From a virus: DNA of 64,000 nucleotides. The notes beneath the pieces were generated by a model that saw only the letters and a list, made by a program, of their open reading frames with translations, had not been told where the DNA came from and searched no databases. Shown in pieces: positions 1-64,000 of this stretch. Both the position numbers and the translations under genes were made by a program. Numbering within the stretch: position 1 is the stretch's first letter; each line of letters begins with the position of its first letter. The stretch lies in the IMG/VR virus record IMGVR_UViG_3300023198_000559, positions 15,996-79,995 of that record, one strand, 5' to 3'.

Positions 1-443
1 TGGAAGGACGTCCAGAAATCTAGACCTGCTTCAGTGAATTGGTTCTTACTATTAATTTCAATTGTTGCTTCCTCTTTTCTTTCAGGTTTCTTATATGTCA
101 ATACTTTCTTAGATGCTGTAAAATTTCCATCTGTAAATCCTAACTTAAAGTCAGAGTCTATCTTGTGCAGGGCATCTGTATGATTTAATCCATACATCTC
201 CATTACAAGTTGAACTATTGTTCCAGATTTATCTAATGCACCATCTTTCCATAAAAACTCTACTCCAGCATCTGGATAGGCATTATAAAAAGAAAAGGAA
301 GGTGAATCATCCACCTCCCTTATAGGGGATGAGTATGTCCCTCTGATATCCGGGTCGAACCCTAGATAATGACAGTACAGGCCATACTCATCTATCCTAG
401 TTAATATACTTGACAACGACAAAGCGAAGTCACTTATATCCAT
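1..443 (-). CDS. dnaG: DNA primase, crAss-like type (N-terminal part, truncated by window edge)
   Basis: Translated by hand from ATG at 443: MDISDFALSLSSILTRIDEYGLYCHYLGFDPDIRGTYSSPIREVDDSPSFSFY...WKDG. The SP(I/L)R-D-xPSF-WKD pattern is typical of the primase N-terminal domain. Lies at the end of the replication module. Confidence 0.75.
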   Translation of the reverse strand, partial: MDISDFALSLSSILTRIDEYGLYCHYLGFDPDIRGTYSSPIREVDDSPSFSFYNAYPDAGVEFLWKDGALDKSGTIVQLVMEMYGLNHTDALHKIDSDFKLGFTDGNFTASKKVLTYKKPERKEEATIEINSKNQFTEAGLDFWTSF

Positions 444-1138
444 TACTCTGCGCTTAAGTCGGCTGGAGCGTCATCCTCATCTGCATTGAATACTTCAGCA
501 AGAGCTGAGTCGTTAAGACTTACAGCTTTCTTGGCTACTTTATCCTTTGCTGGAGTTGGGTCGTTTTTACCATTAGCAATTTCCCAATTAGACCACTTGA
601 TCTTAGAAGCGTCCACTGGAATATCCATTGACTCCACCCATGGTCCAAAATTTGGAAGGGAAGCAAATGAAGATTTCTTAGAACGTCGAGGAAGCTTAAC
701 CCTAAATGGGTGCTTCTCGTCTGCTATAAATGGTTTCATCATTTCAAGAAATTGGCCTACAATGTTATTGTAAGCAAGGTCAACGTTAGCTTGATCTGTG
801 AATATGATCTTAGCATTCTCGTTAGTCACTGTGAGCCCCTTGGTAGGGTTAATCTCAGGCTTCTCAAGATATACTTTTAACAATTCTACTAGAACATTTC
901 TAAAGTTGACGATAAGCTTTAACATAGTGCCACCATCTCTCTTTTCACCAAAGTAATCCACACTTTGACCATATACCCGGATATTAACATCTTGGTCAGA
1001 CGTCAATTCAGCTGTACCAGCTAATGCTGCCATAGCATCATCTTTGCCTTTCTTTAAGAATTCAATTTCCAAAGTACCTTGATCATTAAGGATTGCTTTG
1101 CTTATTATCACGTTTTCATGTATTCCTACTTGTAACAT
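443..1138 (-). CDS. Putative single-stranded DNA-binding protein (acidic C-tail)
   Basis: 231 aa, acidic C-terminus (FNADEDDAPADLSAE), between the AAA ATPase and primase. Inferred from position. Confidence 0.45.
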   Translation of the reverse strand: MLQVGIHENVIISKAILNDQGTLEIEFLKKGKDDAMAALAGTAELTSDQDVNIRVYGQSVDYFGEKRDGGTMLKLIVNFRNVLVELLKVYLEKPEINPTKGLTVTNENAKIIFTDQANVDLAYNNIVGQFLEMMKPFIADEKHPFRVKLPRRSKKSSFASLPNFGPWVESMDIPVDASKIKWSNWEIANGKNDPTPAKDKVAKKAVSLNDSALAEVFNADEDDAPADLSAE

Positions 1139-1158
1139 ATATTAATTAATTTTAAAAA

Positions 1159-1938
1159 TTAGTCTAGTAATTCATTTTCGTCTGCGATGAAACTATCATC
1201 TGCTGCTTGAGGCTCTTTTACTGTATCTTCTGTGTTTTCTTCTGTAATCTCATCTTCACCAAGCTTAGATAGAAATTCAGCTGCACTGTCTTCCATACTT
1301 TCTTGCTGTTCTTCTTGTTCTACTACCTCAAGAATTTCTTCAGGTTGTACTAATAAAGTTAAAGGCCACATTTCAGTGTCAGTACGTCGTTGATACGTAA
1401 CATCACCTTTATGTTCTCCTCTGTTTACTCGCTTAGGGAAGTGATAGATATTGTTCTCAGTAGTTAAACCAAAATCACTATTAATCACTAAGTCTACGAA
1501 GCGGTTATCTACGAATAGATCAGCTATACCATAAACTTCTTGTAACAAGTCAATCAACCATTTACCAGTAGTACTAGAACCTTGTGTAAGAACACTGGTC
1601 TTAGGAGCACCACCTTCAGGGTTGTAACCAACACTACCAAATAAGTCTACCTTAGGCATATCCTTATCTACGAGAGCAACCATCACTAAACGTGGGTTAT
1701 CTTGTGGATAATTAGGGAAATTAGCAGTATCGATGATATCAAAACCACGACCTACTTCTTCTCCTTTAGCTACATATTCTAAACTGTGGTCCTCGACCAA
1801 CTGTGATGCAGGGAATATTCTACCATCTGAAAATAATCTCAAATGGGCTCCTTCTGCAGGTGTAGTATCTACTGATGCACTACGTACTCTTGATTCAGTC
1901 TTAGTAAGGCTGATATCGTTTAAAAAATCTAAATTCAT
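1159..1938 (-). CDS. Hypothetical replication-module protein with acidic tail
   Basis: Start reassigned to MNLDF (1938) to avoid overlap with the upstream ATPase. Long E/D-rich C-terminus. Confidence 0.6.
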   Translation of the reverse strand: MNLDFLNDISLTKTESRVRSASVDTTPAEGAHLRLFSDGRIFPASQLVEDHSLEYVAKGEEVGRGFDIIDTANFPNYPQDNPRLVMVALVDKDMPKVDLFGSVGYNPEGGAPKTSVLTQGSSTTGKWLIDLLQEVYGIADLFVDNRFVDLVINSDFGLTTENNIYHFPKRVNRGEHKGDVTYQRRTDTEMWPLTLLVQPEEILEVVEQEEQQESMEDSAAEFLSKLGEDEITEENTEDTVKEPQAADDSFIADENELLD

Positions 1939-1948
1939 ATTTATAATT

Positions 1949-2692
1949 TTAATCAATGAAAATATTATTCCAAAATGCTTTAACAGACCCATCTTCTTTC
2001 GATTCACCAAGAAGAATACTCTTTCCTCTAAGGTGAATAGGACGAGCACCACAAACGCGCTCATCAGATGAATTAAAATTAGCATATACCTTTTTGTCAT
2101 CTCGTTGTATGTATGCAATAGCATCCATTTGGCTACATATTATAGACTTCAACTTCCCGGTTAATTGGATATCCTTAGAAGGTGTTTCTTTACCTCCTTT
2201 TTCAATCATCTTATCCTGCAAGTGAGCTACAAGTATGAGTCTATCAGTTACTTTATATAAAGCATCTGTTAACTCGAGGAACGCTTGTCTCGCATACAGC
2301 CATCCTGCGCCATTAGGTAGTGTTCTTACATCAGTCCCATCAAAGTTAGCTCCCATGGGAGTTGCTTTATACAGTTGTAATGCGCGAACAAGACTTAAAT
2401 CTTCAAGTACTGTAGTAGAGTCAATCGCTATATACTTATAAGGTACGTGTCCTAGTTCTTTCTTCTTCTTTTGTAACTCTACTATCAACTGAATGAGTTG
2501 TTTATAGCTACCTACTTTTACCTTTAATGCTTCAATATGCCTGGCACCATCCTCTAAGTCTATAATTAAACAGTCCTCGAGTAGGGATAATAAGGTAGTT
2601 TTACCTGCCTTAGGTTCTGAATACATTAAAAACTTTGCTGGGGACTTTAACTCCACAGGGGTTTTCTCTGTTGGTAATATTAAATCTGGCAT
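1949..2692 (-). CDS. AAA_24 / Sak4-like ATPase (recombination/annealing)
   Basis: Walker A YSEPKAGKTT, IIDLEDG, Walker B IAIDS, LVAH and DAIAY motifs. Confidence 0.8.
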   Translation of the reverse strand: MPDLILPTEKTPVELKSPAKFLMYSEPKAGKTTLLSLLEDCLIIDLEDGARHIEALKVKVGSYKQLIQLIVELQKKKKELGHVPYKYIAIDSTTVLEDLSLVRALQLYKATPMGANFDGTDVRTLPNGAGWLYARQAFLELTDALYKVTDRLILVAHLQDKMIEKGGKETPSKDIQLTGKLKSIICSQMDAIAYIQRDDKKVYANFNSSDERVCGARPIHLRGKSILLGESKEDGSVKAFWNNIFID

Positions 2693-2695
2693 ATA

Positions 2696-3760
2696 TTATT
2701 GTTTAGTTAAACGGGCGTAGTCCTGGCTGGTCATTCTCTCTGGAAACTCTTCAAACATACTAGCACCTCCTATAAATCTAAGAGCTGCACGTTTATTTGT
2801 ATTTCCATTTCTATTCTTAAGAATGTGCGCGGACACGAACCATGATTTTAATTGTGTTATATCATATACTGATGTACCTACATTTACTGTCTCTACTTGG
2901 TATCTTACTGGATCCCATAGACCAACAATTACATTTGCATCCTTCGTAGTACGTTTACTATCTTCAAAGTCTCTAAGCATGGGAGTTTTCTGTCCGTGCC
3001 TTTGTCTTTGAATATCGGAGTTATCTGCATTGAATTGCTGGATAATTATAGGAGTGTGTTGACATATATTTCTAAAGGTTAAGGATATCTTAGATATTCT
3101 ATCAATAGACTGCTTGTATGATTGACCTTGTTCTGTTTCAGCTAAGTTAATTGTGTCAACAATGCCTACAGTTAATAACTGTGGATTGTTTAGAGTATAC
3201 TCTCCTAACCTAGAGACTGCCATCGAGCCATCATCTTTTGCAAATTTGCCAACCTTTCTATAATGAGTCAGTAAGACATCATGGTAGAAAGTAGGTGTTA
3301 TCTGATCTGCTACAACTATTAGTTTCTTTTCAAAATCTTCAAAATATTTTCTTTTACTCTCTACTAATTTCAGCTCCTCAGGTGTTAAGTAATAGCCTTT
3401 TCTAAAGCCCATTATCTTATCATATGGTATCATCCGTTTGTGATCTTTATAGATTTTCCGGATGATAGCATTAATCATATTCTCTGAGGAAGTAATCTCC
3501 ATACTAAAATCTATAAATTGTACGTCTAAAACACTGTTATCATTAATCTTCTTATAATAATCGTAAACAGCATACATATGTTGGTCCCGGGCGTATTTAG
3601 TCTTACCTACGCCAGTCTCCGCACCAATTAAATAGTACGTAGACCTTCGGGTTCCATATGTATACTCTGTAAGTTTAGGACAGTTCTCCATTGGAACACC
3701 AATATTCTTTCCGGACATTCCCTCAGCAATGAGGTCTATCGCTCCATCAAATATTGACAT
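2696..3760 (-). CDS. dnaB: DnaB-like (SF4) replicative helicase
   Basis: GAETGVGKT Walker A, FSME, IVDTINL, IIQQFN, RDFEDS, DANVIVGL, ILKNRNG. Confidence 0.85.
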   Translation of the reverse strand: MSIFDGAIDLIAEGMSGKNIGVPMENCPKLTEYTYGTRRSTYYLIGAETGVGKTKYARDQHMYAVYDYYKKINDNSVLDVQFIDFSMEITSSENMINAIIRKIYKDHKRMIPYDKIMGFRKGYYLTPEELKLVESKRKYFEDFEKKLIVVADQITPTFYHDVLLTHYRKVGKFAKDDGSMAVSRLGEYTLNNPQLLTVGIVDTINLAETEQGQSYKQSIDRISKISLTFRNICQHTPIIIQQFNADNSDIQRQRHGQKTPMLRDFEDSKRTTKDANVIVGLWDPVRYQVETVNVGTSVYDITQLKSWFVSAHILKNRNGNTNKRAALRFIGGASMFEEFPERMTSQDYARLTKQ

Positions 3761-4164
3761 TAATCTTCCCAAATAACTGGTTTAACTTCACGGTTTTCCA
3801 GGGCTGTTTCCCATACATTGTTCTCAAAGTAGTGTTTAATGGTTACGGGGTATTCTGTTTCTTTATAATACTTCTTAGTCACTTCGACTAATTCAGCTCT
3901 ACTTACTTTAGCAAGTACTCTTAAATACATCTTACCAATCTTGTCAGTAACATATTTTACAGTATACTTACCACCTGAAGGGGATATCACTTGAAATGGA
4001 ATCTCTATATCTACACAGAATTCTTTCAGTGCAGCTTTGGGAGATCCCATGTCTTCAGCGACAGCCTTAAGCTTATCAGTTAAGTAAAATACCCCACTAA
4101 TACTCTTTATAAGCTTATTTTTCTCCAGGTAATCTATTATTTGTATTTTACTTAATCCTTCCAT
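3760..4164 (-). CDS. Hypothetical protein
   Basis: 134-aa ORF, translationally coupled to the helicase. Confidence 0.6.
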   Translation of the reverse strand: MEGLSKIQIIDYLEKNKLIKSISGVFYLTDKLKAVAEDMGSPKAALKEFCVDIEIPFQVISPSGGKYTVKYVTDKIGKMYLRVLAKVSRAELVEVTKKYYKETEYPVTIKHYFENNVWETALENREVKPVIWED

Positions 4165-4346
4165 TATAAAATTCTAAGAAATTGATTTTCAGATTTGAGC
4201 ACGTAGTCATTGAAAGCATCTTGAAATTCTTGCTTTTTGTATACTACACTAAGCTCTTTAAATGTTTCATCTGATAAATCTATTACATCCTTTACTTTAT
4301 TTCCAACAGCTTTTGCTACTTCTGCATTTAATACATAATACTTCAT
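4164..4346 (-). CDS. Hypothetical protein
   Basis: 60-aa ORF with stop/start overlap. Confidence 0.55.
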   Translation of the reverse strand: MKYYVLNAEVAKAVGNKVKDVIDLSDETFKELSVVYKKQEFQDAFNDYVLKSENQFLRIL

Positions 4347-4353
4347 AATTCTA

Positions 4354-4854
4354 TTAATTTATAAAAGTTAATACTGTATGCAATAAAGTAATTAAAGAAA
4401 TACTAAATGCATACACTTCATACCAGTAAACAGGATTAGGCATTGTTTTTCTATATTTAACTGCAATTGCTAATCCCGCAAAAGCTAATACAAGAAGTGC
4501 CCAAGTATAAATTAAGCCTATAAATACTATTACACCTATCAGCATTACTGCTGAGGATATATAGTGTACAATTCCAGTAATTTTATCAAGGTACATGGCT
4601 GCAGCTCCAGTTAATATGGCGCCTATTCCAGAAGTATATAAAGCCCAGGAATGCTCACTACCATAATAGGCAGCAATCAATATTAAAAGGAGTCCGGATG
4701 TAAACATAAGTATACGAAACCAGTATCCTTTTCCTAATTCTCGTAAGGTGTAAAAACTACGTGATATAGAGTGTAAAACCCCATATTTCCACGTTACAAT
4801 TCCAACATAGCCTACAAAGAGGACTATTAACGCTACTGTCAGGTATAGTATCAT
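4354..4854 (-). CDS. Multi-pass membrane protein (DUF998-like)
   Basis: About 5-6 hydrophobic segments; SIS-x-F-Y and H-Y-x-S motifs. Confidence 0.55.
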   Translation of the reverse strand: MILYLTVALIVLFVGYVGIVTWKYGVLHSISRSFYTLRELGKGYWFRILMFTSGLLLILIAAYYGSEHSWALYTSGIGAILTGAAAMYLDKITGIVHYISSAVMLIGVIVFIGLIYTWALLVLAFAGLAIAVKYRKTMPNPVYWYEVYAFSISLITLLHTVLTFIN

Positions 4855-4864
4855 TTAAAAAAAT

Positions 4865-5248
4865 TTAGTCACTTGAGTCCCAATTATGGGATACCATTTC
4901 AACGGAGCCGTTCTCTAATTTCCAGAGACCTCCTCCCCAACTTGGGGCAAACATTTTATCTACTTCTCTTGCGTCACCTACCAATAATAGAGTATTTAAA
5001 TCCTCTATATTAGAAGGTTGGTTTGCAAATTGAGATATAGCATAGTATCTGAGTGTGTGTAACTTCAGAGCCTTTTCGATTCTAATAGCAAATGGGAGCT
5101 TAAGTTGGAATATACTTTCACCATCTCCATCTGTTAGTTTAAAACTATAGAGGTGCTTAATAATATCCTTCAACTCGGCGTTCTCAGCCTTCAGAGCTAC
5201 GTGCTCTTCTTCAGCGTCTAAATAGGTTTCATTTGGTGTTATTTCCAT
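4865..5248 (-). CDS. Hypothetical protein
   Basis: 127-aa ORF directly downstream of the DNA polymerase. Confidence 0.55.
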   Translation of the reverse strand: MEITPNETYLDAEEEHVALKAENAELKDIIKHLYSFKLTDGDGESIFQLKLPFAIRIEKALKLHTLRYYAISQFANQPSNIEDLNTLLLVGDAREVDKMFAPSWGGGLWKLENGSVEMVSHNWDSSD

Positions 5249-7384
5249 TTATTTGGTCCATTTTTCTGTAATATTGGTCTCACTTGTGAGTAAACCAGAA
5301 GGAATTACTATTTTTGCAGCGGCTTCCATGATACTTGTCATGTCTCTTTGCCATATACTGGCATAGTCTTTATGACATATAGTATCTATCTGATCATGTA
5401 CTTGCATAGATAGTTTAACAACATTAGTAAGTTTGTTATGGTTTATGTGCTTTCTTATTTTAACTAATGCTAATTTCGTCATATCTCCCGAACCACCTTG
5501 AATAGGCATGTTCTTTGATGCGCGTTCCATTATTCCTAGTTTAAATTTATAGTCACCATCCAAATGCTCTTGTACTAATGCTTTATTCTGTGGTCCTTCC
5601 TTGAACCAGCGACGTCTAAAGTATGGAGAAGGAGTCATAATATACCCTTTAACCATTCCAAATGCACCTAATTGCGTTAATGTATGTTCTAATTTAGGAA
5701 ATACTTCAAAGTAAGTCTTCACAATTGCTTCAGCTTCTTCAATAGATATCTGCATAACAGTAGCTATTTTATGAGCTGACGCACCATAAGCAAGACCAAA
5801 GTTAATAGTCTTGATAGTAGTTCTCATGACACCATGGGCATCACACTTACATTTTTGCTTATTCTCCATATATTTACACCCGGGTTCAGCTGCATCCTTC
5901 CATTTATCTGCAAATACTAAATCTGCACATATACTGTGAAGGTCTTCACCACGTTTCAATGCGTCTAACCATACTTTTTCTTTAGATATAGTAGCTATAA
6001 CTACTAACTCTTGCGAGTTAAAGTCACTACTAACATATACCCAGTCTTTAGGTGCTATAAAACAATTACGATACCGGTTACCTACTAATTTGTAAGCTGG
6101 TATCTGTTGCATATTAGGACTGGCACTACTAACGCGTCCTGTGCTTACTATTTGATTGAAATTAGTACGTACATATCCATCACTATCCACTTTTGTTTCG
6201 ATAAACGCTTCACCAAACGATGTAGTAAGCTTTAGAACACGGATGTATTCTTTATATATATCCACAAGTGGGTGGTGTGCAGTAGTTAGCGCATCTTTAG
6301 ATGTACTCTCTAAGCCAGGTAATATAGTTCTAAATAGCTGTAATCGTTGAGCAGGTGAACCCCAATTAATTGTGAGCGTACCAGCTTCAATCAAGAAAGC
6401 ATTATCTATAAGGAATTGCCTATGGTTAATTAATAGGTCATCTTCAAGGAATTCATACTCTTGTTCTAAGTATTCCAAAAGATTCTCTATTTTATTCGCA
6501 CTAGCATACTTTTTAATGGTCACCTTGGTCACTCCTTCCATTTCTGGATATAAGTGTCCAAAGACTAGCTTGCGTTGCTTAGGGCTCCTCCAATTGATTG
6601 TAAGTTTGTCATCTGGACTATAGAAATTCAACCTGGTTACTTCAGCAACTAGGTGTTCTTTTATATAATTACTAAGCTTTATATACAAGGTATTTACAAT
6701 ATCCTGGGCCCATGTGTAATTAGCTCTCCATGCTTCTTGATCTAAGAGCATGCCATTGACACTAATATCACCAAAGGCTAATACTGCTTCATTTTCAAGG
6801 TCTGCAACCTTCATCAAGTTATACTTCTTAAGCTTAACACGTTGTACTGTGTTAATACTTTCGAGATATAGTACATCTTGAGCAGCATATTCTATTTGTT
6901 CATCGCTAAGATATGTTACATCAAAGGATTTCTGTAGTTCTTTACGGAGTTCTACACCTATATAGTCCTTAACCAAACGTGCAAGACCAAAGAAGCCTTT
7001 CATTTGTTCTAGACCAGTATATAGTATCTTTTCTTGTAACATGGTACATACTACGTTCTCGAGTGTGATACCAAACCACTTAAGTATAGTATACTCAAAC
7101 ATTGCGTTATGAATATACTTTACTTTAGTAGTATCTTCAAGCATAAATTTTATAACTCTTACTGCATCCTTAGTTAGGTAGTCCCATTGGATAACCCATT
7201 GTACTTCGCTATTGCCAAATTGAATTACCTTAAGTTTCCTTTCAGGTAGCTCATCTGTTACATTAGTCTCTATATCTAATTGATACTCTGTTTGCATGCG
7301 CTCCCAGGATATAAAATCACTAAAGTCAGCACACTCGTAGTTCGTACGGTCAGTATGACCTATAAAGTTTATGCTTTTAATCAT
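5249..7384 (-). CDS. polA: DNA polymerase family A with 3'-5' exonuclease
   Basis: ExoI LDIET, ExoII HNAMFE, ExoIII YAAQD; TGRVSSASPNMQQIP; motif A DFNSQEL; motif B RTTIKTINFGLAYG (Phe at the 762-equivalent); motif C VHDQI. Confidence 0.95.
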   Translation of the reverse strand: MIKSINFIGHTDRTNYECADFSDFISWERMQTEYQLDIETNVTDELPERKLKVIQFGNSEVQWVIQWDYLTKDAVRVIKFMLEDTTKVKYIHNAMFEYTILKWFGITLENVVCTMLQEKILYTGLEQMKGFFGLARLVKDYIGVELRKELQKSFDVTYLSDEQIEYAAQDVLYLESINTVQRVKLKKYNLMKVADLENEAVLAFGDISVNGMLLDQEAWRANYTWAQDIVNTLYIKLSNYIKEHLVAEVTRLNFYSPDDKLTINWRSPKQRKLVFGHLYPEMEGVTKVTIKKYASANKIENLLEYLEQEYEFLEDDLLINHRQFLIDNAFLIEAGTLTINWGSPAQRLQLFRTILPGLESTSKDALTTAHHPLVDIYKEYIRVLKLTTSFGEAFIETKVDSDGYVRTNFNQIVSTGRVSSASPNMQQIPAYKLVGNRYRNCFIAPKDWVYVSSDFNSQELVVIATISKEKVWLDALKRGEDLHSICADLVFADKWKDAAEPGCKYMENKQKCKCDAHGVMRTTIKTINFGLAYGASAHKIATVMQISIEEAEAIVKTYFEVFPKLEHTLTQLGAFGMVKGYIMTPSPYFRRRWFKEGPQNKALVQEHLDGDYKFKLGIMERASKNMPIQGGSGDMTKLALVKIRKHINHNKLTNVVKLSMQVHDQIDTICHKDYASIWQRDMTSIMEAAAKIVIPSGLLTSETNITEKWTK

Positions 7385-7491
7385 TTGCTTATTTCTTTTT
7401 TCTCTGGTTCAGGTGCATCACTTTCGCATGCAATTGACATAAGAGACATAACTATCAATGCTATACCAATATATTTAATTAAGTTTTTCAT
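7381..7491 (-). CDS. Small putative lipoprotein (36 aa)
   Basis: Hand-translated MKNLIKYIGIALIVMSLMSIACESDAPEPEKKEISK. Signal peptide plus lipobox-like SIA-C; ATGA overlaps with both neighbours. Confidence 0.5.
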   Translation of the reverse strand: MKNLIKYIGIALIVMSLMSIACESDAPEPEKKEISK

Positions 7492-7718
7492 GTTTTTAAT
7501 TCTTTAACTATTCGTTCATTGGGGTGCCCCCAAGTATTAAATATAAATTCTTGTGCTTCATGTACTGAATTCCAGTATATTATATGATCGAGTTCTCCCC
7601 AACCATCTATAGCTACATCAGGTTCTGTATAATCACTCCAGAAGATCCATAGTGCACGTAGCTGAATTTTAAAACGTATGTTATGTCCGTGTGTTACTTG
7701 TACTATTCTAAAATTCAT
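7488..7718 (-). CDS. Hypothetical protein
   Basis: 76-aa ORF in the coupled operon. Confidence 0.55.
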   Translation of the reverse strand: MNFRIVQVTHGHNIRFKIQLRALWIFWSDYTEPDVAIDGWGELDHIIYWNSVHEAQEFIFNTWGHPNERIVKELKT

Positions 7719-7984
7719 TTGATTTCGTTTTCAATATGTAACTTAACAACATTACATTTATAGTAACGTTTTCTACCGGTGACATATTTAGTATTAGGGT
7801 GTACTTCATACTCCCAGGCTATACTATCTAGTTCTTGAAAGAGTTCGTGTCTTATACTTACTCTCAATGTCTTTAATCTTTCACTACTATCATGCAGCAT
7901 ATATGTTTGCATTATAACTGCTAGCATGAGTACTATAACTAGCTTTAATATAAAGCCAGGGTCTTGTGATATATACTTCTTCAT
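7715..7984 (-). CDS. Hypothetical membrane-anchored protein
   Basis: N-terminal hydrophobic helix; A-rich initiation region upstream. Confidence 0.55.
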   Translation of the reverse strand: MKKYISQDPGFILKLVIVLMLAVIMQTYMLHDSSERLKTLRVSIRHELFQELDSIAWEYEVHPNTKYVTGRKRYYKCNVVKLHIENEIK

Positions 7985-7997
7985 AGTTTCTAAGTTT

Positions 7998-8028
7998 AAA
8001 TAAATCCCCTGTCCTATACCAGGGGATT
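7998..8028 (-). terminator. Intrinsic terminator
   Basis: Minus strand AATCCCCTG-gtatagga-CAGGGGATT followed by TATTT, just downstream of ORF 8036-8572. Confidence 0.6.
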
Positions 8029-8035
8029 AATATTA

Positions 8036-8572
8036 TTAAAGTACTTGTTCTACTTTCACTCCTTCTTCTTCTGCGCTTTCTTCTACTGTTTCAGTAGCTG
8101 CAACTTCACCAGTTTCAATGGTTTCAGCAGCATATCCCCAGTATGTGAAGTATTTCTCGTCAGCACCAGGTGCATCAGCTTTGAATTTACCACGACCTTC
8201 AAACTCACGTCTTGTAAGTTCTGCAAATGCATCAGTGTCATCAGTATTACCAATAACTACATGCGTTGCAGATGTCGCCATACGAGTTACAACACCCTTA
8301 GGGTCTGTAATAGGATATGGAAGTAAACCACCTTGGGTTACAATGTCACCAGCGATAAACTCACCAAGTTTTGCATCATGTGCAAATTCTGGTCGATTAT
8401 CAGGTAAATAAGACTTAGGGTACTTAGTTACGTTCTGAACCTTAGGCTCAATACGTAATTTCTGACCACCTTGGTTGATAAAATTTGGAGTTGACAACTT
8501 AATTTTGTTGTATACGTTGTCACGCTTGTCTAAAAGACCAGCTTCGACTGCTATTACTTCTAATGTTCTCAT
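8036..8572 (-). CDS. Hypothetical protein with acidic tail (possible OB-fold nucleic-acid-binding protein)
   Basis: 178 aa, own terminator, E-rich C-terminus. Function is a guess. Confidence 0.6.
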   Translation of the reverse strand: MRTLEVIAVEAGLLDKRDNVYNKIKLSTPNFINQGGQKLRIEPKVQNVTKYPKSYLPDNRPEFAHDAKLGEFIAGDIVTQGGLLPYPITDPKGVVTRMATSATHVVIGNTDDTDAFAELTRREFEGRGKFKADAPGADEKYFTYWGYAAETIETGEVAATETVEESAEEEGVKVEQVL

Positions 8573-8602
8573 AATATTACTATTATTTTTGTGTTTAAAT
8601 GT

Positions 8603-8773
8603 TTATTTTACTATTACTGGAGTCAAGGAACCTTCCTTGCAGATATTCTCTCGTAGATATTCTATCCACTTCTCAGTCACATCTATAGGTCTGGGATTGG
8701 TAGCGTTAAATATATTTACGAGTTCATCATTTATTCTCCACTCTATTTTATAGAGCTTACTTAGGGTCAACAT
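8603..8773 (-). CDS. Small hypothetical protein (56 aa)
   Basis: Hand-translated MLTLSKLYKIEWRINDELVNIFNATNPRPIDVTEKWIEYLRENICKEGSLTPVIVK; fills the gap between ORFs. Confidence 0.45.
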   Translation of the reverse strand: MLTLSKLYKIEWRINDELVNIFNATNPRPIDVTEKWIEYLRENICKEGSLTPVIVK

Positions 8774-9008
8774 ATAATGTGACCTTATCTAAATTACCTT
8801 CATAACATCGAGGTAAAGGTTTATCAGCGACAAAGAATACTTTCCTGTCTCTTCTGAATAATATTTTACCTTCTTCAGTTAATAACTCCATGGTTAAACC
8901 ATCAAGTTTGGTAGTTTTCTTTATTGGATCAATTAACTTTCTCCAAGCTTGTACTACTCTCGCTTTACCATAGCGACGATGTATTACTAATCTTCCTATA
9001 CCACTCAT
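8757..9008 (-). CDS. Hypothetical protein
   Basis: 83-aa ORF in the coupled operon. Confidence 0.55.
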   Translation of the reverse strand: MSGIGRLVIHRRYGKARVVQAWRKLIDPIKKTTKLDGLTMELLTEEGKILFRRDRKVFFVADKPLPRCYEGNLDKVTLYVDPK

Positions 9009-9271
9009 ATAACTCTGATATACAGTATTTGATTCTTTAAATCTGAATCAGGACGCTCTCCCCTAGCAACTGCAGCTAAGGCATCTTGATTGGGCGGAAT
9101 AGGGCCACAAACCTCTTGTATCATCTTACGGTCTGTTTGATTTCCTTCACGAGTACGTAAGCATTTACTATAAATAGCTTTTACTTTCTGTACTTCTCCT
9201 TTAAAAGCACCTACAAAAAAATTCTTCTCTTTCGGCGTATAGATGCTTTTCTTGTTTACTTTACCTATCAT
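9005..9271 (-). CDS. Hypothetical protein
   Basis: Start reassigned to MIGKV, giving an ATGA overlap with the upstream ORF. Confidence 0.5.
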   Translation of the reverse strand: MIGKVNKKSIYTPKEKNFFVGAFKGEVQKVKAIYSKCLRTREGNQTDRKMIQEVCGPIPPNQDALAAVARGERPDSDLKNQILYIRVI

Positions 9272-9417
9272 TGTTTCCAAATATAAACAGATGCTGGTAG
9301 GGTTAAACCTACAAATAATCCAAAACCTAACAACATAGTTGGTCCTGGTGCTTGTACGTATGAGATAAGACACAAGGCATAAAATATTATTAAACACACT
9401 TTAGCTGCTAATTTCAT
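9268..9417 (-). CDS. Small two-TM membrane protein
   Basis: MKLAAKVCLIIFYALCLISY...LLGFGLFVGLTLPASVYIWKQ. Confidence 0.5.
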   Translation of the reverse strand: MKLAAKVCLIIFYALCLISYVQAPGPTMLLGFGLFVGLTLPASVYIWKQ

Positions 9418-9599
9418 AGTATTTGGGTTAAGGTAAATATAAAGGCTAAAACTGTAGCGATTGGCCACCAAAGTGGCATTGTAGGTTGAATTATACGATC
9501 TAATAAGGGTAACTTATTCATATCAATATATAATTTACTCTGTAAAATGCTAGTATTAATAATGAAATAGCAATGACCAGCATAAGCACGGCTATCCAT
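9414..9599 (-). CDS. Small membrane protein
   Basis: C-terminal hydrophobic helix; start uncertain. Confidence 0.35.
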   Translation of the reverse strand: MDSRAYAGHCYFIINTSILQSKLYIDMNKLPLLDRIIQPTMPLWWPIATVLAFIFTLTQIL

Positions 9600-9614
9600 A
9601 TAAGGGTATTAAAC

Positions 9615-9779
9615 TTATAATTCTTTATTTTGAAGGTTTTCGTAATATTTTTCATATCTCTTTTCAAATTCTAGTTCTGAATCAAAATCCATTTCACGGT
9701 CTGCACCGGATTCAGCTAACTCAATGTTAATTTCATCCTCATACATACCATACCAGTCTTCAAATGATAATATCCTCAT
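9615..9779 (-). CDS. Small highly acidic protein (54 aa)
   Basis: Hand-translated MRILSFEDWYGMYEDEINIELAESGADREMDFDSELEFEKRYEKYYENLQNKEL (17 D/E vs 6 K/R). Below the ORF-track cutoff. Confidence 0.6.
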   Translation of the reverse strand: MRILSFEDWYGMYEDEINIELAESGADREMDFDSELEFEKRYEKYYENLQNKEL

Positions 9780-9806
9780 ACTTGTCGGTTTAGTAATAAT
9801 AATAAA

Positions 9807-9864
9807 CTACGGCTTACCCCTTGTGTAAATGGTTCAAACCAATTACCTTTGAGGCAAGTCGTAG
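9807..9864 (-). ncRNA. Structured RNA hairpin upstream of the acidic ORF
   Basis: CUACGACUUGCCUC...GGGGUAAGCCGUAG 14-position stem whose G-U pairs form only on the minus strand, with a nested inner hairpin. Confidence 0.45.
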
Positions 9865-9911
9865 ACTTAAAAAACAAGGAGCTATCTTTCGCTTTATACT
9901 AGTCGCTCAGC

Positions 9912-10178
9912 TTAGTATCTTCTATGCATAATTACCTTTACTTTAACCTTGTTCTCAGGTATAAAAGGTATTGCATCCGGGTTTAATCTATAACGGTTCT
10001 TCGGTGCACTCTGTGCAATCTCTTTATCCGTTAACTTCTTTCTCCTACTAAATTTCTTCTTAAACTCTAATGCACGCTTTGTGAAATAGAGTTCAACAAA
10101 TAGTTTAGTGGGTGCTGTCATCACAATCTGCTTTCTTAAAAGAGGCTTGCGTGATTTTCTTAGTTTACTCTTAGGCAT
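9912..10178 (-). CDS. Small basic protein
   Basis: Start MPKSKLRKSRK; very K/R-rich. Confidence 0.55.
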   Translation of the reverse strand: MPKSKLRKSRKPLLRKQIVMTAPTKLFVELYFTKRALEFKKKFSRRKKLTDKEIAQSAPKNRYRLNPDAIPFIPENKVKVKVIMHRRY

Positions 10179-10716
10179 TATGATTAATTTTATGTAAAAC
10201 AAATGTACACATGGGTGTCCCTTTTTCTCCTTTATATTCAATTCTATCAGCTATAACATAACCATGAGTATTAAATATACGTACATAATATGCACCTCTA
10301 CCCAATTCTTTAAGTAGATGTAGAGAATAATGGTCTCTCCTCATTACTAGAGTAATACCTATGACCTGAGCCCTGGTGTTTACTAATGTAGTAATGATAT
10401 CAGCAGATAATGCTGAACAAAAATCTAAGTATGCAAAATTTACATACTTGCGATAACCTCTGAAATAGTCAACAGTGGAACCATAAAAGTTATTGAGGCC
10501 TTTGATGTCTTTACAGATCTTCTTCTGTTCATCATAAACACTCTTGATACACTCTATGGTCTTAACATTCCAATCTTTCTTTAATAAAGCATATTCTAAT
10601 TCAAAGTTTAAGCAGGGTAATGTTACTGCTTTACCTGGAATTTTAGGAATATGTTTTAATAACATACTTCTCACTCGGCCCTTGGCTTCATGATTAGAAT
10701 ATTTAGGGTCATACAT
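10171..10716 (-). CDS. Putative class I SAM-dependent methyltransferase-like protein
   Basis: Start MYDPKY. Beta-alpha pattern KAVTLP / VKTIE / VNFAYLDFCS fits Rossmann MTase strands 1, 2 and 4. Confidence 0.45.
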   Translation of the reverse strand: MYDPKYSNHEAKGRVRSMLLKHIPKIPGKAVTLPCLNFELEYALLKKDWNVKTIECIKSVYDEQKKICKDIKGLNNFYGSTVDYFRGYRKYVNFAYLDFCSALSADIITTLVNTRAQVIGITLVMRRDHYSLHLLKELGRGAYYVRIFNTHGYVIADRIEYKGEKGTPMCTFVLHKINHNA

Positions 10717-10975
10717 TGTTTTCAGGGGGCTTCTTATAAGGAATACGATTACTTCTTCGAGCAATAGCAGCTGCATTTATGGCTGCATATTCTTTCTGAA
10801 TCTCTACATTAGCAAGAGCTAATTCTTTAACCCAGTCCGTCTTAGGATGTGAGTTTAAGTGTATTAATTCCCCGGATTCATCAATTACTTGAACACCACC
10901 AATCGGATGGTTTTCAAATGTACTGTCTGCCCACGCTTGTAGTTTACAAACTTTGGCTCTTTTTCTCCAATTCAT
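10709..10975 (-). CDS. Hypothetical protein
   Basis: 88-aa ORF with an A-rich initiation region. Confidence 0.55.
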   Translation of the reverse strand: MNWRKRAKVCKLQAWADSTFENHPIGGVQVIDESGELIHLNSHPKTDWVKELALANVEIQKEYAAINAAAIARRSNRIPYKKPPENNV

Positions 10976-11008
10976 TGGATATAATTTAAGTGAAACATTT
11001 ATTTAGTA

Positions 11009-11128
11009 AAAGAATCAGATAGAGGCTATTGGGGCCTACTTCCGGAGCCAATATTCACTGTTTTATCTCTCAGTTCCCAATCTTATGGCATTCCATCAAC
11101 AGAGGCTTTTGCGCGTGTCTGATTCTTT
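11009..11128 (-). ncRNA. Unidentified stem-closed multibranch RNA directly 3' of the tmRNA
   Basis: 11-bp closing stem AAAGAAUCAGA/UCUGAUUCUUU around several hairpins. Confidence 0.4.
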
Positions 11129-11130
11129 AG

Positions 11131-11519
11131 TGGAGATGCAGGGAGTCGAACCCTGGTCCACAATGTATTAAATACACATGATATACAAGTTTGTAGGGCC
11201 AGCTCAACTGCTGACGGTCCACCACTTAGTCTTTTTATGAACTAAGAAACACTCTCTAGTTGTTATCGTATATAAATATACAGTGAGATGCAGAGTATTC
11301 TCGTACACGCTATTCTGTTTCTAGGTTAACGTAGAACCCAAGCACTCATGAAACCTAATTACTATTAAGCTGCAATACGCATCTCATACTGAGCTACAGG
11401 TGCAATAGAAATAACTTTCGTTTCTCCATTTATTAAAGTGATACGTTTTTAATGTGTCTCATATCATCACATACTTGCATGTAGTACTGAATATCATCAT
11501 GTCAAATCCAGTCATCCCC
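11131..11519 (-). ncRNA. ssrA: tmRNA (SsrA), 389 nt, tag (A)GETKVISIAPVAQYEMRIAA
   Basis: 5' GGGGAUGACUGGAUUUGAC; 3' GGACCAGGGUUCGACUCCCUGCAUCUCCA. 7-bp acceptor stem with G3-U wobble and A discriminator; PK1-like element; resume codon GGA at 11427 after AUAAAU; tag ends in AA then UAA UAG UAA. Confidence 0.95.
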
Positions 11520-11526
11520 AAAAGGT

Positions 11527-11865
11527 TTACAAAGATACTACTTTAGTCTTTGTATAAACACCTTTCGTGTTAATTAAATGACCCTTCTTAACCCAACTAG
11601 CTAATGACCCAGCTATTTGCATTGTTGTAAGGCCTAATCTATTCTTTGCAGCAAGAGCTACTAAGAATGGTTTATCAAATTTATCTGGTAACCACTCAAA
11701 TGGTAATGTATCAGGTGAACCAGGTGCTTTAAAAGCTTGAGCTTCAATTGATGTTACTTCTCTTGTATTTGCATCAACTACCTTTACTTGTTTACCAGTG
11801 ATAACTACTTTAAATCTATCAGCTTTGATAGTAATCGGTTGTGAATTAATTTCTAATTGTAACAT
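11527..11865 (-). CDS. Hypothetical protein with C-terminal winged-helix-like segment
   Basis: Start MLQLEIN; C-terminus QIAGSLASWVKKGHLINTKGVY. Confidence 0.55.
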   Translation of the reverse strand: MLQLEINSQPITIKADRFKVVITGKQVKVVDANTREVTSIEAQAFKAPGSPDTLPFEWLPDKFDKPFLVALAAKNRLGLTTMQIAGSLASWVKKGHLINTKGVYTKTKVVSL

Positions 11866-11894
11866 AAGGTTTAAGTTTAAATAATAAATGTAGG

Positions 11895-12122
11895 AGCCCA
11901 ACAGCTGTTCCTACTCACCCAGTTCTCAACTGTACCATAAGCAACTCTAGTCCTCACGGACATTGCAAGACGGTTGGGTTTATATGAAGAGTAGCGCACT
12001 GCTACATTAAGTCGGCCCTGCCTCATGTTATGTGCTTAAACATCGAGAGACCTCATCACTATATCTTCATTTTAGGGTGCTGTAGGACATTATTTGCATG
12101 AGAATGTCAATTCTCCCGCACT
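11895..12122 (-). ncRNA. Three consecutive structured RNA elements in an ORF-free gap
   Basis: Closing stems ACCCAAC/GUUGGGC, AUGAAGA/UCUUCAU and GUGC/GCAC; GUCC-GUGA-GGAC GNRA hairpin; CAGU-UGAGA-ACUG T-loop-like hairpin. Confidence 0.4.
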
Positions 12123-12129
12123 TGTACGG

Positions 12130-12288
12130 TTATTTATTTTCTACAGCATTTCTTACGGGCTCATGTCGAGTCCTAGAGGTTCTTTTACCTCCTTGTGTCT
12201 CAATGTACACAACTTGATTCATCTTCTTCCCGTGTTGCTTACGTTTCCAGGGAGTGATTACTTGTCTCTCTAATACTACCTTAGTCAT
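12130..12288 (-). CDS. Small basic protein (52 aa)
   Basis: Start MTKVVLERQ, overlapping the upstream stop. Confidence 0.45.
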   Translation of the reverse strand: MTKVVLERQVITPWKRKQHGKKMNQVVYIETQGGKRTSRTRHEPVRNAVENK

Positions 12289-12397
12289 TTCTAAAGCATT
12301 TAAGACCATTCTTAATCTTACGAACCCTTGTACGTGGTATATTATTACCAACGTGATGAGGATTCTTACGACGTTTACTAGTTTTCTTAGTTTTCAC
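12281..12397 (-). CDS. Small very basic protein (38 aa)
   Basis: GTG start: MKTKKTSKRRKNPHHVGNNIPRTRVRKIKNGLKCFRND; A-rich initiation region upstream. Confidence 0.4.
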   Translation of the reverse strand: MKTKKTSKRRKNPHHVGNNIPRTRVRKIKNGLKCFRND

Positions 12398-12424
12398 TGT
12401 ATTACAATTTAAGTTGAACAAATA

Positions 12425-12757
12425 TTAATATCCTGTATACTGATTAGTATACTGTTTAATTAATTTCTTAAGCCATCTAACTCGAGGCTTAATAAGATAT
12501 GGTTTGTAAAGAAATACACCAGTTGTAGTGATGTTCATCTCAATGTCACCATCAAAACTCTTGGGTGAATAGGTTATAAACTTATTATTAAGTCTATTTT
12601 GAATAAGAGTAAATAACATACTAGCTTGCATATCATTAATCTTACCTTCCCTTTTCATAGCATACACAGCAGTACATAGACCATCATATTTAGTTGGTCG
12701 TATACTAGGATGTGTAAACTCTTGTAATAGTAATTCTAGTAATCTTCTCATGGTCAT
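12425..12757 (-). CDS. Hypothetical protein
   Basis: ORF containing GLC and PRVRWL motifs; start approximate. Confidence 0.55.
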   Translation of the reverse strand: MTMRRLLELLLQEFTHPSIRPTKYDGLCTAVYAMKREGKINDMQASMLFTLIQNRLNNKFITYSPKSFDGDIEMNITTTGVFLYKPYLIKPRVRWLKKLIKQYTNQYTGY

Positions 12758-12864
12758 ATTAGCTTGATTTAGTTTGTACATTGATTTAAATGACATCCCC
12801 AAGTATTTTTACTCGGCTGTCCAAGTGCACTTGCGCTAAGACTGTGTTCTACTTGAGGATATTG

Positions 12865-12926
12865 TGCTGTATGGAGAGTCGAACTCCTAATATAGTATTC
12901 TAACTACATTATGCCCAAATTACAGC
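12865..12926 (-). ncRNA. Minimal tRNA-like element (no D-stem, 8-nt anticodon-position loop)
   Basis: GCUGUA...UACAGC-A acceptor stem, GGAG-UUCGACU-CUCC T-arm, AAUGUAG/CUAUAUU stem, UGGG linker. Confidence 0.6.
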
Positions 12927-12937
12927 GGTGATTAAGT

Positions 12938-14265
12938 TACAAGCTGAGAATGTGACTTGTATGTTATGATTATCTACCTTTTCAAGTATAATTCACACTT
13001 AGGTTTAACTAAGTACATAACATAGAGAGTTGATTACAACCATTTACTACTACTATTCATATAAACTTCAATTTCTGCAACCATCCTTGGAAGGACTCGC
13101 AGTGTTCCCACACTACTAGGTTAAACATACTTTATTCATTTCATCAAAGCTCCTTGCGGGTGCTAAGACAACTGTATCTTACAACAGTATAACTCTATTG
13201 TTGAATAATAGTCTACAGGCGTTGGGCTTTTCGAGTTTAAGATGAGCTTATTCAGCTTCTTTCTTTTAGCGAAATATAGTGAGATACAAGACGTCGACTG
13301 TAGTCTACATGCATGCTACTCTTGCGAGCAGTTTAGCTTGTTACGCCTTGTTGTAAGTTATCAGCTTACGGTGGATTAAGATGCTACTACAAGAGCACAC
13401 CCTAATTACTGACCACAACACTAATAGATTGATATTCTATTTTGCATCGTACCCTACACAGTTCCCTATTGCTATTTCTAGCTCAACTCCAGTCACCACT
13501 GGAATATACTCTCAGGTATTAACCCATTGAATATGTTATATGCATGCTTACATGGATTGGTATCAGTCCTGACACCAACGCTCGTCACCTTATTTCGAAG
13601 AATGACTTACTTTATACTCATCACTGAGTTTATCCTAAGGCTATAAGCAACCTTTTCTTAAATGCTTGGGAGCATAGTGTACACTACCTCCCTCGACCCT
13701 CCAGCGTAACCTGTACAAGCTATCTAGATAGGATTTCGGTCTTAAATATCTTAAGTTAATATATCTTACAGACAATTTGAGTTCTTGCCTATTATACTTT
13801 CAGTTACAGGTGAAACCCTGCATCTCAATACTTTCCATAGCTACATACTATCCAACATGTATCGCCACCTATAGCAGGTAGACGTAGGTTTCGAACCTAT
13901 ACGTAGAAGATATATTAACTCTCAATTACTCTTAGTGAGTAATGAGTTTAATGCTTAGGTAAGTATCTGGTGCGCTAGATGTCTTAGTAGGGCGTATTCC
14001 CATACCTTATACTTACCATTGTTACTCTTTAGTTGTACATAAGTCGTAACATCTTACGTTAGCACATTGCTTTTGTGTCCGGGTCTAGTGCTATCACAGG
14101 ACTGCAGTTTTTAATCTCACGGCCAGAAATAGAGGCACGTTACCTCTACCAACAGACAATGGTGCTCCACAACCTAATCAACACTCTTCAGTGTCTTTTG
14201 AATGCTTCTATGCTACCAATGAATATTCCTACTGCTCGTACAGAGCGTTCCGTAGGTCCAACCTA
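12938..14265 (-). ncRNA. Large ornate ncRNA, GOLLD-like 3' domain (5' boundary uncertain)
   Basis: No credible ORF; many GNRA hairpins and long-range helices on the minus strand; 3' hairpin ...CACAUUCUCAGCU and upstream motifs resemble GOLLD as recalled from memory. Confidence 0.6.
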
Positions 14266-14269
14266 GTAT

Positions 14270-14476
14270 CTATACAAAATGAGGGACTGAACCATGTTCT
14301 TCCAGGTAGTCACTTATCATCTTGTCGGCTCTCTCTTGTAGTATGATGTCTACATCCTTTACTACTTTGAGTATCACACGATCCATAACCTTATCAGGAC
14401 ACTTACCACTATTTATGGTAGCTGTCCTAATATGGTCAAGTTCGGAATTAGTAAATTGTTCTAAGAATCTCTTCAC
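14270..14476 (-). CDS. Hypothetical protein
   Basis: 68-aa ORF overlapping the upstream stop. Confidence 0.5.
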   Translation of the reverse strand: MKRFLEQFTNSELDHIRTATINSGKCPDKVMDRVILKVVKDVDIILQERADKMISDYLEEHGSVPHFV

Positions 14477-14745
14477 CTTCTTGTTCTTCTAAAGGTGCTT
14501 ATTCTTGTAATTAATACAGAGTCTTGTACAAGTTTCATATTACCAGCTAAGGTAATAAGTGTTGTATCTGACTCATAGTACTGTAATATGCCTAAACGTT
14601 GTTCATAGTCTATTACAGTATGAAATGCTACTTTAAGTAGCACTACGGGTTCTTTGGCTTTATATTTAGCCACTCTCTCACTCTTGGATGTACAAGCAGA
14701 TGCTAATGCAAGAGTAAGGATTAATATTACTAAAGTATTTCTCAT
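14473..14745 (-). CDS. Putative lipoprotein
   Basis: MRNTLVILILTLALASA-C signal peptide II / lipobox. Confidence 0.6.
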   Translation of the reverse strand: MRNTLVILILTLALASACTSKSERVAKYKAKEPVVLLKVAFHTVIDYEQRLGILQYYESDTTLITLAGNMKLVQDSVLITRISTFRRTRR

Positions 14746-14870
14746 AGTTTACTTTATAAACACTATCCAACATGAAAGTAATATAGATGTAACAGTAATA
14801 CTAATGAAGACTGTTTGTACTAACCACAATAATGCAGGTGTATTAATAATATGTTCAAGGATTCTATCTA

Positions 14871-15071
14871 TCATAATAGTTGTGGTGTAATTACTTTATC
14901 AAATTGTTCTTGAAGAGTTATATGAGTTACCTCATAAGCTGTCTCCTTGTAATGCTCTTTAATTAGCATGTCTAACTGACCAAGTGTATAGGCCAATAAT
15001 AGTAGATGCTCAGTTGTTATACTACGTTCTACTGTTACGAAGTATATCTTTATTTTAGTATTCTTATTCAT
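14871..15071 (-). CDS. Hypothetical protein
   Basis: 66-aa ORF co-oriented with the early arm. Confidence 0.45.
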   Translation of the reverse strand: MNKNTKIKIYFVTVERSITTEHLLLLAYTLGQLDMLIKEHYKETAYEVTHITLQEQFDKVITPQLL

Positions 15072-15236
15072 CTTTACGAAGTACTATTTGATTAAATAAC
15101 TACTCAGACTTTCTGAATAGTAAATGTCTTTTGAGGCTATAGTATACTTACTACTTATAAGTAGTATAATAGAGAAAGTAGAGAAAGTATATAGTTTTAC
15201 TGTGAGTCCTTCTCTCTCTCTAAGAGTTTATAGTCA

Positions 15237-15625
15237 AATAGTAAGTGTAAAGCTATGATGCCTCGCTATCACCTGAGAGGATATACCTGCTGCAACCATT
15301 AGCTTTACTTCTTCTTACTATTAATACCTATAGTCGTTACTCATACGCCATAGGTTATATATCTTGAGTTCTCTTCTGTCGTACTGTATTGGCATAGGAC
15401 TTAGAAAAGAATTGAAATTCGCTATATACGAACATGGACAGTTCTAACAAGTGGCACACGAAGTCCACTTGCGTCTGAGACTGTAGAGGTTAGTCCACAA
15501 TCATGAGCCCAGTTCGTGCATCGAACCATCGCCCATCGATTAATACCTTTCTCATAGTGATGAGGTTAGGGTGAAGAGGTGCACACTACTTCATCTGGTG
15601 AGTGTGCTTAACCAGTTGGTACATC
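15237..15625 (-). ncRNA. Cluster of structured RNA elements, including an H-type pseudoknot at 15581-15615
   Basis: Two stacked 9-bp stems closing 15237-15322, several hairpins, and pseudoknot stems CUGGU/ACCAG and GCACACU/AGUGUGC. Confidence 0.4.
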
Positions 15626-15628
15626 AGG

Positions 15629-15874
15629 CTACAGAGTGAACTGTAGTGTAGCGCCTGTACCAGCGTTACAAAGGACTGCAGTACCGTCTTCGAAGACAGC
15701 AAACTGGGCCTCCTTAGTCTTATCGTAAGACTTGGAAACAGGTCCTTGCTCAGCACCACAGCTCCAGAAATCTCCTTTGCCTGCGTTGAGTACTCTTATT
15801 TCGTCAGAGTCAGCACGTCCCTTTAATTCACTTACTGTAAGCGAATAAGAAATCTTAGACTTTGTGTCTGCCAT
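15629..15874 (-). CDS. First leftward (early) small protein
   Basis: 81 aa; first ORF of the left arm after the divergent intergenic region. Confidence 0.65.
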   Translation of the reverse strand: MADTKSKISYSLTVSELKGRADSDEIRVLNAGKGDFWSCGAEQGPVSKSYDKTKEAQFAVFEDGTAVLCNAGTGATLQFTL

Positions 15875-15879
15875 TCTTA

Positions 15880-16490
15880 GGATTGCAGTTGGATTAACCC
15901 GACGGGGGTACCCAAGACTGCGAAATTAAGAGGGGGAGATTCGCTATATCACACCTACGCTTATACTCAGACAAACAATTTTCTAAAAATATTTTAAAAA
16001 TTTTACACGGTAGACTAATAAGGGTACAACACGGTAGACTAATTATGGTACGTAGTAAGGAAGTCAGGTTAAACCTGATCTACCTACTAAGAAACGCCAG
16101 GGGGTACTGGCTTTAGGGTGTAGGAGATATCATGCATAAGGTATGAATCCGGGACTGTTTTGTATGATGTAGACGACATTCATGTCGCACATATTGTAAT
16201 AATTTGAGCACAATACCGGTACAAGGTACTAATCTCTAAAAAGTACTAATAGAAATAAATGTCACAAATCCAGGTGTTAATAGAAGAAATTCCCTTTAAC
16301 TGTCACAAATCTACTAGTTAGTAGAAGATTTTGTCACAACTTGGACAGTAACTAGGACACAGTGTCCAAGTACTTTATACATATATGTATATAAAAAATG
16401 TACTAAAGTATACATTTATGTATAATAAGTACGTACGTGTATAAAGTCAACCTATATAGATACTAATTTCTAAAAGTCAACCTATGTGCT
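15880..16490. repeat. Repeat- and palindrome-rich divergent intergenic region (candidate origin or genome-end region)
   Basis: ACACGGTAGACTAAT x2 (16005, 16029); TGTCACAA x3 (16260, 16301, 16332); AAAGTCAACCTAT x2 (16443, 16473); TATACAT(A/T)TATGTATA x2; CTTGGACA/TGTCCAAG inverted repeat; AT-rich tract at 15975-16004. Confidence 0.6.
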
Positions 16491-16493
16491 GAC

Positions 16494-16592
16494 AAAAGCC
16501 CGGGAGTTGTCAGGGTAAGGCCTGCCTACTAAGTTTCAAGCAAATTGCGAGCGGTCCCATTCAATTACAAAGGACTCTAACCTCAACCGGGC
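16494..16592 (-). ncRNA. Candidate ~99-nt small RNA with its own promoter
   Basis: TAACTTTG (minus, 16603-16596) directly upstream; 5' GCCCGG pairs with 3' CCGGGC followed by UUUU; two internal hairpins. Confidence 0.5.
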
Positions 16593-16654
16593 ATGCAAAG
16601 TTACTACACCTTAAAGGATAAATATACGATTAAGTGAAAATAATTTAACAATAG

Positions 16655-16685
16655 TTTGGTAAGTTAATATAATGTATTAACTTTG
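16655..16685 (+). promoter_or_regulatory. Bacteroidota sigma-70-type promoter for the late arm
   Basis: TTTG (16655-58), 19-nt spacer, TAACTTTG (16678-85): matches the -33 TTTG / -7 TAnnTTTG consensus. Confidence 0.8.
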
Positions 16686-16727
16686 TAGTACAATATATTA
16701 TACTTCAACTAATAACAACAACAAAAG

Positions 16728-17060
16728 ATGGAAATTACAATTAAAACAAAAGTTGGGACTGTAGTATTTGACAATCTCGAACCCGGGATGTCAATGGATA
16801 TCAGCATAAACCCTGGGCATCCTGTTAAGAAGGCTCGAGTTTCTGTGAGTCTTTATGGCTTCAGGTCTATTCAAGATGATCATTTTAGTGGAGGTACCGT
16901 TTCAGGTCACCGTTCTTTAGTAGATGATATGGTAAGAGTAGGCGTAGATATTGAGTATGAAACCTCTAAAGATCATGTTTACCTGTCAGACCAGGAGGTG
17001 CCTATTAAGACTAAGAAGACTAAGTTCATAGACCTATCAACTTACAAAGTAAGCAAATGA
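16728..17060 (+). CDS. Hypothetical protein (first gene of the rightward arm)
   Basis: 110 aa with an A-rich initiation region. Confidence 0.65.
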   Translation: MEITIKTKVGTVVFDNLEPGMSMDISINPGHPVKKARVSVSLYGFRSIQDDHFSGGTVSGHRSLVDDMVRVGVDIEYETSKDHVYLSDQEVPIKTKKTKFIDLSTYKVSK

Positions 17061-17281
17061 TCCAGAGCTTCAACATTGACGGGAAACAGCATTACTCTGT
17101 AGAGTCCGTTGCCAAAATGATTCAAGAATACATATATCGCCTTAAGGGGGTGGTAGTTACTATTAGGTTAAAGAGAGAACCTAAGGGATACAGTGTTTTT
17201 CCTGGAGATGTTGAGCTCTTTAACTTAGCAGCTACCTACGCTATAGCAGCGTGGGAAGGAGGCTACAAACGGAAGAGATAA
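17057..17281 (+). CDS. Hypothetical protein
   Basis: ATGA overlap with the upstream gene. Confidence 0.6.
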   Translation: MIQSFNIDGKQHYSVESVAKMIQEYIYRLKGVVVTIRLKREPKGYSVFPGDVELFNLAATYAIAAWEGGYKRKR

Positions 17282-17682
17282 TGGTATTTAGACAACAAAG
17301 AAACTTTCAATTCGAAATTCAGAATGTACCTATCTATGATAATAGTGTAACACTGTATACTAATCATATTGTAGAGTCTTTACCAGAACCGCATATAGGT
17401 ACTGGAGACTTCAAGTTCTACTACACCTTTACAGCTGACGTTAATGGAGAGTTAAATATTCCTTTTGGTTCTAGAGATGAAGGGCATCTGTTTCTATTAG
17501 ATGTTAGAGCTAGGGACTATGATCCGTATAAGTATGAGCATACTTTCATAAATATGAATATGAGAACATTCCTGGATATGAAGTTATCTACTAGTACTGA
17601 TAAGGATCTTGAGCAGTTAGAGCATGTAGAGGATACCGGGATGACCTGGGTAGAAGAAATAGAAAAAGAATTAGTATTATGA
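17281..17682 (+). CDS. Hypothetical protein
   Basis: Start reassigned to MVFRQ (TAATG overlap). Confidence 0.55.
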   Translation: MVFRQQRNFQFEIQNVPIYDNSVTLYTNHIVESLPEPHIGTGDFKFYYTFTADVNGELNIPFGSRDEGHLFLLDVRARDYDPYKYEHTFINMNMRTFLDMKLSTSTDKDLEQLEHVEDTGMTWVEEIEKELVL

Positions 17683-17939
17683 GTAAGTTAATCAATTGGG
17701 ACAAAACGTTCCCTGAGTTAGATAAGATGTCAGTGATGAAAGTATTCATAGCTATAGTAGCTTCCTGTACTGATGAGTATCTTTGGTATTCTAATAAAGA
17801 AACTATTGCTTCTATAGCCTGGAGGTGGCAGATAGCTGTATCCACAGTTAAAGCAGCCCTTGCCATACTTGAAGAGAAATTATTTTTAACCCGAAAGTCA
17901 AGAGGGGTTTACACAGTTAATAAAGAATACTTAGTATGA
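17679..17939 (+). CDS. RepL-like winged-helix DNA-binding protein
   Basis: HTH followed by wing: STVKAALAILEEKLFLTRKSRGVYTVN. RepL-like genes are typical upstream of crAss-like TerL. Confidence 0.6.
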   Translation: MSKLINWDKTFPELDKMSVMKVFIAIVASCTDEYLWYSNKETIASIAWRWQIAVSTVKAALAILEEKLFLTRKSRGVYTVNKEYLV

Positions 17940-18655
17940 TTAAGTTTACAGTAGACGACCATAAGTATACTAATAAGGAAGGTAGCATCTATACCTCTGT
18001 TACTACCGTTATTAAAGAGTATAAGTCTTTCGATAAGGTTGCAGTGGCAAAGAAGTATGCAGTTAAGCATCCTGAGAAGTCAGCCGCAGGTTGGATTAAG
18101 GAGTGGGAGAGAATTGGACAGGAGGCTGCAGAGTATGGAACTAAGGTTCATAAGGAGGAAGAGGATAAGCTGAGAGCTAACCCTATGTTTCAAGAGGGTA
18201 GTTATCAGGTAGACGTTAATACTATTAGGTCATTGGACAGTATAAGTAAGCTACCGAACGGAGAGTACCCCGAGTTACTCATATGGAGTAACAAGTATAT
18301 GATAGCAGGCCAGGTAGATAAAGTGACTATAACCGATGGAACCGTTGACATCACTGATTATAAAACGTATAAGAAAGGTGTTGATCTTAAATCATTCTAC
18401 AACCCACGCAAAGGTGGCTGGCAGATGATGAAGAGTCCATTGCACAGTCTACAGGATTGTAACTACAACCACGCAGGAATACAACTAGGTCTTTATGCTT
18501 TAATGCTGGAAGAACTAGGTTATACTATAGGAACCTTAACTATGGTTCACATAGATAGAGAAGGTGTCAAAGTACCATATAATGTACCTTACACTAAGTT
18601 TAAAATGTTTGTTAATTTTATGTTACTTAACTTTATGAAAGATGGAAAAGTATAG
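17936..18655 (+). CDS. PD-(D/E)XK nuclease (exonuclease/Cas4-like family)
   Basis: SVTT, GTKVH, E...AGQVD...ITDYKT, QLGLY motifs. Confidence 0.85.
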   Translation: MIKFTVDDHKYTNKEGSIYTSVTTVIKEYKSFDKVAVAKKYAVKHPEKSAAGWIKEWERIGQEAAEYGTKVHKEEEDKLRANPMFQEGSYQVDVNTIRSLDSISKLPNGEYPELLIWSNKYMIAGQVDKVTITDGTVDITDYKTYKKGVDLKSFYNPRKGGWQMMKSPLHSLQDCNYNHAGIQLGLYALMLEELGYTIGTLTMVHIDREGVKVPYNVPYTKFKMFVNFMLLNFMKDGKV

Positions 18656-18866
18656 ATTTGTTTACATTACCGGTACAGCCCTTAAGTTTAAAATGGGGAA
18701 AGAGAATACTGGTACAAGAGAGATACACGCAGTGAACGTGATATTCGATCCTAACGCTAATTACGAATACGATGAGCGTCTAGATTGTCAAATAGAGTCT
18801 CAAGAAGAGATGGACAATATTAAAAGTTTTGTTGCACATACTGGACAATTTACAAGATGGGAGTAA
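18642..18866 (+). CDS. Hypothetical protein
   Basis: 74-aa ORF in the operon. Confidence 0.55.
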   Translation: MEKYRFVYITGTALKFKMGKENTGTREIHAVNVIFDPNANYEYDERLDCQIESQEEMDNIKSFVAHTGQFTRWE

Positions 18867-19141
18867 GTATTAGAATATGTTCTGAGAACAAAGTCGAAAT
18901 GAGAGCCTTGAAAGCGAAGGCTAAACGAATATTAAAGTTTCATGAGCAGTTTCCTGACATGAGTGCTGAAAGAAGAATGCTCTTTACCGTTCGTTTGAAC
19001 GAAATGATGGAGAGAGTTGAAATGCTCAAAAGAGATAAAAACGCCAATGTGCGTACTAAAACATTTGAAAAGGATAGGGATGCTGATTATCAGTTCACCT
19101 ATGTACTAAAAAAGAAAAACGTTAAAAATAGAAAATTATGA
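18857..19141 (+). CDS. Hypothetical basic protein
   Basis: 94-aa ORF in the operon. Confidence 0.55.
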   Translation: MGVSIRICSENKVEMRALKAKAKRILKFHEQFPDMSAERRMLFTVRLNEMMERVEMLKRDKNANVRTKTFEKDRDADYQFTYVLKKKNVKNRKL

Positions 19142-19488
19142 TAACAAAAGAAGAGTTAGATCAAACCATTGAGAGTTTATCTAAAGTTGAAACTATGGAA
19201 TACTTCATTCTTGTATTAGCTCCTATACCTTCTGAGACAACAGAATCTGGTATTATTAAAGGGGATGCTGTTATGGAAGATGAAAAAGATAAATTAGAAT
19301 CTTTCATGTATGTAGTTAAAGTAGGTTTAAAAGATGGTCCTATACAACCTCGTGATAAAGTATTCACACAAGGAGAAGTGTTAACCTTTACGGATAAAAG
19401 TAATGTAGAGGAACTTGATATTGCTCCGGAAGGGTATGGTATTGGGTTAATTGCAGTACCTTCTGTAAAATTATATATCAAAGCGTAA
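19138..19488 (+). CDS. GroES/Cpn10-like co-chaperonin
   Basis: ILV...ETTESGII mobile-loop motif, VVKVG, IQPRDKVF. Confidence 0.6.
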   Translation: MITKEELDQTIESLSKVETMEYFILVLAPIPSETTESGIIKGDAVMEDEKDKLESFMYVVKVGLKDGPIQPRDKVFTQGEVLTFTDKSNVEELDIAPEGYGIGLIAVPSVKLYIKA

Positions 19489-19685
19489 TGGAAGATTTAA
19501 TATTCACATGTATCGAAATAAAGCAAGGAATGGCTGGTACTAAAGTTATTTTTTCTTTAGAGAGATTTGAAAATAAAAAGAACCCAGCCTTTGCAGGAGG
19601 ATTACCTTTTGGACAATTAGAAATTGCTTATGTACCTAGTATGAAGTACGAGATAGGAAAAAAATATAAAGTAAACATAAAATAA
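19488..19685 (+). CDS. Hypothetical protein
   Basis: 65 aa with TAATG overlaps. Confidence 0.55.
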   Translation: MEDLIFTCIEIKQGMAGTKVIFSLERFENKKNPAFAGGLPFGQLEIAYVPSMKYEIGKKYKVNIK

Positions 19686-20038
19686 TGGAAATAGTAAAAG
19701 TAAATACAGCCAAGCTAGGACTTAGTAGGGCCTACCTAATCCTCTTTAATGGAAGCTTGAAGCTCACAGAAAGAGAACTGGATTTACTTTCTTTGCTACT
19801 TGATAGGTACACACAGTTTAAAAAGGAGGGGTTAATCGAACCTTTCCTTTCTAAATTTGTATTTTCAACAGAGACTAAAAAGGATGTTCAGAAAAGTATG
19901 GACATTAATGCACAATACTTTCAGAATATCATTTCTGGTTTAGTGAAGAAAGGATGTCTTAAATCTCTAGGTAGTGGTTTGTACTTAATCAATGCCAGTT
20001 TAATACCTAGAAAACAAATAGGTTTCAGCTTTGGATAA
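19685..20038 (+). CDS. Winged-helix DNA-binding protein
   Basis: LTERELDLL...ISGLVKKGCLKSLGSGLYLIN. Confidence 0.6.
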   Translation: MEIVKVNTAKLGLSRAYLILFNGSLKLTERELDLLSLLLDRYTQFKKEGLIEPFLSKFVFSTETKKDVQKSMDINAQYFQNIISGLVKKGCLKSLGSGLYLINASLIPRKQIGFSFG

Positions 20039-20279
20039 TCTAGAAAAAATATACCAGGAGGTCGCAACAGAAATGGGGCTTAGTAAGAAGGACGTACGTT
20101 CTATCGCTGAGTCCCAATTTGTGTTTGTGGCTGACACGATGCGAGAAAAGGAATTAAAAGATGTACGTCTGCAATTCTTTGGTTTATTTAAAGTTAAACC
20201 CGGGAGATTACAGCACCTCTCTAAGAACAGTAAAGAAATAATTAAAAGTAAAACAAATGAGTTTGATAAAATCCTTTGA
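20031..20279 (+). CDS. HU/IHF-like DNA-binding protein
   Basis: VATEMGLSKKDV...VRLQFFGLFKVK HU signature. Confidence 0.75.
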   Translation: MDNLEKIYQEVATEMGLSKKDVRSIAESQFVFVADTMREKELKDVRLQFFGLFKVKPGRLQHLSKNSKEIIKSKTNEFDKIL

Positions 20280-20847
20280 TACAGATGAGAACTTTTGGGT
20301 AGCTAATCCACAGTTCAAGAACATTCAGCCTTTCAAGGGGCTACATAATTCTGATAAGTCACGAAACAAGGCTACTTCATCTAAGACAATGTGGTATGTG
20401 GCCCAGGTAGTTGATACCAGTAAAGACAACATATTTCGTAACGTTCCGTATGATGAAAGGATATCTTTGTTGTCTATAGATTTCATGAATGACGCTGATT
20501 TCTATGATAAGAATGAGGACTTACTAGAGAAACTAATTAAAACATATCACCTATTACATACTACACCTGCATTAAAAGCAATGGAAGAATGGGATGAAAA
20601 AATGGTTCAAAGAGCTAAATTCATTAAGACTACTGCTTATACAATGGATAAATATGAAATGGATCCTGCTAAAGGAACCATGGTGAAGATACCCGGGAAT
20701 GCCAAAGTCTTGGATGATATGATGAAAAATACCGCAGCAATCTATAATATGTATCACCAGATTATGAAGTCTCTTGCAGAAGAGGATGAAGATCAACAAG
20801 TTAAAGGTGGACAAACACTAAGCTTATCTGACCAAGGAGATATTTAA
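20257..20847 (+). CDS. Conserved pre-terminase protein (possible terminase small subunit)
   Basis: Helical 196-aa protein directly upstream of TerL. Inferred from position. Confidence 0.45.
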   Translation: MSLIKSFDTDENFWVANPQFKNIQPFKGLHNSDKSRNKATSSKTMWYVAQVVDTSKDNIFRNVPYDERISLLSIDFMNDADFYDKNEDLLEKLIKTYHLLHTTPALKAMEEWDEKMVQRAKFIKTTAYTMDKYEMDPAKGTMVKIPGNAKVLDDMMKNTAAIYNMYHQIMKSLAEEDEDQQVKGGQTLSLSDQGDI

Positions 20848-23069
20848 TGGTAGGCTACGGAACTTATAAGAAAACAATAATACCATCTATGAACCCTTAT
20901 TCAAGGGAGTATAAAGAATTCTGGAAAGGTGAGAAGAAGAAATGTGTTGATGGAGTTTGGATGGAAGGTAAATACATGCCTGGTATCTTATACTTTTTCG
21001 TAAATTTTTGGACTATAGAATTAAATAAGAATCCTACATCTAAGGTGAAGACCTTAGGACAACCTTTCTTGAGAGATTTGGAGTGGGAACGTGCTTACTA
21101 TACAATTGAAGCTAGGGGATTCTCTGGCTTTATGGATGATCCTGATGTGACTTGTCATAGAGGAGCAACCGCAGACTACAGCGAAGATGAATGGAATGTC
21201 TTACCAAAATCTTGTTATAAGGAGGATGGTAAGACACTCAAGCGTTTCGTAGAACCTCGAGAATATTTATTTACAATACATACTAAGAATCTAGGAGATC
21301 CATTATTCGAAAACGAGGCCATGAATGTTATTGACATTGAGGCTCGTGGTGGTGGTAAATCTTTCTGGATGAGTGTAACTGTAGCTCATAATTTCCTTAT
21401 GGATGGAGCTACTAATTATGATGAGTATTTAGAGGGCAAAGAAAAGGAAGAACCCTTCACTTCTGAGACCTTAGTAGGTGCGATTGATAGTTTCTATTCA
21501 AATACTTTATTGCACAAGGTACGCCTCGGCTTAAACAACCTGAGAGGCAGTATGACGTATGCGAGAAAGAATCATCCGTCACCTTTATCTAAGGCTTTCT
21601 CTGGGTCCTGGACTTCAGGTAAATTTGTTGAGGCTATGGTTGATGTAAAGACCGGTGGTAACTGGGAGAGGAAAGGATCTGGATCTAAGATACAACACAG
21701 ATCATTCAAAGATAATCCTTACGCTGGTAATGGTACTCGCCCGGGATGGTCATGTTTTGAGGAGATTGGTTTCTTTGATAACCTTATTGAGGCGCTAGGT
21801 CAGATGAAGGAAGCGACAGCTGATGGAGCAGTTAAGTTTGGGTCCATTTGGATGTCAGGTACAGGTGGTGACATGGTTGGTGGAGCTACAGAAGCTGCAA
21901 AAGAAGTGTTCTATAATCCTGAAAAATACGATTGTATTGCCTTCGATGACGAATATGAGAACAATCCTTTTAAGATTGGAATGTTTATGCCGGCCTGGAA
22001 AACACTTAACCAATTTAAGGATGATAAAGGTTATACAGTAAGGGAACCTGCTGTGAAATTCCTAGAGAAGGCCAGGGATAAGGCCGCTCAGGGTAAGGAT
22101 AAACAATCACATAATGACGAACTTCAACAGCGTCCTATTGTACCTAGTGAAGCATTCTTGCTAACAACTGGAAACATCTTCCCTATTGGAGATCTAATCG
22201 ATCATTTAGCTTGGTTAGAAACTTGTACAGATGGAGATGTTATAGGTCAAGCTGGTAGAATGGTAGTTGTACGAGAAGAGGTGGTCGAAGGTGAAGAACC
22301 TAAAGAAGAGAAGTTCGAGTTTAAGCCTTACTTAAAGAAAACTGATCCTGTTCCTTGCGACTATCCTGTTAAGAAAGGTACTGTATCTACTGGAGCTATC
22401 CAGATCTGGGAGCATCCAGACCCTAATGCAGCCTATGGTTGGTACATTGCTGGTAATGACCCTTACGATTTAGATGAAGCTCCCAACAGTTCTTCACTAG
22501 GTTCTCTTATTTTAATGAAGAGAGCTACTGTAGGTTCTGGTAATCACGACAAAATAGTTGCTGAATATACAGCTAGACCTGATTCTGCTAAGGAATATTA
22601 TGAGCAAGCCAGGAGACTTCTTATATACTATGGAGCTCTTTGTTTGTATGAAAATGAAAAAATTGGGATCAAGACTTACTTTGAACAAAAACATTCACTA
22701 TATTTGCTAGCTTATACACCTACTGTTCTTAAGTCTAACCAGTCTTCTAAAGTTAGTAGGGTATATGGGCAGAACATGCATAAGACTATTTCAAAAGATG
22801 GTAAGAGCAAGGGCCCTAAAGCTGAACTTGAAGTTTACTTACGAGATTGGTTACAGGAAAGTGTTGGAGACGGGAAGATGCAACTACATTATATCTACTC
22901 TAAACCAATTGTTAAGGAGCTTATCTCTTATAATGATGTAGGTAACTACGATAGAATTATAGCTTTAATGCTAGCAGTAGCACAAAGAGAACAAATGTAC
23001 AATGTAGCAATTGAAAAGAAAGTAGAAATAGAAAGAGACCCTTACTTTGATAGAGGATTTTTCCAATAA
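20847..23069 (+). CDS. terL: Terminase large subunit
   Basis: ARGGGKS Walker A, FEEIG Walker B, GTGGD motif III, GNDPY nuclease, YENE, NYDRIIA. Confidence 0.95.
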   Translation: MVGYGTYKKTIIPSMNPYSREYKEFWKGEKKKCVDGVWMEGKYMPGILYFFVNFWTIELNKNPTSKVKTLGQPFLRDLEWERAYYTIEARGFSGFMDDPDVTCHRGATADYSEDEWNVLPKSCYKEDGKTLKRFVEPREYLFTIHTKNLGDPLFENEAMNVIDIEARGGGKSFWMSVTVAHNFLMDGATNYDEYLEGKEKEEPFTSETLVGAIDSFYSNTLLHKVRLGLNNLRGSMTYARKNHPSPLSKAFSGSWTSGKFVEAMVDVKTGGNWERKGSGSKIQHRSFKDNPYAGNGTRPGWSCFEEIGFFDNLIEALGQMKEATADGAVKFGSIWMSGTGGDMVGGATEAAKEVFYNPEKYDCIAFDDEYENNPFKIGMFMPAWKTLNQFKDDKGYTVREPAVKFLEKARDKAAQGKDKQSHNDELQQRPIVPSEAFLLTTGNIFPIGDLIDHLAWLETCTDGDVIGQAGRMVVVREEVVEGEEPKEEKFEFKPYLKKTDPVPCDYPVKKGTVSTGAIQIWEHPDPNAAYGWYIAGNDPYDLDEAPNSSSLGSLILMKRATVGSGNHDKIVAEYTARPDSAKEYYEQARRLLIYYGALCLYENEKIGIKTYFEQKHSLYLLAYTPTVLKSNQSSKVSRVYGQNMHKTISKDGKSKGPKAELEVYLRDWLQESVGDGKMQLHYIYSKPIVKELISYNDVGNYDRIIALMLAVAQREQMYNVAIEKKVEIERDPYFDRGFFQ

Positions 23070-23082
23070 CAAATATAACTAA

Positions 23083-25554
23083 ATGGCATACTCCGTAACA
23101 GACAACCCTTACAGTCACAGTCTTCCACCACAGAAACTCGCAACCGCACGCAAAGGAGAGAAGTGGAAAAAAGATTCTGTAGACGCTATAGTTAACTTAT
23201 CTTCACAGACCACTAATAACAACAGGTCTAGTAAGTTTAACAAGCAAACTAACTACAACCTTTACAACTCTATCTTCAATGAGAGTGACTTCAATTACAT
23301 ACTAAACCCTATGGGTCTTAAAGGTAACTTTGCTAAAGTTGCTACTAAAATGAAGGCCTATAATATCATTAGACCTAAAATAGAATTACTTAAAGGAGAG
23401 GAAATGCAAAGACCATTTTCTTTTCGCGTTAGGGCTACTAGTGGTGAGGTAGTATCACAAAAGCAAGACGAGAAGCGTAAAGCTATCCTGGAACATTTAC
23501 AAGCTAGGTTAATTCAGAATCAAGGACAAGAAGGTGAAGAAGCACAGCCTTTGGATAGTATCCAGAAATACTTTAAATCACAATACATTCATCCTAGAGA
23601 AGTAACTGCTAATCAGATTCTACAATATGGAATCGAGGCAGAAGAACTTAAGCGTAAATTTAATGCGGGATGGGAACATGCTTTAATCTCTTCAGAAGAA
23701 GTCTATTATGTTGGTACTCATAATAATGAACCAAAAGTACGAGTAGTAAATCCTTTAAACTTTGATTATGATAAATCACTCGAGCTTCGTAGTATAGAAG
23801 ATGCCCAGTGGGCCAAAGAAGAACGTTGGTTATCGATAGGAGAAGTTATTGACCTTTATGGTGAAGGATTAACTGATACAGAAATTGATCGCCTGGATAA
23901 AGGTGAAGTGGGGTATCCCATGAATAAGATGACATATTACCCTGGTTTCGCTTATCAAATGAGTGAAATGGAGGGTAATCCAATTAATGCGAATACAGGT
24001 ATAGGTAATCAACAAAGTACTTCTGGTTCGCATGTGTACGTGGTAAACGTAGTTTGGAAGAGCCTGAGAAAGATAGGCTTCCTGACTTACGTTGATCCGC
24101 GTACCGGGAAAGAAAATGAAACTATAGTATCAGAAGATTTTGAGATGACTCAAGATATTAAGGATGCTGGAGGTACTCTGCGTTGGCGCTGGATTAATGA
24201 GGTTTGGGAAGGTACTAGAATTGGTGATGATATGTATGTAAACGTAAGACCTTTACACAACCAGTTCAAAGACATGAATAACCCTGGTGAGTGCAAACTC
24301 CCTTATATTGGGTATGTATTCAACTCAGTTAACTCTATGGCTACTTCTCTAGTAGACTTAGTTAAGCCTCATCAATACACTTATATGGTAATCTGGTGGA
24401 GGTTAGAGCAAGAACTTGCTAAGGCTAAAGGTAGAAAACTTGTAATGGACTATGCTAAGATGCCTAAATCTATGGGTCTTACCATGGACGAATGGATCTA
24501 CCATTTTGATAATACAGGTATTATATGGGTGAATTCTATGGAAGAGGGTAAGAAAGGTGACCCTAATAGTATCTCACAATTGAACCAAATGGCCGGTGTT
24601 GATTTATCCCTATCTAAAGTAGTAGGACAATACCTTGAGGTATTAAGAGAATTAGAAGATCAAGTAGATAGAATTACTGGTATCTCTCGTCAACGCGAGG
24701 CTGATATTAAAGCTTCTGAAACTGTGGGTGGAGTAGAAAGAGCTGTTCAGCAGTCTACTAGCATTACAGAACCTTGGTTCTTCTACCATAACCAGGTTAA
24801 ACAAAAAGTACTTAACGCGTACATTCATACATTTAGAGCTTCGGCTTATGGTAATAAGAAACTTCAATACATTGTAAACGACGTCGAGACTGCTATTCTA
24901 GAAGTAGATGGTACTGAATTCGATGATACTAACTACAACGTATTTGTAACTGATAGTATTAAAGACGCTAGAATCAAGCATAAGCTTGAAGGTCTTGTAC
25001 AGGTTGCGTTACAACAAGAGAAGGTTAAATTATCTGATATCATTAAGATTTACAAATCTGAGAGTATCTCTGAGATTGAAGGTGAGATTGTTTCTTCAGA
25101 ACAAGAGTTTGAGCAGAATCAACAGGCTTCTATTGAACAAGCACAAGAAGCTGAGGCTAACGCTAAAGCAGAAGAACAAGCTTGGGAGAGAGAAAAACAT
25201 GATGATGAAATGTTGGATAAGCAACTTGATCGAGAAAATAAGCTTGAAGTAGAGACTGTTAAGGCCATGGGCTTTGCTGAGAATACTGATGTTAATGAAA
25301 ACCAGGTTCCGGATGTGTTAGAGTATAGTAAAATACATCTAGAACAAGGTCGAGATGCTTTTAACCAGGCGCTCGAAAAAGGTAAACTAGGAGCTCAAAT
25401 ATCGAAAGATCAAGCAGATATCAAAATCAAATCTCGAGAATTAGATATTAAAGAGAAAGACATATCATCTAAAGAAAGGATGAACACAGCAAACAATAAA
25501 ACCGCCCTTAAAAACAAAGTAGTTGGTGAGGGTAAATCAAAATCTAAGAAATAA
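23083..25554 (+). CDS. Portal protein (crAss-like)
   Basis: YNIIRPKIELLKGEE, WINEVWEGTRIG, CKLPY, SLVDLVKPHQY; follows TerL. Confidence 0.9.
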   Translation: MAYSVTDNPYSHSLPPQKLATARKGEKWKKDSVDAIVNLSSQTTNNNRSSKFNKQTNYNLYNSIFNESDFNYILNPMGLKGNFAKVATKMKAYNIIRPKIELLKGEEMQRPFSFRVRATSGEVVSQKQDEKRKAILEHLQARLIQNQGQEGEEAQPLDSIQKYFKSQYIHPREVTANQILQYGIEAEELKRKFNAGWEHALISSEEVYYVGTHNNEPKVRVVNPLNFDYDKSLELRSIEDAQWAKEERWLSIGEVIDLYGEGLTDTEIDRLDKGEVGYPMNKMTYYPGFAYQMSEMEGNPINANTGIGNQQSTSGSHVYVVNVVWKSLRKIGFLTYVDPRTGKENETIVSEDFEMTQDIKDAGGTLRWRWINEVWEGTRIGDDMYVNVRPLHNQFKDMNNPGECKLPYIGYVFNSVNSMATSLVDLVKPHQYTYMVIWWRLEQELAKAKGRKLVMDYAKMPKSMGLTMDEWIYHFDNTGIIWVNSMEEGKKGDPNSISQLNQMAGVDLSLSKVVGQYLEVLRELEDQVDRITGISRQREADIKASETVGGVERAVQQSTSITEPWFFYHNQVKQKVLNAYIHTFRASAYGNKKLQYIVNDVETAILEVDGTEFDDTNYNVFVTDSIKDARIKHKLEGLVQVALQQEKVKLSDIIKIYKSESISEIEGEIVSSEQEFEQNQQASIEQAQEAEANAKAEEQAWEREKHDDEMLDKQLDRENKLEVETVKAMGFAENTDVNENQVPDVLEYSKIHLEQGRDAFNQALEKGKLGAQISKDQADIKIKSRELDIKEKDISSKERMNTANNKTALKNKVVGEGKSKSKK

Positions 25555-25871
25555 TGAGTGAAGTAAAATCAGCAACACGTACTAAAAAGGAACGCAAAAT
25601 AGGAAGCGTGAACCTAAGTAGTAATGAATTACCCGAAATTAAAGAATGGGGAATCAAAGGCGAGTATGAAATAACAATGAAGGTGAAGATGACCTCTATC
25701 TCAGAAGTAGATAATTGGGATCTAGAACAATACTCAAACCTCTCAAAGAATGACGTTATGGCACGATTTGATATCGTGAAGGTAGTTAGTCCTAAAAAGG
25801 AAGCTGCTAAAAAACAACGTGCAGAAGAGAATAGAGGTAGATTACATAATCCAGTAACTTATACAAAATAA
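25554..25871 (+). CDS. Hypothetical protein
   Basis: 105 aa with TAATG overlap. Confidence 0.55.
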   Translation: MSEVKSATRTKKERKIGSVNLSSNELPEIKEWGIKGEYEITMKVKMTSISEVDNWDLEQYSNLSKNDVMARFDIVKVVSPKKEAAKKQRAEENRGRLHNPVTYTK

Positions 25872-25872
25872 C

Positions 25873-26160
25873 ATGGCAAACACAGAACCCGGTAAACGAA
25901 AAAGCGGTAAGAAAGCTGCAGTAGCTTTTAATAATCCCTTTAGATTCAAGAGTACATTACCTACAATTAAACCTTTAGCAACTCCAAAAGCACCGGTAGT
26001 AGCTGATGATGGTACGTATACTGTTTTTAATAGTGGAACTAAGAAAACAATTAGATATAATGCTGATGGTACTCCTTTTAGAAAGGCTAGACCAAAGGGA
26101 AGAAGACTTGTACCAGCGGGTGCAGGAGGTAGAGGCTTTAGAGTAAAGCAAGCAAAGTAG
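25873..26160 (+). CDS. Small basic hypothetical protein
   Basis: 95 aa, K/R/P-rich. Confidence 0.5.
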   Translation: MANTEPGKRKSGKKAAVAFNNPFRFKSTLPTIKPLATPKAPVVADDGTYTVFNSGTKKTIRYNADGTPFRKARPKGRRLVPAGAGGRGFRVKQAK

Positions 26161-26196
26161 CTTTAGGGCCAGGAAAACAGAAAGTATTTTAGAAAA

Positions 26197-26241
26197 GTGT
26201 CACAAAAGTTGTGATACTTTATAATAGATATTCTATATTTG
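26197..26241 (+). promoter_or_regulatory. Internal late promoter overlapped by a TGTCACAA-N2-3-TTGTGATA palindrome
   Basis: TTG at 26209 and TATATTTG at 26234-41; imperfect palindrome GTGTCACAAAAGTTGTGATAC. Confidence 0.55.
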
Positions 26242-26261
26242 AACTTTATAACAACAAAACA

Positions 26262-27506
26262 ATGGCAAAAGATAAAGATGGTAAGGAAATTGAGGATGAA
26301 AATTTCTCAACTGACTTAAAAGGAACGTTCTTTGATACCTTTCAATTTAGTGAAGAAGATGCTCCCTTAAAGGAGAAGACAGAAGTCGCTAAGGAAGAAA
26401 CCAAGGAAGAACCTGAGAAAAAGGAGACTGAAGAGGCTCCTGAGAAAAAAGAAACTGAGGAAGAGACTAAGGAGGAACAAACTCCTGAGGAACTCCAAGT
26501 AGAAATCGAAACTATCGCTACTGCTCTTAAGGAGAAGAACGCAGATGAACTCGATGATGACGAGAAACAGTTTCTAGAGGATTACGAGAAAGGTGATCTT
26601 AAGGAATACACTCCGGGAAAGAAAGAGGAAAAGGAAGAGGAAGAAGGAGAGAAGGCAGGTTACGATGTATTAGCTAAAACCTTGATAGACAAGGGAGTAT
26701 TAGAAAATGATGACGACCTAGAAGACACAGAAGAAAGCTTCTCGTCTGTAATTACTAAAACTGTAGACAAAAAAGTAGATGATTACCTGGCAGAGATTCC
26801 AGAAGAATATAAGAACATCATAGACTTTATGCGTACAGGAGGTAATGCTCAAGAGTATTTACAGTCTAAGGCCCGTATCGATTATGATAACCTTGACCTA
26901 AAGAAACCTGAGATACAAGATGCTCTAATTCGTGAAGATTTACGTCTCCAGGGATATGACCAAAACGATATCGATGAGAAGGTTCAGGACTACAGAGACT
27001 TAGAGAAATCTGAGAAAGAAGCTACTAAAGCTTCTAAAGGATTTTCAAAGCAGCAGGACGATAGAATCGCTGCTTATGATAAGTCAATTGCAGATGGGAT
27101 TAAAGCTCAAGATGCAGCAGAAGAAGCAGAGGTAGAGGAATTGAGTGCCGCTATTGATAAGTTAACTGAGATAGCAGGATTTAAGCTCACTAAGAAACGA
27201 AGAGAAGCTTTTAAGAAGTATTTATTTGAAACAGACGCAGAAGGCGAAACTGCAGCAAGTAAAGCTTCAAAAGGTATTGACAATAGAATCAATCTGTACT
27301 TTATGGATTTTGTTGGTTACAATTTTGACGACCTAGAAAGGTCAGTAACTACCAAGAAAACTAAAGATTTCAGTAAACTTCTAAGTAGATATAAAGATAA
27401 ATCTACGAAAGTAACAGGTGTTGTGGTTGAAGAAAAGAACCCGAATCCTGAAGAACAAGAACTTAAGATTCCTAGCATGTTTAGCAAGGGTCCTGAGGAC
27501 GATTAA
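26262..27506 (+). CDS. Acidic capsid scaffold-like protein
   Basis: Start MAKDKD; extremely E/K-rich and helical; directly upstream of the MCP. Confidence 0.7.
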   Translation: MAKDKDGKEIEDENFSTDLKGTFFDTFQFSEEDAPLKEKTEVAKEETKEEPEKKETEEAPEKKETEEETKEEQTPEELQVEIETIATALKEKNADELDDDEKQFLEDYEKGDLKEYTPGKKEEKEEEEGEKAGYDVLAKTLIDKGVLENDDDLEDTEESFSSVITKTVDKKVDDYLAEIPEEYKNIIDFMRTGGNAQEYLQSKARIDYDNLDLKKPEIQDALIREDLRLQGYDQNDIDEKVQDYRDLEKSEKEATKASKGFSKQQDDRIAAYDKSIADGIKAQDAAEEAEVEELSAAIDKLTEIAGFKLTKKRREAFKKYLFETDAEGETAASKASKGIDNRINLYFMDFVGYNFDDLERSVTTKKTKDFSKLLSRYKDKSTKVTGVVVEEKNPNPEEQELKIPSMFSKGPEDD

Positions 27507-27535
27507 ATTTGTAACTTTTTAAATTAATATATATT

Positions 27536-28999
27536 ATGGCAATGGAACAAGCAGCAGTATCCCCCTTACAGTTACTACAACTACGTAGATTACCTGTGGG
27601 TATGACTGAGAGTTCACACTTATCAAATGCATATCTTACAGAACCTGAGAAAATGGACTCTGTTCTAGCTTATGCCTTTGGTACACAGAACAAGACGGTA
27701 CTTTCGATGTTAACAGGCGGAATTGGAAACACTAAGACTATCTCTAATAGAGAGTATAAGTGGGACCTACATGGTATGAACGAGCAATCGATTCCTATCT
27801 CTTCAGCTCCTGGTACATCAAGTGTTACACCTGGTTTAGGTGGTGCACCTTTCAAAGTAAAATTTGGCGACAAGTTTTTTGCAGTAACTGATAACTTGGT
27901 ATCTGATTTAGGTACACAGGTTAGAGTACAAGCAGAACCTCAACCAGAAGGTAGCGACTGGGTTTATACATTAGTATTAACTGACCCAGATGGCTCTAAA
28001 TTTATTGACCCTGCAGATATAGCAGTAGGCGCTAGGTTTAGTAAAGACTTCTCTTCTGTTGGAGAATTCTCTGCGAAAGGTGGAGGAACCAACTTCACAG
28101 CTCCAATGACATTAACTAACCAGTTAACAACATTACGTAAAGAGTACACAGTTACTCGTAGTGCTGCTACTGATGTTATGATCATTGAGATGACTGCAGA
28201 TGATGGTCAGAAAACACGTCTTTGGACTAAGCTAGCAGAGTGGACTGCTCTTGCTCAGTGGTACAAAGAAGTGGATAGAGCTATGCTCTATACGATTTAT
28301 AATAAAAATCCTCAAGGACATGTAACTCTTCAAGGAGAGAATAAGCGTCCTGTTTATCATGGTGCGGGATTACGTCAGCAGATTTCACCTGCTAACATCC
28401 GTTACTACTCAAAACTTACTTATGAAATCCTAGACAACTTCCTATTGGATCTGTCTTACTCAGCTAGTCGTTGGGGCGGGGATCATAAATTTGTTGCGCT
28501 TACCGGTAAGATGGGAATGCGTGAATTCCACAGAGCTATTGTTGCAGAACAAAACGCACTTGGAATTACAGTAACAGATCATGGTACATTCATTAGTGGT
28601 TCTGGTCAGGAATTAACATTCCAGGGACAATTCACAACTGTTAAATTCCTTAATGGAATTGAGTTGACAGTGAAGGAATTCCCTGAGTATGACGACATTG
28701 TAAGAAATCGTCAGTTACATCCTGTATCTAAGAAGCCTATTGAGTCATATAGATTTACAATCCTAAACTTTGGTCGTAAGAATGGAAAATCTAACATCCG
28801 TAAGGTTGTTAAGAAGAACAGTGATAATGCCATGTGGCACGTTGCAGGTTCTACAACTCCATTTGGTGATGTAGCTAAGTCTATGTCAACGATGAGAAGT
28901 TCAGGAATTGACGGATATCAAGTACATATGCTTACTGAGGGTGGTGTTCAGTTGGAAGACCCAACATCATCAGGCGAGCTTATTATGCGCTTGAACTAG
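27536..28999 (+). CDS. Major capsid protein (crAss-like HK97 fold)
   Basis: 487 aa; NQLTTLRKEY, GAGLRQQI, TGKMGMREF, ESYRFTIL motifs and gene position. Confidence 0.9.
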   Translation: MAMEQAAVSPLQLLQLRRLPVGMTESSHLSNAYLTEPEKMDSVLAYAFGTQNKTVLSMLTGGIGNTKTISNREYKWDLHGMNEQSIPISSAPGTSSVTPGLGGAPFKVKFGDKFFAVTDNLVSDLGTQVRVQAEPQPEGSDWVYTLVLTDPDGSKFIDPADIAVGARFSKDFSSVGEFSAKGGGTNFTAPMTLTNQLTTLRKEYTVTRSAATDVMIIEMTADDGQKTRLWTKLAEWTALAQWYKEVDRAMLYTIYNKNPQGHVTLQGENKRPVYHGAGLRQQISPANIRYYSKLTYEILDNFLLDLSYSASRWGGDHKFVALTGKMGMREFHRAIVAEQNALGITVTDHGTFISGSGQELTFQGQFTTVKFLNGIELTVKEFPEYDDIVRNRQLHPVSKKPIESYRFTILNFGRKNGKSNIRKVVKKNSDNAMWHVAGSTTPFGDVAKSMSTMRSSGIDGYQVHMLTEGGVQLEDPTSSGELIMRLN

Positions 29000-29011
29000 G
29001 AAGATTCATCT

Positions 29012-29075
29012 TTTGTTGTTAGTTGAAGTATAGGGGTTTCGGCTCCTGTACTTCTAACTTAACAGCAGATTTTTA
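29012..29075 (+). terminator. Long-stem UUCG-capped terminator-like hairpin after the MCP
   Basis: UGUUGUUAGUUGAAGUAUAGGGGU-UUCG-GCUCCUGUACUUCUAACUUAACAGCA followed by GAUUUUU. Confidence 0.65.
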
Positions 29076-29101
29076 TTACTAACAAACAAAACAACAACAA
29101 A

Positions 29102-29860
29102 ATGATACTAAAATTAGAAAAGGCGAGAATTGACAATTGGACAAAACGTAAATTCTTTGAAGGCACAGCAGCCAAAATTGGTCCAAGTCTAGACAAGATG
29201 GGGCAACCTGTCACTGGTCTAAAAGACTTAAAAGAAGAGCAAAAGTTTGAAAAGCTTTTAGGGTTACCTGCAGGAACACTTGCTAAGAACTCTAACTACT
29301 GGAATGAGATTATGATTATAGTAGATGCTGAAGGTACTTTATTTGACGATACAGTAGCAGAACATCAACTATTACTCAAGTTTCTTAGAGCACAATCGCT
29401 TGTAGCTGAAGGAACTAAAGAACTTCTAACTAATGCCAGAGCAGAATATGTTCTAGTAAATGAGGAAGAAGAAAAGGTAGAGAAGAACAAAGGACGTAGA
29501 TTGAAGAATGAGGCACTTAAGAAAGTGGCGAAATTGGATCCTGCAGAGCTTAAAGGTTTAGTATTTATGTATGGACATAATCCTACAAGTATGACTCCTG
29601 ATGGCGTTGAAGACTTTATCTTCGAAAAGGTTGAACAAGATCCTGCTACATTCAATTTGATTGTAGAAGATCCAGCCAGGGAAGCAAAAGTCTTTGTTCA
29701 CAATCTGCATAAGGCAGAATTGCTAGAGGTACGAGGAGGAGCGTATATGTACAATGGTGAGGTACTTGCCTATGGACTAGATGCTACTGCACACTTACTT
29801 CAAAAGAAAGATAAGCAGGAGTTAAGAATTGCTCTTGAGAAACAACTAATAGAGAAATAA
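29102..29860 (+). CDS. Conserved crAss-like post-MCP protein
   Basis: 252 aa; NSNYW motif and gene position. Confidence 0.65.
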   Translation: MILKLEKARIDNWTKRKFFEGTAAKIGPSLDKMGQPVTGLKDLKEEQKFEKLLGLPAGTLAKNSNYWNEIMIIVDAEGTLFDDTVAEHQLLLKFLRAQSLVAEGTKELLTNARAEYVLVNEEEEKVEKNKGRRLKNEALKKVAKLDPAELKGLVFMYGHNPTSMTPDGVEDFIFEKVEQDPATFNLIVEDPAREAKVFVHNLHKAELLEVRGGAYMYNGEVLAYGLDATAHLLQKKDKQELRIALEKQLIEK

Positions 29861-29861
29861 T

Positions 29862-30512
29862 ATGACTGAAATAGAAGCAGCACAAAAATTTAAAGTAGAG
29901 TTAAACAAACTAGATAGGTCTTCAGCTATAGACGTCCGTATCGAAAAGGTACTACACTATCTAAATAAAGCTGCACTATTTCTAGTTAAAAGGAAGTATA
30001 AAGGAGATGATCCAGGGCCAGGTCGATTAGAGGTTAATCACCCGGTACTGGATGATCTTAAGGTTCTTATCACGGAGGTGACTCCTGATTTTACTAGTGA
30101 GGATTCAGAAACAAGTATTGATTTTGAAGACGATCATTTATATTTCTTATCATGTAGAATTAGTACTAGTAACGAACTAAATACTACTCCTGCGTGGCGT
30201 GAAGGAAGGTATGTGAAACCTGAAAGAGTTTATAAGGAATTAGAAGATCCTTTCAATACCTCACATTTAGATGATCCTATGGTAAGCCTTATTGGGAATG
30301 CCCTGGTTGTTTATAATACAGATTTCACAATTAACAACATTAAGATAAAGTATTTAAAGACTCCTATAACGATTACCGGATCGGCTAGTATAATGGAGTT
30401 ACCTTTTGCTGATGAGATTATTGATGTGGCCACTACAATGGCTCTTGAAAACTTTGAAAGTGAAAGAATTAAGTCACAGCCCGGAATTAGTGTGGTGACT
30501 GCTAGTGAGTAA
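29862..30512 (+). CDS. Tail ring / head-tail connector protein
   Basis: YLNKA, DDLKVL, IKYLKTP, EIIDVA motifs typical of crAss-like ring proteins. Confidence 0.65.
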   Translation: MTEIEAAQKFKVELNKLDRSSAIDVRIEKVLHYLNKAALFLVKRKYKGDDPGPGRLEVNHPVLDDLKVLITEVTPDFTSEDSETSIDFEDDHLYFLSCRISTSNELNTTPAWREGRYVKPERVYKELEDPFNTSHLDDPMVSLIGNALVVYNTDFTINNIKIKYLKTPITITGSASIMELPFADEIIDVATTMALENFESERIKSQPGISVVTASE

Positions 30513-30571
30513 TCAATAAATTGATTATATTTGAATAAATTATTATTATTAACTTTTAAACATTAAGAAAA

Positions 30572-31777
30572 ATGTTAAATTACGTAAACAGAGTAATCGT
30601 AGGTAAGTCGACTGGTGGAGCAAATACTGGAGCAACACTTGCTACTATTACAAGAGGAGACATCCTTATCCTAAGTGAAGACATGGCAGTTTTAGCGAAT
30701 GGCGCTGCTAAACAGCCTACCTATGTTGCTGTTGGAACAGGGGTCACAGATAATCCTTTTATTTTGAGTTCTTTAATTCACCCAATTGATAGCATGAAGG
30801 TGAATCAGAAAACAACTCGAGCTGCAGCAAACCAGGTAACTTATGTTGGGTGGAACGGTACTGTTGGAGATATAGGAGCTGTAGTAGACGAAGCAGTCTA
30901 TGAAGTTATCCTTGCTTTCAAGGACCGTCAACGTTTAATCGCAAACCGTCAAACTCGTATGGTACTTAATGCAGCTGCAGATGGTACAGACAAGTATGAC
31001 TTGTGTGCACAATTAGAAAAGCAATCACGCTTTGATTCACCTTATTCTGATCCTTATGGGGTTCAGGTAGACATTTTAGCTGTTGGTACAACTACAGTAT
31101 CTGATAACACTGTTCGTGTTACTAAGAATAGTAGAAGTATTACTTATGCTACTGCTGCTACTCACAATGTTGGTACTGCTATCATAGTTGGTGATGTTAT
31201 CGCTTTTGATAATATTGACTATAAAGTAACTGCAGTAGACGCACTTGAACTTACATTAGACAGACCTTTCAAAGCTGCTTCTGAAGCTGCTTTTACAGCT
31301 GCTGACATTGATATTAAGAAATCTATCACTGCTGCTGGTCTTAAGATTACTGGTCTTGCTTCTCCTTTCAATAACCCAGATGTAGATATCTACGAGAAGG
31401 TTGTATTTGAAGTAGGTGTTAGTGCATCTTTTGCTTCAGCTCCTGTTGATTATTCAGTTGCTGCTGATCTTGGACAAGGTATCTATGAGCAAGTTAAGAA
31501 AATGGAATTTGACGTACAAGGTTACTTAGGTAATACTAACTTGCGCGACTGGCCTATCCATTCTTTTGATTATCACGCTGTTAGTGGTACCGCTTATGAT
31601 GTTGTGAATATCAATTCTTTTGACCAACATGAAGGAGATCTTCAAAGTCAAATGAATTCACCTGTAGGGTTAACTCTTGCTTTCTCTGCAACTGCTGCAA
31701 CTCAAAGAAACGCTGTTCTTACAATTTTGGAAGACGCGTTAGGCTTAGGTGCTGCATATTTTAGTGGTAAGTGGTAA
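30572..31777 (+). CDS. Auxiliary capsid / virion structural protein
   Basis: 401 aa, A/T/V-rich; preceded by TATATTTG (30526-33) and followed by a terminator. Confidence 0.6.
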   Translation: MLNYVNRVIVGKSTGGANTGATLATITRGDILILSEDMAVLANGAAKQPTYVAVGTGVTDNPFILSSLIHPIDSMKVNQKTTRAAANQVTYVGWNGTVGDIGAVVDEAVYEVILAFKDRQRLIANRQTRMVLNAAADGTDKYDLCAQLEKQSRFDSPYSDPYGVQVDILAVGTTTVSDNTVRVTKNSRSITYATAATHNVGTAIIVGDVIAFDNIDYKVTAVDALELTLDRPFKAASEAAFTAADIDIKKSITAAGLKITGLASPFNNPDVDIYEKVVFEVGVSASFASAPVDYSVAADLGQGIYEQVKKMEFDVQGYLGNTNLRDWPIHSFDYHAVSGTAYDVVNINSFDQHEGDLQSQMNSPVGLTLAFSATAATQRNAVLTILEDALGLGAAYFSGKW

Positions 31778-31802
31778 GAGAGTCTAGTACAATTAATTAA
31801 CA

Positions 31803-31840
31803 AAGTAGGTGGAATATTGATTTATTTCACCTATTTTTGT
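31803..31840 (+). terminator. Intrinsic terminator
   Basis: AAGTAGGTGGAATA-ttgatt-TATTTCACCTATTT followed by TTGTTT. Confidence 0.55.
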
Positions 31841-31846
31841 TTAATT

Positions 31847-32500
31847 ATGACTCTACAAGAAATTATATATACTATAAAAAATTCCTTGGGCACTGATGCT
31901 GAGGAACTAACAAACAGACAGTACAAGTTTATTATAGATTACTATAGAGCTAAGTTACTGAGACAGAGACTTAAAGCAGGCGAATTAGTATCCCCAGCCT
32001 TTTCTCCTGTTATTCACAAAATACAGTTAAAAGCCCTTGAAGATTCAGACCCTGGAAGTTTGGATACTGATGGTGGTACCCTTAAAACTGTAAAGAGTAT
32101 TCCAGTCATTATCCCTCACACTAAAGAATCCACTCTAATGTACTTAGGTGCTACGGATGGATTTCTTCCTTTTCAGGAAACTGCTTTCCAGGCACTGGAT
32201 CTAGAGCAACACGCTAAGTATATTAAAAAGCAACCTAAATGGTACTTACTCGGGAGTAAGATTTATATTACTAATCCTCCAGATGAGCAAGTAGAATATA
32301 TATCATTACAAGGTATCTTCGAAGACCCAGCAGCAGCCGCTGCTTTGAGTGCTGATTTTGATACTGATAGTTTACGAAACTATAGTTTTGAATATGCTAT
32401 GGCTGGTGATATGGTAGATACAATTGTAAAATTAATCCGTGATAACGAGATGGCACCCCTTTTAAAAGAACTAGATGAAGATGACAATTCTCAACGATGA
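31847..32500 (+). CDS. Tail ring protein
   Basis: Start MTLQEIIY; YRAKLLRQ and GIFEDP motifs. Confidence 0.65.
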   Translation: MTLQEIIYTIKNSLGTDAEELTNRQYKFIIDYYRAKLLRQRLKAGELVSPAFSPVIHKIQLKALEDSDPGSLDTDGGTLKTVKSIPVIIPHTKESTLMYLGATDGFLPFQETAFQALDLEQHAKYIKKQPKWYLLGSKIYITNPPDEQVEYISLQGIFEDPAAAAALSADFDTDSLRNYSFEYAMAGDMVDTIVKLIRDNEMAPLLKELDEDDNSQR

Positions 32501-32921
32501 GTTAGGAATTAAACAAATATATAAGTTTTATCGTTCTAAGGATTATACAACAAAAGATGAAAAAGTGCTGTATGATAAGTTTAGAAAGGTCTGTTATGCA
32601 GTAAACAAGAAGATAGCTGAGAAAATGCTTGAAGGGAAATATATAAGACTTCCATTTAACCTGGGAAAGTTTTATATTAGGAAGAGAAAGAATAACTACA
32701 AAAGTTTAAAGATTGATTTCAACTACTATAATACTACCGGTAAGGTGGCATACCATTTAAATGAGCATTCGAATAAGTTTCACGCTAAGTGGTTTTGGGA
32801 AAAGATTAGTTGCAGAATACCCGGGAATAAGATTTACAGTTTTATTCCTTCTAGGAAAAACAAACGAGACCTAGCGAAAATAATGAAACAACCTGGTGGT
32901 TATATAAACTATTTAGAATAA
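32475..32921 (+). CDS. IHF-like protein (crAss tail-module type)
   Basis: LPFNLGKFYIRK, HLNEHS and YSFIPSR motifs. Confidence 0.7.
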   Translation: MKMTILNDELGIKQIYKFYRSKDYTTKDEKVLYDKFRKVCYAVNKKIAEKMLEGKYIRLPFNLGKFYIRKRKNNYKSLKIDFNYYNTTGKVAYHLNEHSNKFHAKWFWEKISCRIPGNKIYSFIPSRKNKRDLAKIMKQPGGYINYLE

Positions 32922-33667
32922 TGGCAGTATTTAAACAAGTAAGTATTAAAGTGGCTCTCCGTAAGATATCTTCCGGCCTGGGCTATACAAAAGCAACAGC
33001 AAGTGAATTTCCATGGCAAGATGCAGTGGAATGGATTGGTGAGGCCCTAAATCAAATAGGAGCCTATACTCAATATGATGCAAAAGAAGTTACCTTAACG
33101 GTGGAGGATTATAAAGCGAAATTGCCTTGTGACTTCATTCACCTGAAGCGTATGTTAAACATGTCAACTTATCCTAGAGGAGAACGCGATGTTGGTAACG
33201 CTAATTTAATAGATAATGAAGTAGATACAGATGAAGAACAAGCTGCGAGACTTCTAGCAAGCTCCAATACAGATTATGACTTTAATATCATACTAGACAA
33301 CATTATTACCTCATATAAAGATGGTACGCTAACTTTACAATACTTAGCTATGCCTATTGATGAGGAAGGATTCCCCTATATTCCAGATAACGAATCTTAT
33401 AAAGAAGCTTTCTTCTGGTATATAGCAAATAGACTAGCTATTCGTGGAGAACATAAAAATAAAGAACTCAGCATAGGTTACTGTGACGCACAATGGCAAT
33501 GGTATTGTGGACAAGCTAGAGCAGAAGGAAATGCTTTAACACACGCACAATTAGACTGGTTTGCATTAGATAATTCATCTATGGTACCTTTGGCTCTCGT
33601 TAATACTTTTACAGATGCAGTTACTGCTAGAGGTACTGATAGTTCATTTGATATCCCGGTTGTATAA
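32921..33667 (+). CDS. Tail tubular / ring protein (P22 gp4-like)
   Basis: EWIGEAL, LPCDF, YLAMPIDEEGFPYIPDN, WQWYCGQA. Confidence 0.75.
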   Translation: MAVFKQVSIKVALRKISSGLGYTKATASEFPWQDAVEWIGEALNQIGAYTQYDAKEVTLTVEDYKAKLPCDFIHLKRMLNMSTYPRGERDVGNANLIDNEVDTDEEQAARLLASSNTDYDFNIILDNIITSYKDGTLTLQYLAMPIDEEGFPYIPDNESYKEAFFWYIANRLAIRGEHKNKELSIGYCDAQWQWYCGQARAEGNALTHAQLDWFALDNSSMVPLALVNTFTDAVTARGTDSSFDIPVV

Positions 33668-36600
33668 TGGAAATAGTAAACAATTCATTTGAAAAAGGCC
33701 TCAGCAAAGATTTCTCTCCTGGTAAACAACCAATAGGGACATACCTTCATGCTGAAAATATTGTAAGAGATATACAAGGAACTGTTAAATCTGAACGAGG
33801 TACTATTCTATTAGCACAAGTTACTAATCTTACTAACCCTAAGATTATTGGTGAAACTGTTATTGGAGAAGAGATTATTTTCTTTGTAGTAGCTACTGAA
33901 GGTTCTTTAATTACTAAACTTAAAGCAGACAACACACTTGAGAATATTCTATTCACAGGAGATGGTACTGCTGGTACTGGTAGTGAAACTACATTAGTAG
34001 AAAAGTCTATAGGTGGTACATCTATTGATGGGTATGATGAGGCTTACTTAGAAGTCGCTAAAACTGCTGACACTAATTTATTAGTAGTAGGAGATTCTTT
34101 AACTTTATCTGGTTTTGGAGATAATGGTGTTTTTGAAATTAAAAGTATACACAGTGTTAGCGGGAACAAGTGGCAGTTTATTTTTACTACTTTGTGGCAC
34201 CCTCCTTTTGACCAAACTGGAACTGTAACCTGGTATGTAGAAGAAACTGTAGAGGTTGATTCTTCAGAAACTTTTGTTATTTCTCCAGTAGGAAGCTCTA
34301 ATCCTGAGGAAATGAGTTTTGCTAAAAGTACTAGTGCTTTATATGATTTAGTATTTACACTTGTAGGTGCTACTGTTAGTGTTGAAATGGTGTATCGTTC
34401 TGGAGGTTCGGGTATTGGAGATCCTATTCAAGTTGATGGAATTATTGAATACTCTAGATCTTCTAAAGTATTACCAGAATCTTTTCGTCCAACACAAGCC
34501 GGTGGAGTTGAATTATATAGTGATGGGGCAGTAAGTAGTGGTTATGGTTTTAGTATAAGTTCAACCGGTGTTGTTGCTTTTACTCTATTAGATAGCGAAT
34601 TTGACACACCTCGACAAGTACTATTTACGGGTATTAAAACTTATACATCATCTGGACAAGCTACTTCTACTATACCTCCGTCAGCTGAACACCCTTATCT
34701 GAATTTTAGTTACGCCTATCCTATAGATGTAGTAAGTAGAAAGAACCATAAAGGTGAGATAATTATATATTTTACTGACAATAATAACATTCCACGTCGT
34801 ATAAATACATCAACATTTATAGATGCATCTAATTTTGATAATGAAACTAAGTTGTTTCTTAATCCCAATCTACCAAGAATTACCGGTTTAGAGGTAGTAG
34901 ACGGTGGAGGAGTAACAACCGGGCTATATAATTTTGCAGCTAGGTTAGGTACAATTACCGGGAATACAACTTCCTTTAGTCAAATAAGTAATGGTATACC
35001 AGTAGTTAATGAGTCTCAAGCAGTTGGAGAATTACAATATGATGGAGCGCCACCACAAACTGTAGGCGGTAAAACTATAAAAATTAGTATTGATAATATT
35101 GATACTACATATCAGTTTATAGAAATTGCAGCTGTTACGTATACAGGAGAAGATAATGTATTAACTGCAAACATTATAGCCAAGCTTCCAATTACTACTA
35201 CTAGTATTGTTTTTGAATATTATTCAGATGAACAAATTGTAGAAGCAGTATTAGTAGAAGAATTAGCAGCAGAAGCAATAGAGTATATTAAGGCTAAAAA
35301 TTTAGTGCAGAAAGATAACTTTTTATTTTTAGCTAACTTACAAAGTAATTCTTTTGCTGGGTACGATAATTTATTACAAGGCGTAGCAGATGACATTGAA
35401 GTCTATTATGAAGAAAAACCAGATATTCAGTCTGCTACCAGTTTAATATATTCTGCAACAGCAACACCAGATCCTGTTTATGGATCAACTTTAGTAGATA
35501 TAAAACTAGATGAACTTATTGATACTACGTTTAAAAATTACAAGAACCCTGAGTATACAGATAAGTATAAAACTTATCAAAGAGATGAGGTTTACAGTTT
35601 TGCTTTAGTTCCTATCTTTACAGGAGGAATACATGGCAGCGCTTACCATATTCCAGGCTGGGCTGCTAACCCTACTTTTGACGGGGCGCCAGGAAATGAA
35701 GATACTTTACGTTTAAGAGGATGGAAAAATGCAGATGATACATATCATCATAGAATGCCTTCTGTAGAAAAATCACCTCCTTTTACAAGTGATGGTATTA
35801 AACAAACATTTATTCCAATTGGAATAACTTTTAAAGAAATAAACTTTCCAGAATCCTTATTAGCTATTTTAGAGGGGTTTACAATTGTACGCCAAAGACG
35901 CGATAGACCTAATAATGGTATTATTATTGCACAAGGTTTAGCACATAACTTTTATAATGGCCCTAATGATGCTTTAATACCTATACCTGATAATGGTAAA
36001 TGTGATCTTAAGTATCTCGCGAACGGATCTCAGATTGATTATGACTTTTATGCTCAACAAGATACATGGGATAATCCTTATTTTGCTTTTTATAGTCCAG
36101 ATATTATACATGGTCTACTTGATAGTAGCTTTTTTGGAAATGTAAGTTCTTTAAAACAAGTTAGCATTAAAAATTTAAAAGAGGTTGCTTCTAATAATAT
36201 AGGAACTACACACTTAAGGCATAAGACATATGGAGTATACTACTGTGACTTTGAAGATATTAGTGTAAATCCTCCTACTACAGGAGGCCTCGATCCTACT
36301 GATAGAAGTAAACTTCATGTATCACAAGATCTAGTTACTTCTTTCTTTTATAATATAGTTCCTTTTCAAAGAGACTTAGCAGAATCAATAACATTACCAG
36401 ATGGTAAAATTATACGTGCCTCTGGAATGAGCGGGAAACCTGTAGTATTTAAATTATCCTCTGGTAAACTAATAAGGGACACACAAACATTTAGAGGGAA
36501 TATGAGTTCTTTTGTTTTAACTGGTACTGATATCATGGTGGCCCCTCCTACTGGAGTAAGTTGGTCTACTTATACTTGGCAGACAACTGAAATAAATAAT

Positions 36601-38160
36601 GTTTATGCTATGTCCTCTAATGTATATGGAGACTTATCTTTAGCAGAATATATTAAAGTAGAAGAGTTTTACTTTGATAATAGTCCGGGGACAGAAGTTA
36701 CAGTATATGGTGGAGACACTTTCTTAACCAGATATGACTTTAATATAGGTGTGGGATTAGATGCTATAGATGGTAAAGTCCATGGTAATATAAGTACCTA
36801 TCTAGAAACTAGAGGAAATTATGCTTATAGACATTATGAAGCTCCTATAGTAGAAGGAGACACTACTACTGAAGGTACAATGCCTTATGCTCCTAAATTT
36901 AAACATTTACTAGCTGGAGAATTGGTTCCTACTTCATTAGGAATATGGAATTATGAATTATCTAAAGGGCCAGGTGAAGCTTATAATAAACAATATAATT
37001 TTGAGAATACAATAAATAAGTATTATCCAGTAGATGTTTTATTTGATGCAGTAGATATGTTTCCAAATAGAATTACCTATTCTGTTCAGTCGTTTGAGAA
37101 TGAAAAGTTTGATGCTTATAGAACTTTCTTAACTAATAATTTCCATGATATCCCAAAAGAAACAGGTGAGATTACTAATCTATTTGAGTATAATAGTATA
37201 TTGTACGCTCATACTCCTCACTCTTTATGGCATACTTTCGTGAATGAAAAAACTTTTGTAAACAGTAGTTCTGGTGAAATTGTATTAGGTAATGGTGGTT
37301 TATTCCCTATACCTTCAAAACAACTCTACACAGAAGAAGGAGGATTCGCTGGAACTTCTGCTAAATGGGGAGCAGCTAATACTCCATATGGTAGAATGTT
37401 TATAGATAATCATCAAAGGAAAGTATTTATTTTAGCAGATAAAGGAGTTAAAGAACTATCAGATCCACACCTATTTGTGTACTTTACTACTCTATTAGAT
37501 TCATCAGGGCCAGAAAACTATAAGATAGGATACGACCCACTAAATAAAAGGGCTATTCTTTCAATAGTCCCAACAACTACTTCAGTAGTAGGTACGTCGT
37601 TATCTTATGCTTTCGAATTACAATCTTGGTCTTCTATACATACTTATAGTGTGGATAGGTTTGCGACTAGGGATAATAAATTGATAGGTACTTCCGGAGG
37701 AGGTATTTATGAAATGGCCACAGGCCCATATAATAGTTACTTTGGTGAACTGTCTCCAAGTAAACTACAGTTTGTTATGAACGCATACCCAAGTACAACT
37801 AAAGATTTCTTAAATCTTAAGTGGATACAACGATATAAACAAGCTATATTTAGTGAAGTAACTGTTAAGACTGAAGACTTTACAACTGGTTTAGTGACAC
37901 CAATACTTGTTACTTCTTTTGCAGAAGAACAAAAATTCTTATCTTTGGGGGCACAACATGTTAATAAAGTAGGAGGAGAATATAGAATGACAATACCACC
38001 TGATAATAATCCAGACGTTATATACGTGGATGAGTTTTTCAGGCCTACAATTAAAGGAAAGTATGGAATAGTAGAATTAACTTATTTCCCTGATTTAGCT
38101 TTAAACTCTCCTTTAGAGTTAGAGTATATTGGAACAGAATTTTTAAAAATAGCAGAATAA
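33667..38160 (+). CDS. Tail stabilisation / muzzle protein (P22 gp10-like)
   Basis: NSFEKGLSKD, YFTDNNNIPRRIN, YQRDEVYSF, FYSPD, YGGDTF, WSSIHTY. Confidence 0.8.
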   Translation: MEIVNNSFEKGLSKDFSPGKQPIGTYLHAENIVRDIQGTVKSERGTILLAQVTNLTNPKIIGETVIGEEIIFFVVATEGSLITKLKADNTLENILFTGDGTAGTGSETTLVEKSIGGTSIDGYDEAYLEVAKTADTNLLVVGDSLTLSGFGDNGVFEIKSIHSVSGNKWQFIFTTLWHPPFDQTGTVTWYVEETVEVDSSETFVISPVGSSNPEEMSFAKSTSALYDLVFTLVGATVSVEMVYRSGGSGIGDPIQVDGIIEYSRSSKVLPESFRPTQAGGVELYSDGAVSSGYGFSISSTGVVAFTLLDSEFDTPRQVLFTGIKTYTSSGQATSTIPPSAEHPYLNFSYAYPIDVVSRKNHKGEIIIYFTDNNNIPRRINTSTFIDASNFDNETKLFLNPNLPRITGLEVVDGGGVTTGLYNFAARLGTITGNTTSFSQISNGIPVVNESQAVGELQYDGAPPQTVGGKTIKISIDNIDTTYQFIEIAAVTYTGEDNVLTANIIAKLPITTTSIVFEYYSDEQIVEAVLVEELAAEAIEYIKAKNLVQKDNFLFLANLQSNSFAGYDNLLQGVADDIEVYYEEKPDIQSATSLIYSATATPDPVYGSTLVDIKLDELIDTTFKNYKNPEYTDKYKTYQRDEVYSFALVPIFTGGIHGSAYHIPGWAANPTFDGAPGNEDTLRLRGWKNADDTYHHRMPSVEKSPPFTSDGIKQTFIPIGITFKEINFPESLLAILEGFTIVRQRRDRPNNGIIIAQGLAHNFYNGPNDALIPIPDNGKCDLKYLANGSQIDYDFYAQQDTWDNPYFAFYSPDIIHGLLDSSFFGNVSSLKQVSIKNLKEVASNNIGTTHLRHKTYGVYYCDFEDISVNPPTTGGLDPTDRSKLHVSQDLVTSFFYNIVPFQRDLAESITLPDGKIIRASGMSGKPVVFKLSSGKLIRDTQTFRGNMSSFVLTGTDIMVAPPTGVSWSTYTWQTTEINNVYAMSSNVYGDLSLAEYIKVEEFYFDNSPGTEVTVYGGDTFLTRYDFNIGVGLDAIDGKVHGNISTYLETRGNYAYRHYEAPIVEGDTTTEGTMPYAPKFKHLLAGELVPTSLGIWNYELSKGPGEAYNKQYNFENTINKYYPVDVLFDAVDMFPNRITYSVQSFENEKFDAYRTFLTNNFHDIPKETGEITNLFEYNSILYAHTPHSLWHTFVNEKTFVNSSSGEIVLGNGGLFPIPSKQLYTEEGGFAGTSAKWGAANTPYGRMFIDNHQRKVFILADKGVKELSDPHLFVYFTTLLDSSGPENYKIGYDPLNKRAILSIVPTTTSVVGTSLSYAFELQSWSSIHTYSVDRFATRDNKLIGTSGGGIYEMATGPYNSYFGELSPSKLQFVMNAYPSTTKDFLNLKWIQRYKQAIFSEVTVKTEDFTTGLVTPILVTSFAEEQKFLSLGAQHVNKVGGEYRMTIPPDNNPDVIYVDEFFRPTIKGKYGIVELTYFPDLALNSPLELEYIGTEFLKIAE

Positions 38161-39986
38161 TGAAAAGAAAATACCATGTTATTAATGGAACATTAGAAAA
38201 AAGGTTTAAACCTCGTAAATTTCAAAGCGGAGTACAAATGGTAGGCGCTCGTCCTACTCCTCCTAAGAATGATGTATGGGCAGACATTGGTGAGATTGGT
38301 TTATCTGCTGGTGCTGGAGTAGCAGGAGGTGCAGCCGCAGGACCTGCTGGTATGATTGGTGGTGGTATCGCTGGTTTCGCTACTGGTTTAGCGAGTGTAC
38401 TCTCTGGTAACAAAGCAGAACAAGAACAGTATGATGCTGAGTTTGATTTATGGACAGGACAACGAGGAGATATGTTACAAGGACAAATTGCAGACTCTAA
38501 CCAGATTGCACAACAACTCAATCAAAGTGCAAAGAAAGGGGTATACGCAACCGGTACGGAAGCAATTGAGGTAGAGAAGGATGAGCTTATATTTACTAAA
38601 ACTGAAACTGGTAAGTATGTTCTCAAAGCAGATTATCAAGGAGGTAAGACTCATAATAAAGGTGGAGAAGACTACCAGGCTGCAGATGGTGATATCATAT
38701 TCCCAGGTAAAGATCGTAAGAAAGTAATGAAGGCTTATAAGTCTCAAGACTTTCCTAAACTCGAATCTATGAGAATGAGTTTACCTAAAGATACTCAAGG
38801 TGGAAAAGCTAGGAATGGTTTAGATACAGACCCTAAACAACAGTATGCGGATATACAAGCACAAGTAAAAGCAGGTAAATTACCTCAGTCTTTTGCAGAT
38901 AATTTTTATGCTCAGAATGCTAATCAATTACAAGATACAAAGTATGATGTAAGTGGTGTTGATTTTGGAGACCAACGAAAAGGTTTTAATGTAGATACTG
39001 ACCCTGGTTTTAGAATGCGATTACAGCCTGATGGTTCATATAAACGAACATCTAGTGGATTAACTAGTAATCAAATGATTGAGGATTTAGAGGCAGCTAC
39101 GTTTAATGCTAGACGAGATAATCCTTTAATTGAATCTCCAGATCGAAGACCTTTCATTGGTGGTGATGATAGTACAGTACAACAAGGCGAAGGTGCTAAG
39201 GTAATTACGCCAGAAACTCCTGCAGGAGGAGGTGGAAAAGGTGTTAATCCTAATGCAAACATGCCTTCAGCAGCTATGATATTACAGACTGTACCAACGA
39301 GAGTAGGTTTAGGAGAAATAGCTCCAATGAGTAACTTTAAACCTGGAGGTATAGATGTACAAAGCGCTAACCAGATTGGAGCAAGTACACAACAACTAGG
39401 GGCTACTGCTGGCGACCCAGGTGGAGGCGGAGGCGGAGGTCTTGCAGCTGGATTGGGATATGCAGCTCAAGGATTATCCGCATTAACTAATTTATTCCCT
39501 GGAGAAGCTGAGGTACAGAGGTCACCAGAAGTACGATTAGATAGACTTAAGTATAAAGATACTTCTGCTCTTCTAAGACAACAATCTAAAGTAAATGAAC
39601 GTTTGCAAGCTTCTAATGCTAGAAACGTATCTGGAGGCAATGTTCAGAACTACTTAGCAAATAGACGTCAAGCAGGTATCTCTAATCTACGAACACAACA
39701 AGCTATTGATACTCAAGAGTATCAACGTAGATTAGGCATAACTGGTCAGAATGTACAAATTGCAAATCAAGAAGCATTATATAATAATCAATTATTACAA
39801 CAAGATCAACAAGTTAACGCAGCTAATAGATCAGCTCGTCAAAATATAATTAGACAAGGTATTGGACAACTAGGACAACTTGGTGGACAAATAGGGCAAG
39901 ATGCTATGGCACGAGAGAATCAAGCGTTGCTAGCTGAGGCAATAGGGTCTGGTCAGTATAGTGCATATGGAAAATTTAAAGGATAA
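38160..39986 (+). CDS. Internal virion cargo/ejection protein 1
   Basis: N-terminal Gly-zipper hydrophobic segment, EVEKDE..GKTHNKGG motif, Q-rich coiled-coil C-terminus. Confidence 0.65.
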   Translation: MKRKYHVINGTLEKRFKPRKFQSGVQMVGARPTPPKNDVWADIGEIGLSAGAGVAGGAAAGPAGMIGGGIAGFATGLASVLSGNKAEQEQYDAEFDLWTGQRGDMLQGQIADSNQIAQQLNQSAKKGVYATGTEAIEVEKDELIFTKTETGKYVLKADYQGGKTHNKGGEDYQAADGDIIFPGKDRKKVMKAYKSQDFPKLESMRMSLPKDTQGGKARNGLDTDPKQQYADIQAQVKAGKLPQSFADNFYAQNANQLQDTKYDVSGVDFGDQRKGFNVDTDPGFRMRLQPDGSYKRTSSGLTSNQMIEDLEAATFNARRDNPLIESPDRRPFIGGDDSTVQQGEGAKVITPETPAGGGGKGVNPNANMPSAAMILQTVPTRVGLGEIAPMSNFKPGGIDVQSANQIGASTQQLGATAGDPGGGGGGGLAAGLGYAAQGLSALTNLFPGEAEVQRSPEVRLDRLKYKDTSALLRQQSKVNERLQASNARNVSGGNVQNYLANRRQAGISNLRTQQAIDTQEYQRRLGITGQNVQIANQEALYNNQLLQQDQQVNAANRSARQNIIRQGIGQLGQLGGQIGQDAMARENQALLAEAIGSGQYSAYGKFKG

Positions 39987-39991
39987 TAAAG

Positions 39992-41611
39992 ATGACAGTA
40001 AATAGATTTAGTAAACCAGTAAACAATAGAGTAATATCACAGTTCGTACCTCAGGATATGAGACTACTAGCGTCTATGGTTCAACAAAAACAACAACGTT
40101 ATGATATAGCATCTCAACGTCAAGAGGCTATCCAGGATAAGTTAAGTACTTTATCCGGGGTAGGAAATTCAGATTTAGGTATTCTTAATGAGGCTGGTAC
40201 GGCCATGGATGAGTTATCGAAAGAGTACGCAGGCAAAGACTTAGCAGATCCAAGGATAGCTAAAGAATTTATGTCTCGTTCTAAAGGAATAATTAATAAT
40301 CCGTTAATCAGAGCTACTCAACAAACAGCTGCATCTGTAGCTAAGCACAAAGAAGATCAACAAAAGGCAATGCTGGCCGGAACGTATAGAGAAGAGAATG
40401 ATCCATTTGCTCAACAACTACAGGCCTATGAAGAGGCAGGTGGTGCAAAAGGCGGTGCATTAGGTTATGGTGGTATAATGAAAGGAGTTGATGAGGATGC
40501 AGAGATGTCGAAACTCTTTAATAATATGCCTAAGTCTGGATGGAAGAACTATGCAATGATAGGTGATAAGATTAAACAAGTAGGGTATGAAGGTATTAGT
40601 AATCAACGTATGTTTGGAGACCCTAATAATCCTAACAGTAGTGGTATGGTAGGTACTCAATTTGGTGCTCATTGGAATAGCGCAGCCGGGCAACAGCAAC
40701 GACGTCGTTTCCAAATGCTTGAAAGTAGAGGTCAAATTCCTGAGGGAATGACAGCTGAGGAATATGTATTAGGTCACTTAACTTCTAAAGCTCAAGAGTT
40801 TGTAGGAGGTATAACTACCGGTGGTGGTATAGGTGCTCTTGCAGGAGGCGGAGCAACAACTGGTGGTACTAAAGCTAGTCCTAAGTTTGTAGGTCCTATG
40901 GCAAAGAAAATGGCAGATCTAGATTTAGATTTTGATGACGAAGGTAATGCTACAGGATCTGGAAGTACAACCTGGAAAGACTGGATGTCTGGTAAAACAG
41001 ACAAGAGTTGGTGGGAGATTCTTACAGCTGATGATATGACTGAAGAAGAAAAGGAAGCAGCTCAACCTGTATTTATAGCATCTAAGATGTATGGTATAAA
41101 TAATGAGGATGCTGCTAGGGAGTTAGATATTACTGTATCTCCTAAGTATACGCCTTATAAAAAGCAAGCAGACAAAGCTTTAGCACAAAAAGAATTCGAA
41201 CAAAAAGGTTCAGGACATTATAGTGCAATGACTGTATATAGCCAGGATGGCGTAAAGACAGGAACAGGGCAAGAGGTATTTAAGGCTGCAGGTCTTGTAG
41301 ATGCCGATGGTTTGTATGACCCAGATAGAGCTAAAAAAGTAGGTGTAAACGTACTTGGAGCGCATGATCCAAATACAGGACTAACTCCTGCAGGATTACA
41401 TGTGGTAATTGGCGGAGAAACCTTTATATTTGCAGAGACAACTTTTTCACCAGAAGAACAGAAGGCTGCATGGAACGCAGACTTACGTAGTGGAGGAGTG
41501 AATCAAGCTGATGACGGTACTTATTATGTGTATAATAAAAATAAACCTCAAGGACAACGCTATGGGGTTTGGGATACAGAGACCCAAGATATTAACTATT
41601 TCGAAAAATAA
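39992..41611 (+). CDS. Internal virion cargo/ejection protein 2
   Basis: NRFS..SQFVP N-terminus, coiled coil; lies before the RNAP gene. Confidence 0.6.
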   Translation: MTVNRFSKPVNNRVISQFVPQDMRLLASMVQQKQQRYDIASQRQEAIQDKLSTLSGVGNSDLGILNEAGTAMDELSKEYAGKDLADPRIAKEFMSRSKGIINNPLIRATQQTAASVAKHKEDQQKAMLAGTYREENDPFAQQLQAYEEAGGAKGGALGYGGIMKGVDEDAEMSKLFNNMPKSGWKNYAMIGDKIKQVGYEGISNQRMFGDPNNPNSSGMVGTQFGAHWNSAAGQQQRRRFQMLESRGQIPEGMTAEEYVLGHLTSKAQEFVGGITTGGGIGALAGGGATTGGTKASPKFVGPMAKKMADLDLDFDDEGNATGSGSTTWKDWMSGKTDKSWWEILTADDMTEEEKEAAQPVFIASKMYGINNEDAARELDITVSPKYTPYKKQADKALAQKEFEQKGSGHYSAMTVYSQDGVKTGTGQEVFKAAGLVDADGLYDPDRAKKVGVNVLGAHDPNTGLTPAGLHVVIGGETFIFAETTFSPEEQKAAWNADLRSGGVNQADDGTYYVYNKNKPQGQRYGVWDTETQDINYFEK

Positions 41612-41614
41612 AAG

Positions 41615-44600
41615 ATGACAAACCCTAAAGACCTTGTTAAAAGTTTAAACGCTGCTGATACTTTACCTGATCCAAAAACACAAACGCCGGAACAGGTTGT
41701 AAAAGAGTTGAATGCTCTTCCGGACTATGGTCCAGGACGAGTATCTCAAGGTAGTGCTATTATAGATTCTACAAAAGGAATTGATCATAGCTTTCTTGAT
41801 GTAGAGACTCCATTTGGTATTTCTTTACCTGAACAACGAGCTAAGAACCAAACTACTACAGATAAATGGTTATCTGGTGGTATTAAAGGTTTAAGTACGT
41901 TTGTTACTGCTACTGGTCAAACAGCAGGAGCTGTAGGTGGTGGTATTGCTGCAACTGCAATGATGGCTTTAGGAAATGATTTTGATTCTGACTTAATGTT
42001 TAAGAACCCTGTTCTTGACTTTTTTGCTAAGTGGAATGAAACAGTAAAAGAGCGTAACCCTAATTATTACTCTGAAGCAGAAGTGAATGCTTCTGTTATA
42101 GCAGGTATGGGTACAGCTAACTTCTGGTCTGATAAATTTCTAGATGGTGTAGGTTTTATGGCCTCTGCTATTATGACTGGTTATGGGGCTGCTAAGTTTG
42201 GAGCACAACTAGGTATTAATGTAGCTGGTAAAATAGGTTCCGGGTTTAATACTCTACAAGCTGCATTGGTAGGTAGAACAGGTGAGTCTGCTATTGAAGC
42301 TAATGATGCGTACGAACAAACACTAGAGAAACTAAAAGCTTCTAGACTCCTAGGAGAACATAATCTTACAGATGAGGAAATAGAAGACAGAGCTAAAGAC
42401 GCTAGAGCTGCTACGTTTGGATTTAACATGGCGATAGCAGTAACTGACGCGTATCAATTTGGTAAGATCTTCAAGACTATCGAGGGTCAAGCAGTTAAGA
42501 GAAGTCTGTTTGGTGGTTCTAGAGTAGGACATGCTGCAGAACAAGTACTTATAGAATCTCAAGAAGAGAACTATCAGTTGGCTGTAGCTGACATGGCTAT
42601 TAATATGGCTAATAATGTAACTGCTAAAGGTACGAATGCTAACGCACGAGACTACTTTAATAATGTAGTTGGTGGTATGATGGATAACTTCAGTACTAAA
42701 GAAGGACAAGAATCAATGTTACTTGGTGGTCTTCTTGGTGGAGGTATGGGTCTAGCAATGCATTCAAATGATCGTACTAAGCAAATGAATAGGAACGTTC
42801 CTGAGGAAATCAAGAAACGTAATAATAAATTAATGTCCGTATTCAATAAGGATGTGGATGCAAATTACTTAGAAAGGCTCGCCGCTACTCAAAATGATGG
42901 TATCGTAGAAGGCCTGGCTAAGAATCTACAGTTAATAAACCTTACTCTATCTAAGATATCAGAAGGTACTTACGACGAGTTCATCACAGAATTAGATGAG
43001 ATGGCTAAGCAAACTCCGGAGCAGTTCAAGGAGATTGGTGTTACAGTAACTGCGAAAGATATTAAACAACAACATTCAGATGCTAAAAATCTAATAGAGA
43101 ACTACAAAGCATTATATGACGCTATGGATCCTAAGGTCTTTGACTTGAAACAAGATAACGCGTATGAAGCTATTAAGGCTAATCTATTCTATGTTACTGC
43201 TGCACGTAATGACATCAGAACACAGTTACAACAAGTAGGCCCTTATGTAGCTGCTGTAAATGTAGCTTTAAAAGTTGAGCCTGAATTAGCCATGGACGAA
43301 CCTTTTCAAGTAGGTAAAGACCAGGTAATCCCACAGAAGGTAATAGAAGCTCAAGAGAAATTAGTAGAGAACAGAGATGCTCTTACTAAATATATTAATA
43401 GAGTTAAGACCGGTAAGAAATTACAGAAAGAAATAGTTGATGCGTATAACCAAGCACAAGAGGTTCCAACTCCTGTTCCTACGCCAAAGCCTAAAGCAGA
43501 CCCTGAAATAGGGAGTATCCAAAAAGTTGGTAAAGAAGGAGTTCCTTCTAAGAATATCCCTTTCACAAAAGCTGTTCAGCTTGAGGATGGTTCTACTAAT
43601 TATACTATAACTGACACTGAAGGTTTAGAGACTATTATCAATGACCAAAAAGATAGCTACACCTTAGTTGGTTACAAAGGAGAATTCAGAGGTGAACGCC
43701 AGGAGTTAAACAATAACGAAAGGTATAACTTCCTGCAAGTATTCGAAAACTTTGTCTCAGAAGAAGATCTTAGTAGACTCCAAGAAATTCTATCTTTCCC
43801 TAACTGGAAAGAGAATATTCGTATTACCGCGAATAAGCAAAATACAGGTAACGTTCTAGAAAGGATTAAAAACTTCATTGCCCAAAAAGGCACAACTACA
43901 GATATAGACAATGTTTATAGAACTGCAGTAGTAGGAGATAATCCCATGTACTTAGTTCCTTCATCTTTCATTCAAATTGAAATGCAGATTAAAGATAAGG
44001 ATGGCAACTGGACTCGCATGGGACACCCTGGAGCAGACCCTTTCAAGTGGAGAGATAAAAATGGTGTTGCATTGAACTTCTCTAGTATGACACTAGAAGA
44101 ATTTAAAGACAAATTTGTATTCAAACAAGGTACAGCCACTGCAGGAGTTTTAATAGAGCCTACACAAGCTAGTCTTGAACAACTTCAGAGAGAGCAAAAG
44201 GAATCTATTAAGGTTTATAATGCTATTAATGACTGGTACGAAAAGAATGGTTTCTCAGATTTACGAGAGATTCCAGAAGGTTTCGTAAAAATGTTTACAC
44301 GCAAGATGGGATTTGCTTTCACCAAAGTAGGTGAATGGACTAAGGCTAAAGACTTTGAGTTAGACGAAGGTATTACTAGTATTCTAAGAGATAATAATGA
44401 GAATTATGTTATCATTGATATGAATACCGGTAGAAGTATTGTAGATGGTAAGAAGTATGACGTACCTGCTCACATTAGAAAAGAGCTGGGTAATACTCGT
44501 TACATTACTAAAGTAAACCATCCAACAATCGATGACCTTTATATCAAAGCAGCACCTGGACAATTAGATGGCCAGGACGCTCGAGACTTCATTGAGCAAC

Positions 44601-47600
44601 TTACTAAAGTAAGAGAGAATCCTACACAGGATGGTGCTGACGCATTAAACGAAATTCTATATGTAGCTTATCAAGGCAACTGGAACTTTAAGTTTGATGT
44701 GCATACAATCAAAGGAACGAAGACTCCTAAGTTAGTGGTGGACGTATTTAATGACCAGTTAGGAGAATCCTATAAGAATATTGCCCTTCCTATTAATATA
44801 AGTTCTCTTGGAACACTTCAAAGTCTTATTGAAGATGGAACGGATGGAGCTATTACTTTAGGGCGATTCGCTTTCAAGAAGCATATTGCGAAAGATAAAC
44901 TTACCAACGAAGAGGTTGAGAGGAAATTCACATTTAATACTACACCGGAAATTGTTAACGGGATTAATATTCAGTTTAAATTCAATGAACAAGCTCCAGT
45001 AGAATCTGTAACTAAAACTCCTGCAAAGGATGTTTATGATGATACAGAGAGAGGTGACTTTGTACGTGCAAAAGCTAAAGTAGAAACAGAAGATAAAGCT
45101 AAAGCTCAAACTGCTGTTGGAAAGAAAGGTAATAATGGTCCAGTCTTCAAACAATCTACAGAAAAAGCTAGTGAGGTAATTCATTACAACCAGGCTTTAA
45201 AATGGTTAGAAAAGATTCTACCTAAAGGTATCTCAGTAGCAGATATGGCTACAGTTACAGAGAACTTAGAGACTCAAGGATATACCTGGGGAATGTTCGC
45301 TAACAAAGTTATTTATCTATCTACACAGGCACAGCAAGGAACTGAAGCTCACGAGGCTTTCCACGCTATCTTTAGAATAATGCTTACAGAAGGCGAACGT
45401 GCTAAGTTATATACTATAGCTCAAGCTAAGTGGGGGAAAGGAAAAACTCCTCTTTTCTACGAAGAGAAAATGGCTGACGAATTCATGGCCTGGAAGAATG
45501 CTAGGAATCGTAGAGTATCAGGTGTATTACAGTCCTTCTTTAATAAAATTACACAGTTTGCTAAGTTCATTACCGGTAGAGAATCTGAACTAGAAAGACT
45601 CTTCAGAAAGATTGATACTGGAGCCTTTACTAATAAGGAACTCCTTAATCATCAAACACATGTATACGATGCTCCGGTATACAAATTACTTAACGGAGGA
45701 GATCACTATAAGATGAGTGTAGTAAAGAGTGAGAACATTCTTTACAGTACAGCTGCTTATGTACTTGAGCAACTAAACAACAAGATGGAATATACCAACA
45801 TCCCTAATGCAGTTAAGAAACTCACTACAGACTATATGTTTGCACAGAGTACTAACTATGACATTGACATGGATGTTAATAAAGAAATTATCGCCGCTTC
45901 TGATGATAAGTACATCAAAGAGAAAATGGCGGAACTAGAAGCTATCTATCAGAATCAAGAAAACATTGACTTGGTTGTAGCTGAAGTACTTAAACTTGTA
46001 CGTACATATGAAATTCGTTCTATCGATACTATCATAGACGAACAAGATGACACTGAAGAATCCTTCAAAGCTTTTGATATCCATCAAGGTGAGCACGGAG
46101 GTTGGGCCAATGTAGCTAAAGAGATTAAGCAGTTTATTGCTTTGACTACCTACAATACCCTGGATGAGTTTAATAAACACATTACTAAGTCAATTGATTT
46201 TGTTTTAGTCTATGGTGCACTTCAAAGAAGACTTGCTGGTAAGAGTAGAGCTCAACAATTATTATCCTTCGAGTCATTCGCTCGTACAGACCAGCAGGTC
46301 AATGCACTATGGAATAAGTTCTTAGTTGAAACCGGGTATGACCCAACAACTGGAACTAAGACTAATGAGATGATGTTCAACAGATTCTTGAACACCTTTG
46401 AATTAGAGAGTATGGACTACATGCAGTCTCTAAGAGTAAAGGACAAGGATGGTAGTCTTAAGCTGATTAATATGTCAGCTAATAGAGCTAACGCTGAAGT
46501 TATTCATTTCGAGAATTGGGAAAGAAAAGCTAGTGAATACAATATCTTTGCAGACCAAAGTAAGAAAGACGATTTAGCAGAAGAATTAATCTTTGACGCA
46601 GCTGTTGGATTTGGAGTAGATACTTCAGGTGTAAACAAGCAAAACTCAATGGAGTTCTTTGAAGAGCACATACGTCAAATTATAAGTACGTTTGGAAAAC
46701 TGGGTATTGACTTATCTGAAGGTTATGTTTTAGAGTCTCTTGAAGAGGTTCATAATATTGGAACTAAACTCGAAGGAGTTGACTCTGATAGACAATACAG
46801 AATGTTAGAAGAGCAAGACCTTCTTGAAATTGCAAATCTTCTTAAAAAGGGAGACAATATCTTTGCTCAAAAAATAGATAAGGATGGAAACATACTTGAG
46901 AAGACAGGTGCTCGTGGTCGATTAATAGCTATGGCCTCTGGAGATATTCACTATCGTACAGATATCTATGATGCTAACTTCCAGGATGCTGAGAACAAGT
47001 CACGTTACGCATTCGTATATCCTTCTTATATTCTAACTAAGATTAGAGACAAACACAATATTACTGAAGCGGAACTTCAAGAATTAAAAGAAGATCCATA
47101 TTTCAAATACAATCCTTTAGTACAGTCTGCTAAATCTGCGGATTGGTTCCTAAACCTTAAAGCAGCATTCACTGGAGATTACAGGGATACTGTCGAAGAT
47201 AAGGATGGAAAGACTTTCAAAAGTACCACTCCGAAAGACTTGCTATTATCGTGGTATGGGTTGTACAATAAGAATAAAGAGTATTCATATTATACTCCAA
47301 TGATTTATGAAGCCAAGTCAACTTCTATTTCTGTCAATCTACCTAATAATGTAAATGATGGCAAAAGTTGGGTGGACAAGAAAGGTGAGGTAACTAATGA
47401 GACAATCAAGTATTTCATTAATACAATGTTCATGCAGGAGCATGCTCGTATTAAGGGCGATACCGGGATTACATTCATTGAACGTAAGAAGAACCCATGG
47501 GTAACTCTTCCGTATTTTAATGGCCTAAAGAACAAGGGAAACTATATTACTGAATACTCTCAACAAGACATCATCGATAATAAAGATGGTGTAAGAATAA

Positions 47601-50600
47601 CTATTGGTAATGCAATCAAAGAAAACCTTAATACTGAAATCACAGCTCACCAAACTGAGTTGATGAAGTATGGTATCATTACTAATGATAAGGAGAATAA
47701 ACTTTTAGACTCTGACATAGAGAACATAACTGAGTACACAGCTGATTACTATATCAACGACTTAGTTAACTCAACTGCTATCTCACAAATTATCCAGGGA
47801 GACCTGGCCAAGGCTAAGAATCCTTTCGATAGGGTTAAGCGTAATGGTGGTGAACTAGCATATGGTACTCACTTTGGTGAAGGTACTTATAAGGTTGTAT
47901 ACAAGACTGAGGATAAGAGAAAGTCCGATGGCATAGACAGAGACGACGCTCAGGTGTACGTAAGTATGAAGAGACGTATAGAGCAACTTGACAGACTTGG
48001 ACGTCTTACAGATGAAACTAGAGCTATCCTTCAAAAGGTAGCGGATGGACAACCTTTAATAGTCAATGACAAAATAGATGAGTATGCTAAAATAGATTTA
48101 CTTCCTTTAAAGACTGTACACTATGGTGACCAGGATGGTTACATGGTTTATCACAAAATGTCAGAGACTGTATTAACAAGAGATTTAACTTCTAGGTTAT
48201 CGACGAAGGATGGTGTAAGTGTTTGGGTAGCTAAAAAAGGTAAAGAGAAATTGCACAACATGCTTGAGTTCATGGAGGCTAATGAGGTAGATAGTATTGT
48301 TACACTATCTGCATCTAAACTTGAGAATCCTTCTGAAGCTCTTACAGACGATGAGTTTGTAAATGGTATCCCTACAATGGGTGAACGTTTTACAGACCTT
48401 GACAATCGTTATCTTCGTCTGCAAGTTGAAACACATTCAGGTAAAGAGAAGATTGTATCAGGTACTCAAATGGCTCAGCTGATTGATCTCTTATATGAGA
48501 CAAGTCCCGGGCTAAAGGATAGATATTACCAGTTACTAGCTGAAACTCGTGCAGAAGACTTCACTATTACGGAATTCATGTCCAAGAACGCGACTCTCTT
48601 AGCAAACAAATTAGTAGACAGTATTGAAACTTCCGGTGGAGATGCACAAATAGTAGAACTACTTACTGTAGAGAATGGAGAGTTTAAATACAACTTTAAC
48701 TTACCACACGTAGCAGAGAAGTTAGAACAACTACTGTTGTCACATTTCTCTAAAGGAGTACTACAACAAAAGGTACCCGGGTATAAATTAACGTTGATGT
48801 CTTCTTCTGGATACATGATAGAAGATAGCGAAACGGGTGAAGCAAGAGAACTTAAAACTCACCAGATATCTGAAGATGGAAAGGTTATTGAATTAGCTGA
48901 AGCTGCTATGACTCGTCGTGCTCTTCGTAAAATCTTAGGCCCTAAGGCTGATACTGCTAGTATTGAAGAAATAAATAAAGATTTACTCGAGATGGTAGGT
49001 ACACGTATTCCTACACAAGCTCACCACTCTATGATACCATTTAAGGTAGTAGAGTTTTTACCTGAATACTATGGAGATACTATTATCGCACCTGCGGGAA
49101 TTGTGGAGCTATCTGGCGCTGACTATGATATTGATTCACTATTTGTTTATAGAAAGGCCTTTTTCATGGACGCAGAGAAGAATGTACATGTATATGGTGA
49201 AGCTACTACACAGAAAGATAAGTACGCGGAGTATCTAAATCACCACATGTCTAATCTTTCTATAGCTAGAACGCGTAGAAATAGGGAAGCATCTTATCCT
49301 GGCAGATCTGTTGAGGAGATTCGTCAAGAAGTATTTGCAGAGTATGGTTTAATAACCAACTTTGATGCCTATGTTGCTAAAGGATTACCTAGTAATAATA
49401 GTAATAGAAACAACGAAATAGTAGATACATACTTAACTATTCTAACAGATCCTTCTGTTGAAGATATGTTTGAACCTGCTACTCTTACTTTAATAGAGAA
49501 GGCGGTTGCGGATGTCCACGATACAATTCGTAATAAAGGAAATGAAAACGCTACTGTTAATCACTATGGGTCTAATGGAAAACTTAAGGCTCATACTGCG
49601 ACCTCTACCGGTAAACGAAATGTTGGGCCAGTAGCTTTTATTAATAATGTCTCTGCCTTCATGACGAAGAGCAAGGTTAAACTCACAGATGCTATCGAAT
49701 TCCTTGGGAAGGAGTATGGTGACTATGGTATAACTACGGAGAAGGATATAGAAGTTTACAAAGAAGATGGTCAATGGAAGACACGAGAAGCGACTAGAGA
49801 GAATCAATCTAAGATTAACTCTTTATCTACACTTGTATCAGCTATGACAGATGACGCTAAGCACGGGTTCTCTGCTAAACTAAACCTCGAAGAATTCAAT
49901 CTCGGGTTGTTTGCTAGTATGATATCTTTAGGTATAGGATTTAATAGAACAATGTTATTCTCTTCACAGGATGTACTTGCTGAATTGAGTTCAGAAATTA
50001 AGTCTTCCGGAATACCTCACGAAGCTGCTCTGGCCGCTAAGATAGTTGAGTATGAGAAGAAGGCTAATATGGATGCCATCCCTTCATTGAAAGCACAAGA
50101 CCTGGTGGATAACTTACTTCCAGGCGAAAGAACTATTGAAAGAGATGTAGCAGTATTACATTTATATGATAGTATGCAAGAGACTACAGCTAAGTTCCAA
50201 GCAGTTGGTACAATTGTATCTCTAAATAAAGGAGCAGAAGTAGTGAATGTTATAGAACTTAACGAGAAAATAAAACGTGTAAATGAAATAGATGCTAAAG
50301 AGAATGGCAAATATCCTTTCTATACTAATCTTTGGGAATCTCTTATGTCTAACGCGAATACTTCTACTAACATGAGAATTCTTGATAGTATTAAAAGTCA
50401 AATGTCTAGATGGTTTATATCAGGTATAGGTACTTATGATAATATAATGGAAATATTGGATCCATCTTTGAAGAAGTTTCTAAAGACTCAAGATAAAACT
50501 ACTGTTGATAGAGCTATTAAATCTTTCTTAACAGCTAGAGGTTATCAAAGAATGTTAGAGAAACATGGTTCTGACATGAAAATATCAGATTTTAATGCTC

Positions 50601-53600
50601 TTATAGAGCCCGGGATTAAGAACGAGTTAATCGAAAAGACCCTGGCCAAGCAAATAGAGGAGCTTTCTAATCAAGAAGATAAGCAAGCTGCTAAAGATTT
50701 TAACAATAATGAATTCATAAAAATACTACGCACACAGTTTAAATTTACTGCTGATGGTATACTTAATGCAAAGAACGAATCTGAGTTAGACTTAGTAACG
50801 TCGAACATGCGTATCAAGAGAAACCCTCAGACAATAGATAGAATTACAAATGGGTTTGTAGAACTTAGTCTAGACCATCCTGAGTTAGCTAAGAACTTAT
50901 TCAGGTATGCCATGGCTAAAGATAGTCTACAGTTTAATAGTACTAGTTTCCTTAAATTTTTAGATGTTACTTATTTAGCAGTAGCGTCAGAAGGATTGGA
51001 CTCTATCATGGATGACCCTTCAGGTAATGCAGGGATGGAGTTTGATTTTGTAAAACTGTTTGCGGGATACAGTCCTAATAATACTCTATTCCCTGCAAAG
51101 AATTCTCAGTACTTAAAGTCTGTAGGTGTATTTGATATCAAAGACGGTACATTTACTCTTAAGTTACCGGAGGATAGAAAAGGTCTTGAACTACCTCCAT
51201 ATATCTTTAAAACTAAAGGAGGACAAATCTACATGAAGGAAAGTGCTGCAGGTAATATTTGGACACAACTAGAGTCTTTTGGTGATAAGTACCAACTTCT
51301 ATATCATATGTTGTATGAGGAAGTTACTGGTGCAGGTATTAAAAGTATATCGCCAGAAGTTAAGGTAGACAAAGCTCAGGAGATAGTTCCTAAGGCTAAA
51401 GTAACACCTACTATACCTACCGTGAAACCTCCGTCTAAAGAGATGAGCCAGGAGAAAGGTAATAGATTAGAATATGATAATACCTCAGTTCCAATTGAGT
51501 TCACACTTGGAGAAGAACAGGCTCAGGCTTTAGAAGGTCTGCTTGATTTTGTAACTAAGGAGAGCGGTATATCTAAAACACTACAAGGTTCTGCAGGTAC
51601 CGGTAAGACAACTATTATCTCTTTCATGGAAAGGATAATTAAAAAAGGAGGCTATCCACACAATGTTCTTTACATGGCGCCTACGCACGCAGCTACTGCT
51701 GTACTAGGATTTGAAACTATGAAGAGTGGTAACAGGTATCTTCCTGCTACTATCGCTAGTAGTTTACGCGATGACTACGAAGGTCCTGGCAAAACATTTG
51801 CTAAGAAGATGCAGGATAGGTTTAGTGATTTCAAACCACCTCTTATTATTGTAGACGAATCGTCTATGTTAAGAGAGGATGAAATTGACGGACTGGAACA
51901 AGCTGTAGAGAAATTTGGCGGTAAGATAATCTTTATGGGAGATATCGCTCAGATACCTCATGTAGATCCACGTAACCCTGCAGTTAAACAAGTATCCAAA
52001 GTATTCTCTGCTCCGGACAAGATAGTACTGAATGAAGTGTATCGTCAGTCTAAGGGTCCACTCTTGAATCTCCTTACTAAGATTCGACGTAATACACAAT
52101 TTGTAAATTACAAAATAGCAAAAGTATTTGAATCACTTAAGTTCTTACCTGCTAAGGATTTCTCTGTAGAGATTATTGAGGATATAAAGAATAACAGTGA
52201 AAACACAGTGTTTATTAGTTATACTAACAAGTCTGTAAAAGGAGCTAACGCGCGAGCACGCGAGATATTAGGTAAAGGACGTTACACTGAAATAGGTGAT
52301 TCTATATTAGGATACATAGGATATCAAAACAAACAGATAGAGAAACAACATCTTGCTAATTCCATTAAGTATACTCTAACCGGTATCAAAGATGGTCCTA
52401 GTGATGGTGCAAAAATCTTAAATGTTGAATCTGAGAATCTAGGTAAACTACAAGATGGTGGTTTACAAGGAGTTAGACGTGAGGCAACAACTGTATACTA
52501 TCAACTAGAGAACGATGATTCTTTACAATTTGATTTATCTCAAGAACAGCTTGCTGAAAATAATAGACAAGTATCTTCTGTATTTAAAGAACTGTATGAA
52601 TTAGTATTAAGAAAAGCGGATACGAATATGTCCTGGAGGTATTTTACGGAATCAAAAAGATCTATTACTGAGAAGTTAGCTTCTGTAGAATTAGGAGATA
52701 CTTATATGTATGACCATATTCAAGACAAGATGGTGAAGTTTAATGCACAAGGGTTCCAACAACTTAGAAGTCAGTTACCTATTAGGTTAGGCAATGAATT
52801 TAAGTTTGAGAAAGGAATTGATTATGGACATGCTATTACTATCCATAAGAGTCAAGGTATGACAGTTGATAATGTATACTTCGACTTAAGTTCATTAACC
52901 GGTATAAGAGATACTGAGATTCATGACAGAGGACGTCAGATAAACAGTGAGAAGAATAGTATGTACTATGTAGGTATGTCACGAGCAGCTAAGAAACTTG
53001 TAGTTAACGCTACCGGTATCCCGTTCGACGAAACCTTTGATACTACTAAAGATGTTTCTGCAGAAGTAGAACCAACTCTTGCTCCACCTATTGAGCCAGG
53101 GAATAAGTTTCTAGCTACTAAACCTTTAAAGATGACCTTAGCAAATGAAGACAAGATTAAGAAAGGTGAAAAGAAAGCAACTAGTCGAACATTCGAATTA
53201 GCGCCAGGTAAGTACGTATTGCCTAAGGGTACTGTTATACAACTTAAAGGAGGGTTTGCTGAAAGTATAGATAAATTAGATGATCCTAATTTATGGGCAC
53301 GTATGGAAGGGTTTGAGGATTTAGAAGACTTTAAAAAGAATGCTGCTTTCAAACACACAAAAGAATTTATAGATGGTAAAGGTCCTGGGTTATATATTTA
53401 CAAACTACAAGTTGTAGAGGAAACCCCTATTGTTGAATATAAAGGTCCTAGTGCATTCCCTAAAACTAAAGCGGAAGCTCTAGCTAAGAAGGTGAGAAAA
53501 TCTAAGAATATACTTTCGAAAAAAGATGGTTTAGATACCTTAATATCGTACAACTTTGGTAAGGTTATTAAGAGGCTCTCTAAGGCCTTCGGCATCAAAG

Positions 53601-56600
53601 TGGAGTATGTATATCAACCAGACGCGAACTGGTCAGGAAGGTATCAGCATGGAGTCGTACAGCTTAATCTAGCCCTCCTCCAGAGTGACACTCCGTTCCA
53701 CGAATTTGCCCACCCTTTTGTGGAGGCAATTCGAATACAGAACAAAGCTTTATATGATAAGTTAGTTGCAGAGATTAAGAAAGAAGGTACGATACTTGCA
53801 AAAGTAATCGAAGAATACCCTGAACTTGATGATGCAGGTAGAATAGATGAAGCTATCACTACAGCAATTGGTATGTATGGGGCTAAAATCGCTAACATGC
53901 CTAAGACTTTAGTAGAGAAGATAAAAGAATTCCTTCAAGAGATTATGCGATTCATCAAAGGATTGTTTACTCCAGGGACTATCTTCTTGCCTTCAGAGCT
54001 TGACCCTAATACAACACTTCAAGACTTAGGTGCTATCATGGCTAAGAATACTCAGGTATTCGCATTAGGCGAACTAACTGATGAACAAGCTAAGTATCAA
54101 AAACAACAGGCCTCTAAACTTACAGTTGACCAGGACCACGTAGGTCAGGTTGCGAATAAGACTAAGACTTCTTCATTGAGAGAAGTGGATCCAGACCTTG
54201 AACATAAAGTGGGTGACAAATTGGCAGTGTATGCTAATAGTAGAAGCCAGGGTATGATTGTTGAATTGACTGCTGTGAAGACACTTAAAAGCCTTAAAGA
54301 TATAGATAAGAATAAATTCGCAGAGAGTTTAGGTTATAAGGACTGGGCGGACTTTACAGAACAAAATAAATACGCGCAAAAGGATTCTCCGGCTGCTCAA
54401 AACTTTCCAGCACTCTACAATTTTCTAAAAGGAGAAGGTGAGATGCAATGGCTACAGTATGAGATGGTTGACATTGTACCTATTGGAGCTGAGAGTTATC
54501 TTGAAGATAAAATCAAGAGAATAAAAACAGTAGTTAAAAAGCAAATTGATAGATACAACTCTATTATAACAAAGAAAGGAAGTAGTGAAGAGAAGATCAA
54601 ATTGTTTGTTAAACGTAGAGAACGTTTATTAAAGACTATTGATGCTATTGATGATGCTTCAGGTGTAGCGAGTTACATTGAAGACGCGAAAAAAGATTTA
54701 GCAGCAGCTAAGTCAGAGTTGAAAGAACTTATGAATCAGATAGGTAACGTGAGAAACCTTACTGATAGGAAAAGAAAGAAAGCTATCAATGACTTGCATT
54801 ACATACAAGAATTTATTGTTGCTTATGATGTAATCGATAAAATGTCGAGAGACGAAATTGAGGACCATTTAGGTGATACAGAATTAGCTAAGCTATTTGG
54901 TGAAGCTAAGAATGATCTTGATAGTATTAAGAAAAGTATAGACAAAACAGCGATACCTCTACTAGCTTCTTGGTTGTTAACGTTTAGTGATATAGACGTA
55001 GATAAAGCTAATGCATACTTTGAGGACCAGATTACTAGAATCCAGGACAACCCTAGAAAATCTGATGGTGATAAAGCTTCTTTAATTTCCAAACTGATGG
55101 AAAAGAAAGCAGAAATGGTTCTTACACAAAGCAGTTTAGAAGAGCAATTACGTCATGCTGTTAGAGATGTAGGTTTTGGTTCTCTTTGGTTAGAGGCTGC
55201 TATATCTTCATCAGACCAGGTTACTTCCTTATTCGCGAAAGCAGTTAAGTTCCAAGAGTTCCAGGCGAACTTCCTGGATAGAATGAATCAACAGAAAATT
55301 GGTATTGCTCTTGCCGCGTTCGAAAAAGAACAAGGTAAGGCAGGTAATAACATAGAGAAGTATTACGGAGAACTTATACAAGAAGTTAACATTGAATTAG
55401 GAAGAGACTTTGATGGTTCTCCGCTAATTGAGAAGAGGTTAGTATTCAGAGATGTAGAAGATGTTAAGACACCGGCGGGCAAAGAACTGTTAAGTGTTCT
55501 TAAAGAAGTATATGGTGAAGCACAGGAACTACTTCCGGAGTCTCAAAACATGAAGGTGGAAATTACAAATTCTAAAGAGATTGTAGATTCGTTACCTTTC
55601 GTTAGAAGATCTGGTGCAGATAGAATAAAATCAAATGGTCTTTGGAATACTATTAAGTCAGAGTTCCAGGAAATATACAAGCCTCTTTCTACAGATACTG
55701 ATTATGGATATACCACTGAAGCGGGAGAAGTTATACGCTCAGTACCTATTCATTATACTAAACGTGGCGTTGATGACAGAGCTATGGATAATAAAGATGT
55801 TACAAAAGATATTGTAGACTCTGTATTGAAGTTCTCTCAGATGGCTAATAAGTATAATATGTTTAAAGCTATTCAGTCTGAAGTTGAGTTTATGGAAGGT
55901 GCTATTGAAGATAGAACAGTTCCAGAAATTACACCTGCAGGTAATAAGAAGTTTGATAAAGTAGCGAACATCTTTGGATTAAAAGAGTTTGTAAAATCTG
56001 ATACTGCTAGAGTAAATAAAAGACTACAAGAGTTTATCAATATGACCTTCTATGGTCAGCATGAAAAACCTAATATTGAAACCCTATTTGGGCACGAAAT
56101 AGATACTAACAAGCTTTTAAACTTTTTAGGTAAATGGACTGGTTTCACTACACTTGCGTTAAACTTCCTATCAGCTCTTAATAACGTGATACTTGGTAAC
56201 TTCTATATGTTCCAAGAATCTGTAGCTAGGCAAAACTTTGGAGATCTTAAACTAAACCTTGCAGAAGGGAAGGCGATCTATTATAAAGGAGCAGCTAGAA
56301 TGGTGGGAGATATTGGAAAAATTGAGGGTCTTTCTAAAGAAACTCAGTTAGTAAGAATGTATGATGCAATGCAAGGATCCTTCCGTGACATTTCCGGAGG
56401 CTTTGTTACCGGTAGTAAAATGAAGAAGTTATGGCAGGGAAGTTCTCTGTTTTTTATGAACCATATAGGTGAGCATGAAATGCAAGTATCTAGTTTGTTT
56501 GCAGCTATGGCAGGTCAGAAATTAACCACTAAAGCTGGTGAAGAAATAAATTTATGGGACGCGTACTCTTTAGATGACAAGGGAAACCTTGCATTGAGAG

Positions 56601-57343
56601 ATGATGTTGAGTGGTATGATACAGATGTATTTGCATTCCAGAATAAACTGCACGCAACTAATAAGTCATTGCACGGTAACTATAACGATTTTGATAAGAC
56701 AGTAATGCAGAAGTATACTTTAGGTAGACTTGCGTTAATGTTTAGAAAGTTCATGAGCCCTGGTGTACGTAGAAGGTTTGGTAGGTTGAGTGTAGATAAT
56801 GAACTAAGTGAATTACACGAAGGGTTCTTTGTTACGACAGCTAGACTGCTGCGTAATGAAATGGTTGAGTTAAAGAATTGGTTAACTTTTAAAGAAAACA
56901 ATTTAACAGAACATGAAAAAGCTAATTTAAAGAAGACTATTGCTGAAGTTGGTATGTGGGTTACTACTATGGCCATGTTTGCTGCGGCAGCTGGTTTCTT
57001 AGGAGACGATGATGATAGTTGGGCAGGTGCCCTGGTACTATATGAAATCAAACGTTTACAAACAGAACTTGGTTTCTACTTTAACCCGGCTGAGACATTG
57101 AAGATTATAAAATCTCCTGCGGCTACAACCACAACCATTCAACGTATTATACGTTTGACGGATCAATTAGTACACAGTGTTTATGATCAGGAGTATACAC
57201 ATTATCAAACTTCTGGCCATGGGCATAAGAAAGGAGACAGTAAAGTATGGGACGCTGTAAAAGACCTCGTTCCAGCTGTTCAGGGTATAGAACGAAGTAA
57301 ACACCCCGAAGAAGCAATTAAGTATTTCAATAAACTCTTTTAA
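41615..57343 (+). CDS. Giant virion RNA polymerase polyprotein (5242 aa): TM/cargo region, zincin, RNAP, SF1B helicase, ASCH, zincin, ASCH, C-terminal helical/TM region
   Basis: RIPTQAHHS and GADYDID (aa ~2503) crAss RNAP active site; HEAFH (aa 1246) and HEFAH (aa 4029); GSAGTGKTT / IVDESSM / GDIAQI / TIHKSQG / YVGMSRA helicase motifs. Confidence 0.9.
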   Translation: MTNPKDLVKSLNAADTLPDPKTQTPEQVVKELNALPDYGPGRVSQGSAIIDSTKGIDHSFLDVETPFGISLPEQRAKNQTTTDKWLSGGIKGLSTFVTATGQTAGAVGGGIAATAMMALGNDFDSDLMFKNPVLDFFAKWNETVKERNPNYYSEAEVNASVIAGMGTANFWSDKFLDGVGFMASAIMTGYGAAKFGAQLGINVAGKIGSGFNTLQAALVGRTGESAIEANDAYEQTLEKLKASRLLGEHNLTDEEIEDRAKDARAATFGFNMAIAVTDAYQFGKIFKTIEGQAVKRSLFGGSRVGHAAEQVLIESQEENYQLAVADMAINMANNVTAKGTNANARDYFNNVVGGMMDNFSTKEGQESMLLGGLLGGGMGLAMHSNDRTKQMNRNVPEEIKKRNNKLMSVFNKDVDANYLERLAATQNDGIVEGLAKNLQLINLTLSKISEGTYDEFITELDEMAKQTPEQFKEIGVTVTAKDIKQQHSDAKNLIENYKALYDAMDPKVFDLKQDNAYEAIKANLFYVTAARNDIRTQLQQVGPYVAAVNVALKVEPELAMDEPFQVGKDQVIPQKVIEAQEKLVENRDALTKYINRVKTGKKLQKEIVDAYNQAQEVPTPVPTPKPKADPEIGSIQKVGKEGVPSKNIPFTKAVQLEDGSTNYTITDTEGLETIINDQKDSYTLVGYKGEFRGERQELNNNERYNFLQVFENFVSEEDLSRLQEILSFPNWKENIRITANKQNTGNVLERIKNFIAQKGTTTDIDNVYRTAVVGDNPMYLVPSSFIQIEMQIKDKDGNWTRMGHPGADPFKWRDKNGVALNFSSMTLEEFKDKFVFKQGTATAGVLIEPTQASLEQLQREQKESIKVYNAINDWYEKNGFSDLREIPEGFVKMFTRKMGFAFTKVGEWTKAKDFELDEGITSILRDNNENYVIIDMNTGRSIVDGKKYDVPAHIRKELGNTRYITKVNHPTIDDLYIKAAPGQLDGQDARDFIEQLTKVRENPTQDGADALNEILYVAYQGNWNFKFDVHTIKGTKTPKLVVDVFNDQLGESYKNIALPINISSLGTLQSLIEDGTDGAITLGRFAFKKHIAKDKLTNEEVERKFTFNTTPEIVNGINIQFKFNEQAPVESVTKTPAKDVYDDTERGDFVRAKAKVETEDKAKAQTAVGKKGNNGPVFKQSTEKASEVIHYNQALKWLEKILPKGISVADMATVTENLETQGYTWGMFANKVIYLSTQAQQGTEAHEAFHAIFRIMLTEGERAKLYTIAQAKWGKGKTPLFYEEKMADEFMAWKNARNRRVSGVLQSFFNKITQFAKFITGRESELERLFRKIDTGAFTNKELLNHQTHVYDAPVYKLLNGGDHYKMSVVKSENILYSTAAYVLEQLNNKMEYTNIPNAVKKLTTDYMFAQSTNYDIDMDVNKEIIAASDDKYIKEKMAELEAIYQNQENIDLVVAEVLKLVRTYEIRSIDTIIDEQDDTEESFKAFDIHQGEHGGWANVAKEIKQFIALTTYNTLDEFNKHITKSIDFVLVYGALQRRLAGKSRAQQLLSFESFARTDQQVNALWNKFLVETGYDPTTGTKTNEMMFNRFLNTFELESMDYMQSLRVKDKDGSLKLINMSANRANAEVIHFENWERKASEYNIFADQSKKDDLAEELIFDAAVGFGVDTSGVNKQNSMEFFEEHIRQIISTFGKLGIDLSEGYVLESLEEVHNIGTKLEGVDSDRQYRMLEEQDLLEIANLLKKGDNIFAQKIDKDGNILEKTGARGRLIAMASGDIHYRTDIYDANFQDAENKSRYAFVYPSYILTKIRDKHNITEAELQELKEDPYFKYNPLVQSAKSADWFLNLKAAFTGDYRDTVEDKDGKTFKSTTPKDLLLSWYGLYNKNKEYSYYTPMIYEAKSTSISVNLPNNVNDGKSWVDKKGEVTNETIKYFINTMFMQEHARIKGDTGITFIERKKNPWVTLPYFNGLKNKGNYITEYSQQDIIDNKDGVRITIGNAIKENLNTEITAHQTELMKYGIITNDKENKLLDSDIENITEYTADYYINDLVNSTAISQIIQGDLAKAKNPFDRVKRNGGELAYGTHFGEGTYKVVYKTEDKRKSDGIDRDDAQVYVSMKRRIEQLDRLGRLTDETRAILQKVADGQPLIVNDKIDEYAKIDLLPLKTVHYGDQDGYMVYHKMSETVLTRDLTSRLSTKDGVSVWVAKKGKEKLHNMLEFMEANEVDSIVTLSASKLENPSEALTDDEFVNGIPTMGERFTDLDNRYLRLQVETHSGKEKIVSGTQMAQLIDLLYETSPGLKDRYYQLLAETRAEDFTITEFMSKNATLLANKLVDSIETSGGDAQIVELLTVENGEFKYNFNLPHVAEKLEQLLLSHFSKGVLQQKVPGYKLTLMSSSGYMIEDSETGEARELKTHQISEDGKVIELAEAAMTRRALRKILGPKADTASIEEINKDLLEMVGTRIPTQAHHSMIPFKVVEFLPEYYGDTIIAPAGIVELSGADYDIDSLFVYRKAFFMDAEKNVHVYGEATTQKDKYAEYLNHHMSNLSIARTRRNREASYPGRSVEEIRQEVFAEYGLITNFDAYVAKGLPSNNSNRNNEIVDTYLTILTDPSVEDMFEPATLTLIEKAVADVHDTIRNKGNENATVNHYGSNGKLKAHTATSTGKRNVGPVAFINNVSAFMTKSKVKLTDAIEFLGKEYGDYGITTEKDIEVYKEDGQWKTREATRENQSKINSLSTLVSAMTDDAKHGFSAKLNLEEFNLGLFASMISLGIGFNRTMLFSSQDVLAELSSEIKSSGIPHEAALAAKIVEYEKKANMDAIPSLKAQDLVDNLLPGERTIERDVAVLHLYDSMQETTAKFQAVGTIVSLNKGAEVVNVIELNEKIKRVNEIDAKENGKYPFYTNLWESLMSNANTSTNMRILDSIKSQMSRWFISGIGTYDNIMEILDPSLKKFLKTQDKTTVDRAIKSFLTARGYQRMLEKHGSDMKISDFNALIEPGIKNELIEKTLAKQIEELSNQEDKQAAKDFNNNEFIKILRTQFKFTADGILNAKNESELDLVTSNMRIKRNPQTIDRITNGFVELSLDHPELAKNLFRYAMAKDSLQFNSTSFLKFLDVTYLAVASEGLDSIMDDPSGNAGMEFDFVKLFAGYSPNNTLFPAKNSQYLKSVGVFDIKDGTFTLKLPEDRKGLELPPYIFKTKGGQIYMKESAAGNIWTQLESFGDKYQLLYHMLYEEVTGAGIKSISPEVKVDKAQEIVPKAKVTPTIPTVKPPSKEMSQEKGNRLEYDNTSVPIEFTLGEEQAQALEGLLDFVTKESGISKTLQGSAGTGKTTIISFMERIIKKGGYPHNVLYMAPTHAATAVLGFETMKSGNRYLPATIASSLRDDYEGPGKTFAKKMQDRFSDFKPPLIIVDESSMLREDEIDGLEQAVEKFGGKIIFMGDIAQIPHVDPRNPAVKQVSKVFSAPDKIVLNEVYRQSKGPLLNLLTKIRRNTQFVNYKIAKVFESLKFLPAKDFSVEIIEDIKNNSENTVFISYTNKSVKGANARAREILGKGRYTEIGDSILGYIGYQNKQIEKQHLANSIKYTLTGIKDGPSDGAKILNVESENLGKLQDGGLQGVRREATTVYYQLENDDSLQFDLSQEQLAENNRQVSSVFKELYELVLRKADTNMSWRYFTESKRSITEKLASVELGDTYMYDHIQDKMVKFNAQGFQQLRSQLPIRLGNEFKFEKGIDYGHAITIHKSQGMTVDNVYFDLSSLTGIRDTEIHDRGRQINSEKNSMYYVGMSRAAKKLVVNATGIPFDETFDTTKDVSAEVEPTLAPPIEPGNKFLATKPLKMTLANEDKIKKGEKKATSRTFELAPGKYVLPKGTVIQLKGGFAESIDKLDDPNLWARMEGFEDLEDFKKNAAFKHTKEFIDGKGPGLYIYKLQVVEETPIVEYKGPSAFPKTKAEALAKKVRKSKNILSKKDGLDTLISYNFGKVIKRLSKAFGIKVEYVYQPDANWSGRYQHGVVQLNLALLQSDTPFHEFAHPFVEAIRIQNKALYDKLVAEIKKEGTILAKVIEEYPELDDAGRIDEAITTAIGMYGAKIANMPKTLVEKIKEFLQEIMRFIKGLFTPGTIFLPSELDPNTTLQDLGAIMAKNTQVFALGELTDEQAKYQKQQASKLTVDQDHVGQVANKTKTSSLREVDPDLEHKVGDKLAVYANSRSQGMIVELTAVKTLKSLKDIDKNKFAESLGYKDWADFTEQNKYAQKDSPAAQNFPALYNFLKGEGEMQWLQYEMVDIVPIGAESYLEDKIKRIKTVVKKQIDRYNSIITKKGSSEEKIKLFVKRRERLLKTIDAIDDASGVASYIEDAKKDLAAAKSELKELMNQIGNVRNLTDRKRKKAINDLHYIQEFIVAYDVIDKMSRDEIEDHLGDTELAKLFGEAKNDLDSIKKSIDKTAIPLLASWLLTFSDIDVDKANAYFEDQITRIQDNPRKSDGDKASLISKLMEKKAEMVLTQSSLEEQLRHAVRDVGFGSLWLEAAISSSDQVTSLFAKAVKFQEFQANFLDRMNQQKIGIALAAFEKEQGKAGNNIEKYYGELIQEVNIELGRDFDGSPLIEKRLVFRDVEDVKTPAGKELLSVLKEVYGEAQELLPESQNMKVEITNSKEIVDSLPFVRRSGADRIKSNGLWNTIKSEFQEIYKPLSTDTDYGYTTEAGEVIRSVPIHYTKRGVDDRAMDNKDVTKDIVDSVLKFSQMANKYNMFKAIQSEVEFMEGAIEDRTVPEITPAGNKKFDKVANIFGLKEFVKSDTARVNKRLQEFINMTFYGQHEKPNIETLFGHEIDTNKLLNFLGKWTGFTTLALNFLSALNNVILGNFYMFQESVARQNFGDLKLNLAEGKAIYYKGAARMVGDIGKIEGLSKETQLVRMYDAMQGSFRDISGGFVTGSKMKKLWQGSSLFFMNHIGEHEMQVSSLFAAMAGQKLTTKAGEEINLWDAYSLDDKGNLALRDDVEWYDTDVFAFQNKLHATNKSLHGNYNDFDKTVMQKYTLGRLALMFRKFMSPGVRRRFGRLSVDNELSELHEGFFVTTARLLRNEMVELKNWLTFKENNLTEHEKANLKKTIAEVGMWVTTMAMFAAAAGFLGDDDDSWAGALVLYEIKRLQTELGFYFNPAETLKIIKSPAATTTTIQRIIRLTDQLVHSVYDQEYTHYQTSGHGHKKGDSKVWDAVKDLVPAVQGIERSKHPEEAIKYFNKLF

Positions 57344-57386
57344 TGGAGCATAAAATAAACTATATTTACACTTTTAAATAAGAACA

Positions 57387-58043
57387 ATGACACTAAAAGT
57401 AAAATCAGTATTGAAGGACTCTAGCAAGGCAACGATAGAGGACACAACAACATATACTTCGCCTGCACGTAGTGAGTATTACTCACAATTTCATGCATTT
57501 AAAGTAGACGTAAACGACGCAGAGTCCGCTTTGATCGTGACAAGTCAAGGAACACCTATTTCAGCAAGTGAGTGGGAGGTAACGACTCCAAATGAAGGAC
57601 ATCATAGATTCATAAAACTTCTATATTGGGTCTGGGAATCTGCCACTACATTTGCCTTAGGTGATATTGTAGAACGTAACGGCGTATTCTACCGCTCTAT
57701 TTTAGATAGCCCTGCAAATCTTAATAAAGATCCAGAGGCTGAACCTACCTATTGGGCTGTTCATACTGCAGTAGTTGCTGACGGTGATGTAGCCAATGTA
57801 ATAGAAGATGTTTTAGACTGTATTCTTTTTGGACGTCTAAAAGCAGCTTTTGCAAAGGTAACTGCTATAGCAGCTGAGATATCTTGTGAATGTTCTATTG
57901 ATAAGAAACCTGTTGAGATTCAAAGATACGAAAGATTAGGATTACTAATCGATGGTATTGCAGTGGATAATTATCAGGCACGATACTCCAACGGAGAAAA
58001 GAAAGTAATCTATATGAGTAAACTAGTTCCAACTTACGTATAA
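57387..58043 (+). CDS. Tail hub-like protein with CBM5/12-like insert
   Basis: WESATTFALGDIVERNGVFYRS...P..EPTYW motif; CEC near the C-terminus. Confidence 0.55.
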   Translation: MTLKVKSVLKDSSKATIEDTTTYTSPARSEYYSQFHAFKVDVNDAESALIVTSQGTPISASEWEVTTPNEGHHRFIKLLYWVWESATTFALGDIVERNGVFYRSILDSPANLNKDPEAEPTYWAVHTAVVADGDVANVIEDVLDCILFGRLKAAFAKVTAIAAEISCECSIDKKPVEIQRYERLGLLIDGIAVDNYQARYSNGEKKVIYMSKLVPTYV

Positions 58044-58044
58044 T

Positions 58045-59121
58045 ATGTCGACGGTATTAAAAAACAAAGATGCAACAATATATTTAGCTCAAGAACGCTT
58101 AGGCGAATGGGCCGGACTTATTGTTACCTCAAGTGTACGTACCTCTAAACTATATCAAGAAAAAGGAGAGAAACTTAGATATTACCTAAAAGCTCTCCAA
58201 TATGAATTTTACTTAGAGGACTCTGAAATCATTTCCTTACTGCAGTGTATTAATAAACTTGCAGAGCTAACTGAATGGCCAACTGCCCCTGTACTTACAT
58301 CAGTAGATCAACCTGATATTCTCTTGGGTATTCCTGGAGCAACAGGTAATGATGGTAGTGCTGGTAGTGATGGTACAGATGCGAATATTGATTGTGAAGC
58401 AGATCCTGCCTATGACAATATGTCAGTTATAGAATATGATAATGGTGGAGTAAAAACTTTTAAATATGGGTATGCCCCTTTAACTCCGCCCACTATCAGT
58501 CTAGCTATTACCAAAGCAGGTCTTCCTAATCCCAATAAGAATTATCAAGAACTTGGAGTAACTATTCCAACTGTTCCGGTAATAATTACTACGAATAAAG
58601 GACGTGATGCAGTTGTGTCTTCGGAAGTACTTCTTCCATTAGCCTTAGATGCATCATACCAGGCTCAGTGGGATTTAGCAAACATCAACCTGGGCAACCA
58701 AGAACAAGTTACAGTAAATGATTCTAATGTTACTGCTACTCAAATATACTCTGCAAACATAACAGATGGTAATACTACTCCTACAGACACAGAAACACTT
58801 ACTTTTGTAATACCTTTCTTATATGGAGGATCCACATCATCACTTGTACAGGCTACTTTCTATGCTAATCTAGCTAGAATCATAGAAGCACAAGGAAATA
58901 AAGGTGTAGTATTTAATGGAACAGATTCGTATTTTTACTTTGCTTACGACGCTTCCTATCCAGATTTAAATAGTATACTAGATGGGAATGGTTTTGAAGC
59001 TATAAGCGCCTTTACTAAAACAACTGAAACAATTGATATGCTGTCCGGTGCAGAGTCTATGAAAGTTTATAAAACAGCTCTGACTGATATTGTCAATCAA
59101 ACTTATACATTTAAATTCTAA
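58045..59121 (+). CDS. Tail hub/fibre protein
   Basis: Short Gly-X-Y collagen-like run; C-terminal YFYFAY..DGNGF domain. Confidence 0.6.
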   Translation: MSTVLKNKDATIYLAQERLGEWAGLIVTSSVRTSKLYQEKGEKLRYYLKALQYEFYLEDSEIISLLQCINKLAELTEWPTAPVLTSVDQPDILLGIPGATGNDGSAGSDGTDANIDCEADPAYDNMSVIEYDNGGVKTFKYGYAPLTPPTISLAITKAGLPNPNKNYQELGVTIPTVPVIITTNKGRDAVVSSEVLLPLALDASYQAQWDLANINLGNQEQVTVNDSNVTATQIYSANITDGNTTPTDTETLTFVIPFLYGGSTSSLVQATFYANLARIIEAQGNKGVVFNGTDSYFYFAYDASYPDLNSILDGNGFEAISAFTKTTETIDMLSGAESMKVYKTALTDIVNQTYTFKF

Positions 59122-59124
59122 GAT

Positions 59125-61134
59125 ATGGCTTTTGAAATTATACAAGGATTTAACCTTTCAGCTAATGTTCCTGTAGATCTTAGATTTATTGCTACAGATG
59201 AGGCAGACATGCTTACTATCAAGTGGGTCTATAAAGGTTTAATGGTAGCAAGAATTGATACTAGTCCTATAGAATTATGGATATGTACTGCTACTGCAGC
59301 TACAGAAGCAGGTTCTCCTAACTATACAGTAATAGGAGATTGGGAAGAATTTACAGGAACTGCAGGCGCTGATGGTGCTGATGGTTCTCAAATTTATATA
59401 GCAGCTGGAGACCCTTCAGATGTACTAGGAGTAAATGGAGATTTCTATCTTAACTCTTCTTCTGGAGATTACTTTACTAAAGCAGCAGGAACATGGGGTT
59501 CAGCACAAGGTAGGCTAATTGGTCCTAAAGGGGATAAAGGTGATACTGGTACTACTGGAGCAGCAGGAGATAGATACGCAACGGTATCTACAAGTCCTAT
59601 AGACTTAACAACTGCTGCTGGAACAGAGATTATTACAGTAGGATTAAATTTATCTTATACTGTAGGACAAGAAGTTATAGTTGCGGATCAAACAGCTCCT
59701 CTAGTTGATAATTGTACTGGAACAGTTACAGCTTATGTTGCAGGTACAGGACTTATGACTCTTGAGTCTGTTACATATAATGGGTCTGGTACATTATCAG
59801 ATTGGGCTGTTAACTTAACAGGTTCTCCTGGTGCAGCGGGAGCTGACGGAGCAGACGGATCAGATGGAGTTCCTGGTATAGCTCTTATACATACGGAATA
59901 TGATGTTACCTTGAATGAGGCTAAAGTAACTTCTGTACAAGGAGGAGCTTGGACACCAGAAGCGCCATGGTCAGCATCTATACAAAACGATACTAGAGTT
60001 AATAAAAATTTACCTACTGGAATTATAGGAGATCAAGCAAAGAATTCTATTACTTATAATGGAACAGTGTGGTCTAATAATGGTAGATGGGTAGGATTAG
60101 ATGGTTCTAATGGTACAGATGGAGATACTCCTTATATACAAAGTGGTAACTGGTGGATAGATGGTATAGATACTGGAATAGCTGCTACCGGTCCAGCTGG
60201 TAACGATGGTGAAGGTATTGTAGTTTACAATCACATCACAAGTGTAAACCTATCTGAAGCACAGTTCCTAGCTTTACCTTACGACTTTACAGTACCTTGC
60301 GAGTTAAATATACTTGTAACGCCTTTAAAATATGTTACTCTACCTAACTTAAATGTTACAAGCGGTATCAAGCTTAGAAAAGTAAGGATGTCTTCTTACT
60401 TACCTAGAACGAGTCTTCTTAATACAAGAGGTTTCCAGGTAAAAGGTCGATACGATGGTAGTGGTTTACAAACTTATGGAGCTTCTGAGATAAAAGGTAA
60501 TGATATTTGGATACATGGAGGAGAGAGTGTAATTTTTAGTTCTGTAATACAAAGTGGAACTACTTATGCTGATTACTGGTTAGCAGATACATCAGGTGTA
60601 GGATTAGCACATAATACAAACGGAGGTCAGAGAGACATCTTAGGTAGTGTTAGTGTTAGACTAGGTTCTCTTAGTGTACTAAAAGGAGTACTTAACTTTA
60701 CAGTTAATAATAATGTATGTCACTATGGTGGATGGATACAAGTAAATACTGCTAATGGAACAGCTACAGTAGGAGACTACTTTGGACTTTCAGAATCACC
60801 TTTAGCTTTCTTACCAGACCCTAGAGCAGGTGTAGTATTTGGTTCAAGTACTGGATTGCCTCCAGCAAATAGAGCTTTCTTACCATTAGCTATAACAGGA
60901 GTACAAGAAATAGTCCTAGCATGGGGTATTGGATATATAGCTTCACCTCATTATAATTCTACAGATGAAGCAACTGTACGTCTTGAATGGGAAGGCCCGG
61001 AAGGTCTCCTTGCTAATAGATTAAAAGTGCATGCACTTGTACAAAATAGTTCAGCGAACATTAATAAAAAATATACCTTTGCGGGGTCTTATATTACAGC
61101 TACTCCGTATACAATTGATAAAAACTACTTATAA
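59125..61134 (+). CDS. Tail fibre protein with collagen-like repeats
   Basis: PVDLRF N-terminus, GADGADG / GPKGDKGD repeats, GDTPYIQSGNWWIDGIDTG motif. Confidence 0.75.
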   Translation: MAFEIIQGFNLSANVPVDLRFIATDEADMLTIKWVYKGLMVARIDTSPIELWICTATAATEAGSPNYTVIGDWEEFTGTAGADGADGSQIYIAAGDPSDVLGVNGDFYLNSSSGDYFTKAAGTWGSAQGRLIGPKGDKGDTGTTGAAGDRYATVSTSPIDLTTAAGTEIITVGLNLSYTVGQEVIVADQTAPLVDNCTGTVTAYVAGTGLMTLESVTYNGSGTLSDWAVNLTGSPGAAGADGADGSDGVPGIALIHTEYDVTLNEAKVTSVQGGAWTPEAPWSASIQNDTRVNKNLPTGIIGDQAKNSITYNGTVWSNNGRWVGLDGSNGTDGDTPYIQSGNWWIDGIDTGIAATGPAGNDGEGIVVYNHITSVNLSEAQFLALPYDFTVPCELNILVTPLKYVTLPNLNVTSGIKLRKVRMSSYLPRTSLLNTRGFQVKGRYDGSGLQTYGASEIKGNDIWIHGGESVIFSSVIQSGTTYADYWLADTSGVGLAHNTNGGQRDILGSVSVRLGSLSVLKGVLNFTVNNNVCHYGGWIQVNTANGTATVGDYFGLSESPLAFLPDPRAGVVFGSSTGLPPANRAFLPLAITGVQEIVLAWGIGYIASPHYNSTDEATVRLEWEGPEGLLANRLKVHALVQNSSANINKKYTFAGSYITATPYTIDKNYL

Positions 61135-61136
61135 TT

Positions 61137-61931
61137 ATGTCGTGCGGAGATGGTATTACAATTAAAAAATACATTTTCACTGGAGAGAAAGGTGAAAAAG
61201 GAGAAAAGGGAGATGATGGTAATGTTGCATCTTATCCTATTGAAGCAGTAAATATATCTGTAACAAATCCCGGGTATGCTAACCTGCAGGAAGTATTAGA
61301 TGCATTGCTATATGTCCCAATTCTTATAAATTCTTTTACTACTGTTACAGTACTATTCGAAAATAGATTGGTAACAGATCCTTCTGCTGATTTTACAATT
61401 GACTTTAACTGGTCAGTAACTGGTGCAGATGTAGCGCAAACATTAGTAGGACCTACTGAGATGACTCCAGTTTCAATAGCTGCAGGAGTAAGAGTGAAGA
61501 CTGTTACAATGACTAATTTTAATACGGACGAGACCTTTACTTTAACAGTAGATGATGGTCAACAACAACCTTTTAAAACTATAGATATTGAATTTGCTAA
61601 CAAACTATATTATGGTGATGCAGCAATACCTGGCGTAACAGACGAAACATTTATTAAATCATTAAACAAGAGTTTACAGAAAACCCGTGTTATAACTGTA
61701 CCTACTGATTTATCAGCTAGTACATACTTTTGGTTTGCAGTACCGGTAGCTTATGGTACTCCTATATTTAAGGATGCTACTACTGGGTTTGCTTATGACA
61801 TGGATACACCTATACCTTTCACAGCAGGTAACGGAAACATATTTACCAATGACTTAGGATACGCGGAGGACTACTATCTATATAGAAGTACCAACGCCGG
61901 ACCATTTACAGCCGGAGTAGAGATAACATAA
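61137..61931 (+). CDS. Tail-associated protein
   Basis: GEKGEKGEKG; C-terminal YFWFAVP domain similar to that of 58045-59121. Confidence 0.6.
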   Translation: MSCGDGITIKKYIFTGEKGEKGEKGDDGNVASYPIEAVNISVTNPGYANLQEVLDALLYVPILINSFTTVTVLFENRLVTDPSADFTIDFNWSVTGADVAQTLVGPTEMTPVSIAAGVRVKTVTMTNFNTDETFTLTVDDGQQQPFKTIDIEFANKLYYGDAAIPGVTDETFIKSLNKSLQKTRVITVPTDLSASTYFWFAVPVAYGTPIFKDATTGFAYDMDTPIPFTAGNGNIFTNDLGYAEDYYLYRSTNAGPFTAGVEIT

Positions 61932-61939
61932 AATTAGAG

Positions 61940-63481
61940 ATGCCTGGAATACAAATTAGTGGAACGTTTAAGAAAGGGACTCTGGATCAAGGGTCCTTTG
62001 CTATTATTAAGGCTGACTCCCTTCTGATACCTATTCAGATAGCAGCTGATATAGATGCGCGTAATGCAATGTATGAGTATTTACGTATGCCTTTTATGCT
62101 CTGTTATGTAATTTCAGAAGATAAAACTTATAGATTAGGGTCAAGTACTTTAATAGCAAGTCAAGTATGGACACTCGAGACAGAAGAATATATTCCTCTT
62201 ACCCAAAAAGGAACAGCTTCAGGAGTAGCCCCTTTAAATGCTGAAGGTAAGATCCCGGTTGAATATTTGGATGCGCTTTATCTATCTAGTACTTATGTAG
62301 TATTAGATATAAATGCTATGCTAACTTTAACTACATATAAAGGTAACTTAATTGTAGTACAGGATGCTTCAGATGATCCCACAGTAACTTCAGGTTCTGC
62401 AACGTATGCAAAAATTAATGACGTCGCATCTCCTACTTTAGCTGACTTTCTTAAAATGGAATTTGGTGTAGCTGTAGTATCTGTTAATGGAGAGACCGGA
62501 GCTGTAAGTATTGACTTTGATTCTTTATTAGCATATGGTAGTTCACAGGTTCAGTTTAATGCTGCAGTAGCGGGACATGCAAGTGTTTTAGCAAATGCAG
62601 CAAACATTGTTATAAATGCAGCAGGATTAGTAACGTTAGACAGTATTAAAGCAAACAAAGATAATGTTTTAGAATTAGATAATGTAGCACAATTTGCTCC
62701 AACTGAAAATTACCATCCAGCAACTAAGAAATATGTAGACGATGAGGTCGCTTCAAATTCTATTATTCCTCTGGGCCCAGAGGGTAGCATCCAAATAAAT
62801 GAATCTAATATCCTAAATGGATATGCTAATTTTACATATATTAGTGATTTACTCACTGTCCCAAAGATTAAGCTAAGTACTTCTACACCTATAGATAATA
62901 CTATAGATATCTTTGTAGTACGTGATGCAGCAACTGGAGAACTAAAATTTAGAGAAGCTACTTCAATAGGAAGTGGAGCTGGACATATAATTGAAGACGA
63001 AGGAATACCATTTACTAACAGGAAAAGCCTTAACTTTGTAGGAAATTTAGTAGCTTTGTCGGATGACCCTGGTAATGACAGGACAATCGTCAATATACTA
63101 AATCCAGAGTGGGGAGATATAGAAGGTTTCTTAGTGGATCAAACGGATCTCCAAGATGAATTAAATACTAAAGCTGAAAAGATTCCAACAGAAGCTCACA
63201 TAGCATTAGTAGAGGAACACATTGATTGGACAAGTGTAGGTGTAGAATTAATTGAGGCAACGCGATTACCACCTGCAGCTTCTAGTGATGCTCATTATAT
63301 TCATAATCAACCCGCTGCAGTGCTAGTTTGGACTATTGCCCATAATTTAGGAAAACATCCAGCGGTCACTACTACAGATAGTGGTGGGAATGAGTTTCAT
63401 GGTACAATAAACCACGTTGATAATAACAATTTAACAGTAAACTTTAGTATCGCAGTATCTGGAATAGCTTACATAAACTAA
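61940..63481 (+). CDS. Tail fibre-associated protein
   Basis: KGTASGVAPLNAEGKIP, VVSVNGETGAV, PATKKYVD and WTIAHNLGKHPAV fibre motifs. Confidence 0.7.
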   Translation: MPGIQISGTFKKGTLDQGSFAIIKADSLLIPIQIAADIDARNAMYEYLRMPFMLCYVISEDKTYRLGSSTLIASQVWTLETEEYIPLTQKGTASGVAPLNAEGKIPVEYLDALYLSSTYVVLDINAMLTLTTYKGNLIVVQDASDDPTVTSGSATYAKINDVASPTLADFLKMEFGVAVVSVNGETGAVSIDFDSLLAYGSSQVQFNAAVAGHASVLANAANIVINAAGLVTLDSIKANKDNVLELDNVAQFAPTENYHPATKKYVDDEVASNSIIPLGPEGSIQINESNILNGYANFTYISDLLTVPKIKLSTSTPIDNTIDIFVVRDAATGELKFREATSIGSGAGHIIEDEGIPFTNRKSLNFVGNLVALSDDPGNDRTIVNILNPEWGDIEGFLVDQTDLQDELNTKAEKIPTEAHIALVEEHIDWTSVGVELIEATRLPPAASSDAHYIHNQPAAVLVWTIAHNLGKHPAVTTTDSGGNEFHGTINHVDNNNLTVNFSIAVSGIAYIN

Positions 63482-63490
63482 AAGATATAT

Positions 63491-64000
63491 ATGCGCTTTT
63501 TTGATACTCTCTATTTAAATCAGAATAAACTACAAGAACCGGTTATTGACCCAAGAACGGGTGGTACCCCTTCAACTCCTACTGAAGCACAAATGTACTA
63601 TAATCTTGATGACCACACTATGTGGTATCATAATGGTACTACCTGGATTCAATTTACTGCTGGTGCAGCTGTAACTGATGTTACTGCAAGTGAGGGTATT
63701 GCATCTTCCGGAGGACAAACTCCAAATCTTACACTAAGTCTTGAAACTCTTACTACAGCTATTCTTCATGAAGACGACTGGTTTGCTTTCTCTGACTCAG
63801 ACAATGGGGGAGTATCTAAGAAAGCTTTACTTTCATCCTTAGTAACCTTCTTGGAGGGCGCTACCGGTATTCAACATGACAACTTAGTTGGGTTCTTTAC
63901 TAATGAACATATAGATCACTCAGCAGTTACTATTACTGCAGGGTCAGGTTTAAGTTATAGTATTGGAGGGACAGACCTTACAGCTAGTGCTACTTTAGAT
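63491..64000 (+). CDS. Tail fibre/spike protein (partial, runs off the window)
   Basis: Hand-translated MRFFDTLYLNQNKLQEPVIDP...PSTPTEAQMYYN...NGTTW; open to the end of the window. Confidence 0.65.
   Translation, partial: MRFFDTLYLNQNKLQEPVIDPRTGGTPSTPTEAQMYYNLDDHTMWYHNGTTWIQFTAGAAVTDVTASEGIASSGGQTPNLTLSLETLTTAILHEDDWFAFSDSDNGGVSKKALLSSLVTFLEGATGIQHDNLVGFFTNEHIDHSAVTITAGSGLSYSIGGTDLTASATLD

What the first reader, a model, noticed from the sequence alone, without database searches (positions are those of the whole stretch)
12938..14265. ~1.3 kb ORF-free giant structured RNA with a GOLLD-like 3' domain in a crAss-like phage
Seen: 1.33 kb with no credible ORF in an otherwise gene-dense genome. 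GNRA hairpins occur on the minus strand: UACUU-GAAA-AGGUA (12975-88), AGUGU-GGGA-ACACU (13101-14), CUGCUC-GCAA-GAGUAG (13316-31), GCUA-GAAA-UAGC (13471-82), ACUCA-GUGA-UGAGU (13616-29). There is a G-U-containing hairpin at 13557-78. Nested long-range helices: 14 bp (13754-67/13907-20), 9 bp (13958-66/14009-17), 9 bp (12960-68/13016-24) and 6 bp (13217/13343). Recalled from memory, not searched: the 3' end (GUAGUAAA ... GAAUUAUACUUGAAAAGGUAGAUAA ... CACAUUCUCAGCU) follows the motif order of the GOLLD 3' domain. GOLLD is a ~800-nt phage-associated RNA found near tRNAs and reported to form RNA-only cages. Inference: this is a divergent, extra-long GOLLD relative or a new giant ornate RNA class, expressed early with the tmRNA and the tRNA-like element.
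Basis: partly seen in the sequence, partly recalled or inferred. Interest (0 to 1): 0.85.

Follow-up and report, generated by a model that had tools for sequence, protein, structure and literature searches.

The report
Divergent GOLLD RNA in crAss-like phage
About 810 bases of the gene-free stretch encode a complete but very divergent relative of GOLLD, a known giant phage RNA that builds RNA-only cages; it extends this RNA to crAss-like phages but is neither a new class nor 1.3 kb long.

Summary
The 1.33 kb has no credible ORF under three genetic codes. All listed hairpins and helices exist on the minus strand. The contig is a crAss-like phage (MCP about 42% identical to Crassvirales).

The recalled GOLLD likeness is real. 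Rfam GOLLD, which models only the 3' domain, matches 12941-13325(-) end to end at 45.6 bits (E 2e-10). That is far below the gathering score of 150 and below canonical GOLLDs (286-333 bits).

Two covariance models that I built from canonical GOLLD 5' domains give their best window-wide hits side by side and in order at 13662-13551 and 13548-13450(-). Both domains are therefore present, in an RNA of about 810 nt (about 13750-12941).

Four related lineages form a divergent subfamily; at least one (L138) is also crAss-like with the same gene order. In it, 64 of 115 predicted pairs show compensatory changes, against 7-14 in slid controls.

The rest of the stretch is separate. It holds a 187-nt T-loop-bearing element (13745-13931) and about 330 nt without significant structure. 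A close relative (L009) lacks the whole module. Expression could not be tested.

The scan has many GOLLD notes on other genomes, and another first-stage reading flagged this same stretch.

Verdict: a new variant of a known kind, of moderate interest.

The parts
12941..13750 (-). GOLLD-like RNA, both domains, about 810 nt. The 5' end is approximate (13725-13765). The 3' end lies at the conserved terminal UCUCAGC motif.
   Evidence: Rfam GOLLD hit; custom 5'-domain models R1 and R2; subfamily alignment and covariation.
13551..13662 (-). 5' domain, segment A. It contains the hairpin GGUUGC-UUAU-AGCC, then AUAAAC, the GNRA hairpin ACUCA-GUGA-UGAGU (13616-13629), AUAAAGU, and two further hairpins.
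   Evidence: Model R1, built from 27 canonical GOLLD 5' domains: 35.9 bits, E 9e-6, the best hit in the whole window on both strands with filters off. An nhmmer alignment shows the same motifs.
13450..13548 (-). 5' domain, segment B, a multi-stem unit. It includes GUUGAG, the hairpin CUA-GAAA-UAG and CAAUAG (13466-13488), the counterpart of the conserved GNAA-loop hairpin of canonical GOLLD.
   Evidence: Model R2: 22.9 bits, E 7e-4, the best hit in the window. It abuts the R1 hit in the canonical order. Its stems covary (helices 10-13).
13286..13351 (-). Start of the 3' domain. Helix ACAAGGCGU (13351-13343) pairs with ACGUCUUGU (13294-13286) and encloses the hairpin CUGCUC-GCAA-GAGUAG (13331-13316). 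This is the counterpart of GOLLD P13/P14.
   Evidence: Helices 17 and 18: 100% and 93% of cells paired, 4 and 2 pairs with changes on both sides. In near relatives 13350 G>A turns a C-G pair into U-G.
13212..13285 (-). A-rich variable linker, the counterpart of GOLLD J13/15. No tRNA lies inside it.
   Evidence: Rfam alignment. Its length varies among subfamily members. ARAGORN and Rfam find no tRNA here.
12941..13211 (-). Core of the 3' domain.
- Long-range helix 13211-13202/13059-13050.
- Long-range helix AUAGAG (13198-13193) with CUCUAU (13027-13022).
- Hairpins 13099-13116, 12997-13014 and 12975-12988.
- Helix 12960-68/13016-24.
- Terminal CACAUUCUCAGC.
   Evidence: Rfam GOLLD, model positions 1-416 of 416, 45.6 bits, E 2.3e-10. 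Helices 19, 20, 22 and 23 covary. Near relatives show compensatory changes.
13745..13931 (-). Separate upstream structured element. It is a multi-branch fold closed by a helix of 14 to about 23 bp, with a T-loop-like hairpin UAGG-UUCGAAA-CCUA. It is not a recognisable tRNA.
   Evidence: Minus strand -54.3 kcal/mol, z -4.7; plus strand -35.3, z -2.4. Conserved in near relatives up to 13931. No tRNA by Rfam or ARAGORN; the only relaxed ARAGORN call, with a 219-nt intron, is poor.
13932..14265 (.). Spacer without significant structure. On the minus strand it contains the hairpin UAGAGG-UAACGUG-CCUCUA (14130-14148) followed by UUUCU, a possible terminator of the upstream small ORFs.
   Evidence: z -0.67. 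Mostly diverged or skipped in near relatives except about 14115-14152. No Rfam hit.
12864..12925 (-). tRNA-like element beginning 16 nt after the GOLLD 3' end. It has a 6-bp acceptor-like stem, a long hairpin and a T arm GGAG-UUCGACU-CUCC. It has no D arm and no CCA.
   Evidence: Fold z -2.4. Not called by ARAGORN or Rfam tRNA. In canonical loci a true tRNA starts 18-24 nt after GOLLD (L019 and L026).
11128..11519 (-). Phage tmRNA on the same strand, 1.4 kb downstream.
   Evidence: Rfam tmRNA, 82.8 bits. ARAGORN gives the tag peptide.

Best explanation
What it is:
- Window 12941 to about 13750, minus strand, is the gene for a complete two-domain GOLLD-type RNA of about 810 nt.
- It belongs to a strongly divergent subfamily, marked by the motif GUAAGCAU in the 5' domain.
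- The subfamily is found in a few environmental phage contigs. At least this phage and L138 are crAss-like and carry it at the same place, at the head of the leftward replication-side module, on the strand opposite to the exonuclease, terminase and portal genes.
- It is an accessory module: a relative with 89% identical terminase has small ORFs there instead.

How it most likely works (inferred, not shown):
- It is transcribed rightward-to-leftward together with the flanking T-loop element, the tRNA-like element and perhaps the tmRNA.
- The tRNA-like element 16 nt downstream recruits RNase P, which sets the 3' end of the GOLLD RNA. True tRNAs sit in this position beside canonical GOLLDs.
- The released RNA folds into a 5' 'cap' domain and a 3' 'ring' domain and self-assembles into a homo-oligomeric hollow shell, as shown for GOLLD env-38 (a 14-mer).
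- With the phage tmRNA and the tRNA mimics, it acts on the host translation apparatus during infection.

My odds:
- Homologous to GOLLD with both domains: 0.9.
- Made as a discrete RNA of about 0.8 kb: 0.7.
- Forms a multimeric cage: 0.5.
- Its role concerns translation or tRNA: 0.3.
For: 3' domain: Rfam GOLLD matches end to end at E 2.3e-10.

5' domain:
- Two independent models of consecutive canonical 5'-domain segments give their top hits in 128 kb of searched sequence at 13662-13551 (35.9 bits) and 13548-13450 (22.9 bits).
- The two hits are adjacent, collinear and on the same strand. The next-best hits score 19 and 16 bits.
- Shared signature motifs have different stem sequences.

Bridging relatives:
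- L100 scores 92 bits with Rfam GOLLD.
- L100 aligns with the window over the whole length.

Covariation in the subfamily:
- 94% of cells are paired, against 74% in shuffles and 37-44% when partners are slid.
- 64 pairs have double changes, against 7-14 in slid controls.
- 0 of 500 shuffles reach the observed values.

Near relatives: compensatory changes in marine contigs 85-95% identical.

Context:
- Portal and terminase of L138 fall in the same PHROGs as the window's, with the same gene order.
- L100 has a tRNA-like element, then GOLLD, then a tRNA and a tmRNA.
- Canonical loci also hold tRNA arrays and tmRNA, with a tRNA 18-24 nt after GOLLD.

Cage formation, domain division and the tRNA and ribosome links of GOLLD come from Kretsch et al. 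2025 (PMC12286853).
Against: - The Rfam score is less than a third of the gathering score.
- A sequence-only profile of canonical 3' domains finds nothing in the window.
- Some loops that make tertiary contacts in env-38 are altered. The A-rich loop before the 3' end is a GAAA tetraloop here, and one inner hairpin aligns as an insertion or deletion. Cage formation and stoichiometry are therefore uncertain.
- The 5' end is not defined.
- No promoter or terminator stands out above chance.
- There is no expression evidence of any kind.
- The covariation rests on only four independent lineages, and the structure was derived from the same alignment.
- L084, another subfamily member, showed no crAss-like capsid gene in a search that the tool itself called uninformative.
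Confidence: 0.8

Rival explanations
1. The whole 1.33 kb (12938-14265) is one extra-long giant RNA. In this reading it is a GOLLD extended at its 5' end by a T-loop domain and further helices, or a new class that only borrows a GOLLD-like 3' domain.
For: - The whole stretch is ORF-free.
- The 187-nt element lies on the same strand and ends within a few bases of the estimated GOLLD 5' end.
- Near relatives conserve 12805-13931 as a block.
- No promoter or terminator separates the parts.
Against: - Both canonical domains are accounted for within about 810 nt.
- 13921-14275 is no more stable than shuffles, and near relatives diverge beyond 13931.
- The other subfamily members have unrelated sequence upstream of the 5' domain: a 122-nt tRNA-like RNA in L100 and AT-rich sequence in L084.
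- Hairpin 14130-14148 plus a U-rich tail looks like the end of the upstream ORF unit.
Confidence: 0.12
2. The GOLLD match is a chance or composition-driven hit. Under this reading the stretch is a decayed remnant of accessory genes or a non-functional spacer in a variable region.
For: - The score is below the Rfam gathering threshold.
- The genome search with RF02032 on the contig reported nothing.
- The 3' domain has z -0.23.
- The region is a replacement hotspot: L009 has small ORFs there.
Against: - Three independent models hit adjacent, collinear segments on one strand.
- Homologues in four other lineages keep the helices through compensatory changes.
- Near relatives show paired substitutions.
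- The conserved signature motifs are shared with at least 119 GOLLD loci.
Confidence: 0.03
3. It is a GOLLD homologue that has lost cage formation. It would then work as a monomer or small oligomer, for example as a scaffold or decoy for a host or phage protein, or merely as a processing platform for the neighbouring tRNA-like RNAs.
For: - The sequence is strongly diverged and several canonical loops are shortened or re-placed.
- L084 and L138 give no Rfam 3'-domain hit at E up to 0.01. L138 is cut by the contig end about 190 nt after the 5' motif.
Against: - The helical architecture of both domains is kept under selection.
- The conserved unpaired motifs (AUAAAC...AUAAAGU, GUUGAG...CAAUAG, terminal UCUCAGC) are retained. 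In env-38 such loops and junctions make the tertiary and intermolecular contacts (PMC12286853).
Confidence: 0.3

Closest known systems
GOLLD RNA (Rfam RF02032; Weinberg et al. 2009; cryo-EM of env-38 in Kretsch et al. 2025, PMC12286853)
   Same: - Size of about 800 nt, with a 5' and a 3' domain.
- 5'-domain signatures: AUAAAC, a GNRA hairpin, AUAAAGU; and GUUGAG, a GNAA hairpin, CAAUA.
- P13/P14-like hairpin, A-rich variable linker and long-range helices that enclose a multi-stem core.
- Terminal UCUCAGC.
- Phage-borne, beside tRNA-type RNAs and a tmRNA.
   Different: - 45.6 bits against 286-333 for canonical members and a gathering score of 150.
- No detectable sequence-profile match in the 3' domain.
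- Segment C of the 5' domain is shorter (about 124 nt against about 170).
- The A-rich penultimate loop is replaced by GAAA.
- No tRNA in the linker.
- The host phage is crAss-like rather than a Lactobacillales prophage, a mycobacterial tRNA array or a huge lake phage.
The divergent GOLLD subfamily found here in IMG/VR and JGI contigs (L100/L127/L162, L138/L160, L084/L157-L161/L164)
   Same: - Aligns over the full length, with about 62% identity to L100 in the 5' domain.
- Shares the marker GUAAGCAU and the short spacing between the two 5' motifs (164-169 nt against 175-192).
- Same synteny in L138 and L100.
- Sub-threshold Rfam scores.
   Different: - The window is the most diverged from L100 and L160.
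- It has a different upstream element: a T-loop junction instead of L100's 122-nt tRNA-like RNA.
- It has no U-rich tail after the 3' end.
ROOL RNA (phage-borne, forms an 8-mer cage)
   Same: A large ornate phage RNA near tRNA islands that forms RNA-only cages. It is a functional analogue of GOLLD.
   Different: Its sequence and fold are unrelated, and there is no Rfam match at E up to 10.

Membership tests
GOLLD RNA (RF02032) | Score at or above Rfam's gathering threshold (150 bits) for the 3'-domain model | tested here: not met
   45.6 bits, E 2.3e-10, model positions 1-416 of 416. Not reported at gathering level. Canonical loci score 286-333 bits and L100 scores 92.
GOLLD RNA (RF02032) | 3'-domain architecture: P13/P14 hairpin, variable linker, long-range helices around a multi-hairpin core, terminal conserved loop ...UCUCAG... 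| tested here: met
   Rfam alignment with few non-canonical pairs. Helices 16-23 are kept with compensatory changes. The P13 register was corrected by the subfamily alignment.
GOLLD RNA (RF02032) | 5' domain homologous to that of canonical GOLLD (not part of the Rfam model) | tested here: met
   R1 scores 35.9 bits (E 9e-6) and R2 scores 22.9 bits (E 7e-4). The hits are adjacent, collinear and the best in the window. The motifs are shared with at least 119 GOLLD loci. The last third of the domain (segment C) was not modelled.
GOLLD RNA (RF02032) | Secondary structure supported by covariation among homologues | tested here: met
   64 of 115 pairs have changes on both sides, and 0 of 500 shuffles reach the observed values. 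Slid controls give 7-14. Caveats: only four lineages, and the structure was derived from the same alignment.
GOLLD RNA (RF02032) | Phage or prophage location next to tRNA genes or tRNA islands | tested here: met
   crAss-like phage. tRNA-like elements flank it, and a tmRNA lies 1.4 kb downstream. No bona fide tRNA is present in the window.
GOLLD RNA (RF02032) | Homo-oligomeric (14-mer, D7) RNA-only nanocage | not testable with these tools
   Needs an in vitro transcript with mass photometry or cryo-EM. The intermolecular contacts of env-38 could not be mapped because its sequence was not on hand.
GOLLD RNA (RF02032) | Expressed as a discrete RNA, rising during lytic growth | not testable with these tools
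   No RNA run holding the sequence was listed. Only DNA contigs could be laid.
tRNA (RF00005), for the flanking elements 13745-13931 and 12864-12925 | Cloverleaf with acceptor, D, anticodon and T arms, recognised by tRNA models | tested here: not met
   No Rfam tRNA hit at E up to 10. ARAGORN finds none with default or relaxed settings, except one poor intron-containing call.
ROOL, OLE, RNase P, group I/II introns | Match to the Rfam covariance model | tested here: not met
   cmscan of 12700-14400 at E up to 10 returned only GOLLD and an insignificant DUF2693 RNA hit.

The most novel reading that the evidence does not exclude
The crAss-type GOLLD subfamily keeps the two-domain fold but has remodelled the loops that make the intermolecular bridges. 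It could therefore assemble into a shell of different stoichiometry or geometry from the 14-mer of env-38. It could be made as part of one processed precursor with the T-loop element, the tRNA mimic and the tmRNA. Such a phage-encoded 'translation take-over' RNA operon, with the tRNA-shaped RNAs as the cage's cargo or partners, would give the function-less GOLLD class a testable handle in an abundant phage order.
Probability: 0.2. Interest if true: 0.7.

Novelty: new variant of a known kind. Interest (0 to 1): 0.42.

Why it matters
GOLLD is one of the largest bacterial or phage non-coding RNAs. It forms a 14-subunit RNA-only cage, and it still has no known function.

- Detection gap. A subfamily this diverged scores a third or less of Rfam's threshold, so routine annotation misses it. 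GOLLD-type RNAs are therefore probably more widespread than catalogued.
- What selection keeps. The variant shows which features survive: the helical scaffold of both domains and a handful of unpaired motifs. It also shows which loops can change, which helps to separate fold, assembly and function.
- New host group. It places GOLLD in Crassvirales. No paper in the searched library mentions GOLLD together with crAss-like phages.
- Recurring neighbours. It again sits beside tRNA mimics and a tmRNA, which strengthens the link between GOLLD and translation.
- Limits. It does not reveal a new class or a new mechanism, and the scan has already flagged GOLLD loci in many other genomes.

Tried and rejected
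Searches that found nothing:
- The genome search with RF02032 on the window's own contig: no match at E up to 1, although cmscan finds one. I take this as a limit of that tool's first-look filter.
- The search for related loci with the neighbouring 125-aa ORF: no relative in IMG/VR.
- The search for homologous proteins gave one 75% identical relative on a 1.8-kb Logan contig.
- DNA polymerase relatives L001-L008 and terminase relatives L009-L012: none carries a GOLLD, by Rfam or by R1 and R2.
- Exact-pattern scans for near relatives in viral and metagenome contigs: nothing.
- blastn of the window region, L100 and a canonical GOLLD against deposited phages: nothing useful.
- Cellulophaga phage phi14:2, a cultured marine crAss-like phage: no GOLLD in its first 50 kb.
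- MCP search of the L084, L100, L138 and L157 records: nothing, and the tool called the result uninformative.

Expression:
- No RNA holder was listed for the stretch.

Rejected or weak results:
- L163 and L165 were chance hits of the subfamily pattern.
- A sequence-only nhmmer profile of canonical 3' domains finds nothing in the window. The 5' profile gives only E 0.05 and 1.2, though with telling motif alignments.
- The ARAGORN call at relaxed settings, a tRNA-Asn with a 219-nt intron, was rejected as a poor cloverleaf.
- The MFE-only long-range helix 13722-13705/13352-13334 crosses the covariation-supported P13 and is not conserved in register in L100 or L160. I do not rely on it.
- A crude all-against-all covariation screen of canonical 3' domains, meant to find the L20-J13/15 kissing contact, was too noisy to use.
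- The promoter and terminator scan was no better than shuffles.

Full report
**Setting.** The window is part of a 79,995-bp IMG/VR virus contig. Its terminase, portal and major head proteins fall in PHROGs 6681, 6547 and 11589. It has a 5,242-aa ORF. Its major capsid protein matches only crAss-like phages, with about 42% identity to Crassvirales from gut, Flavobacterium and Cellulophaga. The 'crAss-like phage' part of the finding is therefore correct. DNA contigs 85-95% identical to the stretch occur in marine metagenomes of one study.

**The observation.**
- Between 12938 and about 14060 there is no stop-to-stop frame of 60 aa or more under table 11. Table 4 and TAG=Q give only short frames with several recoded stops.
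- The minus strand folds at -365 kcal/mol and the plus strand at -300.
- Piece by piece, stability is uneven:

| Segment (minus strand) | z-score |
|---|---|
| 13745-13931 | -4.7 |
| 13326-13753 | -2.2 |
| 12938-13325 | -0.2 |
| 13921-14275 | -0.7 |

Thermodynamics alone would not have settled the question.

**Identity of the 3' part.**
- At Rfam's gathering thresholds the window shows only a tmRNA at 11128-11519(-).
- With E-value reporting, GOLLD (RF02032) matches 12941-13325(-) over model positions 1-416 of 416, at 45.6 bits and E 2.3e-10. No ROOL, OLE, RNase P or intron model appears at E up to 10.
- The Rfam model covers only the 3' domain. In env-38 the 5' domain is residues 1-420, the 3' domain 421-833, and the disordered linker 497-538 (PMC12286853).
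- Canonical GOLLD loci that I collected from IMG/VR score 286-333 bits. The window's RNA is therefore a very distant relative and fails the curated threshold of 150.

**The 5' domain.**
- From 27 canonical loci I aligned two consecutive segments of the 5' domain and built covariance models R1 (103 positions) and R2 (125 positions).
- Both were searched with filters off over the whole window on both strands. R1's best hit is 13662-13551(-) at 35.9 bits, E 9e-6 (runner-up 19 bits). R2's best hit is 13548-13450(-) at 22.9 bits, E 7e-4 (runner-up 16 bits).
- The two hits abut and lie in the canonical order, directly upstream of the 3' domain.
- The alignments show shared signatures with different stem sequences: AUAAAC, a GNRA hairpin, AUAAAGU; and GUUGAG, a GNAA hairpin, CAAUA. 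A pattern made of these two signatures hits at least 119 IMG/VR contigs.
- Both GOLLD domains are therefore present, and together they occupy about 810 nt (about 13750-12941), the normal GOLLD size.

**A divergent subfamily.**
- Among the pattern hits, L100 (identical to L162, and to L127 over its shorter cut extent), L138/L160 and L084/L164 are closest to the window. They have short spacing between the two motifs, and L100 is 62% identical over 314 nt. L157-L159 and L161 carry the same sequence as L084.
- A subfamily-specific pattern (GUAAGCAU marker) found no further lineages in viral, metagenome or GTDB contigs; L163 and L165 are chance hits.
- Rfam gives 92 bits for L100, and nothing at E up to 0.01 for L084 and L138. 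L138 is cut by the contig end about 190 nt after the 5' motif. R1 and R2 hit all subfamily loci and none of the GOLLD-less crAss-like relatives.
- On the five-sequence alignment A4, RNAalifold predicts 115 pairs, 64 of them with a compensatory change.
- The pair count gives 94.1% of cells paired, against 74.2% in shuffles and 37-44% with slid partners. It gives 64 double-change pairs against 7-14, and 0 of 500 shuffles reach the observed values.
- Caveats: there are only four independent lineages, and the structure came from the same alignment.
- The alignment corrects one detail of the Rfam alignment.
- Independent support comes from the marine near relatives. Paired substitutions occur at 13099/13116, 13104/13111, 13105/13110 and 12979/12984, and 13350 G>A turns a C-G pair into U-G.

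**What the rest of the 1.33 kb is.**
- 13745-13931(-) is a separate, stable multi-branch element closed by a long helix. It has a T-loop-like hairpin (GG-UUCGAAA-CC).
- Its minus strand is clearly favoured (-54.3 against -35.3 kcal/mol).
- It is conserved in near relatives up to 13931, beyond which they diverge.
- It is not a recognisable tRNA. The other subfamily members have unrelated sequence there; L100 has a 122-nt tRNA-like RNA.
- 13932-14265 is not significantly structured. Apart from a conserved hairpin at 14130-14148 followed by UUUCU, a plausible end of the upstream small-ORF unit, it is diverged in relatives.
- The 'extra-long' reading is therefore not supported.

**Context and mobility.**
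- L138 has portal and terminase of the same PHROGs as the window, and the same order: portal, terminase and exonuclease on one strand, GOLLD on the other.
- L100 shows exonuclease, then the tRNA-like RNA, GOLLD, tRNA-Arg and tmRNA.
- In contrast, L009 (terminase 89% identical, syntenic on both sides) has about 1.9 kb of small ORFs instead of window 12885-15067, and no GOLLD.
- Cultured phage phi14:2 has none either. The RNA is therefore an accessory module of some crAss-like lineages.
- Canonical GOLLD loci likewise sit among tRNA arrays and often near a tmRNA. A tRNA begins 18-24 nt after the GOLLD 3' end in L019 and L026. In the window a tRNA-like acceptor/T-arm element begins 16 nt after it.

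**Mechanism.**
- Shown: homology to GOLLD in both domains, a conserved fold, the strand, and the accessory status.
- Inferred: co-transcription with the flanking RNA elements, and 3'-end formation by RNase P at the tRNA-like element.
- Inferred: assembly into a homo-oligomeric shell, as in env-38.
- Inferred: a role connected with translation. GOLLD linkers sometimes hold tRNAs, and ribosomes bind GOLLD in pull-downs (PMC12286853).
- Because several contact loops differ (for example GAAA in place of the A-rich penultimate loop), I give cage formation only even odds.

**Novelty.**
- No paper in the searched library mentions GOLLD together with crAss-like phages.
- The scan has thousands of notes that mention GOLLD on other genomes, and another first-stage reading flagged this same stretch.
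- I class it as a new variant of a known kind. It is useful for defining the conserved core of GOLLD and for showing that Rfam's threshold misses a whole branch, but it is not a new class.

Noticed in passing
window 11128-11519 (-): Phage-encoded tmRNA (Rfam 82.8 bits). ARAGORN gives the tag peptide GETKVISIAPVAQYEMRIAA. It lies on the same strand, 1.4 kb downstream of the GOLLD-like RNA.
   Followed up: partly
window 12795-12925 (-): A tRNA-like element (acceptor-like stem, long hairpin, T arm; no D arm, no CCA) followed by a second stem-closed hairpin unit (12795-12860). Its 3' part is conserved in the GOLLD-less relative L009 (L009 1574-1734).
   Followed up: partly
window 12885-15067 versus L009 1734-3623: A replacement hotspot. 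The GOLLD module plus three small minus-strand ORFs (14270-14476, 14473-14745, 14871-15071) is swapped for unrelated small ORFs in a phage with 89% identical terminase.
   Followed up: partly
L166 (Cellulophaga phage phi14:2, NC_021806) 2904-4602: A 1.7-kb stretch from which all small ORF annotations were removed in 2020. It holds an unannotated tmRNA-like match at 4031-4502 (46 bits, gathering 47, E 4.5e-16). It holds no GOLLD.
   Followed up: partly
L002 18488-18749 and 6147-6277: A distant DNA-polymerase relative carries a group I intron (82.8 bits) and a 131-nt tRNA match, that is, a tRNA with an insertion.
   Followed up: no
L006 8187-8544: A tRNA immediately followed by a permuted tmRNA (66.9 bits) in a 92-kb crAss-like relative.
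   Followed up: no
L084, L157, L158, L159, L161: The same 870-nt stretch around the GOLLD variant (722 nt in L157, which is cut at the locus end) occurs in viral contigs of 93 kb and 55 kb, both rated complete, and in metagenome contigs of 112, 162 and 315 kb. This could reflect a prophage, a shared mobile module or different assemblies of one element.
   Followed up: no
L100 4571-4692: A 122-nt tRNA-like RNA with a good acceptor, D and T arms but a large insertion in the anticodon/variable region. It lies roughly 100 nt upstream of the estimated start of the subfamily GOLLD (Rfam tRNA 41 bits; ARAGORN does not call it).
   Followed up: partly
L018, L022, L023, L041: Canonical GOLLD loci of large phages lie within tRNA arrays of 10-30 genes, with a tmRNA 1-5 kb away. 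This is the same set of RNA neighbours as in the window.
   Followed up: no

Follow-up and report, generated by a model that had tools for sequence, protein, structure and literature searches.

Nucleotides 51482-53014 of the window (the whole 64,000-nt stretch of viral DNA that was analysed) encode a complete Dda/RecD-type SF1B helicase, which is an in-frame internal module of a 5242-aa protein that also contains a crAss-type RNA polymerase. Comparison with related polyproteins indicates that the helicase occupies a variable slot between the polymerase and a second HExxH module, rather than being a constant component of the polymerase. What is new here is this location in a variable slot of the polyprotein; the fusion itself is already present in other phages. 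The reading that we favour, with a probability of roughly 0.55, is that the helicase is an exchanged Dda-type module of a late-operon RNA polymerase polyprotein, which would be ejected into the cell, where the helicase would open incoming DNA for the polymerase.

The giant ORF is open over all 5242 codons and belongs to a marine crAss-like phage, the sole known sequence of which is the present 80-kb metagenomic contig, estimated to be 84% complete. According to the gene-context annotation, the ORF is embedded in a late structural operon. Genes for the terminase, portal, major head protein and virion structural proteins precede it and tail-fibre-like genes follow it, all on the same strand. A megablast comparison of the giant gene with the GenBank phages and a PHROG search with the non-helicase parts of the protein both came back without a match. 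Separate expression of the helicase from an internal promoter was considered and dropped, since promoter-like and terminator-like sites are not in excess inside the ORF and no TAnnTTTG element lies between 49465 and 52801. The features of the ORF are collected in Table 1.

Table 1. Features of the 5242-aa ORF, in window coordinates
Feature	Position (nt)	Strand	Residues	Basis or remark
Giant ORF (P0001)	41615..57343	+	1-5242	Stop-free frame; read as fused 'transcription block' / polyvalent virion protein
First HExxH (HEAFH), putative zincin-type metallopeptidase site	45350..45364	+	from 1246	Motif only
crAss-type RNA polymerase module	47462..51214	+	~1950-3200	Similarity to gp44/gp66; catalytic DYDID
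Pro/Lys/Thr/Val-rich linker, left slot edge	51395..51481	+	~3261-3289	Similarity to relatives stops
Dda-type SF1B helicase module	51482..53014	+	3290-3800	Motifs, profiles, predicted fold
Acidic/Pro linker and ~120-aa small domain, right part of inserted cassette	53015..53455	+	3801-3947	
PKTKAEALA, first conserved residues right of slot	53459..53485	+	3949-3957	Similarity to relatives resumes
Second HExxH (HEFAH)	53699..53713	+	from 4029	Motif; kept in P0241-P0246
C-terminal region	55724..57340	+	4704-5242	In other crAss-like phages, the homologue is a gene of its own further downstream

The full SF1B motif set (Q, I, Ia, II, III, IV, V and VI) is contained in aa 3298-3791, namely motif Q, LGEEQAQAL (aa 3298); motif I, GSAGTGKTT (aa 3325, nt 51587), with the Walker lysine K3331; motif Ia, MAPTHAA (3354); motif II, IVDESSM (3412), with DE at 3414-3415; motif III, GDIAQIPHV (3442); motif IV, LNEVYRQ (3472); YTN (3536); motif V, YGHAITIHKSQG (3737); and motif VI, YVGMSRA (3785). 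The initial annotation had listed these motifs, and every one was found where it had been placed; the location of the domain also held, except that the start proposed there, 51480, is two bases out of frame. The assignment to the Dda/RecD-like SF1B helicases, likewise made there, was borne out by Pfam matches to AAA_30 (E 2.7e-20; 73.4 bits, cut-off 27), AAA_19 (51.4 bits, cut-off 25.1) and PIF1 (32.7 bits, cut-off 25.9), with UvrD_C_2 slightly below its cut-off (25.0 against 27.4 bits), by a match to PHROG 325 'Dda-like helicase' (E 2.5e-59), and by phmmer matches among PDB sequences to Leptospirillum Dda, T4 Dda and Pif1. The AlphaFold model of the module, which had been suggested as a check, is confident (pLDDT 90.3, pTM 0.88), and its top Foldseek match is T4 Dda (3UPU; E 7e-22, TM 0.59/0.67), with DSH9, RecD2 and Pif1 also matched (best hits 3UPU, 8JX6 and 3GPL). 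Mapped at the level of secondary structure and not by residue-by-residue superposition, the model consists of two RecA-like domains, a 1B pin-like hairpin and an SH3-like 2B region.

All helicase motifs, the pin-like hairpin and the SH3-like 2B region are common to the window module and T4 Dda, RecD2, Pif1 and DSH9, despite an identity of only 18-26%. Compared with Dda, the module is about 70 residues longer and has a long helical hairpin in the 2B region, and whereas Dda is a free protein, the window helicase lies inside a 5242-aa late-operon chain. The SF1B motifs are invariant or nearly so in the alignment (A1): all 120 fused homologues retain the Walker lysine, DE, GD..Q and the arginine of motif IV, and about 119 of the 120 retain HK.QG and SR, although these homologues are only 29-45% identical. 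Judged by this conservation and by the predicted fold, the module looks catalytically intact.

Both junctions of the helicase are spanned by contigs about 88-92% identical to the window from two other marine studies, which cover 50971-52005 and 51340-53091; these contigs derive from close relatives and not from the same phage (run shares 0.05-0.07), and gaps in their cover prove nothing. Third codon positions account for 22 of the 40 listed differences in the relatives, a listing too partial for use.

The polymerase module has its catalytic DYDID (DxDxD) at aa 2503 (nt 49121-49135), as the initial annotation had it, and the identification agrees with matches to known crAss-like polymerases. 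In tblastn searches, the region matched 108 records, nearly all from crAss-like phages, with crAssphage KP06_gp44, 'RNAP catalytic subunit', at E 1e-19; around the DxDxD, it also matches the gp66 counterpart in phi14:2, an open frame of 2184 aa (E 4.6e-11), and, in crAss001, a frame of 2416 aa (E 5.6e-15). A phmmer search of the region against PDB sequences gave no match at E <= 1. Together with its two neighbours, gp66 belongs to the virion proteins, and in some phages the three are fused into one polyprotein. The window protein resembles this 'transcription block' (phi14:2 gp65-gp66-gp67, crAssphage gp44-gp45) in its DxDxD core and in adjoining structural genes, and it resembles the fused block polyproteins in that several block proteins form one chain with HExxH motifs; unlike it, the characterised members of the block have no helicase. 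In the portions of Drobysheva et al. and Yutin et al. that were accessible, a zincin domain and the fusion of the block are mentioned and the helicase module is not. The phi14:2 study reported that the purified virion polymerase transcribes ssDNA well and dsDNA poorly or not at all, a preference that the initial annotation had stated correctly. QDE-1, a eukaryotic relative of the phi14:2 polymerase, requires the helicase QDE-3 and RPA.

The initial annotation had also noted that crAss-like virion RNAPs are often fused to zincin domains. Two conserved HExxH motifs are present in this polyprotein, and P0241-P0246, cr50_1 and cr118_1 have the first of them at the corresponding position; because Pfam returned no peptidase match at either motif, the putative zincin site is a motif-level assignment. 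Pfam searches at E <= 5 with aa 3826-3947, 3948-4150 and 4151-4300 likewise gave no ASCH or peptidase match.

The variability of the slot is evident from the closest relatives of the window protein. P0241 and P0242 are 73-80% identical to it over aa 1-3280 and 3940-5242 and hold in the slot unrelated inserts of 197 and 160 aa, respectively, and in P0245 and P0246 the slot is almost empty. Similarity to all four proteins stops at the left linker, and the PKTKAEALA motif at the other edge is duplicated in P0241 and P0242, flanking their inserts on both sides. The right-hand linker and small domain are absent from the same four proteins, and 53090-53455 is skipped in contigs of ~90% identical relatives; in one of these (X3), a 20-nt stretch stands in place of the 341 nt that are skipped, so that 321 nt are lost overall and the frame is kept. 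The P0242 insert gives a marginal match to ART-PolyVal (30.8 bits against a cut-off of 31.2) and is likely an ADP-ribosyltransferase domain of this type. P0241 had no match in IMG/VR, and P0135 no close GenBank phage relative. None of the 19 proteins that come nearest in the polymerase part, at identities from 74% to 25%, has the helicase, and the nearest helicases (44-45% identical) belong to giant proteins of which the polymerase part is only ~25% identical. From these comparisons, the helicase was most likely gained by module exchange with a distant crAss-like phage. The helicase is not a fixed partner of the polymerase, since the closest relatives have other inserts or none at this place and phi14:2 and crAss001 have no homologue.

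The exchangeable slot suggests that the giant protein is a 'polyvalent' ejected protein, of which the helicase would be one of several interchangeable cargo modules. Like the polyvalent proteins of Iyer et al. (2017), such as P1 DarB and the N4 virion RNA polymerase with its metallopeptidase domain, the window protein is very large and multidomain, and its gene lies with packaging genes. Close relatives differ in the domains that they contain, among which are a helicase, putative peptidase-like modules and, in one relative, an ART-PolyVal-like one, and the protein is predicted to enter the cell with the DNA and to act early. In contrast, Iyer et al. (2017) report helicases of the SWI2/SNF2 type, coupled to a methylase, and rare UvrD-like ones, not Dda-type SF1B helicases; their text contains no occurrence of 'Dda', 'RecD', 'SF1' or 'crAss' and no combination of an SF1B helicase with a two-barrel polymerase.

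The same helicase is carried by 755 giant metagenomic proteins, and in about 113 of the best 119 of these 755 the DxDxD lies N-terminal to it; in a few giants, the helicase is N-terminal to the polymerase. Among the closest 50%-identity representatives of the helicase, 77 of 104 are at least 1000 aa long. The fusion also occurs in the GenBank reference genomes cr50_1 (QOR58058.1, 4774 aa) and cr118_1 (QOR58373.1, 4946 aa) of the Suoliviridae, annotated only as 'DNA helicase', where one ORF in the same gene block has the same order of HExxH, DFDID polymerase and SF1B helicase; cr50_1 was the sole addition from a combined polymerase and helicase tblastn search. In these two genomes, the ORF stops after the helicase and the module that comes next has its own gene, whereas in the window it is internal, and their helicases are only 26-28% identical to that of the window. 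By blastp, the C-terminal region of the window protein matches a 1667-aa ORF that follows the cr118_1 RNAP-helicase gene (E 1.7e-18). The fusion had been thought uncharacterised, and no description of a Dda-type helicase-RNAP fusion was found in the literature text searched, which for Yutin et al. (2021) means the text apart from the figures; any impression of rarity is dispelled by the two GenBank genomes and the hundreds of metagenomic giants.

In the favoured mechanism, the giant chain would enter the head during packaging, as its orthologues in phi14:2 and crAss001 do, a prediction based on the context of the late structural operon and on the reported occurrence of orthologues in virions. 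It would then be ejected with the DNA, and the helicase would be either cut free at the flexible linkers or still tethered. Driven by ATP, the helicase may travel in the 5'-3' direction on one of the two strands of the entering phage DNA, open the duplex and clear bound proteins. The resulting ssDNA could serve the co-ejected enzymes, the polymerase in particular; on the non-template strand, a 5'-3' motor would move in the same direction as the polymerase. The polymerase is not generally in need of a helicase, because phi14:2 and crAss001, in which the virion polymerase is known to be functional, and the nearest relatives' polyproteins lack a homologue. Fixed physical coupling is also unlikely, as helicase and polymerase lie on different ORFs in G001, a complete gut phage genome, and the order is reversed in a few giants. 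Dda-type helicases load on a single-stranded 5' tail, and we know of no such tail on the entering genome. A system that works alike, and is comparable in this respect only, is QDE-1/QDE-3/RPA of Neurospora, in which an ssDNA-preferring polymerase of the same structural family relies on a helicase together with a single-strand binding protein. QDE-3, a RecQ-type helicase, is a separate protein of a cellular system, whereas the window protein has a fused SF1B module. It is conceivable, though doubtful, that the slot is a 'cargo bay' in which enzyme modules (helicase, ADP-ribosyltransferase, AlkB, NADAR and DUF7831) are exchanged in frame through recombination at a short linker motif that is repeated, and that the helicase and the polymerase here work in cis as one self-unwinding transcription machine. 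If so, the protein would be a phage counterpart of QDE-1 plus QDE-3, and early transcription would be freed from host factors.

Alternatively, the module may be a replication or recombination helicase, equivalent to Dda in fork progression, strand exchange or origin opening, that is merely encoded in a virion gene, reaches the replisome by early ejection or late release and has no special link to transcription. We regard this as unlikely. T4 Dda is the fold and the closest solved relative, and the 80-kb contig has no AAA_30 helicase besides the module, just as cr50_1 and cr118_1 have one each, the fused one, and crAssphage and cr127_1 have a single stand-alone one beside UDG and DNA polymerase. 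In the tree, the cr118_1 fused helicase groups, weakly, with stand-alone crAss helicases, and a legend in Yutin et al. (2021) places the 'SF1 helicase', one of the conserved crAss genes of that survey, among replication proteins. However, five complete Crassvirales genomes replicate with no helicase homologue, and the product of a late structural operon gene would be made too late for replication unless carried in the virion. Furthermore, G001, G003 and G005 have two AAA_30 matches each; in G001, a stand-alone 523-aa helicase gene lies in the recombination/replication block, and a second helicase forms the last part of an 1800-aa ORF that follows the RNAP gene in the giant-gene block. The two are 44% identical, and because the motifs are intact in both, the copies are not redundant.

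Another role is suggested by the domains found directly upstream of the helicase in helicase-bearing relatives, an AlkB-type oxygenase, NADAR and DUF7831, which point to DNA repair or counter-defence as much as to transcription. In a counter-defence or DNA-care cassette, the helicase would unwind incoming DNA or strip defence proteins from it while the neighbouring enzymes reverse host marks, similarly to P1 DarB, an ejected methylase-helicase that protects DNA in cis. The turnover of the slot among close relatives is fast, as in conflict modules, the likely ART-PolyVal domain in the P0242 slot is of a type defined in polyvalent proteins, and Iyer et al. (2017) describe both P1 DarB and polyvalent proteins with helicases. 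This explanation is nevertheless improbable for the window protein, in which no AlkB or NADAR is recognisable and the 122 aa after the helicase have no Pfam match at E 5; most helicase-bearing giants also lack such neighbours (in the precomputed Pfam lists of 119 helicase-bearing proteins, NADAR appears in about 18 and AlkB in about 12). Dda does displace bound proteins, but to our knowledge no SF1B helicase acts in counter-defence.

A DNA-entry motor, in which the ejected helicase pulls the remaining genome into the cell, is very improbable: the module would be at the right time and place if ejected, and enzyme-driven genome entry is known in T7, but SF1B helicases track single strands and separate duplexes and do not reel in dsDNA, and genome entry proceeds without this helicase in the nearest relatives and in the model crAss-like phages. 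An assembly chimera or a decayed, inactive relic is scarcely credible even for a metagenomic contig, since both junctions, the check that the initial annotation had proposed, are bridged by independent contigs from two other studies, hundreds of independent proteins have the same architecture, and the catalytic motifs are all intact and conserved with a confident AlphaFold model.

The many naturally occurring polymerase-helicase fusions and the near-identical helicase-less polyproteins provide matched constructs for testing whether a co-delivered helicase solves the dsDNA-template problem. In terms of annotation, giant 'DNA helicase' genes in reference Crassvirales genomes are virion polymerase polyproteins, and the 'SF1 helicase' marker of crAss surveys may sometimes be a fused module and not a replication gene. 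The variable slot shows that the evolution of these giant proteins resembles that of polyvalent effector proteins in other phages, and it is a place to seek new early-acting or counter-defence enzymes in a phage order that is among the most abundant.

The window covers most (bases 15996-79995) of an 80-kb IMG/VR phage contig whose completeness was estimated by CheckV at 84%. Its terminase, portal, and major head protein matched PHROG families in a profile search (E 1e-100 to 1e-125), and the phage is crAss-like as judged from its protein sequences, the head protein sharing 37–43% identity with those of the Suoliviridae ('delta' group), approximately 31% with those of the Azobacteroides and Flavobacterium crAss-like phages, and approximately 25% with those of crAss001 and crAssphage. 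Sequencing runs indicate that it is of marine origin. The giant ORF, 5242 codons without a stop, begins 3 nt past the preceding gene within the late structural operon, and is located between virion protein genes upstream and tail-fibre-like genes downstream. The initial annotation placed a crAss-type RNA polymerase and a complete SF1B helicase of the Dda/RecD type in this single frame, and every listed motif of both was found at the residue and base assigned to it; the helicase domain itself stood, but its start at 51480 misses the reading frame by two bases (corrected in the table). The region around the catalytic DYDID (aa 2503) matches crAssphage gp44 ('RNAP catalytic subunit', E 1e-19), and the polymerase region matches 108 records, nearly all from crAss-like phages, as well as a 2416-aa frame of crAss001 and the 2184-aa open frame of phi14:2 that is the counterpart of gp66, a virion polymerase proven by experiment.

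The helicase module was recognized by Pfam (AAA_30, E 2.7e-20; AAA_19 and PIF1 above and UvrD_C_2 slightly below their cut-offs), matched PHROG 325 'Dda-like helicase' over its entire length (E 2.5e-59), and retrieved Leptospirillum Dda, T4 Dda, and many Pif1 proteins in a PDB sequence search. The structure model (pLDDT 90.3, pTM 0.88; alignment of 38 sequences) is most similar in fold to T4 Dda (3UPU, E 7e-22), followed by DSH9, RecD2, and Pif1. In 120 of 120 fused homologues with 29–45% identity, the Walker lysine, DE, GD..Q, and motif IV arginine are invariant, and HK.QG and SR are present in approximately 119, a pattern indicative of strong purifying selection on a presumably active ATPase. 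The window encodes an intact Dda-type motor, translated as part of a late-operon giant protein. The module is bordered by a Pro/Lys/Thr-rich linker and an acidic/Pro linker, with no promoter-like element close upstream and no excess of promoter- or terminator-like sites. An assembly chimera was ruled out by independent contigs across both junctions and by the recurrence of the architecture in hundreds of unrelated proteins: over 50900-53600, the comparison covered contigs of approximately 88–92% identity that came from two other marine studies, and both helicase edges are crossed because one covers 51340-53091 unbroken and another covers 50971-51240 and 51340-52005.

The fusion is not a one-off. 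The reference genomes cr50_1 and cr118_1, ICTV-classified Suoliviridae, encode ORFs of 4774 and 4946 aa, respectively, both with the order HExxH, DFDID polymerase, helicase, and both carrying 'DNA helicase; VOG0377' as sole annotation. These virion polymerase polyproteins are labelled just 'DNA helicase' in MT774375.1 (QOR58058.1) and MT774379.1 (QOR58373.1), the RefSeq cr118_1 copy is called 'exonuclease V', and further crAss polymerase genes bear the label 'nuclear pore complex-like protein'. The C-terminal part of the window ORF is homologous to a gene of its own (1667 aa) located next after the RNAP-helicase gene in cr118_1, and the window ORF therefore unites what in cr118_1 are two genes. 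A search limited to metagenomic proteins of 2883–9174 aa yielded 755 giants with this helicase; among the best 119 of these, D[FY]DxD and polymerase-region similarity lie N-terminal to the helicase in approximately 113, and the helicase is near the N-terminus in a few. Exhaustive HMMER searching of 1.84 billion representatives gave 104 matches at E ≤ 1e-30, of which 50 are at least 2500 aa, 27 are 1000–2500 aa, and only 8 are of stand-alone helicase size; therefore, this lineage resides mainly within giant proteins. The fusion observation is right and robust, and represents a recurrent design for which no published description was found in the papers searched, Yutin et al. (2021) being covered by its text. 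That text names 'SF1 helicase' as a conserved crAss gene, which a legend groups with replication proteins, and says nothing on a helicase fusion, and the phi14:2 preprint mentions polyprotein fusion and a zincin domain.

Stand-alone and fused copies differ in their distribution. crAssphage and cr127_1 each possess one stand-alone AAA_30 helicase adjoining UDG and DNA polymerase genes, whereas cr50_1, cr118_1, and the window contig possess the fused copy only; no homologue was detected by profile and protein search in crAss001, phi14:2, cr109_1, cr56_1, or the Azobacteroides phage. The 4287-aa 'virion structural protein' gp32 of Flavobacterium phage Fpv3 contains DYDID and HEVIH without a helicase module; Fpv3, a crAss-like phage in culture whose host is a fish pathogen, could serve as a laboratory comparison partner. 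In a FastTree phylogeny of 163 helicase domains rooted on T4-like Dda, the fused copies group in a single large clade (support 0.88), within which 16 truly stand-alone genes from gut phages of approximately 97 kb are nested as sister to three giants. Stand-alone genes of the crAssphage type fall into a clade of their own, to which the cr118_1 copy is attached with weak support. In the complete 97-kb gut crAss-like genome G001, a stand-alone copy lies among genes for exonuclease VIII, a Sak4-like annealing protein, and dNMP kinase, and a second, 44% identical helicase with intact motifs is located at the end of an 1800-aa ORF sharing 7 nt with the end of the preceding 4056-aa polymerase ORF; G003 and G005 have two AAA_30 matches apiece. 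Intein/homing-endonuclease domains are recorded in the fused P0077, where the inserted sequence lies close to helicase motif V, and in the stand-alone P0142 and P0143. Such elements usually occupy conserved positions of important genes.

The fused helicase occupies a variable slot between the polymerase module and the second HExxH module (HEFAH, aa 4029), which is new here. A polymerase-core search gave 38 giant relatives, of which only one contains an AAA_30 domain, and comparison region by region gave a clear picture. The closest, P0241 and P0242, are 73–80% identical to the window protein at aa 1-3280 and aa 3940-5242, and in place of its approximately 650 aa carry unrelated inserts of 197 and 160 aa, respectively. 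The slots of P0243 and P0244 hold different inserts (609 and 308 aa), and in P0245 and P0246 the two flanks are joined nearly directly. The P0242 insert resembles ART-PolyVal at a marginal score (E 5.7e-7; 30.8 bits against a cut-off of 31.2), and so P0242 likely has an ADP-ribosyltransferase domain where the window has the helicase; P0243 and P0257 bear the same precomputed Pfam label. All 19 proteins nearest to the window protein over the polymerase (identity falling from 74% to 25%) are without the helicase, and those with the nearest helicase (44–45%) share just approximately 25% identity with the window protein over the polymerase. A single acquisition through module exchange accounts for this better than at least five separate losses with replacement, and the occurrence of near-identical polyproteins both with and without it shows the helicase to be a cargo module that can be exchanged. 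Even among close relatives, part of the insert is labile: those approximately 90% identical skip a stretch after the helicase, and one contig has 20 nt in place of the skipped 341 nt, which shortens the frame by 107 codons without shifting it. This stretch of approximately 120 aa has no Pfam match even at E 5, nor does aa 3948-4300. The motif P-x-T-K-(A/E)-E-(A/F)-L-A, nearly missing otherwise from 183 giants, occurs once in the window protein, right of the slot, and is doubled in P0241 and P0242, exactly bracketing the inserts; it may be an in-frame insertion footprint or a repeated cleavage site.

Coordinates of the giant ORF, its slot, and related features
Feature	Sequence	Nucleotides	Residues
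Giant ORF	Window	41615-57343 (+)	
Helicase domain, in frame	Window	51482-53014	
Stretch skipped in relatives	Window	53090-53455	3826-3947
P-x-T-K-(A/E)-E-(A/F)-L-A	Window	53459-53485	3949-3957
P-x-T-K-(A/E)-E-(A/F)-L-A	P0241		3234 and 3495
P-x-T-K-(A/E)-E-(A/F)-L-A	P0242		3276 and 3439
C-terminal part	Window	55724-57340	4704-5242
ART-PolyVal-like region	P0242		3327-3418
Intein/homing-endonuclease domain	P0077		~3914-4227
Fpv3 gp32	L003	24940-37803	
G001 regions with the two Dda-like helicases	L014	10001-11569 (+) and 19655-21451 (-)	
G001 regions with the two Dda-like helicases	L020	27-17593	
AlkB/NADAR/DUF7831 region	P0005		2346-3351
AlkB/NADAR/DUF7831 region	P0006		2249-3128
AlkB/NADAR/DUF7831 region	P0014		3805-4474

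The fused module may be an ejected, early-acting accessory helicase (probability approximately 0.55). It would be packaged and ejected together with the polymerase and, freed by cleavage or tethered, could travel along the incoming DNA in the 5'-3' direction, opening the duplex and stripping bound proteins. Given the established SF1B polarity, such a motor would move the same way as the polymerase if it ran on the non-template strand. The phi14:2 polymerase and two neighbouring gene products, fused in some phages, are virion proteins; the preference of this enzyme for single-stranded templates, stated in the initial annotation, was borne out, as single-stranded or denatured DNA is transcribed well, double-stranded M13 is not, and native phage DNA is transcribed weakly, and its eukaryotic relative QDE-1 requires a helicase and RPA. 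That transcription is the main beneficiary of an ejected helicase is a tentative proposal; the earlier interpretation was reasonable but over-specific, and this polymerase does not generally need the module, since it is missing from the nearest relatives and the model phages. A role in replication or recombination, the setting of the stand-alone copies, seems unlikely, and retention of both copies argues that the fused one has a distinct role, doing something that the replication-block copy does not. Service as a counter-defence or DNA-repair helper, which overlaps with the former role, is similarly improbable, and is suggested by the slot companions: elsewhere, helicase-bearing giants have an AlkB-type 2OG oxygenase, NADAR, and DUF7831 immediately upstream of the helicase. 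The first domain of P0092 is an AAA_33/zeta-toxin-like kinase.

With its shuffled modules, the window giant behaves like the polyvalent proteins of Iyer et al. (2017), giants ejected or transferred with DNA and assembled from shuffled modules. The helicases treated there are SWI2/SNF2-methylase pairs (e.g., P1 DarB) and rare UvrD-like enzymes, and the N4 virion polymerase with a peptidase domain is also covered; Dda-type modules and crAss-like phages are both unmentioned. The window protein extends the known crAss transcription-block and polyvalent proteins, and adds a clean natural experiment, in which nearly identical polyproteins either carry or lack the helicase.
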